Origin: Octopus sinensis
Lineage: Eukaryota
Direction of reading: 5' to 3'
DNA length: 64,000 bases
Assembly: GCF_006345805.1 (NCBI RefSeq)
Contig: NC_043003.1
Location: 103,416,001-103,480,000, forward strand
The notes below the pieces were generated by a model. The model saw nothing but the letters and a program-made list of their open reading frames with translations. It made no database searches and had not been told where the DNA came from. Positions 1 to 64,000 of this stretch are shown here, in pieces. The stretch's first letter is position 1, and every line of letters starts with the position of its first letter. The position numbers were made by a program, and so were the translations under genes.

Positions 1-3000
1 ATTACCAAAGTTGGAAAACAGCCTATGAAAATAGAAGAAAAGACACAAATCTCAACTAGGGAGGAGAAGGGAGTTTGTGTGAGTAAACATGGGAGAGATA
101 GTGCTGAAGAACCGCCTCCAGAAAGAGATAAACATGGATTTGGTGTTAAGCCACTGAATGACAATAATGATTCTCTTAGGATTTTTAGCGGTGCAGACGA
201 TATTGCCAACGCTAAATACAGAGGAATCAGACAAACCGAAGAATCCATCAAACATATTTCAAGATCTAACAGCGAGAACATTCCAAAGAAAGAAGTTGAA
301 GAAGCGGCCAGAATAAATGATGTTCCCACTCTGAGAAGTGATAACATCAAAACTGAGAACCAATATGTTGGTCGGGAAATTGATGGTGAGCAAAGCCCTG
401 GGGATCAATCGATAGAAAATGTCAGGAAAGATGACATTGAGGAAAATAAGAGCAAAAATATTATTAAATCAGATGAAAATCAATCCAGAAGGATCAATAA
501 CGATAAATCCAAAATCAAAGTTGATTCTGAAACCGACTTATCGTCAACAGTCAGGAAATCAGATTTGGAATCGACTGCAAATGACACTAAAAACATATAT
601 TCTTCAAAGCATCCTAAAAGGGAAAAAAGCGAAAAGTCTTGGAAGAAATCTCCTAAAGAGAAGACTGATTCTCACACAGCACATACAGATGGTAGTGCAC
701 AAAAGGAAATAGCCAAAAGCCAGCTTCCTCATCCTGAGAAAACAAAATCTACTAGACGCGAAAATATTGCACAAAAATTCGATAGGCCTGAAGATAAAAA
801 TGATGCAAATCTTGGTATTGGAGCTACTGAAAATAGGGAACCAATTCAGAAAGAAAAACCCGCTAAATCTGTGAGTGAAATGACTCAAATTTTCGATGCG
901 AGTGGCAAACATTTGGGTTATGTTAGCATGGAAGAGATTCTACGACTTCTTAGTGAAAAGCTGAATCTTCCAAGTGCTGTCAACTTGGATCAAAATACCA
1001 GTAAAGATGCCGCTACGTCTGTGACCAGTAGCTTACATAGAAAGATGGAAGGGGAACCAGCAGAAAAAAGTTTTAATGCAAAACATAGTTTGTCGTATGA
1101 GTCGAAAGATAAATTCGACAATGAACCCCATAGACATACCAGCAGTAAAGCTGATATGCCAAAGGAAAAAGAGTTTCGTGATCACTCGAAGATTGATAGT
1201 GGAGTTGACAACAAACACAGCAAAAAGGTTAGCCCTAAACATAGCAGTGAATCTAGCCCTGAGTCCAGCAGTGAGTCCAGTCCTGAAATCAGCAGTGAGT
1301 ACAGCTCTGAAGTGAGAACTGAATCCAGCTCTGAATCTAGTGCTCAGGCCAGTATAATAGATAAAAACGAACATCTCACTGTCTTAAGTGAGCCAACAAG
1401 TAATGATACAAGTGCTGAACACAGCGTTGAGTCTAGTCCCGAACTGAGCAGCGAGTGCAGTCCAGAACTGAGCAGTGAGTGCAGTCCAGAACTCAGCAGT
1501 GACTCCAGTTGTGCAGAACTCAGTGGAGAATCCAGTAGCCCTGACGTCAACAGCATCCCTAGTAGTGAGGCCAACAGTGAAACAGAATGCGACCGAGAAT
1601 TCAGTTTTGAACATAGCCGTGTATTGAATGAGGAAGATCAAATTAAAGATGGTGACACCAGTTCAGATTTCAAGCTCAACCTTGTTTCTGAGAATAAATC
1701 CAGTGATGATTCTAAGATTGACATCATAAGAATCATAGATAATGAAAATAGTGTAGATGTTCCAAATAAGGAAGACAGGACAAGCTGGTCCGAACGTGCT
1801 CCCAGCGATTCAGATATTGCTGCTAAGAATGAGAGTCTTGATAATCAAGTTGAAATCGATCATGAAACCAATATTGAAATTGTGAACAGAGATTTAAGCG
1901 AGAAACAATTCAAGGATTCCGAAGAGACCCTTGATACTGCTCACAAAACTGATAAGGAATCCAAACTCCAAACCAAAATTGATGCAGCTGATAAACGTAA
2001 AGTGAATTTAAGCCCAACTTCAACCGAAGAGAATTTAAATAACATGAGTGATTTAAAACATCATAGATCTGAAACACTTCAGGCAAGATCTACAGTTTCA
2101 GACGATGTTGGCGTTACGTCTAAGGAAGTTTTCACTGAATTTGGTCCAAAACAGAAACCAGACGACGTAAATATTGAACAAATTGTTTCTGAATTCGTTG
2201 ACAGTAAACGTAAGTCAAGTGAGTATGATCTCAGAGCTTCCAATCAAAACAGCAGCGATGGAATTTTAGCTAAAACGAATGATGCCAAAAATAGCAAAAG
2301 CAGCGAAAATATTAAAGCCATTGAGATTTCCCGGAGCAAAAGTGAAAGTATTGAATGCAAAGAGGAGAAAGAAAACAAATACACGGAGCCAAACAAGCCA
2401 AAAGTAATCAGGAAATACAGTAAAAGTTCAAAACATGTTGATATCGATCTTTTGGCAGACCAAATGAAGGAAGCAGATGCGAGCAACAAGACAGATAAAC
2501 TGGAAGATTCTGATCATATAGTTTCGGAACAAAATAAAGTAAAAGTTGACAAAGATGGGAAAAAGGAAGAAAAATCCCGGCCGCCGAAACAGAATCGCAA
2601 ATCAGAACAGAAAAGAAATAAGAAGAAAAATAATATAAATAAAACATCACGAAATAATGAAATCTTTAGTAGCGAGGATAACTCTGCTAAATCCAGTGGT
2701 GCTGATATTCCAGGTAAGACATCGTCTGAAAGACCTAAAAGAAGTGCGGTAGAATCTTCTGAAAGTGACGGTTCCAACAGTTTGGCCAATTCTACGAGTA
2801 AAGTTAACCGTAAAGTAGATTCGGACAACGAAAGAGATTATAAGAATAACATAACATCAGATAATTCTTTAAAAGAGCAATCTAGCGATAGCAGAAGTTT
2901 CGAAGGAATTTGCGATAGAAAGATTAAGCCACTTCCGGTTAAGGATGATGTTAAAAAGATAACAGGCCAGATTTCTCCGTCTGTAAACAATGAGCAAATT

Positions 3001-6000
3001 ATGAATAAGAATAGCATAAAAGATGATTCTACTGTACTGAATGAAAAGGAAAGCAAAATTATGGTGATTAAAGGGCGAGATAAGATTAAATGTGACATCA
3101 CATCATCATCAGATGATTCATCATCGTCTGCTAGTGTTGATAAGACAAAGCTTTCTAGGTCTGCAGCTGTTAATGTGAAAAAAAGGGTTTCGTTTGACTT
3201 GAAACCTGACATCAGCAAACATCCAGAAGATACAAAAGATAATGAACGTGTTTTGGATACGAAAAGCAACTACAAGGAGAAGAAACCTAAACACAAGTCA
3301 AAGACGAAAACTAGCAAAAATATCGAAAGCAGTTCTGCAGTAATCAGTGAAACTAGGAGTAAAGTAAAGTCAGAAGACTCTTTATTAACAAAAGAGAAGA
3401 ATGGAGAGGCTATTTGCACTGAGGAATCAAATAACGCTCCATCAGATATTATCCTTGCCGAAAGTTCGAATAAAGAAACGGAGGCAATTGATGGGTTAAA
3501 ATTCTTCGAAAGACATCAGGCCGACAACGAGGTGACGACATCCGTCAAAAAAGAGAAAGGAACCACACCCTTTAAAACTGAAGAGTCTAAAAAGTCGAGG
3601 AGTAGAAATATGACGGCTGGTGTAAAAATATCAGAAATCCAGAAAGCGTCATATCTTTCCAGTAAATTCGGGTCGATTCATAACGAAAGCAAAGAAGACA
3701 AACAGTTCAATTTGCCACATTCTGGAAGTCAAATAAAGGGGGAAATGCGTGAGGGATTAGGTGAATCAAATTTTAAACAAACACACGACCAAACAAACGA
3801 CACAGGGAACGAAAAAAAAGAGAAGGAACTAGAAATCGAAAATTTGAACGTCAAAGATCAGAATTATGCCAAAGATATCACCAAAGAAACGAAACTGGGA
3901 ACCGATACCAATTTGAAAGAAAACTGGGGGATTTCGAAAATGCAAAATGAAAATTTCGAAAATACATCTTGCCAAAAGATTAAGCAAAGTACTGTTGATG
4001 CTAGTGAGAAAGAACTTGATCAGGTAAGAGTGTATGAGACTATGTCAAACGGGACTGTCGCTGAAGTAAGAGATGCAGGAAAAGATGCTGTTAAAATAGA
4101 CTCTGTCAAAGACGAAGAGTCAATAAGTAAAGAGTTCAAAGAAAACAGCTTGTCAGAAAAGGAAGAAGCCAATTTCATCTCTTCATCAAAATCGGCCGAA
4201 TATACGGAAGTTAAAACCTCAAAGGAGGCAGTGGTGAAAGATGTTGAATTAGATGGAAATGAACAGAATGGCAGGGGTTTCTCGAATAGAGAGGGAGAAA
4301 GTTGTGCAGAAGCAGATATTGACAAGCTGAAAGTTGAACAAAAAAAGGTGGATTCGGAATCTGAAGTTCGAATTGTGAAGAAGGAAGCTCGAATTATTGA
4401 AGATCTTTGTAAATACGCGGTGGAGGGTATAACAGAACCGCTGGAGGTTCTAAATTCTCAGAATGTAGAAAACACGGAAATGTCGATGGAAATTGTCTAT
4501 GATAACGTAGCTGATGTCTCCATCGAATCTCATGAAGTTGTACAAATGAATGTTGGCGAAAGTCTTACCGATCCTGTAAACTTACATTGCAACGATCCAA
4601 TAGAGGACTTGACGACATCTTTGAGTGACCAACTGGAAGATATTCGGACGACGCCAACAGAGGTTCTAGAGAACGAGTTTAAGGAGATCTCGATTTGTCC
4701 CGATGATGTTTGTTGTAAATATTCAACTGAAATGTTTACTGATGTAAACAATGAACCAGAAGTCCTCCAAGATTCTGTATGCGTTCTGGAAGCAAACACC
4801 TTAGAAACACCAAAGGAATCAATAACCGACCAAAACGAGAGATTAGCAAAATTAACAGAAATTACAGATTATGAGGTTATACATGTTGGCGGTGGTATGG
4901 AGCTTAGTGTATCAATAGAACAAGCAGATACAGTATGTGAGGAGAAAAGAAATATTTCCGATGAGACCAAAGATTCTGAGGAACCATTAAAATCTCCACA
5001 AGAACTTTATTCCACAGAATCTACAGAGCCTCTACAATATGAAGAAGTCAGTAAACTTGTTACGGCGGTGACGAGAGCTCATTTCAAAGACTCGCCAAGT
5101 TATTTGATTGATTGTCTGAGCTGCTCAGGTGACAATAAAGTAGAATATTGTACAGATTTGGTGGACTTGGAGAACATAGACCACGAAGAAAACATCATAG
5201 AGATCACCGTCGTTGAACATTCTAGAGTAGAGGGTATTCCGATTGAAATGTTTGATGTTGCATCAATAGACGAAATCATAAGCTTTGTGAAACTTGAGAA
5301 TACGATCTCTGAAGATCCGATCCATGATTCAACCGAACATGTAGACATTGTCAAAGAAGTTCTTGCAAACGCTTCACTAGAACCTGAACACGTGCTCTGT
5401 CAAAAGATTACTGAAACTCTACTGGAATCTATAAAAAGTCAACAGAAACTGGACTCTCAATCTTCTTCAGTTGCCAGTCGAGAAGATGACTCCAAGAGTT
5501 TCACTGGTGACAAAAGCCAAGTAAGATCTGAAGAAAAATCTGAGAAAAATTACTCGCCCGTAGAGTCACAACAGTCACAGCGGACATCAAACGAATTAGA
5601 AGAACAGAGCGTAAAAGATTCTAAAGAACTTACTGGTAAAGTTAATGACAAAAGCATGTCTCTTTGCCTTGAAAGTGAACAACGAGGGGTTGATTCGAAA
5701 ATCACTACAGATAAAACTTCAAACAATTCAAGCTACCTATCACCGACAAATGTGAATGATTTTAATGAATCTGAAAAAGATAAGGAAACGTTAAAAGATC
5801 AAATTAGTTCAGATATTGAAACATCTAAATATAAGGAGAAATTGATAAATGAAGATAGCAATGAATCACTGGAAACAACAAGTTGTCAGGCAGTTGTGAA
5901 GGAAAAATCGACATGTGACAAAGATGGCGCTTTTAATGAGATTGATGATAAAGAATTAAAAACGAATAAAGATAACGATGCCAAATTGAGTGTAGAAATT

Positions 6001-9000
6001 GTCGGAGCTGATAAAGAACTAAGTAAAGCGGCAATAATTGAAGGAAAAAAAGAGAAAAAAGAAAAAGAAGAAAAAGCAAAAAGAGAAAAGAAAGAAATGA
6101 AAGAAAAAGAGAAACGAGAAAAGAAAGAAATGAAAGAAAAAGAAAAACAGGAAAAGAAAGAGAAGAAAGAAATGGAGAAAAGAGAAAAGCTAATGAAAAA
6201 AGAGAAGGAAAAGCAAGAAAAGATAGAGAGAAAGTTGCGGGAAAAAATGAAAAAAGAAGGAAAAGTTGAGGCAGAAATAATAGAGGAAAATAGGAAGGAA
6301 AATGAAGAAGCGAAGATTGAAGAGACAGAAATCAGAACAACTGACATTGTAGAAGAAAGAAAGAATGAAGGAGTAGAAAATATAGATGGAATAAATCTGG
6401 AAAATAGGGAAGAAAAAATAGAAAAGATGTCGGTCGTGAAGATGGAAGAATCTAGAAAAACAGAAGAAACTCCTGCTTTTGTCGAAAACAAAGAGAAGAC
6501 AATTAAGGAAGGGGAATTGTGGAAAATGGCATCGATCTTTGAGAGAACGAATGAGAAGGACTTTCAGGAAAAACAAACTGAAGAAGTACTGGTCGTGGAT
6601 GGAAAGGAGGGAAAGGAAAGGAAAGAAGAGAAAGCTGAGGTACTGTCAGTAGCAGAAAGAAAGAGAGAGAAAGGTAAAATAGAAGAAAAATCTAAAGACG
6701 TTTTGGTCGATAAAGGTAAAGAATTGAAGAAAGTTGAAGTCATCGAAGGAAATGAAGAAAATAAAATGAAAGAAAGAGAAAGTAAAGAGATTTCTGCGGT
6801 TGAAAGAAAGAGGGAGAAAAATGAAAAAGAAGAAAAGTACGAAGAAAAACAGGTCTTTGAAGAAAAGAAGGAAGAACTAAGAAATGAAGAAAAAACCGAA
6901 GAAGTGTTAATCGTTCGTGACGAGAAGAAAATAGAGCTAGGAGACAAAATGGAAAGGATATCATCGGTCGCTGACGTAAAGGAGAAACAGGCGAAGATAA
7001 TGAAAGAAATGAAGATTGAAGATGAGGCTGAGGGAGAAGGTGAAGGTAAAGTAGACAGGGAACGGGAGAAAATGAGTGGAAATGAACTTGTAAATTTGGA
7101 AAAGGAATCAGAAGTTATGGGGAATAAAGAGAGAAATAACAAGGAGGAGATAACTATGGATAAGAGAGAGAAGCATGATCAACAGCAGTTGTCACTTAAG
7201 GATCGTAATGAGGAGGAGGAAGAGGAGGAGTTTTACGACAGTGTGGACATATCACCACGGGAAAGTGCAAACGAACTCCCTGCTGAATTGCGTGAACAGA
7301 ACGATAATCTCAAGCCTAACGAGAGTTCAGTTAAAGCGCAGGATTTAGAATCGGTGACACCTCCTTCTTCAACTGAGTCACTGAAGGAATTGAAAAGTCC
7401 CTGTTCAGATAAAGATGGCACTCTGAGCAACATTCAAGAGAGTATTGCTGCTGCTGCTGTTGATGTCACTAAAGATATAGACATAGCAAAACAAGTAACG
7501 GAAACAGCAAGTAGTTCGTTACCGGATATTTCTGTGGCGTCATCTACTTCGGAAAATGACGGCTTCAAGGAACAAAGTACTAACAACAACAATATAGACG
7601 ATAGAGAAACTATGTTATCACAGCGTAACAGTAAACAAGACAGTAGTGGTTCAGATATTACTGATATAGCTCTAGCGAAGCAGGAAGAGGCTAAAGATAA
7701 CGATATCACAAGCATCAGTAAAGAAGTAAGAGCTACAACAGCAACAACAACAGCAGCAACAAAAACAACAGTCACAACAACAGTAGCAAAAATCGATGGA
7801 ACAGATCTTCAATCCAATGAAATTGAAGAGACTATTGATACCTCAGATTCAACAAATATCTTGAACACTGGACAAAACAAATATGTACCTCCTCAGCGTG
7901 AAAGCTGTGAAGATATGTCGTTAGCAGATACTAGTGCTTCGAGCGGAAATGAGAAAATAAGCTATGAAAAACCAACAGAACATAAGATCTCTACAAACAT
8001 GGAGGATGATGTTAAGGAAATTAGTTTTCCTGATAAAGTCGAAAACAACAGAGAAATTGTTTTGTTAGCTTCAGATAGTGAAGCTGAAATGACCGTCCCT
8101 GCTGAGAGTAGATCTGAAGAACAGTTGCAGAGTGCAGTTTGTGAAAACGCAAAACTAAACAATGACGAAATATTAGTACAACCTATTGTTGATGAATCGA
8201 AAGAAATTTCTCCCAGTATTTCAACGACTGATGACACTAAAGATGAAGTTGTTGCATCGACACAAGCAAACAACGTGTCGTCTGATTTAGTCGAAAAAGG
8301 TATACCTCATACGACGATTGAAAGTAACGAAGAAGAGGAGAAAACTCAAGCCACACCCACCAAAAGTGGTGTTCTTTATGCTGTTGATGCTCTAAAGAGA
8401 ATGTTTGGCTTTTCTTCGAGTGAAGAACTTGAAACATGTGACAAGAATAAAGAATGTATAATCACAAGTGAAGCCAGTGACAACAGGCAGCAATTGGATG
8501 GCAAAAAGGATAGTGTGTGTCACGATGAGGATAATATTTCTGTAGAAGTCGCGAAAGGAATCAATGAACGGGATACACCAGAAAATAAGGATTCCAAAGA
8601 CTCTGAAGTTGAATATTTTGACAAGAACGACGGAAGTGATAAAACTGATACATATTTAGAAGAACAAATATCACTTCAGCCAACGTCTATGGAAGATAAG
8701 AAAGAAGATATAAACAAAGCAAATAAAGACATTGAGATCGAATCTTCAAAAGAGGAAACCGGTGAAATGAAACACAGCGAGGATATTGTTAGTTCTGAAG
8801 GGAAAGATAGAATTATTCCTTGTGATGAAATAATACAGGTGTCGGAAGACGGAGATCATGCCAGCAGCGAAGACACAACAGATCAAGAAAGTAGCTCAGA
8901 ATCTTCAAAATCGGTAGAAGAATCAAACAGTGAAATAAGTGAACCAGATTCTGCAGAAAGTTCAGGAATTATTGCTGCAGATTTAGAAGAACTGCCTCCG

Positions 9001-12000
9001 TTTTCTCCTCAACAAACATCAGAGGAGAGAAATCTTGAAGATAGCGACGAAAAAGTCTTCAATGAGGAAGACCAGAAAGACACATCTCATGAAGAGTCAA
9101 AAGAATTTATAACCACTGAAGAGGGGGAAACAGAGCTCGAATTGTCGCCAGTTATTTCTAAGATTGATAACTTAGAAGATGGCTGCATCGAAAACACGGT
9201 CGAAATTACAGTCGTTACAGATGAAGATTTGTCCGGTGACTTGTTGCCGGAATCAGATATTCTCAAAAATGAAGAAGATGCAAGGGCTCAGTCAGTGGAC
9301 ACTGATGTTGACGCAGAATTTATTGTGACATCTTCTGGGTCCTCAGATATTGTAACACCAGAAGAGAATCTTGAATCTAAAATTAAAAGAAAGCCACCAG
9401 TTCCACTACCAAGAACAACTTCCAAGTCAGAAGCAAAGGATTCTAACAAGGAATCAGAATCATCTGAAGAAATCGAAGATTTAATAGACGCGGAATCAAT
9501 GAATGATTATACGGAAGATGGACAAACTTCAGTAGAAAGTAAAAGTAAAAAACCAGTTCCTTTACCAAGAAGTGGTGTTAAAGCGGCTGAAACGGTAAAA
9601 GAATCACCTGAAACTGACGAATCTATAGAGGAACAGTTCAGAGATCTTTCGAGCAGATTTAACATGTTGCCACCAGAAATGGGTGAGAAACTAAATTTCA
9701 AAAAGAAACCTCCAAAGTTACCGCCAAAATCTAAACTTAGTGGTGAACCAAATAGCACCGAAGAAATTAATTCTTGCGATGAGGAATCTGAAAATAATGA
9801 TTCTGAAGAAATTAAAGATATCAAAAGCAGATTAAGTATGTTGCCAGCAGAAATGGGTTTCAAACTTAATTTTAAGAAGAAAACTCCACCGCCACCACCA
9901 TCGAAACTTGCAACAAAAGAAGATAAGGCAGGTGAAATACCTGAAGCTGAAAGTGACGCTCATAATGAGGAAGAGAAGTTAATTGAAAATATAGAGATAA
10001 AGGAACAGGACAATAAAATCGAACCAATATGTTCTGGCACTGAAGACGCTGATGATGCACAAATGGATCTAAAACGAAGAATGAGTATGCTATCGGCAGA
10101 AATGGGAGTTGAAATTAATTTGAGGAAGAAAAGCCCTCCAAGTCCAGCACCAAAGGTAAAAAGGAGCGATAATTCAATTAACGCGGAAGAAAATAAATTA
10201 ATTGAAGGCGACAAAGGCTCTGAAAGTATTGACGGGTTGGAGCAAGTTTCTGATAACATCAATAATACGGACGATTCAGACGAACAATCAATGGATTTAA
10301 AAAGTCGGCTAAATAAATTATCTAACGAGATGGGAACTCAAGTAACTCTGAAGAAATCAGCCCCGGTACCGCCACCTAAATTTACCAAAGACAAAACGAA
10401 ATTACAATCGGAAGATGATGAAGAAGAAATGGATTTGAAGTCACGAATGAATAAACTTTCTTCAGAGATGGGTACTGAAATTAATTTAAAGAAAACCAAA
10501 AAACCCCCAGTGCCTTTACCAAAGACTGCAGCGGCAAAGATCAATAGTGTGACGGAGGTAGAGTCAAAAGATCCAGAGGAAAGTGGGGAGACCTCTTGTA
10601 CATTCGTTATTTCTACAAGTATTAATGACGTAGAATGTGATGAATCAGGTAGTTTTACGTTTGTAATCAACAGTGATGCTACGGAAGATCAAACCGTATT
10701 TGCAGTCAGCGATAGCTCTGGAACAAAATCTGAAACAACTACAGACGGTGACGTAAAAACAGCCGATAGCAGCGCAAATAAAGCAGAAGGTGATGATGAG
10801 AACTCTAACAGTTTTACTTTTACAATCAATGAAGTGGCTGATAGTGATCAACCGAATTCTTATGACATCACTATATGTCCTACAGAAACAAATGAGGCCC
10901 CAGTGGTGGAAGAGAAGAAACCAGAACCGGAAGTTAAAAAAGAATTAACCGCCGAAGAGAAGACTAAAGAGAGGTTAAAGAGAATATCGGAGATGCTGGA
11001 GGAGGAACGGAAGAAGCCGAAGGAGAGTGCTGTTGACGCCATGAAACGGAGGTTAAGTGGAAGTTTTCTGCAAGAGGAAGTAAAAGTCGATCCTGTCAAA
11101 AGGAGAAGCAGTCTTACCAGTAAACCGGCACCGAAAAAACTTGGCAATTTAGGAAATTTACAGAAGAAATTTGGCGCTGCCAATGCACCTGGAATTGACT
11201 TTGATTCTATGAAACGAAGATATGGTCTGTTACCAGCTAAAGACAGTGTCAAAAAGACGGCACCAGTTGAAAAGAAAGACAATAAACTATCTAAAGGTAA
11301 AGATTCGTCCGCTAAAAACGAAAATGTTGCTGTTGAAACCGAAACGAAAAATGCTGCCGAACCTTGTCCGATGACAACAGAAGACCAAGGAGACAAAACC
11401 AAAAATGCTGAAGTTAAGGTTGACCAAACAGATGGAACTGTTGGAATCGATGTAATCGAAGAAAAAGTAAGCGATAAAGGTAAGGAAGACGTAAATGAAA
11501 AGAGTAAAGTGGAAATGATCGATAGAGGCGAGGAGAAAGTTATCGATAAAGAAAAAACAGCTGATATACCTGAGAGTGGGGACAAACAGACGACTGTAGA
11601 AAAGAATGCCGATGACTTAAAATCTTCAAAAGAGATTATTGAACCGGAAGACAGTTCTAAAGAACTGAAGGCTGTTTCGTCTGAGCTCGATCGTAAAGAT
11701 AGTATTGATTCGAAAGAATTATCAAACCAGAAACGAGAAATCCCAGACGCTCTGGAAGAAACCGAATGTAAACCTGGTGTTAGTTTACAGAAATCTGATG
11801 AAGAAAAAATTATCGATAAAATTTCTGAAGTTAAAAGTCAGTCTAGTTCCGAAGAATTAAGCATTCAAAAACCTTTGTCTGTTACTGAAAGTACCGAAGA
11901 TGTCTCTAAAGTAGAAACCAAAGAGTCTCGGAAACTGGAGAATTCAGAAAAGCTTTCAAAGGCTCTTGAAAGTTCTTCAGATCTTAACAGGGATCAAAAC

Positions 12001-15000
12001 TCTGTGAAGGATTCAAGTCTTGAAAAACAGGAAGGTTTGAGACAACCTACAGTTTTGGATCCAAAGGAATCTGGACAATATGATGATGTAGAAGATAGTG
12101 ATACAGACAAAACATCTGATAATGAGTCTTCGGTGGAAACTTCCAGAGAAAAACCAGCTGGAACTATTAAAGATGATCTCGAGGTCGATGACTCTCAAAA
12201 AATATTGCATGAAGAAAATAATAAACTTGAAGTAAAACAGGAAGAAGATAATAAGGTAGGATTAAAGCAGGAAGAAGATAATAAGGTAGGAGTAAAACAA
12301 GAAGATAATAAGGTAGGAGTAAAACAAGAAGGTAATAAGGTAGGAGTAAAACAAGAAGATAATAAACTTGAAGTAAAACAGGAAGAAGATAATAATCTGG
12401 GGTTAAAAGGGAAAGAAGATATTAAACTGGGCGCAAATGAAATCAATATTTTCTCAGACGACACAAGTAATGAAAAGTTAAAATCCAGCTACGATGTCCA
12501 AGAAGACTCTTGCGAATCTAATTCCCAAACAGAACAAACACTCTCTGATAAGGTGGATGAAAGTGAAGGTCAAACTAACATCAACAGCAAAAATGTATCA
12601 CAGCAACAAATAACTGCTAAAGAAGGGGATGTATCGGCAAAAGAACAGCCATTAAGTGATGTAGATTTTTCTACAAAATATATTGCTAACGAAGATAATC
12701 GGGATGCTGAGTTAGCGCAGGTAAAGGACAGTCAGGAGCCTGTTGCTAATGATGATATTCAGAATGCCAAGTTAGCCCAAATAAAGGATAATGAGAATGC
12801 TGAAAATAGGTGCCAAGGACCCAAGAATGATATCAAATTTGAGGGCTTTAATATTGGTTTGCCAGAAAATATTGTCGGCACTGATAGTGAAGAAACGGAT
12901 GAAGAATCTCCGAAAGTTCCACTCGATAAGGCATTCATCTTTGATCAGTTCAGGGATGCTGACGAAGAGGAAGATAATGCTGATGAGGATGAAGCTGAAG
13001 AGGATGATGACAGTGAAGAAATCGTAGAACGTTCGGGCGACAAATCAAGTAATTCACTTCCGACTGAGGAATTAGTCGTTAAAGGTTTGAAGGAAAATCA
13101 AAATGTTGTTCGTCAGTCTCAGTCAAAAGGTAAAAATAAGAAATTTACCAAAAGCTTTGATGGTGACCGAAATATGGACGAGATACTGAGCACCACCGAG
13201 ATTCCATCGGCAAAAGCTTTATCAAAGGAAAGAACTGTGAACTATAATGAATACGAGTCGAAGTTAGATAACGAAAAAGCTAAAGAGCCTAAGTCCGTCA
13301 CTTTGGATGACAAGTCATTTGACTGCACTAGCTCCACCAAAGATACTCGAAGTAACAAGACACGACGTGCAAAGACAAAGTCGAAAATTAATACCCAACA
13401 AAATACTGAAGAGAGCAAAACTGACATTGACAGCAAATATGAAAAAACTAGTAAAATTGATGATAACAGTGAAATGGTGACATCACAAGATGAAATTTCT
13501 AAACTTGCCGCAAATACTGAACCACAATCGTCTTCCGATAACACGGATGTTTTGCAAGATATTATTCATAATATTAAGCAAACATTGCAAGAACGTAAAC
13601 TTAGCGACAACATTATATCTACGGTTTTAGAATCATTGAAAACCAAAAAGATTTTGGCTGATGTAACAAAAACGGAAGTAACAAGCAAACCTGATGTTCC
13701 ATTCACCTCACACATTCCTGATGAGATTCTATCAGAAAACGCGGTCCAGAATAGCAAACCCAGCCTGAACGAAAATGTTGATTTAAAGTCAGGCCCCAGT
13801 ATCGACATTTTCGTATCCGAAAATGAAAAACTTGATGATAAGTTTTCCAATAAGGCAAATCTTGCTGAAGCATCAGAAGTAATTAAAGACTTTCCCAGTT
13901 CTATTGATATATCGAGTGAAGAAAACTATCCATCTATTTCATTTGATAAAGAAAGCCATGATAAAGATGGCTCAAATGGGATGATTTTTGAAGATTCTTG
14001 CGAAACCATTGCCCTTGAATCTCGTCAGAAAGATCTTAACGATGATGTTGTTGTTGTTCTCCCGGCTATCAGTTCCACAGGGAACGATGAAAATGATGAT
14101 ATGGATGTTTTTCTGGATGCAAATGAAAATATTGTTACTGATTCGAATATTGATATTAAAGATGAACCTGAACAGTCGGGAGAATTTTTCTTCACCATAT
14201 CTACGGAATTAGAAAATGCTGGCGAAGAAGAAAATGACAATGAATTAAACGTCGTGTTTTACATCGATGATAAACAGTCAGAATTATCAGAAGATGCAGA
14301 CGACAAATCCGAAGTGCAAGACGACAATTTATTTGATGGTTCTGAAACCAACGTTGAATTTACTCTGGATTATACATTTAATGAAGACGATGTTTGTGAG
14401 GAGAAATACGTATTGAATGACGATGCTATTGAGACAGAAATTCGAAGTGAAGAAGCAGAGAATAATTTGAAGCATTCTATAGATTATAATAAAATTAGTG
14501 ACGGTAAGCGATGGACTTCCGAAGATATGGGCGAAGAAACCATTACAGATAAAACTGAAGAAGAATCAACTGTTTCTGTGACGGAACATTTGTTGTCTGA
14601 CATTAGTGGAGAGATAAATTTAGGAACACAGAATGAGTATAAAATGTCAAACGACACTTTTGAAATTTCCCATCAAGATAACATTTTAGGAAAAACGAGT
14701 CCGGTTGCGTTCGAAAATGATGTTGGTAACTATAAGACCATAATGTCGTCTGAAGAAACTAATGATGATTTGAAAAAGTTTGATTCAAAAGAGTTGTCCT
14801 ATCAATACTCTAAAAAGGACAGCTTTGAGTCTGACAACATGGATTCGTCAGAAAACTACATTAGTACTGAAAGAAACGTCGAAGATACAAATAAAGTGTC
14901 AGATACTTATTCAGATGGTTGTGATGAAGATGATGAGGTGGATAATCTAATTGCAAACACAAGAAAACTTTTGCAAGGATTCCGTCAAATGAGGATTCGC

Positions 15001-17316
15001 CAAGAAGAAGAACTTGAAATCTGGCGAAATCAGAAAGACAAGGATGTTTGTGATAGGGTGCCAACAGAGAACTTAATCGGTAAACCGCCATACGAAGACA
15101 TTCTACAGATAACGAATGAATGGGACAAGACAGATAAGAGTTGTGTAGATGGCAGTGTAGATGAGACACGCAGATATCAAGAGAAAAAAACAGAGTTTAA
15201 TGACACTGTAACTGTATCTCAGAAACACAAGGATTCTGAAACGTCTTCCGTCAGTTATAATGAGGATTTGTCACGTGACTCTCCAAGAGAGTACAATAAA
15301 GCTGACACTATATCTTCACTTAAGACAGAAACAAAATCTGAAGCTGAATCTGTGTCTAATATCTATGGATATACATTAGACACATCTTCGAGGTACCATC
15401 AAGAGACAGATGTGTTTTCTATGCCTCCTCCCGACAAAGAAGAGTTCGATAACGACTTAACAAATGCCAAAGATACCGCAAACAATTTAGAAAATGCGAA
15501 AAGGTCCAAAAAACATACGGAAATGGAGATTCGTAGGATTCTGATGACGGGCTTATCACCCATACGAGAATTAGATGAAGAACAGAGCTTGCCAGAAACT
15601 AACAATTTACAGGAGGAGTCTCAAGTACACAGTCTGGATATTCCTACAAATGATACTGTCCCTGCATCTTCTGATAGTCTCATTAAAGAATGTGAAAAAG
15701 TACCGTTATTGAACATCGAAATCGAGGTTGAAGGGGAAATTTATGATGAGACTAAACCAGTAGAGGATAAACACTTGCCACCGATAGCTACTGAGAAACA
15801 CTTGCCACCGCAAACACCATACGTCAAAAGCAAAGAAGAATATAAAGACGATAACGTCGAGACTGTGATGGAAAAATGGGGTAGTATGCTTCTTCTTGAT
15901 AAAGGTAGAAGTCGCAAATCAAAGCAAAAGGAGACCAAGACTCGGAAAAAGACATCAGACACTTCAGAACCATTGACTGAAAAAATATCCAATGTGTCAA
16001 AAGATCGGGAACCAACGAAAGTCTGCGATACAGTCACACCTAAGGAACCGAGTAAAGAAAAGAGTTTTGATGGTTCTAAACATTCGGAATCAACAAAAGT
16101 CCACGATACTGCTTTACTTCCGGAATCGCATAAAGAAAATAGCTTTGGTCGCTCCAAACTTCCGGAACCAATGAAAGTCGATAATACTGCTACACTTCCT
16201 GAACTAAGTAAAGAGAAGAATTTTGGTATTTCCAAGCTTTCTGAAACAACCAAAGAACAAATCAGTGAAAAGTCCAAGATTTTAGAACCAAGGAAAGAAG
16301 ATATTTGCGATTCCTCCAAATTAGCGAAACCTTTGAGAGAAAAAATCGATGAAACCTTCAAACTTTCGGAGACAGCAAGAGAAAAGATCAGTGAAGACAC
16401 GAAACTTTCGGAAACGGTTAATGAAAATATTAAAGAAACCTCCAACGTTCCAGAAACACTCGTAGAAAAGAAGAGTGAAACCAATAAAGCAGTGGAACCT
16501 TTGAAAGAAAACAACAGCGTAAGTCGAAAACTTCCGGAACCAAAAGAAGAAAAGTTCTTCCATACCACCAAACATCTGGATTCTTCGAAAGAAAACATCA
16601 GTGATATTTCTGTGAAAAACAAGGAGGTTGAAGAGTATGGAAGGTTCCAACAAATCACAGAGGGTCAGAGAAAAGTAGAGCAAAAGAATCATTCTGAGAT
16701 TGATTCTCAACCCACAAAACTAGCCGAAACCATCAGAAAGGCTGAAGATGATAAAAAGGATCAAACTCCTGAGAAAACTATTCGAAAGGATCCAAGACGA
16801 AAAGATTTAAGAACTTCAGTGAACGGTTCCTCTATGAATTCCGAAAAGCCGAAAGTCGAGCCAGTGTTAGACAAACCAAAGAAAACAAGAACTGCCGGAA
16901 TGAGAAATGAGCAGCTGAAACCTTGGCTATTTTCACAAATACAAAGTCCTGAGGACGAGGAAATGGAAAGTTTCATAAAGGTTTTGACTCAAAAGGACAA
17001 CAGAGAGCGTAAGCAGAATAAAAAGGATGATGTCTCAAATTCCACTAAGGACAGGGATGTATCACTGGATAAGAAACAAGAGGCAGAACCAGAAACCAAA
17101 TACACCGAAACGCAGAAGAGTAACATTGTCGAGAGCATTGACGATACAAGTGTCACACACCCCAAAATATTGTCACAGACCCAAGAGGATATTGAAAGGA
17201 AATTGCTTGGAAATGACGGAATAAGTGGTGCTAAACCAAATAATGAAGTTCATGTTGAGAAACTTAATAGAAATTCTAACGTGGAAGATGATGTCAAAGA
17301 AACATCGGCAAAGATT
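1..17316 (+). CDS. Giant coding exon (>=17.3 kb, >=5772 codons) of a very large acidic, low-complexity, probably disordered protein; 5' end lies outside the window
   Basis: Frame +1 is stop-free from base 1 to 17337, so the ATG at 25 is probably internal. A canonical donor AAGATT|GTGAGT at 17316/17317 falls in phase 0, just before the stop and the microsatellite-rich intron. Confidence 0.9.
1243..1560 (+). repeat. Degenerate in-frame 12/24-bp repeats encoding SSE[S/C]SPE(L)
   Basis: Translation [19 protein letters not shown]... and [25 protein letters not shown]. Confidence 0.85.
12217..12400 (+). repeat. In-frame 27/30-bp minisatellite encoding NKVGVKQE(E)D (about 6 units)
   Basis: Repeated aataaggtaggagtaaaacaagaagat / aataaacttgaagtaaaacaggaagaagat. 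Confidence 0.9.
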
Positions 17317-17425
17317 GTGAGTATTCGTTTATCGTGATTTTTATGAGACAGATATATTTACATATATATATACATTTACATATGCATATATATACATATG
17401 TATGCATGTATGTATGTATGTATGT

Positions 17426-17495
<70 letters not shown>

Positions 17496-17651
17496 CAGTA
17501 AAACAATTAAGATTCAAGTGAATTCCAATGAATTCAAATGAATTCATTTATTCTTGTATATATATATATACATATGCATATATGTGTGTATATATGTTTG
17601 TGTGTATGTAGATATATACATATAGAAAGAAAAAGTATGAGATAGATAGAC

Positions 17652-17753
<102 letters not shown>

Positions 17754-17946
17754 GCTCGGGGGGGAAATAACTCCTAGATTGATTGAATATATATATAACA
17801 AGTGTATCAAGCACATCGATCCAATTTCAATATTTTACAGACAAATATAGAAAAATAGCTGCAATCTTCACAACTTTGCTTTGATGAAACCGTAATATTC
17901 TCTCCGACGATAGTTTCCTTATTGTAGAGTCGCCATATTAAACTCT

Positions 17947-17960
17947 GTCTCCATGGTAAC
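17947..17960 (+). promoter_or_regulatory. RFX X-box-like motif GTCTCCATGGTAAC next to a YY1-like GTCGCCATATT (17929-17939)
   Basis: Matches the 14-bp X-box pattern GTHNYYATRRNAAC; sits in a short non-repetitive, CpG-containing island. Confidence 0.4.
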
Positions 17961-18359
17961 GGCCGAGCTAAATCCAGCATTCAGCCTTCTGGTGTGAAAT
18001 CTTCGTTGGTCTGTGTGTCATTTATTTCGGTAAATCTTCCACACGGCACAATCTCTCTTCTTCGCCATCATTACTCTCGCCTTCATTTTCTCACCCCTTT
18101 TTTTTTCCCTCACATCTAAACATATACACATACACATGCGTGCACATGCACACATAAACACATAGACACACAAATACGCGCTAACACACACATACAAACT
18201 GATCAAAACATACGCACACGCACACACACATACACATACACATACGCACATATACGCACATGTGCGCTGTATGTATATACATATACATATATGTGTGTGT
18301 GTGTACATACAAATATACATGCAATTATATATAGATATACATATATATACACACACAAG

Positions 18360-18844
18360 CACATACATACATGCATACATACATTCATACATACATACAT
18401 TCATACATACGTGCATACATACATACATTCATACATACATACATACATGCATTCATACATACATACATACATACATACATACATACATACATACATACAT
18501 ACATACATTCATACATACATGCATACATACATACATACATACATACATTCATACATACATGCATACATACATACATACATTCATACATACATACATACAT
18601 TCATACATACATGCATTCATACATACATACATACATACATACATACATACATACATACATACATTCATACATACATGCATACATACATACATACATACAT
18701 TCATACATACATACATACATTCATACATACATGCATACATACATACATACATACATACATACATACATACATACATACATACATACATACATACATACAT
18801 ACATTCATACATACATACATACATACATACATACATACATACAT
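18360..18844. repeat. (CATA)n microsatellite with CATT/CATG variants
   Basis: Seen directly. Confidence 0.97.
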
Positions 18845-19139
18845 AGAAGAATATATGAGCAACCATATATATGTGTATGTGCGTAGCTAATCACGAGTGA
18901 GGTGCAACAAAGTCCCAGAATTCTCCACCAAATCTAAAAGAAGGTCAATCGGTAAATTCTTAATTTTTACCATTTATTCCCTGCACAATTCCAATCCTCC
19001 TCAGCATGATTGTTCTTTAGTACAAGCATATTACACGCTATATATTTTCCACACACACTTGTCCCGGACGGCAGGCACCGATCCCTCAGTAGTGGTGGTA
19101 GTAGTAGTAGTAGCAGTAGTAGTAGTAGTAGTAGTAGTT

Positions 19140-19235
<96 letters not shown>

Positions 19236-19460
19236 GCATTTCTGTGCCATAGGTGCCATAGGTGCCAATTTGTTTGTAAAACAGAAGTATAATGTGCTGG
19301 GGTTCGACAATATCGACCACACGTTTCTTATGCAATCTCTAGAAAAGTTTTCTGCATATTTAATAAATAGATAGATACATACATACATACATACATAGAT
19401 ATATAGATATGCATATGTGTATATATGTGTGTGTGTGTGTACACACACATACACACATAC

Positions 19461-19492
<32 letters not shown>

Positions 19493-19537
19493 TTATATAT
19501 ACATATACATATATATTACACACACACACACACACAT

Positions 19538-19588
<51 letters not shown>

Positions 19589-19934
19589 ACTGCATCGATC
19601 AGATTATCAGATGTTGGTCATAAATCGCTGGTCCTAAATGCAGTCCCTTGAATCGTCTTAGCTTCCGAATGATGTCACTCCGCTGTCTTAGCGGGTAGGC
19701 TAAACTTACCACCTTAACGGAACGTAAGCCTGTCGCAGGGCAACCCGTTGACGACCGAGTGGACTGGTACAACGTACGACGCCAAATAAAGTAGTTTGGT
19801 CAAGAACACAATGCACCGCTGGTCTGATCTTGGAACTGAAACCATGATCTGACGACTGTGAGTGTATACCATGCACATACACAGACGCGTGCATGCGCGC
19901 GCATACACATACATACATTCACATATACATATGC

Positions 19935-19970
<36 letters not shown>

Positions 19971-20071
19971 TTATACGTACATATATATATTTATATTTAA
20001 TACATATATATATATTTATACATGCAAATAACATGTGTGTATGTGTGTGTATCGTTGTTATTATGCAAAAG

Positions 20072-20278
20072 TGTCGTAAGTTCAAAACGTTGCTTTTTCA
20101 AAAAAAATCTAGTTTCACCATTCCATAGCAAAACTGGTGTACTACACTTTGACAATTTTTGATATCTTGGCATCTGAAGCAGTTGGAGATACGATAGTTT
20201 GACCAAAAGAACAGGGTATTGCAAGCAAAAATAAATATTGAAAAAAAAACGCATTTGGCCAAAGTTGGACATACGACA
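20072..20278. mobile_element. Possible small MITE
   Basis: 14-bp imperfect terminal inverted repeats (TGTCGTAAGTTCAA / TGTCGTATGTCCAA); single copy in the window. Confidence 0.3.
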
Positions 20279-21490
20279 GTTTAACATACTAGCAACGATA
20301 TATATAGTATTTATATTTATGTATATAATATATATATATATGTATATACCATTTTCATGTGTTAAGGCTCCGCTACCTTCACATCCAACCATCAAGAAAC
20401 TTGATGCTTTACCCCTAAACTATTTTTGTTCGCTTCATTGACTGAGTGTTCACTTTGAACCTGAGAAATTACTGGAGATAAGCTGTCTTGTTTGTTTCTT
20501 AATGATTTTTACAAAGTATTTTGTAAACGTTAAATATATCTATGTGCATTCTCTCCGTCTCTCTCTCCCCTCTTCTTTCTCTCTCTCCTCTTCTCTCTCT
20601 TTCTCTCCTCTTCTCTCTCTCTCTCTCTCTCTCCCTCTCTTTCTCTATCCACCTATCTATCTATTTATCTCTCACTGTCTCTTAAAACCCAGTGCACCTA
20701 GATTTTGACAGACAAGAACATAAACTGGATGCACATAGATATACTTCTAAGAGGTCTTCAGTAAATTGATAGTGAATATTAATCAATGTTGTAATTACTC
20801 TATAAAGAAAAACAGTGACAGAAATTTAATGCATAAATATTTAATTAAGAGTAACATACAAGTTTTCAGAAATTCTCATGGTTGCGTAAAGACAAAAAAA
20901 ATTGCAGACGATTGAGCTAGGTCTTAAACAGTTAAAGCATGTGGCACACGTCTGTGAGGTTTATTTCGTAACGTAATCCTGGCGTGTGCCTAGAGCATAG
21001 TTGATGTTGGTTCACGCTCGCATTTTTGGTTTTTCTTTTCCTTTCTTCTGTGTATGCACGTATATATGCGAAAACGTAGAATGTATATGTATTTATGTGC
21101 AAATACTTGCATGTATGTATTGATATTACTTAAATGTATATGCGCATGAGTAAGTGTATATATGAATCTATGAATCTATGAATATGTTGTCTCGTAAGTA
21201 GGACAACATTTAAATATTTTACTTCAAAAATCTGTCTATGTTCTGAGATTCCTTGTTCTACGCATTTCTGTTTAATTTCATTTGTTCGTACGTCTGTTTC
21301 TTTTGCGTATTTTAAAGGAGATGTAATTATATGCGATTGCGCATAACAGCACAACAATGTCTGTCAGTGGATCTCTATGTTTCTGCACTTATTGAATGCT
21401 TAATACATGTATGTGCATGTCTGAAGGTATATATGTGCTCTTAACATATATATATATATATATATATATAAGAGGTAGTTATATCCTCGA

Positions 21491-21576
<86 letters not shown>

Positions 21577-21674
21577 ATAATATATATATATATAATGTAT
21601 ACTGTCGCACGCAATTATAACAAAAGCGATATTAAGTTTCATAACTGACTGCTGTCGTGTACCTCTCCTTGCAG

Positions 21675-21746
21675 ATCGCTGATTCATCAATTGATTCTCT
21701 CCGTCAACAACATCATGTCTCTGATAAAACCCAGCTGCCAAACCAG
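21675..21746 (+). CDS. 72-nt phase 0/0 exon, IADSSIDSLRQQHHVSDKTQLPNQ
   Basis: Acceptor ctctccttgcag|, donor CAG|GTAAAA, open in phase 0, length divisible by 3, joins in frame to the giant exon. Confidence 0.8.
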
Positions 21747-22037
21747 GTAAAATATGACATTAAAAAAAAGCAACGAAACACTATATTTTTTTCAAGATTT
21801 GACAAAAAAGGGGTGAAACAGTAAACGTCAGATTTGCAGGCCGTGTCAATATGGTGAGGTTGATAGTTTAATGTAATTGTGGGGGGGGAGATCCAGCGAG
21901 GAACATCTACGTGGTGTCTCTATCTGATAGAAATAACAGCCAAATGTCCTTCAAATCTCAGCTTCTTGTCTGAACACAGGAATGAATGCAAACATTGCTT
22001 AATGCAGTCCTACCTGTTTAAAGAAAACATACGACGT

Positions 22038-22086
<49 letters not shown>

Positions 22087-22126
22087 TTTCAATATATGTG
22101 TATACATGTGTTTGTATGTATGCGAA

Positions 22127-22434
22127 GGCGCTTGACTCAGTGGTTAGGGCATTCGGCTCACGATCGTAAGATCGGAAGTTCGATTCCCAGTAACGCGTTG
22201 TATCCTTGAGCAAGACACTTTATTTCACGTTACTCCAGTCCACTCAGCTCGCAAAAATGAGTAGTACCTGTATTTCAAAGGGCCAGCTTTGTCACACTCT
22301 GTGTCACACTGAATCTCCCTCAGAACTACGTTAAGGATACACGTGTCTGTGGAGTACTCAGCCACTTGCACGTTAATTCCACGAGCAAGCTGTTCCGTTA
22401 ATCGTATCAGCTCGGACCCTCGTCGTCGTAACCG
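22127..22434 (+). mobile_element. tRNA-headed SINE (family A), full length
   Basis: A-box-like TGACTCAGTGG and B-box-like GTTCGATTCC; body matches the minus-strand copy at 32412-32734. Confidence 0.85.
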
Positions 22435-22514
22435 CATGTATATTCATATATATACACGTACATACACACATACATGTATATATGCATGTGTGTGTGCATA
22501 TATGTGTGTGTGTG

Positions 22515-22593
<79 letters not shown>

Positions 22594-22595
<2 letters not shown>

Positions 22596-22853
22596 AAAAG
22601 AAGAATGAAAATGCTACGTTTTTAAAATTAGGTACATTTAAATTTCTTTATATAAATACATAATAAATATATGCTTCGGTTGTTTATAAACTTTATCAAA
22701 AATATGTACTTAAATGAAATATGCAGAGAAAAAAGATTATTAATAAAATAAACGTTCAACCGAAACATGTAAAACAAAAACATATTTTATGTATTTATAT
22801 AAAGACATTTAAATGTACCTAATTTTAAAAATACAGCATTTTCGTTCTTTTTC
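22594..22853. repeat. AT-rich foldback / MITE-like element with about 90-bp imperfect arms
   Basis: gaaaaagaagaatgaaaatgc...tttaaaattaggtacatttaaat...tatataaatacata...ttcggttg is mirrored at 22757-22853. Confidence 0.8.
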
Positions 22854-22891
22854 ATAAATATCTACTTACTCGCGTGTTACCTCTACATTCT

Positions 22892-22950
<59 letters not shown>

Positions 22951-23558
22951 ATGTATGTATGTATGTATGTATGTATGTATGTATGTATGTATGAGAAGCT
23001 GGAGATTTGAGTTTTATGTTATTGATTATTCAAATGCAAACGTCGGAAGTAAAAAAAAAACAGCGTGACAATGCATAAGCAAAAATATTCACAAACACAT
23101 TAAAATACACAGAGATCTTATTTGTTTATAAAAAAATAAAGAAAAAACTATTAAAAAAGCCTTAAGAAAATGCGTGTTTTGTAGATATGATACTAATAAA
23201 ATGAAAATAAATGTTCAGTAAATGACAATTGAATAGATGAATTGGTGATGCATTTTCTAAATATTTTTTTCAGTGACCAGTCAAATCTCGATGCATTGTT
23301 AGTTAATCATTATTTCAGTGTTTGAGAATATTTTTGCTTGTATAGTTTCGTGATCTTATTTCAACTAAGACCATCTCATGTAACGTGTCCTTCAGGCTTT
23401 TAAGATGGTAAGATATGATTGAGGTGATATTTGGTTATTGTGTTTACCATGTCGAAAGACAACGTAGGGAATTATCTTTTTGGTTCGATGATATATGATG
23501 AATGTTGTAGGTCAGCGTTGTTGTCGCCGTCGTTGTCATCGTCATTGTCGTGAATTAA

Positions 23559-23657
23559 AAGTGTCTTGCTCAAGGACACAACGCGTTACTGGGAATCGAA
23601 CTTCCGATCTTACGATCGTGAGCTGAATCCCCTAACCACTGAGCCAAGCGCCTTCGC
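23559..23657 (-). mobile_element. SINE family A head only, inverted relative to 22127
   Basis: Reverse complement differs from 22112-22220 at only about 4 positions. Confidence 0.85.
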
Positions 23658-23938
23658 ATACATACATCGTTTTCGTCTTAGTGGTTTAGAATAGGCCTAT
23701 GACCATAGGCATTTCATCCATAACTGTTCCATCCGCTTTTTTGTTCGTTTAGTCTTTTCGCTTGTGTATTTCCGTGACTACGTTGTCCAATACATCCTTC
23801 TTTTTAAGACTGCTATTTCTAACAAATCAAACGACCACATAGAGACGCTGCCAGATTGTTGACGATGATATTGCTGCCATTCTTGCTATGACCGTTAATG
23901 TTATCGTTGTCATCGTCGTTGTTGCTGCTGTTGCCGTT

Positions 23939-24300
23939 GAGCGAAGCGGTCTTCGTCCCAGAGTGGGAGAAGTCCGAAACGTGGTCCTTTGCTATTCGTA
24001 AGACCCGCAGAAGAGAAAGCAGGTCAACCCCCGACACCGAGAGCATCGACGGATGGATGAATGCGCATCCAGGCTCAGCGGTTGCGTAGGAAGTCGGGGA
24101 CAAGAAACAGGAAGAAAGAGTGAGAGAAAGTTGGAGTGAAAGAGTACAACAGGGGTCGCCACCCCCCCCCCCCTGCCGGAGCCTCGAGGAGCTTTAGGTG
24201 TTTTCGCTCAATAAACACACACAACGCCCGATCTGGGAATCGAAACCGCGATCCTCCGACCGCGAGTCCGCTGCCCTAACCACTGGGCCATTGCGCCTCC
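23939..24300 (-). mobile_element. About 360-bp tRNA-headed SINE (family D) with (CAACAG)n tail
   Basis: Head GGAGGCGCAATGGCCCAGTGGTTAGGG...GGTTTCGATTCCC; high identity to 36657-37022 and 61129-61433. Confidence 0.85.
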
Positions 24301-24869
24301 TGTTGCTGCTGTTGTTGTTATTGTCGTTGTTCTTGCTATTGTTGTTAGTGGTAGTGGTGGTGGGGGTTCGTCTTCGTCTTCGTCGTCGTGTAGTTAATTG
24401 TTTCAATATTAAATTTCTAGTTGATTTCTTCATTAAAACATATCTCCATTTTTATTCACGGCGTGATGTTGGTGGCGGCCGGTGGGTGCGGAGGTGGGGG
24501 GTGATCATGATTGTGGTAGTGATGGCAGTGGTGGCGGCTGTGATGGTTGTGGTGGTGGTGGTGGTGGTGGTGGTGGTTGTGGTTGTGGTGGTGGTTGTGG
24601 TTGTGGTGGTGGTGGTTGTGGTGGTGGTGGTTGTGTGGTGGTGGTGGTGTGGTGGTGGTGGTGGTATAATGACGACATTGCAGTGTCTGGCGAGTGTCAA
24701 GTTTGGTGTAGCGTGGTATGATGCGGGTGTGGGATCGTTTATTGTAATGAACTTATGGAGGAACAACCGCTGGACAAGAGAGCGTGGGTAAGCGTTAGTA
24801 TTAAGATTTTATACGCGCGAATACATGTATGTATAAACGTGCATGGGCGTATGTATGGATCTATGTATA

Positions 24870-24908
<39 letters not shown>

Positions 24909-25371
24909 GTGGATGTACTCTTGCATACGAGTGTGTGTCTGTAGGCATGTTTATACTCTTGTGCGAAAGAGTGCATGTATGTGGTATGTATGCGTGCGCT
25001 TGCGTGTATATGTATGAGTGTGTGAGAGTGTGAATGTGCATGCGTGTGCGTGTGAGTGTTTGTGTGCGTGTTGTGTGTGTTTGTGTGTATGTTTGTGCGT
25101 GTGTGTGTGTGTGTGCGCGTAAACTATTGCAAACGGTAATTACAAATGTCAACTGAAATTTGAAACCTTGCATAAAGTGCGTGTCACGTGCCGTAGGCGA
25201 TATTCGATCTCGCAATTTATGCTCAACTAATCAAAGCAATATGGCCAAAACCAAAATACAATTAGAGAGAGAGAGAAGGGGGGGGGTAGACAGGCAGACA
25301 GGCAGGCAGGCAGGCAGATGGACGGTTGGTGGGTGAGTTGGTGGGTGGCTGATGAGTGGGTGGGTGTTTGG

Positions 25372-25872
<501 letters not shown>

Positions 25873-28800
25873 TTTTTCTTTATTAGCCACACAGGGCTGC
25901 ACACAGATAGAACAAATTACAAGGTAGAGCTTTTCTTTTGGGGGTAAAAAAAAGGGAGTGGTGGTTTTCGATCAAAAGGGATCGTAAAAGGAAAGAAAGA
26001 GGACTAAAAAAAAAGGGAGGGGTTAATAAAAAAAAAAAAAGGTGGGGGGAGAGCAAAAAAATTGATCAATAGGGATCGTTATCACAGAAATATCAATATG
26101 AAGTGTAAAGGGGAGAACAGGTGAGGTTTACCCGTGGAAAGAAAAGCCTACGGAAAAGACCACGGTAACCTCGGTCAATGAAGTCACATGTTATATTTCT
26201 TTTTTTTTTTGCAAATAAGCAACTCTCTGTATTAATTTTTACGGTTCATAGAATCATAGTCAAGGTGGCTTCGTCATTCATACGTGCCATCCTTGCTACA
26301 TTCACCCATCTTTTTTTAAAACATTCACTAGACAAAACTTGCCTCTCTACTCTCACTTTCCTCTCTACTCTCACTTTCCTCTTCAAGTGATACTTGAAGA
26401 AGTTGATGAGAGATTGACCAGAGAGGAAAGTGTTTGTCTCTAATCCTTTCAGGCGCGTCCACCAGATACATTCTTTCGCCATAGCCACAAGTATGATAAA
26501 AATAGCTCTTCCTTCCCGTTTGAAGGAAGGAGGCGTGACGATATTAACGATAGACTCGGCTGATAAACCGACACGTCCCACACGTGACAGCAGTCGTTCG
26601 ACATAAGCCCACAGGTCGGAAATTGCTGGACACTGCACGATTGCGTGCAGAGCGGTTTCGTCGCTCTGCCCGCATCTCGGGCAGGTCGGCCCCGTGTTTC
26701 TCGAGCCATGCCTATAGAGCTTATCCCCACGGGTAGCGCTTCTCGGTAGCACCGCCAGGCCAGGGATCTCTGGAAGTTGTCCATAGGTCCCGGGCCGAAA
26801 GTCGTTTGAAACAGGCGGGTCAGGTATTCCTCGTCGACGCCCAGGTTTGCCCCGAGCTCGTCGTCGTACCTCCCCTCCACTAATCCCCTATAGAATGCTT
26901 TGGTTGTGTTGAAGTCACTCAAGGTCGACCCGGGACGGCAGAGTTGCTTGAGAGCAACGCGACACTCGCGGTGCCATTCGCCCTTACTCGGCCTCTTTTT
27001 GATCCACGACTGTAGTTCGGTCATGGAGACGAGTTGCGGGAATGCGTGCCTCACAAACGGCGACCACACCTGTTCACCGTCGTCTACATAGAGCCGGAGA
27101 TGTCGCAGTCTCAGCGCGTGTCTGCGCATCATCAACCACGGCATGCCCAGCCCTCCTTTTAACGGGTGTTGACAGCAAATGGATCGCCTGACCATCGGGA
27201 CGCATCCTTTCCACAAGAAGCAGAAGAGAATGCGTTCTAGTTTGGTGATGGCAGGGTCGGGACAAGGTACGACGGTCAGGCGGTAGTAGATGATGGACGC
27301 GATGTACGCGTTCACAACCTCCGCCCGACCTTTTAGGGACAGTTTCCTCTCGGCCCATTGCTGGGCGAGAGTGACTACCCCACTCGTTATCTCGTTCCAG
27401 TTCTTCTCCATTTGGAGGTCCGGACCGAACCAGACCCCGAGCAACTCAACCGGGCCGTCTGTCCAGCGTCCCACGACGGAGGTACTGGTGGACGGCATGG
27501 GCTTGCTTCTCCAGGTGCCGAGCCGCAAGCCCACTGACTTTTCCCGGTTGATTTTTGCTCCTGTCACCGCTTCGTAGTCTTTCAGTGTCTCGCCGACCCG
27601 CTCGATGTGCTCGTGGCTTGACACTATGACGGTGACGTCGTCCGCGTATGCAGACACGCTCGTCCCGCATCCCAATTCTCGCGGGATGCCCCTTAGAGTC
27701 GCCAGCTTCCGCAGTAGTGGCTCAAGAGTCAATACGTATAGAAGCGCCGAGAGGGGGCATCCCTGACGGACCGAACGTGCAATGTCGAAAGGTCTCGATA
27801 GATGTCCATTTACGCGAATTACCGAACGGATGCCTCTGTACAAGGCAGCTATCCAGCCGCGGAAGACGGGACCGAAACCAGCCGCTCTCAGGACTGCCTC
27901 CAAGTATCGATGGTCTACCCTATCAAAGGCTTTCGATTGATCCAAGTTGATCAGGGCCCCACCCATGCCAGGTTCGTTAACTACTCTGTCTATGATGTAG
28001 CGCATCAGATGGAGGTTGTCATGGATGCTCCGGCCCGGCACGGCGCACGTTTGTGCGTTGTCGACCAGTTTCTCGATGTCAAGCGCCAACCTCTTGGCTA
28101 ACACCTTTGTCAAAATTTTCAGGTCTGCATTCAGCAGCGTGATTGGTCTAAAGTTATCTATAATGTTTCCCTTGTTTGGATCTTTCTTCAGCAGAGTTAC
28201 AGCTCCTCGACTCACAAAACCGGGTATGCTCCCGTTTTGCTGCCAGTTGCAGTATACCGCTGCCAAGACGTCTCCAAACAAGTCTGGCATACAATTGTAA
28301 AACTCGTAGGGTAGACCATCCAAACCCGGTGATTTGTCCCTCGAGCATTCTGCTATCGCTTCCTGCACTTCCGCCGCCGTGATGGCACCTTCGCAGCACC
28401 CTGCCTTTCTTGTCGAGAGTCGTGGCAGGCTATGTAGGTAGGCACTGAAGTCCACCCTACGTTCTTGCCCTCCACTCGTCCCGAACAGTCGGGCAAAATG
28501 CTGCTGAAAGGCCTCACACATTTTACTTGGCTCGAGCAATTCGCGCCCCTGTTCACCTACCAGTGACCGAATGGTGGCTTTGTTGCCCTGTTGCGCCTCT
28601 GCCACCCGGGCCTCTCTCGCGGCTCCAACACCTTCGTTCCTTAGAGCACGCATCCTAGCTCTGACAGCACATCCTTCGTGTTTGGCGTTGAAGTGTTGGT
28701 CGAGGGCCAACCTCGCCGCCAAAACGTCGGATGCGATGCCGCTTCTAATTGCCTCTTCTAGCTTCTTAACTAGCTCACCCTCTACTCTATTTCTATCTAT

Positions 28801-29351
28801 GGCTAGTGCTTTGCTGTACCTAATCGCTTCTGCTTTTACTGCTCTCTTGAGGGCAAACCACCATTTGTTGTTGATGATGGCTCCCGTCAAAGCCCTCTTT
28901 ACTAGTCTCTGAAAACTTGTCTGGACGGGAATGAGGCGTTCAGTTTCCAGTACCCAGGACCCTGTCTATGTGCCTTATCTAAGTCTAGCGTACACGTCAC
29001 CAATTTGTGATCCGTGTAGCTGACTGTGTGGAATTGTGGACATCCTAAGTTATCCTTGTCTACTGTCCTACACAGTATCCTATCTAGATACGATCTCGAC
29101 GACCCACTGCGGTTGCTCCATGTCCACGTTGGTGCATTTGGGTGGTCGAGTCGGTACCTGTCAGACAGTTGGAATCGTCTGAGCAGGTCTCTGAGACATT
29201 TGCATCCCCTTCTGTTTCTGTCTCTACCCACGTAGTCTACATGCGTGTCCAAGGTAGCATTCCAATCCCCCACTAAGAGTAAAGGACGAGACGTTCCCAA
29301 GAATACTTCTAGACGTCGAAAGAAATCCGCCCGACCTGTTAAGGGCGGGTG
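25873..29351 (-). mobile_element. Tx1/L1-clade non-LTR retrotransposon, copy 1; 5'-truncated inside the endonuclease, with complete 3' UTR
   Basis: APE endonuclease motifs ([21 protein letters not shown]); RT motifs (SPGLDGLPYEFY, FRPITLLNAD, LDQSKAFDRV, VRQGCPLS, YADD); C-terminal CPRC..H...C knuckle; 3' end AATAAAG followed directly by (TCTA)n. Confidence 0.93.
26246..29340 (-). pseudogene. LINE ORF2 (APE-RT-zinc knuckle) broken by two frameshifts (about 28900 and about 26745), with an 18-bp internal duplication (RKVRVE twice)
   Basis: ORF pieces 28902-29300, 26449-28890 and 26246-26752. Copy 3 reads EALPVRDKLY through the site where copy 1 lacks 1 nt. Confidence 0.9.
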
Positions 29352-29475
<124 letters not shown>

Positions 29476-29476
29476 T

Positions 29477-29825
29477 GTTTCTTTATTAGCCAGAAATCTG
29501 TGGAAGTTGTCCATGGGCCCTGGCCCGAAAGTCGTCCTGAACAGGCGGGTCAGGTATTCCTCGTTGACGTCCAGGTTCGCCCCGAGCTCGTCGTCGTACC
29601 TCCCCTCCACTAATCCCCTATAGAATGCTTTGGTTGTGTTGAAGTTACTCAAGGTCGACCCGAGACGGCATAGTTGCTTGAGAGCAACGCGACACTCGCG
29701 GTGCCATTCGCCCTTCCTCGGCCTCTTTTAGATCCACGACTGCAGTTCGGTCATGGAGACGAGTTGCGGAAAAGCGTGCCTCACAAACGGCGACCACACC
29801 TGTTCACCGTCGTCTACGTAGAGCC
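29477..29825 (-). mobile_element. Tx1-like LINE copy 2: the 3'-terminal 16 nt fused to an internal ORF2 fragment
   Basis: gtttctttattagcca is joined to sequence matching 26762-27096; (GATA)n on both sides. Confidence 0.85.
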
Positions 29826-29826
29826 T

Positions 29827-29933
<107 letters not shown>

Positions 29934-30222
29934 GCGGAGGGAGAGATGGATAGATAGATAGATAGCAGCGTAGTAATATTCTGGGGTACTGTGTATGTAT
30001 CTGGGTGATGGTGATGTTGATGTGGTGACAATTATATCTGGTCCTAGTCGTGTGATTCGATTAGTCAACGTTGATCTGTTGGTGGTGGTGGTGGTGTGGT
30101 GGTGGTGGTGGTGGTGGTGGTGGTGGTGGTGTGGTGAGGATAAGCAGAGACAGGAGGAATGGAGGAATGGAGGAGACAATGTAGAGTGATAAAAGATGGT
30201 GTTTTTCCTTCTAATTTATCAG

Positions 30223-30303
30223 GTACCGACAACAGAGACAAGAGCAAGAGACGAAGGTGAAACTGTTCCGAAGGTTGTCGCCGCTGTGGACAAACACCAC
30301 ACG
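30223..30303 (+). CDS. 81-nt phase 0/0 exon, VPTTETRARDEGETVPKVVAAVDKHHT
   Basis: Acceptor tttttccttctaatttatcag|, donor ACG|GTAAGT, open in phase 0. Confidence 0.8.
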
Positions 30304-30397
30304 GTAAGTGTCCTTTGGTCATCAACACAACACTGTTCTGTTTGTATGTTGTAAAGGTAGACAGACAAACATATAGACAGACGGACGGACAGACAGC

Positions 30398-30439
<42 letters not shown>

Positions 30440-30440
30440 T

Positions 30441-31498
30441 GTTTCTTTATTAGCCACACAGGGCTGCACACAGATAGAACAAATTACAAGGTAGAGCTTT
30501 TCTTTTGAAGGTATTAAAAAAAAAAAAAAAAAAAAAAAAAGGAAGGGGGAGGTTCGATCAAAGGGATCGTAAAAGGAGAGAAAGAGGACAAAAATAAGGG
30601 GGGTTAAAAAAAAAAAAAAAAAAAAAAAGGGGGGTGAGAGGAAAAAAAATGATCAATAGGGATCGTTATCACAGAAATGTCAATATGAAGTGTAAAGGGG
30701 AGGACAGGTGAGGTTTACCCGTGGAAAGAAAAGCCTACGGAAAAGACCACGGTAACCTCGGTCAATGAAGTCACATTTTATATTTCTTTTTTTTTTTTTT
30801 TTTTTTGCAAATAAGCAACTCTCTGTTTTGGATTTCTGGGTTCATAGGACTATGCTCAAGGTGGCTTCGTCATTCATACGTGCCATTCTTGCTACATTCA
30901 CCCATCTTTTTTTAAAACATTCGCTAGACAAAACTTGCCTCTCTACTCTCACTTTCCTTTTCAAGTGGTACTTGAAGAAGTTGATGAGAGATTGACCAGA
31001 GAGGAAAGTGTTTGTCTCCAATCCTTTCAGACGCGTCCACCAGATACATTCTTTCGCCATAGCCACAAGGATGATGAAAATAGCTCTTCCTTCCCGTTTG
31101 AAGGAAGGAGGCGTGACAATATTGACGATAGACTCAGCTGATAAACCGACTCGTCCCACACGTGACAGCAGTTGTTCGACATAAGCCCACAGGTCGGAAA
31201 TTGTTGGACACTGAACGAGTGCGTGCAGAACGGTTTCGTCGCTCTGACCGCATCTCGGGCAGGTCGGCCCCGTGTTTCTCGAGCCGTGTCTGTAGAGCTT
31301 ATCCCGAACGGGTAGCGCTTCTCGGTAGCACTGCCAGGCCAGGGATCTCTGGAAGTTGTCCATGGGCCCTGGCCCGAAAGTCGTCCCGAACAGGCGGGTC
31401 AGGTACTCCTCGTCGACGTCCAGGTTCGCCCCGAGCTCGTCGTCGTACCTCCCCTCCACTAAACCCCTATAGAATGCTTTGGTTGTGTTGAAGTCACT
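30441..31498 (-). mobile_element. Tx1-like LINE copy 3, about 1.06 kb, 5'-truncated
   Basis: Collinear with 25873-26918 (3' UTR plus zinc-knuckle end of ORF2); (GATA)n on both sides. Confidence 0.92.
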
Positions 31499-31526
31499 AG
31501 ATAGATAGATAGATAGATAGATAGAC

Positions 31527-31633
<107 letters not shown>

Positions 31634-32411
31634 CATGTATACATGCATATATGTATATATATTAAATAAACATATACACATTTTCATACACACGCATCCA
31701 CACACACGCATCCACACACATACATACACACACACACACACACACGTACACACACACATACAGACGAGCGTGCATATATATATCAGGCAATACAAACATA
31801 CACATATCAGGTGAAAAAGGAGCTGCTCAGAAAATATTCTCCGACTGGTAGCCAATGATACATACCTATGGAAATTTCATAGTTTACCGCAACATAGCAA
31901 CGCACCAATGAAAAAAATATGCTAAAATGTTGTTGATGAAACCGCAATAAAAAGTAAGGAAAACCGACCAGACATCATAATTTGGGACAGAGTAAAGAGA
32001 ATATGAACAATGCAGGTAATATGTTAAGTTAATGTTGATGATTATTGGAAAACGAACACATCTACAGGATGCAGCCAAAAAACGATACAATATTTTACAG
32101 GCTGACAAATGTTTCAACAAAAAACACGTGATGTGCACGAGCCCAAACTCTGTAAAAAATCATAAACTAGTCGCTACAGGAAGACCCCGTTACCACCTAC
32201 CTAATTTCACTCGGGTTATACAAAGAGTCGTTTAAAATATGGGAGATGTTTTCTGCCGCACACTGTGTGTTGAATTAATGAGAAATATATAGATATACAA
32301 CACGAACTAAAGCTATTGGGGAATTTGAAGATGCAACTAACTGCTTCAGTATCAATCTTGCAAAGCTTGGCTTCACATCACCAGTACGAACACGACTAAT
32401 TACAGAAACAA

Positions 32412-32734
32412 GTGGCTCTCCGTTGTTTACGACGACGAGATTTCCAGTTGATCTGGACAACGTAACAGCCTACTCGTGAAATTAACGTGCGAATGGCTGA
32501 GCACTCCACAGACACGCGTACTCATAACGTAGTTCTCAGGAAGACTCAGCGTAACACAGAATATGACAAGGCTGGCCCTTTGAAACACAGGTACAACTCA
32601 TTTTTGCCAAATGAGTGGACGAGAGAAACGTGAAACAAAGTGTCTTGCTCAAGGATACAACACGTCTTCGGGAATCGAACTCACGACCCTACGATTGTGT
32701 GTTGAATACCCTAACCACCAAACCACGCGCCTTC
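32412..32734 (-). mobile_element. SINE family A, full length, diverged
   Basis: Reverse complement aligns with 22127-22434. Confidence 0.8.
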
Positions 32735-32818
32735 AGAAATTTACAGCTATAAGCCATTAATGAACTCGTGAAGAAATGTTTAAATGTTTAGTATGTATTA
32801 TGTGCATATATATATATG

Positions 32819-32851
<33 letters not shown>

Positions 32852-32936
32852 ATACACATATATCATGTGTGTATGTATGCATATCTATATGCATGTTTAC
32901 ATAATATATATATATACATACATATATATATATATA

Positions 32937-33809
32937 CAGGGTGCGATGGGTAAATTGTTGCCATCTTATATTTTTTATTTTGTGCATGCACATTGCTTGT
33001 TTTTGATTTTGTCAACTGCACAGTAAAGTAAGGTCAGTTGGGTACTGTCAGTGAGAAAAACAGCACCATTACACAATTCACTCTGCCAGTAATTAGGAAA
33101 CGACATGTGGTACTGCTTGGCATTTGAGCCAGAAGCTCCAATACAAACATTTCAGAGTGTTTGGGTGTCAATCTGAGGACATACACCAAGAGTGATAAAA
33201 ATCAAACATCCCGTCAACGTCATGATGTTTGGAATGATCACTAGTGATGGCGACATTATGCCTCTATTAATCTTCCCACACGGCCTCAGACTCAACATGG
33301 AGGCCTACATCAAGTGCTTGGAGGAGGTGGCGCTGTCCTGGGTCAAGAGGGTGGCTGCTGGAAGACCCTATGTCTGGCAACAGGACTCTGCACCATGCCA
33401 CACAAGCAAGAGAATCCAGTCATGGCTATCAGAGAATTGCTTCGACCACATTATCCCTAACATCTGGCCACCTAACTCTCCAGACTGCAACCCCCTTGAT
33501 TATTATGTGTAGGGCGCAGTTGAGCGAGAGACCAACAAAACTCCTTGCAACACCAAAGATGAACTGAAGGCAAAGATTATGGCAGTATACACCAACTTAA
33601 ACAAGAAGACCATCGAGAAAGGTTTCTGGAGATTCCAAAGTTGTCTGGGGGCTGTGGTTGAAGCCAATGGCGATTTTATTGAGTAAATTTACTCTTTAGT
33701 ATTTCAAGATATTTTTATATAATTTTGGTAAATATATCTGTCAAAATGACATGTCAGTGTTATTTTCATTTTTGCGTAACTTAGACAACAGTTTATTCAC
33801 CGCACCCAG
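32937..33809 (+). mobile_element. Internally deleted Tc1/mariner DD37D (maT-type) DNA transposon
   Basis: Transposase remnant WQQDSAPCH...WPPNSPDCNPLDY with 37 residues between the 2nd and 3rd Asp, followed by an in-frame stop. Imperfect TIRs (CAGGGTGCGATGGGTAAATTGTTGCC vs CTGGGTGCGGTGAATAAACTGTTGTC). TA on both sides. Confidence 0.88.
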
Positions 33810-33827
33810 TACACACACACACGCACG

Positions 33828-33917
<90 letters not shown>

Positions 33918-34508
33918 CGATTAAGGAAACAGAAGATGGATTTGGTATAACTTATTTTGTACGACGATCGTTTCGACCCATCCAGCGACTGTCCCTTATG
34001 GGTGGGATGCTGTGCATCAAATCGTGTTGCATCAATTTTACAGTCTGGGTCACCAGTGCTTTACTCAACACATCAGCACACTAATTGACATATACCCATT
34101 AGTCTAAAATATTACATGTATATATATATATATATATATATGTGACATATGTGGAACGTGTCAATACATACATACTGGTAGCTCCATTAGAACAAAAAAT
34201 GGACAGATTTTCGCAAACGCAGATATGAACTGCAAAAGTAGAAATTTGATCTTCTGCATTAAATGCCTGTATTGCGAGGAACTATATACAGGCGAGACAG
34301 GGAATGCATTATCGGTATATTCATGAGTCCACAGGCAACAAAACCGGAACACTAATGTTTGCCAAATTCCATTGAGTGAACATATAGAAACATGTGATCA
34401 GAAAATGTTTTTTAATGTTAAAATACCATAATGAAAAACGTGAAAAACAGATTATGCTTTAACTTTATTCAGCTGATATTTTATTCTCTGCACATTCACA
34501 CAAATTTG

Positions 34509-34604
<96 letters not shown>

Positions 34605-34778
34605 AGAGTTTACGAAAAAAACAAAAGACAGGTGGTGTACAAAACTAACAGATGTATTAGTATAACGCTCAGGAATAGAAAAAGTCTTTTACGTTTCGAG
34701 CCTACGCTCTTCTACAGAAAGGGACACAGAAAAAAACAAGGGGAGAAACAAGGAGAGAAAAAAATGTGTGTAGTGGCT

Positions 34779-34832
<54 letters not shown>

Positions 34833-35455
34833 ATCGACAGCATTAAAAATAAATCCACTCTCAGGGCTTTGGCCGACTCGAGAAGACACTTTCCAACGGG
34901 CCATGTGGTTGCGAAGCTAACTTTTTACCACACAGCCATACTTGCGCCTGTGTGTGTATGTGCGCGTGTGTGTGTGCGTGTATGTGTGTGTGCGTGTGTG
35001 TGTGTGTGTATACTCTTGCACACAAACATACATACACTTCATAAAAGAAAAACATTGTCTCACTTGCACGCATTAACGCGTGCACACTTCAGAAGTCGAC
35101 ATCTTCATACACACCTTTTACAAAAACGGACAAAAAGGAACCTAGATAGATATGACGTTGGCCATTGCTCTATATGTCATTGATAGATCTGTCCAATCAT
35201 CATACGCTTCGTTTTTCTATTACCTTACAGCAAATAACGTGTACGGACATATTGGATTTTATATTGTTACTTTGTATCTGTTGTTGTTTTGGGTTTTTTT
35301 TTACACTTTTGGTATAATAATTGTAAGATACAGCTGACTTTTTTCAACACGCCTCCTATCCCTCCCGTTCCTCCACTTCTTCCTCCTCCTTTTCTTTTCG
35401 TCTTCTTTGTGAAGCTTTCTGCTATTTTTCTGGCTTTTTATTGCTGCTGCTGCTG

Positions 35456-35549
35456 CTTCTTCTTCTTCTTCTTCTTCTTCTTCTTCTTCTTCTTCTTCTT
35501 CTTCTTCTTCTTCTTCTTCTTCTTCTTCTTCTTCTTCTTCTTCTTCTTC
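35456..35549. repeat. (TTC)n microsatellite
   Basis: Seen directly; also (TAG)n 19088-19234, (TGC)n 37026-37104, (TA)n 46207-46381, (ATT)n 62949-63057 and 63583-63776. Confidence 0.97.
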
Positions 35550-36656
35550 TCCTCCTCCTTCTTCTACTTCTCCTCCTCTCCTCTTCTTCCTCTTCTTCCT
35601 CCTCCTCCTCCGCTTTCTTCTTCTACTTCCTCTTCTCCTCCTCCTCCTCCTTCTTTTTCTTCTTCTTCCAATTCTTCTTCTTCCACTTATGTTTTGTCTT
35701 GTTTCTTCTTTATTTTCGTTTTATCTTAGTCTTTTTCAACTTTTCTTGTCCCTTCTTTATTTCCTTCTATTTCTTCACATTCTTCTTCATATTTCTTTTC
35801 TTTTTCTTCTTCAACTTCTTCTCCTTCCCTTTCTCTTCTTTTTTCTTCTTCTATTTCTGCTTCTGCTATTGCTACAGCTAACAATGATGATGATGATGAC
35901 GACGACGGCGACAACAACAACGATGATGGCGTTGATAATTATGATGATGACAGTGGTGGTGGTGATGGTAGTGGTAGGGGTGGGGCTAGGGGGCCGTTAG
36001 TTTTTTTATATCTTATTAAGACTGCATTTGCGCCATCTTTTTACGATCGTCATTGTGATTACTTCTGCAGTTCGTATCCTTCTTAATGCTATAATCATTG
36101 CTGTTGTCGTTGTTATTGTTGCTGTTTTGCTGTTGCTACGGAAACTGCATTTGCAGCTCTTGTTATTGATATTGTTGTTAATATTGTTGCTGTTTTGTTG
36201 TTGTAGTTGTTGTTGCTGTTAGTGTTGACGTTCTTCTAGTTCTCTGTTTTATTTTTATTTACATTTTATATGCGTGTTTGTTTTATTGTTCTTCTTTTAT
36301 CTTTAATTTTTGGTACGCTTTGTTCAAACTACTTCTGCCCCTCCTAATGTTACGGTTGCAGTAGTTGTGGGTACGGATGTTGTTGTTGTAGCTGTTGTGG
36401 TTGTAATGCTCGTTCAGTAACTGTTGCGGTTGTAGTTGGCCTACTTGTTTCTATTGCTGTTGTGGTTGTTGTTGTGCCTGTGGTTTTTCGATACAGCTGT
36501 TGTTGTTGTTATCGTTGTGTTGCAGCAGCTGTTGTTATTAATCTTAGTGTTCCTATCGATAAAGTTCTTGTTGTTGTTCTTATTGTCGTTGTTGATCTTA
36601 TCGTTGTTGTTATCGTCGTCGTCGACGTCATTCTTGCTGCTGTTGCTGTTGCTGTT

Positions 36657-37022
36657 GAGCGAACGGTCTTCGTCCCAGAGCTCACAAGGTGGGATAAGTC
36701 CGAAACGTGGTCCTTTGCTATTCGTAAGACCCGCAGAAGAGAAAGCAGGTCAACCCCCGACACCGAGAGCATCGACGGTTGGATGAATGCGCATCCAGGC
36801 TCAGCGGTTGCGTAGGAAGTTGGGGCCAAGAAACAGGAAGAAAGAGTGAGAGAAAGTTGGGGCAAAAGAGTACATCAGGGGTCGCCACCACCCCCTGCCG
36901 GAACCTCGTGGAGCTTTAGGTGTTTTCGATCAATAAACACACACAACGCCCGGTCGGGGAATCGAAACCGCGATCCTCCGACCGCGAGTCCGCTGCCCTA
37001 ACCATTGGGCCATTGCGCCTCC
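36657..37022 (-). mobile_element. SINE family D copy
   Basis: Near-identical to 23939-24300. Confidence 0.85.
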
Positions 37023-37024
37023 AC

Positions 37025-37104
<80 letters not shown>

Positions 37105-37442
37105 ATATTATAGTTTTGCTAAGATACTGTGAGACGATGATTCAAAGCGCAAAAAACAAAATAAATATGGCTGCGACAACTTTTAACAGCGCTGCTGCAC
37201 TCACAACGATAATTGTCTTGAATTACAATACGCTACACACTGTTGTTGTTGTTGCTGTTATTGTTGTTGTTGTTGTTGTTGTTGTTGCTGCTGCTGTTGG
37301 TGATGTTGGCATTGATGTAGTTGTTGTTGTGTTTGTTATTTACTTGTTATTTTTATGTTAATGTCTTTTATTATTATTTTTCTTCTTAACGATAATGATA
37401 CTGTTGTTGATATTGGGAGTTAATACTTAGCAGCACTGTAAC

Positions 37443-37474
<32 letters not shown>

Positions 37475-38066
37475 CAACGACGACGACTTTGATGATATAC
37501 TGTCATCATCGTCATTATCACCATCGTCATAATCATCATCATCATCACCACCACAACCACCACAACCACCACCAACCACCACCACCATCAAAACCATCAT
37601 CATCATCGTCGTCGTCGTCATTACCACTACCATTATCATCAGTAGCAGCAGCACCACCAAAAACAAAGCACTATCACCACAACCTCCGCTACCACTACCA
37701 CCATCGCCATCACCATCATCATCCTGATTTTATTTTTACCATAGGGAGAGCTAGTGTTGGAAAAGAGGTCTAGCAGATTAAACCACTTGAATAATTTTAT
37801 GAAGTAGATTATAAACATTTTCTTTTTTGTATGAACAACGTCAGTCCCTTACAGGACTGCCATTATAATGTAAGGTCCTCCTTGTCTGAGCTAATTTCGT
37901 GTGTATGAATCAGAGCGATTTCTGTTACAGAGACTATAGGTTTTGGTATTTCAGATAGATATAGGTAACCCTGTCTGAAATAAAGGCTCTTCGTGAAATG
38001 GAGGCCCTGGGCGAAATATGTAAGTTAGTCTGTCTTCCTGTCACATCTATAAGATATCCCCAGTTG

Positions 38067-38844
38067 ATATTGTCACAGCTATTTAGTGTCGCCACTCTAT
38101 TTTATCATATTTGTCTTATGTCACAGTGAAAATAACCGGCATCTCGGAGAAACCGTGCGAGCCGTCCGAACACTTGGAAAATGGATACACGACTGCGAAG
38201 GGCCAGGCAAGAAGCTAGTACCGGCAGCGGAACGTTGTGTAGAGGCTGCTCCTACACCGACTGCGTGTGAATCGTTCGTACGAAACCGACGTTGCGCCGA
38301 TGCACACAGAGCTCCACGAGCCGACCTGCGCACGGACAACCGCAACAGACGTGCGCTAGGCGAAGCACCTACGGCGCCGTCATATTCAACATGCTGCTCG
38401 AAATAAATAAGCACGGCTGTCTTTCTGTCAAATCAGTCAAGTATCCATTCTTTATATTGTTACAGCTGTCTATCGTGAGTCCCCACTCTATTTTGTCATA
38501 TCTATCTAGTATCATAGTGAACGTTACGATCGCCTTAGTTACTCGGCAAAGAGCATCCTCGAAGGAATGCCGAGAAATGGACAGGCGACCACGAATGCCC
38601 AAACGAGCGGCATGACACTGGTACCGGCAGTGGAACGTTGCGAATATGCTATTTCAACAACGACGCAGCGATATACACAGAGGTTCGCAACCCGACTGCA
38701 CACACACCGAGAATGCGAGCGGACGAGAAATAGACGCGCGTTGGCGCATCCGCAACGGCGCTGTTGCCTGGACGTTTTGGGACAGGTTTTCCAGACTCAA
38801 ACTCCGACTACGAGGCATTATGTAATGCCTATATTGTCACATCT
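38067..38844. repeat. Two diverged units of about 380 bp, GC/CpG-rich, delimited by ATATTGT[C/T]ACA[G/T]CT at 38067, 38454 and 38831
   Basis: Shared anchors ccactctatttt.tcatat, gtaccggcag.ggaacgttg and aa.agacg.gcg.t.ggcg at matching offsets. Confidence 0.75.
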
Positions 38845-39245
38845 AAAGTGACCACTTTCCATTCTGACTGCTATCTAATACCATGCTATCTCCTAAGATA
38901 TATGTTTATACATATCAAAAACTGACACACCTCTCTCCTAAAATATGTCTTTAGACATTTCTCTACTCTCACACCGTTCTTCTAAAATGTATCCTGAAAC
39001 ATGTCTTAACTCTTAATTGTCTTCTAAGATATGTCTTAACACGTATCTCAGCTGTCAAACTCCTCTCCTGAGATATGTCTTAGCACATATTTCAAATGTC
39101 ACGTTCTATGGTTGCATATCTTTACTGCCTCATTTATCTTCTGTTTCACCGTTTCATTGTCACTCTTTCGATAGTCATAACCTCTCGGCTATGACATTTT
39201 TATTTTTACATCTCGCTTATTTCCCTTGCACCACTAACATCCCCC

Positions 39246-39291
<46 letters not shown>

Positions 39292-39432
39292 ATCTATTTA
39301 TCTATCTATATCACTTTCTCACTTATTCTTTCTTTCTCTCTACTATTATACCTCTCCAATGTCACATATCTCTCTTTCTCGGCACACTCTACAGCCACCA
39401 CACAATCGTATTAGTAGACGTAACTCTCAAAG

Positions 39433-39478
<46 letters not shown>

Positions 39479-39491
39479 AATATATATATAC

Positions 39492-39556
<65 letters not shown>

Positions 39557-39720
39557 AAGAAAGAGAGAAAGCAAATGAAGGACGGAAGATGGAATATACG
39601 AGAATTTGTTATTAATCGCGACAATTGTTTCGACACATCCACCATCATTTTATTCCCCATATAATATATATATATATATATATATATTATATTAATAATA
39701 ATAATAAAATAATAATAATA

Positions 39721-39758
<38 letters not shown>

Positions 39759-39825
39759 TGACAACAAAAGAATGAATGAGGCCCCGATATTATGTAAAAT
39801 AGAGGAATTTATCAATAAATATAAT

Positions 39826-39987
39826 ATGTGACAATTAGTTGTTTGTCATAATAAAACTCAGAGTTTCGGATAGCGGGGCTGAAGTCTGTTCCGGCATCCC
39901 ATCAGTTATTAAGACTGTCTTAATAACTGATGAGATGCAGGAGCCGAAACTCTGAGTTTTATTATGACAACCAACTAATTGTCACAT
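39826..39987. repeat. 162-bp foldback made of two head-to-head hammerhead units
   Basis: 44-bp outer arms (39826-39869 / 39944-39987, one mismatch) and a perfect 16-bp inner palindrome centred on T39916. Confidence 0.9.
39916..39969 (+). ncRNA. Type I minimal hammerhead ribozyme motif, sense to the host gene
   Basis: CUGAUGA at 39927-39933, GAAAC at 39946-39950, GUU triplet at 39956-39958. Stem I tgtcttaataa/ttattatgaca pairs 10 of 11. Stem III is palindromic (AAACTC-T-GAGTTT). Stem II is weak. Confidence 0.65.
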
Positions 39988-41303
39988 GATTTACACATAT
40001 ATATATATATGAAATTCTATATTGCACTCTTTTGTCTTCAAACTTTCGGGGCTGACTGAAATGTAATAAATATTCGAAAATGTGTCCTTGCTTACGACGA
40101 TGCGTCTGTGTGTCTGTGTGTGTGTTTGTGTGTCTGTGTGCCTGTGTGTGTGTTTGTGTGTCTGTGTGCCTGTGTGTGTGAGTGTGTGCCTGTGTGTGTG
40201 CATGCGTGTGAATCTGTGTGTAGGTGTATGTATGTATGAATGTATACCGTGTTATGTGGTGGCGATTTCAAAAGACGTTATGCAAACCACCTATCTTCTT
40301 TCCGGCACATTGACAAAAGTAAAACCACTAAGTTGGCTAGCCAAGTTCGGGGTTTCAAGACCAACTCCACGCCACATACAACCAAGTAGAAAATCGTAGA
40401 TTTATTTTTCAAAGTAAAGGATAACACATTTACACATACACACATATGTATATGTTTGCACATTCTTCGAGATATGCATGTGTGTGCGTGTGTGTGTGTG
40501 TATGTGTGTATGTGTGTGTGTATGTGTGTGTGTGTGTCACTGTGTGGTTAGAAGTTTGCTACACTATAGCCCCGTGCCGACCGAGCTTTGCGAATGGAAT
40601 TTTGTAGATGGAAACTGAAAGAAGCTCGTCGCGTATGTACTTGAGGCTTTGTGTTTTGATATGTATGTATGAATGCTTGTATATACTTGAATTTGATAAA
40701 CATACATTTAGCACCACGGTGTCTATAGAACTTTTTGGAGAGTTGTCTGCAGAACGGAATGAGCCACAACTCGGCTGACTTCACGATACTTATGAAAAGA
40801 TAGATAAATCGAGAGAGAGAGACGGCGGGGGGGAGAAAGTGGGGAGAGAGCCGCAGATAAAACTGCAGGTGTGCAGCTATGTGCATACAACTATAATTAC
40901 ATACGCACACCCTTACCTGCATACATGCATAGACACATACGTACATACGTACGCACATACATATATCCAGACGTACATACATGCATACACACACATATAT
41001 ACATACAAACATGCATACATACACACGCACATATATATATATGTATGTACTTGTATGTATATGTGTGTATATGTGTGTGTGTGCATACATGCATACACAC
41101 ACATATATACATACAAACATGCATACATACACACACACATATATATATATGTATGTATGTACATGTATGTATATGTGTGTGTATATGTGTGTGTGCATAT
41201 GTGTGTGCATACATATATAATCACATACACATGCATACATACATACATACATACATACATACATACATACATACATACATACATACATACATACATACAA
41301 ACG

Positions 41304-41335
<32 letters not shown>

Positions 41336-41699
41336 TACGTACATATGTACCGAATTACGATTATTTTCTTTCCCTTCATCCAAAGAAGAATGACAAAGAA
41401 ACGCCGATTTTTTCCGGCAAAATGGCGCTGCTTACAACAATAGAAAAATTCCTGACATCTCAGCCAATATCAAAGATATTAATACAGTGGATACGCCAAA
41501 CTCTGGAAGTGACCTGAATGTCAATCACACTAAAGAATACAATTCCGAAAGAGGGACTCAAACGGACAGTTTTCGAAAGGATCAGGTGGGCCTGTTTCAC
41601 TGGATTCGATATAATACAAATGGCGACAAGTAAATAATTGAGCACGCATCGTGCCACCTACTGAAAAATAATAAGATAGACATATTTATCGGTTCCTGT

Positions 41700-41731
<32 letters not shown>

Positions 41732-41757
41732 ATAAATTTTTATTATCATTATTATTA

Positions 41758-41802
<45 letters not shown>

Positions 41803-42189
41803 TATTATTATTATTATTGGAGTGAGGATAAAAAAGGCAATTTGTTATTTATCAGCGGCATCCAAAGGAAATGGTTGAATCCGTTACGCATTATCAATGT
41901 TGGAGCTGTGGTTGGAAGTGGGGTGCTTAGAGTAAAGGTGGAGATACAATAGAAAAGGAAAACCGCGGCGAAAGCTAAGGAAATACTGATCAAATCAGTA
42001 AAATAGACTTCCGGCTAACAATTCTTATCGTTGATGTTCTCGTTGTTGTTGTAGTTGTAGTTGTTGCTGTTGCTGTTGTTGTTCTTGGTAGTGGTGGTGG
42101 TGGTGGTGGTGGTGGTGGTGGTGGTGGTGATGGCGATTCTGATGCAGTTAATTTGGCCTCTTTTTCATTCTTTCTCTCACTCTCTCTCT

Positions 42190-42243
<54 letters not shown>

Positions 42244-42376
42244 TGTGTATATATGTATGTATGCATCACTGTGTGTATGTATATGCATGTATATGTTATG
42301 TATAATCATGTATATATGTCTGTGTGCGTGTGTGTATATATACATATTTTTCTTTTCTTAATTACATACAGATACT

Positions 42377-42377
<1 letters not shown>

Positions 42378-42437
<60 letters not shown>

Positions 42438-42440
42438 TGA

Positions 42441-42500
<60 letters not shown>

Positions 42501-42520
42501 GAGAGGGGAGAGGGGATAGA

Positions 42521-42562
<42 letters not shown>

Positions 42563-42578
42563 AGGAGAGGGGAGAGGG

Positions 42579-42656
<78 letters not shown>

Positions 42657-42670
42657 GAGAGGGGGGAGGG

Positions 42671-42764
<94 letters not shown>

Positions 42765-42776
42765 GAGAGGGGGAGG

Positions 42777-42815
<39 letters not shown>

Positions 42816-42816
42816 C
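42378..42816. repeat. Higher-order minisatellite: (GATA)n-(GACA)n-AGGAGAGGGGAGAGGG, four units
   Basis: The purine linker recurs at about 42498, 42563, 42655 and 42762. Confidence 0.9.
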
Positions 42817-43294
42817 AGTCTCCGCTCTCACTTCGTAATTATACATTTATTATACGCTTGGTCACTCACTCATTCTCTGTTCTCGACCAAATCCTCTCTT
42901 TCTCCGGCCACGCATCTCCCTTCCATGTTGCGTCTCTGTCTCTTTTCACAAAGGTTTTTGTTGACGTCATCAATGACGTATTACCCTGGAAATGATACAA
43001 CGATAATAGAGCATTACCACGTGATACTATTCAGAAACGTCACAGTAATATGACTGGTGTTGTCGCTGTTCTTTTTCCTTATTCGTATTCTTATTCTTAT
43101 TCTTATTCTCCCCCCTCCTCCTCCTTCTTCCTCTTCGACTTCTTGAGAAACTTGGAAAAGTAAAAGTTTGTTCACGTAAAAAAAATCTGTTCATCCTTTC
43201 AAGGTCGATAAAATAAGTACCAGTCAAGTACCGAGATCGACCTAATAGACTTGCCCGCTCCTGTGAAACTTGCTGGCCCTGTGCCAAAATTTGA

Positions 43295-43356
<62 letters not shown>

Positions 43357-43879
43357 TGTTGTGTCTGGGGAGAGTCATTTTCTTTTTGTACCTTATTATT
43401 TAACACACTCACCGGTAAAATTTCCACTTTTTTCTTATTTTTATTTTCCTAAAATTTTCGTTGCGTCTTGCAACCTTTTCAATAGTTTTGACCAAATCCA
43501 AAAACGAAATTATTATTATTATTATAACTACTACTATTATTATTAATGAGTGAGAAAATGGCACACGCCATCAAAGTGACGCTGGGCTTCAAAAATACGA
43601 AACCCCATATAAGGATACACAAGCGACATGAACCATATGCGCATGACAGTGATCTCATATCATGATAAACAGCGCATGACCTTGCAGGTGTGGCCCAGTT
43701 GGAATATTCTTCAGGTCGAGTAGCCAACCCTGTTCAAAAGGTCCCTGGATAAAGGTTGTTTAGATATAATGAGAGAAACAGCCATGTTTCCAGAGGTGAA
43801 TTATTCAAACTCCAAAGAATCCCTCTCAACACACTGTTGTGATGCTACCCGCCCCCTACTCCTGCTATTGATCGGGGTT

Positions 43880-44115
43880 GCACATACCTATTTCTTTATT
43901 GCCCACAAGGGGCTAAACACAGAGGGGACAAACAAGGACAGAAAAAGGGATTAAGTCGATTACATCGACCCCAGTACGTAACTGGTACTTAATTTATCGA
44001 CCCCGAAAGGATGAAAGGCAAAGTCGACCTCGGCGGAATTTGAACTCACAACGTAACGACAGACGAAATACGGCTACGCATTTCGCCCGGCGTGCTAACG
44101 TTTCTGCCAGCTCGC
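43880..44115 (-). mobile_element. SINE family C (central CTTTCATCCTTTCGGGGTCGATAAATTAAGTACCAG, resembling the MetaSINE core), nested in another repeat
   Basis: Related + strand copies at 43185-43305, 44255-44410, 44686-44895 and 59330-59550. The Meta-domain assignment is from recall and has not been checked by search. Confidence 0.75.
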
Positions 44116-44409
44116 ACATACCGTCACCTACAAGGGATGTGCTCAACGAGTGATGGTCAAGCAACTGACTAGCAAATTTATGGTATTGAGCAGAATATTC
44201 GCTGTAGCCCAGTTAGGATCAGAAGCAATGAGAGCTACTGCCTGGTATTATTATTGGTCCATCTTTACATTCTGTGTTCAAATTTCGCCGAGGTCGATTT
44301 TACCTTTCATCCTCTCGGGGGTCGATAAAATAAGTAATAATAGAGTACTGGGTGGGGTTGATGTAATTGACTATCCGCCGCTTCAAAAAAATTCCAGGCA
44401 TTGTGCCAA

Positions 44410-44445
<36 letters not shown>

Positions 44446-44476
44446 CAGTAGTAGTAGCAGCAGCAGCAGCAACAGC

Positions 44477-44524
<48 letters not shown>

Positions 44525-44554
44525 GGTGGTGGGGTGGTGGTGGTGGTGGTGGTG

Positions 44555-44595
<41 letters not shown>

Positions 44596-45177
44596 TGTAG
44601 TAGTAGTACCCCAATATTCTCTTTGTAAGATCATTTAAATTTTTTTAAAGATTTTCATTTTGTTAACAATAATTTTTCATATAAAGGCTGCCAGCTGGCA
44701 GAAACGTTGGCACGCCGGGCTCGATATGATCGACTTAATCCGTTTGTCTGTCCTTGTTTGTCCTCTCTGTGTTTACCCCTTGTGTTTAGCTCCTTTCGGG
44801 GTTGATAAATTAAGTACCAGTTGCGTACTGGGGTCGATCTAATTGACTGGCCCCTCCCCAAAAATTTCGGGCCTTGTGCCTAGAGTAGAAAAGATTTACA
44901 CACGGACGGAAACACACACACACTCACTCTCTCACTCTCTCTCTCTCACTCTCTCTCTCTCTCCCTCACACACACACACACACACTTAAACAGACACACA
45001 AACATATACGACGGACTTCTTTCAATTTCCGTCTACCAAATCCACTCACAAGGCTTTAGTCGGCCCGAGGCTATAGCAGAGGACACTTGCCCCAGGTGCC
45101 ACACAATGGGACTGAACCCGAAACCATGTCGTTGGGAAACAAGCTTCTTACCACACAGCCACATATATATGTAGTGA

Positions 45178-45496
45178 AAGCGCATGGCTCAGTGGTTAGA
45201 GCGTCGGGCTCAGTCACAATCATGAGGTTGTGAGTTCGATTCCCGGATCGGGCTGTGTGTTGTGTTCTTGAGCAAGACACTTTATTTCACGTTGCTCCAG
45301 TTCACTCAGCTGTAGAGATTAGTTGTGACGTCACTGGTGCCAAGCTGTATCGGCCTTTTCCTTGGTGGTGTGGAGAAGAGAGGCTGGTATGCATGGGTGG
45401 TTGCTGGTCTTCCATAAACAACCTTGTTCGGACTTGTGTCTTGGAGGGTAACTTTCTAGGTGCAATCCCATGGTCATTCATGACCGAAGGCGGTCT
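45178..45496 (+). mobile_element. SINE with family-A-like head and a different 3' body
   Basis: GGCTCAGTGGTTAGAGC...GAGTTCGATTCCC...TTGAGCAAGACACTTTATTTC head. Confidence 0.75.
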
Positions 45497-45513
45497 GTAC
45501 CCAAATAGATAGA

Positions 45514-45557
<44 letters not shown>

Positions 45558-45569
45558 TAGGTATGTAGG

Positions 45570-45643
<74 letters not shown>

Positions 45644-45673
45644 CGTATATATATATATATATATATATACATG

Positions 45674-45925
45674 AAGGCGCGTGAGTCAGAAGTTAGGGTG
45701 CTGCACTCACGATTACGAGATCGTGGGTCGATTCCCAGACCGGGCGTTGCGTTGTGTTCTTGAGCAAAACACTTCATTTCACTTTGCTCTGCAATCATTT
45801 CGTTATCTGACATGTGGCACCCATTGTACCTGTACAGGTAATGTCGATTTGATGGAAGGAGTGAGCTTATATGTACACAAACATTTGACCACTATAAACA
45901 ATTCATCTTCTGTGGTTGTTCGGTA
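45674..45925 (+). mobile_element. Diverged SINE with family-A-like head
   Basis: gaaggcgcg...gtcgattcccagaccgggcgttg...ttcttgagcaaaacac. Confidence 0.65.
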
Positions 45926-46222
45926 AGAAATTTCCGAACCCTCACTCATTGTCTAACAACGGGAGAGTCCATCATATCATAAGTGTGTATGCGCACGCGT
46001 GTGTGTGTGTGTGTGTCTACTATATCAAATATATTTTTGGAATACTTCCAAAGCGTATGTACGCTACAACACGTGCATTCTGAATGACATACATGATATG
46101 ATATGAAATATGAGCTGTGTACGTGACGTATGACTGTCATAAACTGCATACGCCATAACTAAAGTATCTTTGGTATTGCTTGCAACATTCACACACATAT
46201 ATAAACACACATATGCGCATGC

Positions 46223-46381
<159 letters not shown>

Positions 46382-46758
46382 GGCGCAGGAGTGGCTGTGT
46401 GGTAAGTAGCTTGCTAACCAACTACATGGTTCCGAGTTCAGTCCCACTGCGTCGCATCTTGGGCAAGTGTCTTCTGCTATAGCCCCGGGCCGACCAATGC
46501 CTTGTGAGTGGATTTGGTAGATGGAAACTGAAAGAATCCTGTCGTATATATGTATGTGTTTGTGTGTCTGTGTTTGTACCCCTAGCATTGCTTGACAACC
46601 GATGCTGGTGTGTTTACGTCCCCGTCAGCTAGCGGTTCGGCAAAATAGACCGATAGAATAAGTACTGGGCTTACAAAGAATAAGTCTCGGGGTCGATTTG
46701 CTCGACTAAAGGCGGTGCTCCAGCATGGCCGCAGTCAAATGACTGAAACAGTAAAAGA

Positions 46759-46760
<2 letters not shown>
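46382..46760 (+). mobile_element. SINE family B (GGCGCAGGAGTGGCTGTGTGGTAAG...) with internal microsatellite, full length
   Basis: Same head and tail as 59970-60412. Partial copies at 34861-34950 (-), 40540-40635 (+), 45003-45162 (-), and 48388-48545 (+) with 49891-50098 (+). Confidence 0.85.
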
Positions 46761-46801
<41 letters not shown>

Positions 46802-48340
46802 TGCTTGTGCTAGCATATACACACATGTGTATGCATATGTGTATATGTATGTGTGCGAGTATGTGATGTGTTTGTGTGAATATATGTGCGCACACGCAGA
46901 AGACAAAGAATACTTTTAAATCACAGGAAGTAAAACATTTCTGTTTGGTTACCAATATACAAAGCATTCAAAAATATTTATAAAAAAACAAAGATGAACA
47001 GACAGACAGACAATCAGTCAGACAGACGGGTATTGAGTGAATATTGTTGAGACTGTATTGTGTAATTACTGCTTTTATGAATCAATATCAAAAACTGATT
47101 GCGGTGTTAGTAGAAAACACGTAACTAACGTAGATTTCGTCCAGGGAAACATTCGACAGTAACTCCCGTGATTGCATTAAAAAGATGAGAAGGAGGAGCA
47201 GGAGGAGCAAGAGCAGAAGGAGCAAGAGCAGGAGGAGCAAGAGCAGGAGCAAGAGCAGGAGGGGAAGAAAGGAAAAGGGGGGGGGACAATGGTGATGGTG
47301 GACGTGGTGGTGGTGGTGGTGGTGCTTTGCTGGTTTGGATGAGTGTATGGTAGAGGTGAGAGAGTTTGCAGCGGTAGTAGTTGTGATGGTGGTGGCAGTG
47401 GTTGCTGTGTATTATGATGGTAGTAGTGATGGCTGTAGTGGTGATGGTAGTCGTGGTGGTGGTGGTTGTAGTAGTGATGGTTGCAGTGGTGATGGTAGTG
47501 GTGGTGGTGGTTGTAGGGTGATGATGGTCGAGGTTTACTGATAGTACTTGTGGTACTAGTGGTCGTGTTCATGGTGGTGGTGGTGGTGGCTGATGGTAGT
47601 AGTAGTAGTAGTAGTGGTAGTAATGTTGATAGAATTATTGTTGTTTAGGTGGTGATGAGAGTGGTGGCTGTCATGCTGATTGTGGTTGTCATAGTAGTGA
47701 TTGTCATGGTAATTGGTGTAGTATTGAATGTAGCCGTAATGGTATCGGTGGTGGTATCGGTGGTGGTATCAGTGGTGGTATCGGTGGTGGTATCAGTGGT
47801 GGTATCGGTGGTGGTGGGAAGGAGGATGTGTGGTTAATGACGGAACAGAACGGTGGACATAATAGCTCGGAGGTAGAAAAAGATGGCGGCAACAGATATT
47901 TTCACAACGTAACACACACACAAGACACACACATGCACGCACTTACACGTATGCTCGCACACACACAAAAGCTCATGTCCAAATACACAAACAAAAACAC
48001 ACGCACATACACACACAAAAACCATATACATGCGCACACACACACACATACACACAAACACACACACAGCGACAATACTGCTTCATTTGATGGAATCGCA
48101 GATTCATGGATTTGATGTGCAGATAGCGTGGAACCTACGCTACTTCAACGTTTTTCTTTAGAAGCAGACATTTTCGCACACATACACTTACATATGCACT
48201 TTCGAATACACACACACAAACACACACATATATATATATAAATGTATGGGGGAATGTGTATACATTATGTGTGTATGGGTATTTAAGTGGCGGTGACTCA
48301 TGTATGTATAACTATATAAATACAAAAATATATATGTGTG

Positions 48341-48390
<50 letters not shown>

Positions 48391-48543
48391 CAGGCATGGC
48401 TGTGTGGTAAGAAGTTTGCTTCCCAACCACATGGTCCCAGGTTCAGACCCACTACATGGCATTTTGGGTATCTTCTATTATAGCCTCGGGCCGATCAAAG
48501 TTGTGAGTGGATTTAGTTGACGGAAACTGAAAGAAGCCCGTCG

Positions 48544-49410
<867 letters not shown>

Positions 49411-49487
49411 TTCTTCGTATGGCAATTACACTACTGAATGTAATAAATGGGTGAGGGTAAAACGTTTTACTCTTAATTTATATGACG

Positions 49488-49625
49488 ATAAGAAAATGGA
49501 GGGGATCCAGAGGTGGTATTCATCAACTTTTAGACATTATATTATGCCTTTTTTTTTATAAATAGACATAATATAATGTCTAAAAGTTGATGAATACCAC
49601 CTCTGGATCCCTTCCATTTTCTTAT
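49488..49625. repeat. Near-perfect 59-bp-arm hairpin with 20-nt loop
   Basis: ataagaaaatggaggggatcc...tagacattatattatg and its reverse complement, with one mismatch. Confidence 0.92.
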
Positions 49626-49646
49626 TGCCATAGATATATATATGTG

Positions 49647-49679
<33 letters not shown>

Positions 49680-50137
49680 CTGTGTGTCTGTGTGTCTGTG
49701 TGTCTGTGTGTCTGTGTGTCTGTCAGTGTGTGTGTGTATGTATGTATGTGGTATGTGTGTGCGTATGTATGTATGCATGTATGTATATGTATATACCTCA
49801 GTGGTGTGTGTGCACGCGCGTGTGCGCGTGTGTGTGTGCACGCGCGTGTGCGTGTGTGTGTGTGCACGCACGTGTGCGTGTGTGTGTATGTGTTTGTCCA
49901 CCACCATCACCGCTTAACAACCGTTGTTGATGTGTTTATGTCCCCGTAAGTTAGCGGTTCAGCAAAAGAAACCGATAGAATAAGTACTAGACTTTAAAAA
50001 TAAGTCCCGGGGTCGATTTGCTCGACTAAAATCCTTCAAGGCGGTGCTCTAGCATGACCACAGTCAAATGACTGAAACAAGTAAGAGAATAAAAGAATAT
50101 ACATATATTATATTATATTATATTATATTATATTATA

Positions 50138-50501
50138 TTAGCACTATGACCCGGCAACGCCGGGTTATAGTGCTAGTGCATGCATATACAGCTGCGTGCG
50201 TGCGCACATACACGCGAATACTGTCCAAATCTCCGACCAATCACATACAGCTAGCTGGCATTCAATTGGCGTATCAAGTTTCAGGCATTTTGATTGGGTT
50301 TTGGATAGAAAATTCACAAAAAAGTCACTTCTATTGATTTTTTAATGGCTTTGTGGAGTGACTGGAGAAATGTAAAGATGTGCACGATCACCATTGGACG
50401 GTTTTGAATGACCATAGAAAGTACGAGCCCTCTAACTGAAAAGTTGTGGATTTGTATAAAGGACACACACACAGACATTTTGCCGTTTATATATTGAGAG
50501 A
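50138..50501 (-). mobile_element. Non-autonomous Helitron-like element
   Basis: On the minus strand it begins A|TCTCTCAATATATAAACGGC and ends with hairpin CCCGGCGTTGCCGGG followed by CTAA|T. This fits the TC...hairpin-CTRR, AT-target rule. Confidence 0.62.
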
Positions 50502-51063
50502 TTTTATTATATTATATTATATTATAGTATAGTATTGTATATTATGTTATATTGGGGCGTCCTATGGGATGACCTAGATACGATATTGTGTGTATTTAAG
50601 TGTAGTCTAGTTAATTTGGCCGTCCTCCCGAAAGCTTCGATGATTTCACGCGAGTACACCAGCCATCACAGTACTTTCCTGTGATCACGTCTACAGTGAT
50701 AATTCAACAGTGGAAATTCGTAGGAGTATTGAAGGTGACCTCCAGGATACGCTTCTTAAATATGTCCATTTGATCCTCTCTAAACTTAAATAGTCATTAT
50801 TATTGAGTGTCAGAAAAACTAACATCTAGTATTACACTATATTGTTTTACATAAATTTATATTATACTATGTTATATATACTATATTATATATGCTATAT
50901 CATGTTATATTATATTATATCATATATTCTATCTGTTTAAATGTTGATTTTGCTTCTTCATACACGCAATATAATATTCCCTGTTTCGTATTTCTGTAAT
51001 ATCGCCAATTTGTCCACTTTTCAGGCATAAAAGTCATCATTTTTTATTCATTTTATTATTATA

Positions 51064-51094
<31 letters not shown>

Positions 51095-51652
51095 CTGCTG
51101 CTGCTGCTGCTGCTGTTGTTATTGTTGTTGTTGCAGTTGTTGTTGTCATTATCCTCGTCGTCGTCATCACCATCACTTCTACTGTTATTATTATTGACTT
51201 TGTTGTTGTTACTATTCTACTCCCTGATGCACTGGTTTCGAAAGTACTTATAATAGTTCTGGTATATATTTGCAGCCTTTTTTTTGTTTTGTTTTGTTTA
51301 TTTGTTACTTTGTTATTCATCATCGTCGTCATCATCATCGTCGTCGTTCTCGTTGTTGTTTTGTCTTCTCGGTCATAGTCGTTGCAGCATTTATTCTTTT
51401 TTCCTGTTGTTACCGTTGTCACTAGTATATTTGATGAAGTTGTATCGCCACTACCGCCATCATCACCACCATTTCTACTATGACCACCATATCCACCACC
51501 CACCATGGCTACACGCAGCCATTTCACTTTATCACACTCCATCATTCAACCTTGCTCCATTTTCTGTTCCATTATTGAATTTACAGTGTTGTGTAAAAAT
51601 AACAAAAAATAATTCTTCGTCTCTTATGTAAATCTGTAATTTTTTTCCCCAG

Positions 51653-54600
51653 GATACTTTAGAACACAAGTTAGACTCGACAGACAAGCATTTCCAGGCA
51701 AAAGACGAAGATACTGAAAGAATTAAAACAAGTCTTTCCGTTTCAAAAGATGAGTGCGCAAAAGATGACAACCGTCTGTCTCAGAAATATGGAGCAGAAA
51801 AAGTTGAGAGTTTGGAGGAAGTTAATGGTTCAAGCAGTTACCAAACAGAAAAAGAAATGGAAGAGAAGAAAAAAGATATTTATATGTCAAGTGTTGACAG
51901 AAGTAAAGATTTGATTGAAGGAAAAGAAATAATAAAGCCAATAGACCGTTCGGTAGAAGGGGATATAGCTAAACTGAGGAAGGATGATATCGATAAAATT
52001 AGGCGTTTCACTGAAGCAGACGATAAAAAAGTAGACGATAAAATAACGAAACATGCTGATGATAGAGAAAATATCTGTGAAACCCGTTCGAGAGAGCAAA
52101 TTACCGGCCTTAATGAGAGAATTAGTGTAGTGAAACCAGTGGCGATTGAAATAAAGAAAGATCACGTTAATGAAGACGTTGGTCGTTCTCGCAATGACGT
52201 CAGCACCAGTGAAAGCAATAATAACAAGTTTTATTTGGTAGCAGATGAGAAAATATCTGTGATTAAAACAGGTGATAAGATAGAGAAGACAATACATTCA
52301 ACAGATGTCGTCCGTTTAGAACCTATTCAGAGATTTTCTGCAAATGAAAACACCTGTTCGTTAGAATTTGGTCAAAGTGTACAGCTTCTGACAATGCCTG
52401 CTCCATTAATCAGAAAAGAAGTTTCGAAGAAAGGGGACTCTGGTGATACCAACACAACTAGTTCTCAAGTTGAAGTCGGTAAATGTATCAAAATTGTGAA
52501 AAGGCCAGCTTTCGATCAGAAGCCAACCGAACATTTAGAAAAACAACATAAAGAAACGGAGAAGACAACAGGCAAACCTCCAATCGATACAAGCAAAGAT
52601 TTAGCAAAAATTAATTCTTCCAAATCGACTGAAAAAGCTGAAGTAGAAAAATACGAATCAAAGAAGGATGCAACTTCTGCTGAATTGAGTAACAATCTCC
52701 TTAAAACTGACAAGACGAGCTCGACAAAAGGAAATATAGATCTTCCTAAAGTAGAACTTCACGAGACTAAGATGGATGTTCGCCAAAAAGAAGATATCCT
52801 TCTAACTAAGATAGACAAACATGACATAAAAGAAAAGAACCAATCAACAAAAGTTGATCTTGCCCTGTCTAAGGAAGATATTTTCGAAACTAAAACAAGA
52901 ACTGAGAAAAAGGAAGGCGACATTCTTGAAGGTAAGAAAGAGCGCGGTGAGTTAGGGGACATTTATGAAACAAAACACATACTTCCAAAGGACGAAGACA
53001 TTTTAATCTCTAAAAAAGACAATTATGAGATAAAGAAAGATGAGTATTCGACAAGCAAGGATAGCAGTATTCGTACAGTAGAGAGCAATGAATCAAAGAA
53101 GGATAGATTTTCTATAAATGAGAACAGCAATAAACCCAACAAAAATCAATTTGCAAGTGTTGGTGACATTCTTCAGAGTGAAGTAGACATCTCCGAAAAG
53201 AAAAGACAGAAACCTCCTTCTGACGAAGCTGCCCATCAATCCGATGACAAACACTTGATAGATGAGAAAGCTCAGATTCCTAAAGGTGAGAGTCCTGGCA
53301 CAAAGGAGAAAGACCATCCAAAGGGACAAGACAGTCTCCGGTCGAATTTGAACAATGTTAGCATGAAAGTCGAGAAGCATTTTGAAAACAAGGACATTCT
53401 TTTATCTAAAGCAGACATCTACGAAACTAAGCACGTTTGCCCTGAATCAATGGTGAATAAGGATGCCAAAAAGGAGGACATTTCTCTGTCTATCACGAAA
53501 AAAGATAAACCATTCGCAGGACAGGACAGTACTGAAACAAAGATGTTAGAACATCTTGAATCTAAGGTAAACATTCTTGAAACTAAGAAAATTGTGCATC
53601 CAACGGACGAGGAGAGTTGTCTGTCAAAAGGCGGCAAAGATAAACTCTCAACAAACAAAGACACTTACCTGTCAAAGGTAGATAGTAATAAAACCGTAAA
53701 AGATAGCAGCAGTATCTCTAAGGAAAACACATCTGAAGAAAATAAACCTGTGGACAGGTGTGAGACAGAAGACGGTTCAAACGAAACCAGAAGTAAGATT
53801 TCTACAGACATAGACAGAATTGACATGTATGAAACAAAGCATCGTATAGTTGAAGATAATCATTCCTCTGAAGTAGGCACTGGCGTAACGATAAATGACA
53901 AGCAACACGGTCGTCTGTATAAAGGAGACAGCTTTGAAATAAAGGAAAGTGAGGTAATTACAAAAGAAAGCATTCAGCCAGCCAAGAAAGACACAGCTGA
54001 AGAGAAGAGGCCTACAGAGAGACACAGTCGTCTGTACAAAGGAGACAGCTTTGAAATAAAGGAAAGTGAGGTAATTACAAAAGAAAGCATTCAGCCAGAC
54101 AAGAAAGACACGGCTGAAGAGAAGAGGCCTACAGACAGAGACAGTCGTCTGTATAAAGGAGACAGCTTTGAAATAAAGGAAAGTGAGGTAATTACAAAAG
54201 AAAGCATTCAGCCAGCCAAGAAAGACACAGCTGAAGAGAAGAGGCCTACAGAGAGACACAGTCGTCTGTATAAAGGAGACAGCTTTGAAATAAAGGAAAG
54301 TGAGGTAATTACAAAAGAAAGCATTCAGCCAGCCAAGAAAGACACAGCTGAAGAGAAGAGGCCTACAGACAGAGACAGTCGTCTGTATAAAGGAGACAGC
54401 TTTGAAATAAAGGAAAGTGAGGTAATTACAAAAGAAAGCATTCAGCCAGCCAAGAAAGACACAGCTGAAGAGAAGAGGCCTACAGAGAGACACAGTCGTC
54501 TGTATAAAGGAGACAGCTTTGAAATAAAGGAAAGTGAGGTAATTACAAAAGAAAGCATTCAGCCAGCCAAGAAAGACACAGCTGAAGAGAAGAGGCCTAC

Positions 54601-57600
54601 AGACAGAGACAGTCGTCTGTATAAAGGAGACAGCTTTGAAATAAAGGAAAGTGACAAATACAAAAGAAAGCATTCAGCCAGCCAAGAAAGACACAGCTGA
54701 AGAGAAGAGGCCTACAGAGAGACACAGTCGTCTGTATAAAGGAGACAGCTTTGAAATAAAGGAAAGTGAGGTAATTACAAAAGAAAGCATTCAGCCAGCC
54801 AAGAAAGACACAGCTGAAGAGAAGAGGCCTACAGACAGAGACAGTCGTCTGTATAAAGGAGACAGCTTTGAAATAAAGGAAAGTGACATAATTACAAAAG
54901 AAAGCATTCAGCCAGCCAAGAAAGACACAGCTGAAGAGAAGAGGCCTACAGAGAGACACAGTCGTCTGTATAAAGGAGACAGCTTTGAAATAAAGGAAAG
55001 TGACATAATTACAAAAGAAAGCATTCAGCCAGCCAAGAAAGACACAGCTGAAGAGAAGAGGCCTACAGACAGAGACAGTCGTCTGTATAAAGGAGACAGC
55101 TTTGAAATAAAGGAAAGTGAGGTAATTACAAAAGAAAGCATTCAGCCAGCCAAGAAAGACACAGCTGAAGAGAAGAGGCCTACAGAGAGACACAGTCGTC
55201 TGTATAAAGGAGACAGCTTTGAAATAAAGGAAAGTGACATAATTACAAAAGAAAGCATTCAGCCAGCCAAGAAAGACACAGCTGAAGAGAAGAGGCCTAC
55301 AGAGAGACACAGTCGTCTGTATAAAGGAGACAGCTTTGAAATAAAGGAAAGTGAGGTAATTACAAAAGAAAGCATTCAGCCAGCCAAGAAAGACACAGCT
55401 GAAGAGAAGAGGCCTACAGAGAGACACAGTCGTCTGTATAAAGGAGACAGCTTTGAAATAAAGGAAAGTGACATAATTACAAAAGAAAGCATTCAGCCAG
55501 CCAAGAAAGACACAGCTGAAGAGAAGAGGCCTACAGAGAGACACAGTCGTCTGTATAAAGGAGACAGCTTTGAAATAAAGGAAAGTGAGGTAATTACAAA
55601 AGAAAGCATTCAGCCAGCCAAGAAAGACACAGCTGAAGAGAAGAGGCCTACAGAGAGACACAGTCGTCTGTATAAAGGAGACAGCTTTGAAATAAAGGAA
55701 AGTGACATAATTACAAAAGAAAGCATTCAGCCAGCCAAGAAAGACACAGCTGAAGAGAAGAGGCCTACAGAGAGACACAGTCGTCTGTATAAAGGAGACA
55801 GCTTTGAAATAAAGGAAAGTGACATAATTACAAAAGAAAGCATTCAGCCAGCCAAGAAAGACACAGCTGAAGAGAAGAGGCCTACAGACAGAGACAGTCA
55901 TCTATATAAAGGAGACAGCTTTGAAATAAAGGAAAGTGACATAATTACAAAAGAAAGCATTCAGCCAGCCAAGAAAGACACAGCTGAAGAGAAGAGGCCT
56001 ACAGAGAGACACAGTCGTCTGTATAAAGGAGACAGCTTTGAAATAAAGGAAAGTGACATAATTACAAAAGAAAGCATTCAGCCAGCCAAGAAAGACACAG
56101 CTGAAGAGAAGAGGCCTACAGAGAGACACAGTCGTCTGTACAAAGGAGACAGCTTTGAAATAAAGGAAAGTGACATAATTACAAAAGAAAGCATTCAGCC
56201 AGCCAAGAAAGACACAGCTGAAGAGAAGAGGCCTACAGACAGAGACAGTCGTCTGTATAAAGGAGACAGCTTTGAAATAAAGGAAAGTGACATAATTACA
56301 AAAGAAAGCATTCAGCCAGCCAAGAAAGACACGGCTGAAGAGAAGAGGCCTACAGAGAGACACTGTCGTCTGTATAAAGGAGACAGCTTTGAAATAAAGG
56401 AAAGTGACATAATTACAAAAGAAAGCATTCAGCCAGCCAAGAAAGACACAGCTGAAGAGAAGAGGCCTACAGAGAGACACAGTCGTCTGTCTAAAGGAGA
56501 CAGCTTTGAAATAAAGGAAAGTGACATAATTACAAAAGAAAGCATTCAGCCAGCCAAGAAGGACACAGCTGAAGAGAAGAGGCCTACAGACAGAGACAGT
56601 CGTCTGTATAAAGGAGACAGCTTTGAAATAAAGGAAAGTGACATAATTACAAAAGAAAGCATTCAGCCAGCCAAGAAAGACACGGCTGAAGAGAAGAGGT
56701 CTACAGTGAGGGACAGTCGCCTATTTAAATTATACAATGCTGGAGTAATGGAAGACAACAGGCCTGCTGATTCTTATAAGTTAGGTGACAATAAATCGGT
56801 GAATGATGAAAATCGTGATGTCTATGTGAGTAAATCTTCGTCCAAGGATGACAGCATGGAAAGAGAAATAAAAGAGATAAGAAATTCGTCAGGAGAGAAT
56901 ACACTTAGCACTACTACGAGAGATAATAATTCAGTCCTGCGGGATAGTGCTCTAAGAAAAGTAGACAGTTATGAGACATTGCTGTTTCCACAAGAAAGTG
57001 ATGACAATAAATTTGGAAATGAAACCGATATGAATGAATTGAAGAAAGATAAATATTCGACAGTCGAAGATATTTATAGTTCTGGAGTGAACAGACACGA
57101 AACTATGATAGATAACTGTCCAACGGATGTAGACAGTTATCTATCAGAAATTACTTCCTTTACAGATAAACAAGGACATGGGGATACGAGGGGACCTATG
57201 ACCTCGTCTGTAATGGACGGCTTTGAAATAAAGCCGTCTAAAAAGGAACAAGTTTCACTATCTGACGTGGACAGATTTGAAACTAGTACGCATGCTCAGC
57301 CATCAACTGAACAAAGTCGCACTTTTAGGGTTAGCAGTTATGAGCCGGGCGTTGAATTAGAATGGGTTTCTGTTGATGATGATATCTCCTATGAAACAAC
57401 GAACGACAAAACTTCAAGATATGAAGAAATTTATGCATCAAAAGAAGATAGCAAGGAAACAAATCTAGAAGACGACTTTTTCTCTCAGATGGAAGGCCAT
57501 GATTTAAATAAAGACCCTTTGAGACGAACTGAAGAAGACTTTTATCTACGAAGAGGAAGGAATGTCTGTACCAAGGGCAAAGTATATGACATCGAGGAGC

Positions 57601-57731
57601 ACAGAGAGCCATATCAAATAAATGACACAGATGATAGTCTGGAAGACATAGTTAAGATCCAAAGTAACCAGGTAGAAGACAGCAGATACGAAAGAGCTCT
57701 TAATGACGATGAACATCAAATTGATTACAAG
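51653..57731 (+). CDS. Second giant exon (about 2027 codons once a 2-nt frameshift near 54658 is repaired), containing a 39-aa tandem repeat array
   Basis: Acceptor ttttttccccag|GAT is in frame with ORF 51812-54700. ORF 54651-57749 continues the same repeat. Donor AAG|GTAAGT at 57731/57732 is phase 0. Confidence 0.85.
53911..56718 (+). repeat. Coding tandem array, 24 x 117 bp (RLYKGDSFEIKES[EV/DI]ITKESIQPAKKDTAEEKRPT[ERH/DRD]S)
   Basis: Unit starts at 53911 and 54028 are 117 bp apart. The two ORF translations give 6 + 18 units. Units are near-identical. Confidence 0.97.
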
Positions 57732-58205
57732 GTAAGTATTGAAAAGTAAATTGCGTTTTTTTTATTATTCCTAGAGAAAGAGATAGCGAGGGATAAAGAA
57801 GGGAGATAACGGAGGAAGTTGTTGTTAGAGAGTTGGTTATTGTTGTTGTAGCTAGAGTTGGTTGTTGGATGGAGGAGTTAGTTGTGTTAGGTAGCTGTGG
57901 TAATGCGATGCATTAAGCCAACCAACCAAGAAATCAAAGCGTAAAAAAGCCGGGGCAAATTTCGCAGGGAATTTCTTCCAACGTTATAATAATTCCACCT
58001 ACTCAACACTCGGAAACCGATAGTTTATCTTATCGACCACGAAAATACGAACAGTAAAGCTGACCGAGACGACATTTGAATTCGAATGCATTGAAATGCA
58101 ATGGCCAACTACTAGGCCAATTCGCAATACGGAATTCAAATCTTCCTGTGGATTGTATCTAGCTAGTACAGAGGTTATATAAACACACACACACACACAC
58201 ATACA

Positions 58206-58239
<34 letters not shown>

Positions 58240-58257
58240 CATACATACATACATACA

Positions 58258-58289
<32 letters not shown>

Positions 58290-59610
58290 CATATATACAT
58301 ACATACATACATATATATATACATATATATACATATATATACATATATATACATACATACATATATATATACATATAAATATATATATATATATATATAC
58401 AATTGACAAAAGCAGTATTAATTCTGTATGCCCTACTTAACATGAATGTCTTGCGAGAACAACAAATATTGCGCTATTTGCTTTGAGTGATCCTCTCATG
58501 GAGGCACTTTGTGCGTAAAAGCACACACATAGGTCGTGGCTTCTCTCCATTACTATCTCTAGACTAGACAAACTTATGGGAAGATTAGAATACAGCCCAA
58601 CGAAGTATCAAAAACACCCGTTAAGTATACGATGCTTCCGCTGTGTACAGTGTCCTGTTGCATTTTGAAATGGTGCCTAGTTACAACAGAGCGTAGTGGG
58701 CTTTAGGACTCGTTTGTATATGTGTTCCTGTGCATGTATGTGTACGTGTATAAGTGTACATGTGTATGTGTCTATATATGTGTTTATCTGTTTGTAAATG
58801 TTTCTGTGTGTCTAAGTGTTTGTGATTGTGTATGTAATTGTGTGTGTCTGTGTGTATTATGTATGTCTGTTGTAGGTATTTATATGTGTATGTATCTATT
58901 TCTGAATGTGTATGTGCGTGGCTGTGTCTATGAAGTTCAGTGTGTGCCAATGTATGTGTCTGTACATGTATGTGTTTGTGTTTGTGTGTTTGTCTGTCTA
59001 TCCCTTTATGTATATGTATGTGTGTGCGTGTCTGTGTGTGTGTATTTGTCTGTACGTATTTGTATGTGTGTGCTTTACTTGTCTTACTATAGAGGCAAGG
59101 TAACACCGACGGCAAGATACGAGACCATCGAACCTTCGGACGCGTAACAGCCTAAGGTTGAGTGTGGCTTTATAGATACGGGTGTCGTTGGTGGAGAGTA
59201 GATAGTAGTGTTGGCTGTGATGCAGCTGGGTGCAGTGCTGGTGTTGGTGCTGATATTGGTGTTGATACTGGTGGTGACGATGCTGGTACATAAACAAAAC
59301 TGTTTTGTGTCCAATATTTGCTAAAGCAAAATGGCAGAGCGCTAGCAGAATCATTGGCACGTCGGACAAAAATGTTTAACGGTATTTCTTCCGGTTTTAC
59401 GTTCTGAGTTCAATTCTGCCGCGGCCGACTTTGTCTTTCATGCTTTTGGAGTGGATAAAATAAGTACTAGTTGACCTCTGAAATCGACGTAATCGATTAG
59501 CTCCACCATCGTCACCAAAATTTTGGGTCTTGTGCTCACAGTAGAAAGAATTATTTGCCAAAGCAGTTCTTGCTGTTCCCGTAACGATGGAAAATCTGTA
59601 TTCATTGCAG

Positions 59611-59664
59611 AGGGAAGCTGTTACGTTCGAGAACTACAAGAGTATTACCAGCGACATTGAAGAG
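59611..59664 (+). CDS. 54-nt phase 0/0 exon, REAVTFENYKSITSDIEE
   Basis: Acceptor ttcattgcag|, donor GAG|GTAAGT, open, multiple of 3. Confidence 0.75.
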
Positions 59665-59969
59665 GTAAGTAAGAATGAAGTGGCCGAGTATTCCACAAAT
59701 AAGAGTATCCTTATCGTGATCATCGAGCATAATCAACGTTGCACTGCTGAACCTTGGGATTACGGATACAGAGCAATCGATCGTGTTCCGCACTGCTTCT
59801 GTCTCTGGACATGGGTCGACTCAACTCTATAGTACTGTGCAAAGGAATTGAACCTGGTGCATTATGTTTGCCAAGCGAATTTCTTGAACGCTTAGCCATG
59901 CATCCACATGTACAGAGCGAGTGTATATATGTGTGTATGTATATACGTTTATAAACTTTTATTACATAC

Positions 59970-60412
59970 AGGCACCGGTGTGGCTGTATGGTAAGCTTGC
60001 TACACAACCACATTGTTCTGGTTTCAATTCCTTCGCGTAGCACTTTGGGAAAGTATCATCTACTAGAGCCCCGGGCCGTCCAAAGACTTGTGAGTGGGTT
60101 TGACAGGCGGAAACTGGAAGAAGCCTGTCGCGCGTGTGTGTGTGTGCGTGCGTGTGTGTTTGCATGCGTGCGTGCGTGTGTGAGTGGGGGTGCGATTGAG
60201 TGTATTTGTATTTGTGCTTGTCGCCCACAACCGCTTGGCAACCGGCGTTGGTTTGTTTACGTTCCCATAATTTAGCGGTTCTGCACAAGAAACCGATAAA
60301 ATAAGTACCATGTTCAAATAGGTACTTGAGTTGATTCGTGCGACTAAAACCCTTCAAGGCGGTGCCCCAGCATGGCCACAGTGCAATGACTAAGACGAGT
60401 AAAATATAAAAG
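59970..60412 (+). mobile_element. SINE family B, full length, diverged
   Basis: Collinear with 46382-46760. Confidence 0.8.
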
Positions 60413-61128
60413 ATATGAATGATTATCTTTGGTATGAGATCCTGGAAGAATGCCATCGAGCGACCTGTGTATAACTTATCCATCACATTCATCTATGCTA
60501 TAGGTCTGTGATTTTAACCCTAGGCGTCTTTTGGTTTTCGGCTACTAGTATTATACGCGCAACAGCCAACCAGTGGAATATATCAAGCTAAGTGTTCGTT
60601 GTTCTTTTGAACAGGTTAACGAGGGCTATCCCGTAAAATGTAGGCCTTCTCTATCAGTAACCGATAATCAATCGTCTCCCGGCTGACTGTCCATTTGGTA
60701 GTTTTGCGACAACCATCAGAATAGATTCACAAGCATAATAGAATCGAGGATGTCTTTGCAAATTATTTTCTTCTGAATTATTTGCTCCGTATTTATACAA
60801 TTCCTAATAATATTTAACTATAAAAATAGAATAGGATTGTTTTTGGCATCAAATGACTATGGGGGAACCCGTAGGGTAAAATAGGAACCGAAGGAGTCCA
60901 CAGGTGAAAATTGTTTGAGAAACACTGTTCAAGATCATTCTGGAAAGACGCTTTTACCAAGCTGACGGTGTGGCCTTTCATACTCTGATATGGTGTTTAT
61001 GTGATGTCTTCCACAAATATGTGACATAATCAATATTTTCGGTTGCATCTTGGGGAATCCAATGGCTTCGCTGCCTCTTTTCTTTATTAGGTATTTTATA
61101 GTAATCCTTTGTTATTGGACAGCAAATG

Positions 61129-61433
61129 CAGACCGGGCGTTGTGTGTGTTTATTGAGCGAAAACACCTAAAGCTCCACGAGGTTCCGGCAGGGCGTGGTG
61201 GCGACCCCTGTTGTACTCTTTCGCTCCAACTTTCTCTCACTCTTTCTTCCTGTTTCTTGTCCCCGACTTCCTACGCAACCGCTGAGCCTGGATGCGCATT
61301 CATCCATCCGTCGATGCTCTCGGTGTCGGGGGTTGACCTGCTTTCTCTTCTGCGGGTCTTACGAATAGCAAAGGACCACGTTTCGGACTTCTCCCACTAC
61401 AGGACGAAGACCGCTACGCTCAACAGCAACAGC
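61129..61433 (+). mobile_element. SINE family D copy lacking the tRNA head
   Basis: Reverse complement of 23939-24230. Confidence 0.85.
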
Positions 61434-61737
61434 AAATTTTTTTGTTTGTTTGTTTTTTCTAGTATACTGAGTTTCACATTCAAGTCTTGTTTAAGGTGTG
61501 TTAGTCCCGCTGTTATGGAGTTGTAAGTGATATCACCATAGAGTACCTCCTGAAAAGCTCACTGCCAGCTCGTAGGTTGTTGTTCACTTTTCACTAAGTT
61601 TAAATATTTATTGCATAACGAGTGACTTGATCTGGGATCGTGTGCTGGAACAAAAACAATTGCAGTGTGGAAGGTGTTTATAAGCCATTTAAGAAACACA
61701 CAAAAACCGTTAGATTCGCTTCAACATTTAAATTTAA

Positions 61738-61788
61738 TTTGCCAAAATATTTTCGTCGCTTTGAGACCGCGACCTGTTCACTGACAAA
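61738..61788 (-). ncRNA. Hammerhead-like motif with G3:C8 swapped core
   Basis: Minus strand tttgtca GUGAACA G gtcgc-ggtctcaaa-gcgac GAAA ATAT UU tggcaaa. Confidence 0.45.
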
Positions 61789-62653
61789 ACAGCGTGCTGC
61801 ATCTTTATTTAAAAATATTTATTTTTGTTGCTGTTACTTAGCAGGTGTTGTCTGAGAGATACTATACGACATTCGAAGGTTAACAGCATTGATCTATTTC
61901 CATCATTTCTTCCTAAACAGAGACTATCAATATATCTGTTTCTGTGGAAGTTTCCAGTTAATGTCAGCATCTTGTGAATTTTAATGTCTATGGAGTGGAT
62001 TTTCTCTACAGATCAGCCAAATATCCCAAGTGCTGGAATTAGCGCTGGCACGGCGAAATATATCGTGGTATATCGTCTTGTTGTAAGAGGAAAGTTCCGA
62101 CTGCCATACTTTTTCTAAATTTGGTGAAATATGTTCGGGTCACTATGTTTATTCACATCTTCATCTACGTAAGCATGCATGTATGTATGTATGTATGTAT
62201 GTATGTATGTATGTGTATGTATGTATGTATGTATGTATGTATGTATGTATGTGTATGTGTGTGTATGTATGTATGTATGTATGTATGTATGTATGTATGT
62301 ATGTATGTATGTATGTATGTGTGTATGTGTGTATGTATGTATGTATGTGTGTGTATGTGTGTATGTGTCTATGTATGTATGTGTATGTGTGTATGTATGT
62401 ATGTTTGTATGTGTGTGTGAAAACAAAGAAACAAAAGAAAAGAGAGATGCAGGATTAGAAAGAAAAAAAGAAACAAACCAACATACAAAGAAAGAAAGAA
62501 AGACAGAAAGAAATAAAGAAAGAAAGAATGAAAGGAAGGAAGGAAAGAAAGAAAGAAACAAAGAAACAAAGAAAGAAAGAAAGAAGGAAAGAAAGAATAT
62601 AGTGTAACCAGACTAATAACAAACTAATATCTTCTTTTCGCCTTTGAAATCAG

Positions 62654-62716
62654 ATGAACTTTGAAGATGCCCTTGATGGCTGGGAGGAATTCGCTCAGTC
62701 GATACGAATGAGAAGG
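62654..62716 (+). CDS. 63-nt phase 0/0 exon, MNFEDALDGWEEFAQSIRMRR
   Basis: Acceptor cttcttttcgcctttgaaatcag|, donor AGG|GTAAGT, open, multiple of 3; helical-looking peptide. Confidence 0.8.
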
Positions 62717-62947
62717 GTAAGTGCTTCAACCGTTCGCTTATTCAAATACGCTAATAATTCACGCCTGGCTCTTGTACGATTATTATATAGCGACTTAGTG
62801 ACTCTCCCATCACTATTGCACCACGTTGTTCGCTGAGGATATCTGATAAGGCTGGATGACATCCGGAGTTGTCTCCCGTACTTGCCGAAAGAATTAAAAT
62901 AATATTAGTCATTGAGCTGATATATGATGTCACCCTACTGCACTGCC

Positions 62948-63057
<110 letters not shown>

Positions 63058-63582
63058 GAGTGAGCGAGCAGTGCATGCCATCAAAGTGACACTGGGGTAA
63101 AATATACAAAGCCCAGTATACCCATCATGACTACCCGTCTGATAAGGGTACACCAGGCACATGCATCACAACCATATGTGCGCGACATGGTGATCTCATA
63201 TCAAGATAAACAGCACATAACCTTGCAGGTGGGGCCCAGTTAGAATTTAATTCTGGTCGAGTAACCCATCCCGCTCAAAATGTCCCTGAATAAGGGTTGT
63301 TTAAGGATGTTGAAAGAACCACCCATGTTTCCAGGGGTGAATTATTCAAACCCCAAAGAATCCCTCTCAACACATGGCTATGATGCTCCCCCTCTACTTC
63401 TGCTCGTGATCCGAGATGCACATATCGTCAGCCACTAAGGGACATGCTCAACTGGTTAAGGTCAAACAACTGACCAGCAAATCTGTGGTATTGAGCAGAA
63501 TATTTGCTGTAGCCCATCACATGATAACACTTCCAATCAGTTAATATCAGAAGCCATGAGAGGCTGGTACTGCATCAGGGCA
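63058..63582. mobile_element. About 525-bp interspersed repeat embedded in (ATT)n
   Basis: Second copy at 43548-44247 (interrupted by the SINE at about 43867-44115); both copies are bounded by (ATT)n. Confidence 0.75.
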
Positions 63583-63650
<68 letters not shown>

Positions 63651-63667
63651 CATTATTATTATTATTA

Positions 63668-63775
<108 letters not shown>

Positions 63776-64000
63776 GTTGATACTAAGGAGGCTAAGAACA
63801 ATAAAGATGATGATTTTAACAATGATGATTGTCGTGTAGTGTGTATATTAATGTGTGGGTATGCAACACAAATTTAACGGCTCAGGTTTGTTTATGTTTG
63901 AGTTCAAATCCTACCGGAGTTGACTTTGTCTTTCACACCCTAGACACGTCATCTAGTGGACATATTATCAGTTGACCATACCTTAGCCCCTTCTACAACA

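Follow-up and report, generated by a model that had tools for sequence, protein, structure and literature searches.

Introduction

The WH2 motif is defined by an N-terminal amphipathic helix of two to three turns followed by a C-terminal motif of the LKKV type, and it is disordered until it is bound (PMC8102491). The SH3 domains of CIN85 and CD2AP, on the other hand, recognise proline-rich ligands of the consensus PxxxPR, the Arg of which is described as 'critical' and which is represented in SLP65 by the site PSPLPR (PMC3181483).

The present work concerns a window (the whole stretch of DNA that was analysed) of 64,000 nucleotides from Octopus sinensis, positions 103,416,001 to 103,480,000 of the forward strand of contig NC_043003.1. 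A sequence-only reading had placed in it five tandem modules, each made of a WH2-like element and a proline motif, and had proposed that they bind or nucleate actin. A literature search on the gene identifier and on cephalopod, giant-exon or WH2 work returned nothing relevant. We describe the organization of this cassette, its conservation and its comparison with known motif families, and we propose a reading in which it would act as a docking platform.

Results

Organization of the locus

On the forward strand, a single frame is open from nt 1 to a stop codon at nt 17335-17337; counted from its first ATG (nt 25), it encodes 5770 residues rich in E, S, K and D. Because nt 1 already falls within the open frame, the host exon begins upstream of the window. 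The O. bimaculoides entry XP_052825376.1 ('uncharacterized protein LOC106867396, partial') is 89% identical to it over 4633 aa, consists of one uninterrupted open reading frame (ORF) and carries about 1070 extra residues upstream of the start of the window ORF, the octopus composite protein amounting to 6840 aa. The host is an uncharacterised, roughly 6,800-residue, disordered and otherwise fast-evolving protein. Pfam returned no real domains in the whole window ORF, in the upstream part of the O. bimaculoides protein (1075 aa) or in a second giant ORF; the scores of DUF1419 and DUF3964 on 38-aa repeats were summation artefacts, no single stretch being above threshold. The composition of the host protein is biased, and other tandem repeats occur along it. 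FFAT-like motifs are present in the octopus protein and were not found in the decapodiform sequence pieces.

The features of the locus are the following:

1..17337, + strand: giant ORF hosting the cassette, 5770 codons counted from the ATG at nt 25
9397..9414, + strand: proline-only half-module 1, (KIKRKP)PVPLPR, aa 3125-3130, fits PxxxPR
9553..9570, + strand: proline-only half-module 2, (SKSKK)PVPLPR, aa 3177-3182
9619..9750, + strand: module 1, aa 3199-3242, 49.3 bits with the cuttlefish-only HMM
9793..9924, + strand: module 2, aa 3257-3300, 59.2 bits with the cuttlefish-only HMM
10042..10176, + strand: module 3, aa 3340-3384, 36.0 bits with the cuttlefish-only HMM
10270..10401, + strand: module 4, aa 3416-3459, 44.0 bits with the cuttlefish-only HMM
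10408..10545, + strand: module 5, aa 3462-3507, 47.7 bits with the cuttlefish-only HMM
10651..10836, + strand: conserved downstream flank with two acidic + [ST]F[TV]F[TV]I strand-like motifs
11029..11277, + strand: helix-only half-modules, aa 3669-3681 and aa 3726-3751

The five full modules lie at nt 9619-10545, and their motifs start at nt 9637, 9811, 10063, 10291 and 10429 (aa 3205, 3263, 3347, 3423 and 3469), exactly where the sequence-only reading had located them and each with the quoted proline motif directly after it; the two PVPLPR motifs that it had reported upstream are also present, at aa 3125 and 3177 (nt 9397 and 9553). A module of about 35 residues is made, in this order, of an acidic lead-in, a helix (Phi-x-D-L-K-S-R-Phi-x-x-L, 12-16 residues), a conserved turn (P-x-E-M-G), a basic stretch, short and extended (x-K-Phi-N-Phi-K-K-K), and a proline stretch (P-P-V-P-x-P-K). 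D, R, L, E-M-G, K, P and P are invariant among the five octopus modules, and E, G, KK and P...P over the 14 modules aligned; the lysine cluster is conserved together with aromatic or aliphatic residues on its flanks. The modules follow one another at start-to-start distances of 46-83 residues, and the spacers between them (2-80 residues) are acidic and non-conserved. All seven PxxP-type motifs of the 5770-aa ORF are confined to aa 3125-3502, i.e. within 380 residues, and the proline content of the cassette is 9.0% versus 3.3% in the rest of the ORF. The first proline-only half-module resembles the C-terminal half of a full module, and the existence of helix-only as well as proline-only half-modules argues for two separable binding elements. 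The two motifs of the downstream flank are SFTFVINSD (aa 3543-3551) and SFTFTINEV (aa 3596-3604).

Conservation and selection

In the comparison with O. bimaculoides, dN/dS was 0.045 in the module cores and 0.14 in whole modules versus 0.82 in the spacers and 0.585 over the remainder of the ORF, and the amino-acid identity was 96.9% in the modules (100% in module 4), 87% in the spacers and 89.9% elsewhere. By this substitution measure, purifying selection is concentrated on the module cores.

When the octopus composite was compared, with SEG and composition correction, with the 5483-aa ORF of Sepia pharaonis, the cassette was the sole significant match, and the same result was obtained under the same settings with the ORFs of a second decapodiform-like assembly; six modules were counted in each of them. 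The global alignment of the octopus and cuttlefish sequences is collinear and its module pairs are up to 74-77% identical (77% for module 2 of octopus and module 2 of cuttlefish), so that the array is older than the octopus-cuttlefish split, whose age is on the order of a quarter of a billion years. Equivalents of the flank motifs (TFVFTIVSD and VFVFTLCDE) follow the last cuttlefish module in the same order, and further downstream the cuttlefish carries IEVMKRRLSLLTPPTQPKPKVKK in the region matching the octopus helix-only half-modules, a region over which the two decapodiform sequences share 81% identity. The proline-only half-modules were not found in the cuttlefish ORF, the exact PVPLPR being octopus-only. 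When 1.84 billion representative proteins were searched exhaustively with the profile, only cephalopod sequences were found to carry the module. The orthologue sample is small and comprises two Octopus species, one Sepia and the second decapodiform-like assembly. The sequence-only reading had called the cassette the most conserved-looking element of the disordered sequence and had made its case depend on conservation in orthologues. Both points are borne out by the occurrence of the modules in O. bimaculoides and in the two decapodiform sequences, by the sole significant match between octopus and decapodiforms and by the dN/dS of the cores.

The modules are not the product of chance, because an HMM built from the six cuttlefish modules alone recovers exactly the five octopus sites with 36-59 bits (i-E 1e-11 to 1e-18), whereas the best domain over 200 shuffles of the ORF reached only 2.0 bits. 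They do not stem from a recent duplication either, since TRF found no DNA tandem repeat at the cassette and the copies, which share 48-68% DNA identity, differ by a dS above 1.2 or saturated (dN 0.28-0.66); the copies are ancient. The tandem cassette itself is therefore genuine, as had been suggested from its letters.

Predicted structure of the modules

In the AF2 model of the 436-aa cassette, pLDDT exceeds 50 at each of the five module helices; the only other residues above this value lie in short stretches, few and scattered. The predicted helices cover aa 3198-3213 in module 1 (means of 83 and 71 for its 10-residue blocks), aa 3258-3271 in module 2 and aa 3342-3354 in module 3, and module 5, modelled alone on an alignment of 11 modules, is helical over residues 2-20 and coil elsewhere, with a mean pLDDT of 70.9. 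Strands are predicted at low confidence for the downstream flank motifs. The confidence of these models is only moderate, and the underlying alignments are shallow. The helix follows a heptad-like pattern (Phi-x-x-L-x-x-x-Phi-x-x-L) and has an unremarkable hydrophobic moment, the values lying between the 0.8th and the 97th percentile of the 12-mers of the ORF and most of them between the 46th and the 89th. The helix probably forms only on binding.

Comparison with the WH2 and beta-thymosin motifs

A helix is predicted by AF2 at the N-terminal side of each module, as in WH2, though its hydrophobic moment is only average. The comparison with the Pfam families, which the sequence-only reading had put forward, was negative: at E<=10, neither WH2 (PF02205) nor Thymosin (PF01290) matched the 382-aa cassette, any of the five octopus modules taken singly or either of two cuttlefish modules, whereas the control peptides, validated by their Pfam matches, scored 48 bits (WIP), 35 (WASP), 38 and 37 (N-WASP), 38 (WAVE2), 41 (MIM) and 52 (Vrp1) with Pfam WH2, and thymosin beta-4 scored 82 bits with Thymosin and 14 bits with WH2. 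Searched against all PDB chains at E<=10, the module profile returned two unrelated matches and no WH2 chain, and the hhalign comparison of the 14-module alignment with a 7-sequence WH2 alignment gave a probability of 0.4% over 3 aligned columns (LKK).

A WH2-type regular expression (ELM-type), in which LKK[TV] stands 4-7 residues past the last hydrophobic residue of a Pro-free helix, catches all 8 controls. It matches only modules 4 and 5 of octopus (2/5) and none of the cuttlefish modules (0/6), and the shuffled ORF yields 4.1 ± 2.2 matches. The critical position is occupied by L-P in 10 of the 14 modules, where a Pro directly follows the last Leu of the helix and falls inside the would-be WH2 helix; in octopus modules 1-3 the AF2 helix stops before this Pro, so that about 9 residues separate the helix from Phi-K-K, against 4-7 in the expression. 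The features that define WH2 (the L of LKK, T or V after KK, a Pro-free helix) are variable, and no modules but octopus 4 and 5 combine all of them. At the level of sequence, the module invariants (E, G, KK, P...P) differ from the WH2-defining positions, and the modules fail the tests for membership of this motif. What stands of the WH2-like proposal is the architecture, i.e. a predicted helix followed by a basic Phi-K-K and by prolines; the assignment to WH2 or beta-thymosin does not survive the Pfam, PDB, hhalign and cross-species regular-expression results.

Proline half and other motif families

In the proline half, the last Pro is invariant and several others are nearly so, one of them lying four residues earlier in 13 of the 14 modules; KKK precedes this core and K follows its last Pro in 11 of the 14. 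The residue after the last Pro is K (or S/A/E) in all full modules and R only in the two octopus-specific half-modules, which are exact PxPxPR. The SH3-ligand pattern noticed earlier thus holds as a pattern, the proline halves fitting the PxxP/PxxxPR consensus and PVPLPR the PxxxPR consensus of CIN85/CD2AP (PMC3181483).

Other families gave subthreshold scores on isolated modules: SARAH (PF11629) reached 12.8-12.9 bits for a cut-off of 23.1 on modules 3 and 5 only, and the Caskin proline-rich family (PF16907) 15 bits for a cut-off of 29.1 on module 2 only. Compared by eye, RPEL, AP2 beta-ear [DE]xxFxx[FL]xxxR, TRAF6 PxExx, B56 LxxIxE, 14-3-3 and PKA sites, calmodulin 1-5-10, dynein light chain TQT and PP1 RVxF were rejected, none of them fitting all or most copies.

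Discussion

The reading we favour, with a probability of about 0.55, is that the cassette is a coleoid-specific tandem array of a new two-part short linear motif, and a putative multivalent docking platform. The proline half, in a polyproline-II conformation, would be an SH3 ligand of the PxxxP[KR] or PxxPxK type, as in CD2AP/CIN85- or cortactin-like actin-associated adaptors. The helix half would fold on binding and provide a second contact, with the same partner or with a second protein. The five to six modules borne by acidic spacers would give avidity or clustering, multivalency being the presumed purpose of the array. This reading is weakened by the K that the modules carry in place of the critical R of the CIN85/CD2AP consensus, and also by the unremarkable hydrophobic moment of the helix, the small orthologue sample and the moderate AF2 confidence.

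The same modules could be functional analogues of WH2, each of them binding one actin monomer with its helix in the subdomain 1/3 cleft and Phi-K-K along the monomer; by analogy with Spire and Cobl, the array and its prolines would then sequester, deliver or nucleate actin. The overall architecture does agree with the published definition of WH2 (PMC8102491), in that an extended basic segment comes after the predicted helix. No gap is needed to align octopus modules 4 and 5 with LLxxIxxGxxLKKT, and both satisfy the expression that catches all eight controls. Actin regulators typically combine tandem motifs with proline-rich stretches close by, and the WH2 motif is so degenerate that HMMs miss genuine cases. 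Nevertheless, the silence of Pfam at E<=10 against controls at 35-52 and 82 bits, the lack of any WH2 chain in the PDB search, the hhalign value of 0.4%, the rarity of the expression matches in octopus, their absence in the six cuttlefish modules and their frequency in shuffled sequence, the Pro after the last helix Leu with its long linker, and invariant residues that are not WH2 determinants make such an analogue unlikely. Still more doubtful is the bolder version in which coleoids would have evolved independently a G-actin-binding class of their own, analogous to WH2 but with a Pro-x-Glu-Met-Gly turn and with an SH3-ligand tail fused to it, the array being a putative nucleator or monomer-delivery machine on a scaffold of more than 6,800 residues with FFAT-like motifs; if true, the protein could link the assembly of actin to contact sites of the ER in the cells of cephalopods.

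A membrane function appears improbable. The helix and Phi-N-Phi-K-K-K would insert into acidic phospholipid membranes, their repetition would tether the giant protein along the membrane, and SH3 proteins would be drawn to this site by the proline stretches; the conserved lysine cluster with its aromatic or aliphatic flanks, the strictly local prediction of the helix and the FFAT-like motifs of the same protein, which suggest organelle-contact biology, are consistent with it. However, the helix does not stand out by its hydrophobic moment, the polar residues among the invariants (D, S, R, E, G), like the acidic lead-in, speak for recognition of a specific protein and not for a general affinity to membranes, and the strongly acidic spacers would repel acidic membranes. 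The remaining explanation denies the cassette any specific function and sees in it a low-complexity or recently duplicated chance motif, or a degenerate remnant of leucine-rich repeats (LRR). It could draw on the compositional bias and the other tandem repeats of the host protein, and on the weak matches of the module profile to bacterial Roc-COR LRR proteins (P0003, P0005, P0006), in which about 13 residues of the module resemble LSSLPPEIGQLxNL and the LRR consensus LxxLPxEIGxLxxL. These matches (36-40 bits) are only obtained by summing 4-9 short and weak repeat stretches, the module units are isolated by disordered spacers, and Pfam finds no LRR in the cassette at E<=10. Single units parted in this way cannot form a solenoid, contiguous repeats of 20-30 residues are lacking, and we regard the resemblance as fortuitous. 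The absence of function is effectively refuted by the contrast in dN/dS between cores (0.045) and spacers (0.82), by the saturated dS between copies, by the shuffle control and by the persistence of the modules across the octopus-cuttlefish split when everything else is unalignable.

Giant disordered proteins are hard to annotate, almost nothing in them being alignable across species; here, one island of about 400 residues resists divergence between octopus and cuttlefish. The modular grammar of the docking array (helix, EMG turn, KKK, polyproline-II) gives an experimental handle on an otherwise opaque, cephalopod-restricted gene. Cephalopods are noted for novelties in the biology of their neural and skin cells. 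If the partner is actin or an actin-linked SH3 adaptor, the protein would be a lineage-specific cytoskeletal organiser; if it is not, the array still defines a new class of linear motif.

Among known systems, the WH2 and beta-thymosin proteins, including the tandem arrays of Spire, Cobl, N-WASP and ciboulot, share with the cassette a short disordered helix followed by an extended basic Phi-K-K, a tandem arrangement and proline-rich stretches nearby, and octopus modules 4 and 5 (LSxEMGTxxxLKK[ST]) can be superposed on LLxxIxxGxxLKK[TV]. They differ from it in HMM, PDB and profile-profile comparisons, where no similarity is seen, and in the modules, where Pro-x-Glu-Met-Gly stands in place of the WH2 helix/linker and Phi-K-K-K-P-P in place of L-K-K-[TV], the helix lies further N-terminal with a conserved D-L-K-S-R signature absent from WH2, and a proline stretch is fused directly onto the C-terminus of every copy. 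Class I and II PxxP ligands of SH3 domains may use Lys, as in the cortactin/Abp1-type +PPxPxKP. In several modules K-K-K-P-P-V-P-x-P-K admits two readings, +xxPxxP and PxxPx+, whereas the commonest form, PPVPLPK, has its basic residue one position beyond the canonical class II register, a sequence that does not fix the specificity class. The ligand arrays of the triple-SH3 proteins CIN85 and CD2AP, found in SLP65/BLNK and Cbl, likewise distribute several P-x-x-x-P-[KR] sites along a disordered chain; the upstream PVPLPR of octopus is close to the PSPLPR of SLP65 (PMC3181483), and the modules have the invariant last Pro, the near-invariant Pro four residues before it and a basic neighbour. The octopus array departs from these ligands by its Lys in place of the critical Arg and by the conserved helix-turn-basic element joined to each proline motif, an element without equivalent in the known CIN85 ligands.

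The giant exon and its module cassette

The modules lie in a giant ORF whose frame is already open at the start of the window and reaches its stop at nt 17337; counted from its first ATG (nt 25), it comprises 5770 codons. Its product, in which no Pfam domain was detected at E<=10, has abundant Glu, Ser, Lys and Asp. The ORF is 89% identical over 4633 residues to the O. bimaculoides protein XP_052825376.1; since the latter's gene is one uninterrupted ORF, with 1070 extra residues upstream and ending at an assembly N-gap, we infer that the giant exon codes for at least about 6,840 residues. The annotated cuttlefish protein of 1203 aa is a piece of an uninterrupted ORF of 5483 codons (Sepia pharaonis, L002 5156-21604), and in the ENA contig six modules are distributed across three frames, the switches falling at KKK/PPP homopolymer runs inside the modules, as is typical of assembly errors. 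The public annotation of this gene is fragmentary, being made up of the S. pharaonis piece, an O. bimaculoides model cut at the gap and the frameshifted contig.

Modules and half-modules of the giant ORF
nt 9619-10545, + strand: five modules of about 44 residues, each with a proline motif at its end
aa 3199-3242: module 1, helix predicted at aa 3198-3213
aa 3257-3300: module 2, helix predicted at aa 3258-3271
aa 3340-3384: module 3, helix predicted at aa 3342-3354
aa 3416-3459: module 4, helix predicted at aa 3425-3436
aa 3462-3507: module 5, helix predicted at aa 3471-3481
aa 3125 and 3177: two further PVPLPR motifs, proline-only half-modules upstream of the modules
nt 11029-11277 (aa 3669-3751): helix-only half-modules downstream (…MKRRLSGSF…, …MKRRYGLLP…), some with an RRxS kinase-type site

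The sequence-only reading, which had placed five copies with proline motifs and two upstream PVPLPR motifs here, was accurate in every detail. D, R, L, E-M-G, K, P and P are invariant among the five octopus modules, and the consensus of 14 octopus and decapodiform modules is an acidic run followed by Phi-x-D-L-K-S-R-[FLM]-[NS]-x-L-P-x-E-M-G-x-K-[LIV]-N-[FLY]-K-K-K-P-P-V-P-x-P-K. The ORF has seven PxxP-type motifs, every one of them located between aa 3125 and 3502, and its proline content is 9.0% in the cassette versus 3.3% in the remainder. A helix-only half-module (…MKRRLSLLTPP…) also follows the cuttlefish modules, and the cuttlefish stretch matching nt 11029-11277 is the best-conserved segment (81%) between two decapodiform sequences. 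The existence of proline-only and helix-only half-modules suggests that each half is a separable unit.

In AlphaFold2, a single module (11-module alignment) forms a helix at residues 2-20 followed by coil, with a mean pLDDT of 70.9, and in the model of the 436-residue cassette the only segments with pLDDT above 50 are the five module helices and a handful of short stretches scattered elsewhere. In the proline-containing modules the predicted helix ends before L-P, P-E-M forming a single turn. In these models the pattern is the signature of a folds-on-binding motif set in disorder.

Age, spread and selection

Tandem Repeats Finder detected no DNA tandem repeat at the cassette. The copies share 48-68% DNA identity; between them dN is 0.28-0.66 and dS either exceeds 1.2 or is saturated. 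By these measures the modules are ancient duplicates whose similarity is retained at the protein level. A fully independent profile, built from six cuttlefish modules without any octopus sequence, picks out these five octopus modules and no other site, with scores of 36-59 bits; across 200 shuffled versions of the ORF the highest domain score was 2.0 bits. Exhaustive search of 1.84 billion representative proteins with the module profile gave six matches, of which three are cephalopod.

Cephalopod matches of the module profile
O. bimaculoides XP_052825376.1, 'uncharacterized protein LOC106867396, partial': 5 modules
Acanthosepion (Sepia) pharaonis CAE1306168.1, 'unnamed protein product': 6 modules
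167-aa fragment of ENA assembly ERZ21867824

The other three, bacterial LRR-Roc proteins, are false positives, weak scores of LxxLPxEIGxL summed over many repeats. The module, as far as this search of protein sequences reaches, is confined to cephalopods.

Between the two Octopus species amino acid identity is 96.9% in the modules (100% in module 4), 87% in the inter-module spacers and 89.9% elsewhere; dN/dS, 0.57 over the full alignment, is 0.82 in spacers, 0.585 in the remaining sequence and 0.14 in modules, falling to 0.045 in module cores (dN 0.005, dS 0.11). When low-complexity sequence is masked and composition corrected for, the 6840-aa octopus composite aligns significantly with either decapodiform ORF only in window aa 3191-3602, the cassette plus its immediate downstream flank. 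This unique match and the module-core dN/dS bear out the view that the cassette is the most conserved element of the giant protein, and the orthologue conservation on which the sequence-only reading depended is found in both O. bimaculoides and cuttlefish. The global alignment with cuttlefish is collinear, octopus modules 1-5 corresponding to cuttlefish modules 1, 2, 4, 5 and 6, and single pairs reach 74-77% identity; we infer that the array existed in the octopus-cuttlefish common ancestor.

Directly after the last module (nt 10597-10836, aa 3525-3604) come acidic and [ST]F[TV]F[TV]I strand-like motifs, modelled by AlphaFold2 as strands with low confidence, whose cuttlefish counterparts TFVFTIVSD and VFVFTLCDE keep their order. 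Comparable motifs are also present at aa 4721 and 4743.

Other features of the giant protein and of the window

FFAT-like motifs with acidic tracts (nt 7228-7248, aa 2402-2408; nt 8611-8631, aa 2863-2869), joined upstream in the O. bimaculoides protein by those at aa 831 and 854 (DDDDDDDDNEFFDIEEP, DLEFYDSVE), suggest docking to VAP at the ER; none was found in the decapodiform sequence pieces retrieved. A lysine/glutamate repeat (nt 6046-6189, aa 2008-2055), similar to a K/E/R-rich stretch at the C-terminal end of the cuttlefish ORF, resembles the KKEE-type repeats of MAP1B.

Elsewhere in the window
51812-57749, + strand: second very large open frame with about 30 near-identical 38-aa tandem repeats (RLYKGDSFEIKESEVITKESIQPAKKDTAEEKRPTERHS)
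26449-28890, - strand: reverse-transcriptase ORF (RVT_1, 110 bits) of a LINE-like retroelement
30842-31855: related fragment
17348-17399, 18262-18890, 25227-25904, 40548-41443: long ACATAT/TATACA-type microsatellites

The second frame switches between two reading frames near nt 54650-54700; a true frameshift, misassembly of the repeat or the presence of two exons could each account for this. The scores of its repeats for Pfam DUF1419 and DUF3964 are artefacts of summing over repeats. The reverse-transcriptase ORF lies in a GC-richer block (0.49-0.52 versus about 0.37). The IYLS/HTYI 'ORFs' are spurious, being translated microsatellites, that is, intergenic or intronic simple sequence.

Proposed function

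The sequence-only reading had taken the modules for WH2-like actin-binding units. WH2 is disordered until bound and consists of an N-terminal amphipathic helix, which occupies the barbed-end hydrophobic cleft of G-actin, and a C-terminal LKKV (PMC8102491). The general shape, a helix followed by a basic stretch, agrees, but the specific sequence tests do not. The proposed comparison with Pfam WH2 and Thymosin gave no match at E<=10 for the cassette or seven single modules, whereas the controls were detected (seven WH2 peptides at 35-52 bits to WH2; thymosin beta-4 at 82 bits to Thymosin and 14 to WH2). A search of PDB chains with the module profile (E<=10) retrieved no WH2, and hhalign against a WH2 alignment gave a probability of 0.4%, with 'LKK' alone aligned. 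An ELM-type regular expression for WH2, verified with eight controls, fits just two octopus modules, 4 and 5, and no cuttlefish module, while shuffled ORFs give 4.1 +/- 2.2 matches. In 10 of the 14 modules a proline falls inside the would-be WH2 helix, and the invariant positions (E, G, KK, P...P) differ from the WH2 determinants. From these results the WH2-like look is a derived trait found in two octopus copies and not the conserved core; the sequence tests make WH2 identity, as distinct from actin binding, less likely, and an actin-binding WH2 analogue is an unlikely reading. Binding of the modules to membranes is more improbable still, and an absence of function is effectively refuted.

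The spacing of the prolines in the second half of the module is conserved and, with the flanking lysines, fits SH3-ligand patterns, for which reason we interpret the cassette as a platform for multivalent docking, a general mechanism to which we give a probability of roughly 0.55. Five to six two-part sites would be carried on flexible acidic spacers, each combining a helix that folds on binding with an SH3-type PPII ligand, and the array would bring in multiple copies or domains of a partner.

The module matches no described family; its general class, that of tandem linear motifs in disordered scaffolds, is familiar. The SH3 domains of CIN85/CD2AP recognize a PxxxPR consensus in which the Arg is described as critical, the SLP65 site being PSPLPR (PMC3181483). 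The octopus PVPLPR motifs fit this consensus and are near the SLP65 site, so that the earlier proposal of SH3-type ligands holds at the level of sequence pattern, whereas the full modules carry Lys in place of the critical Arg.
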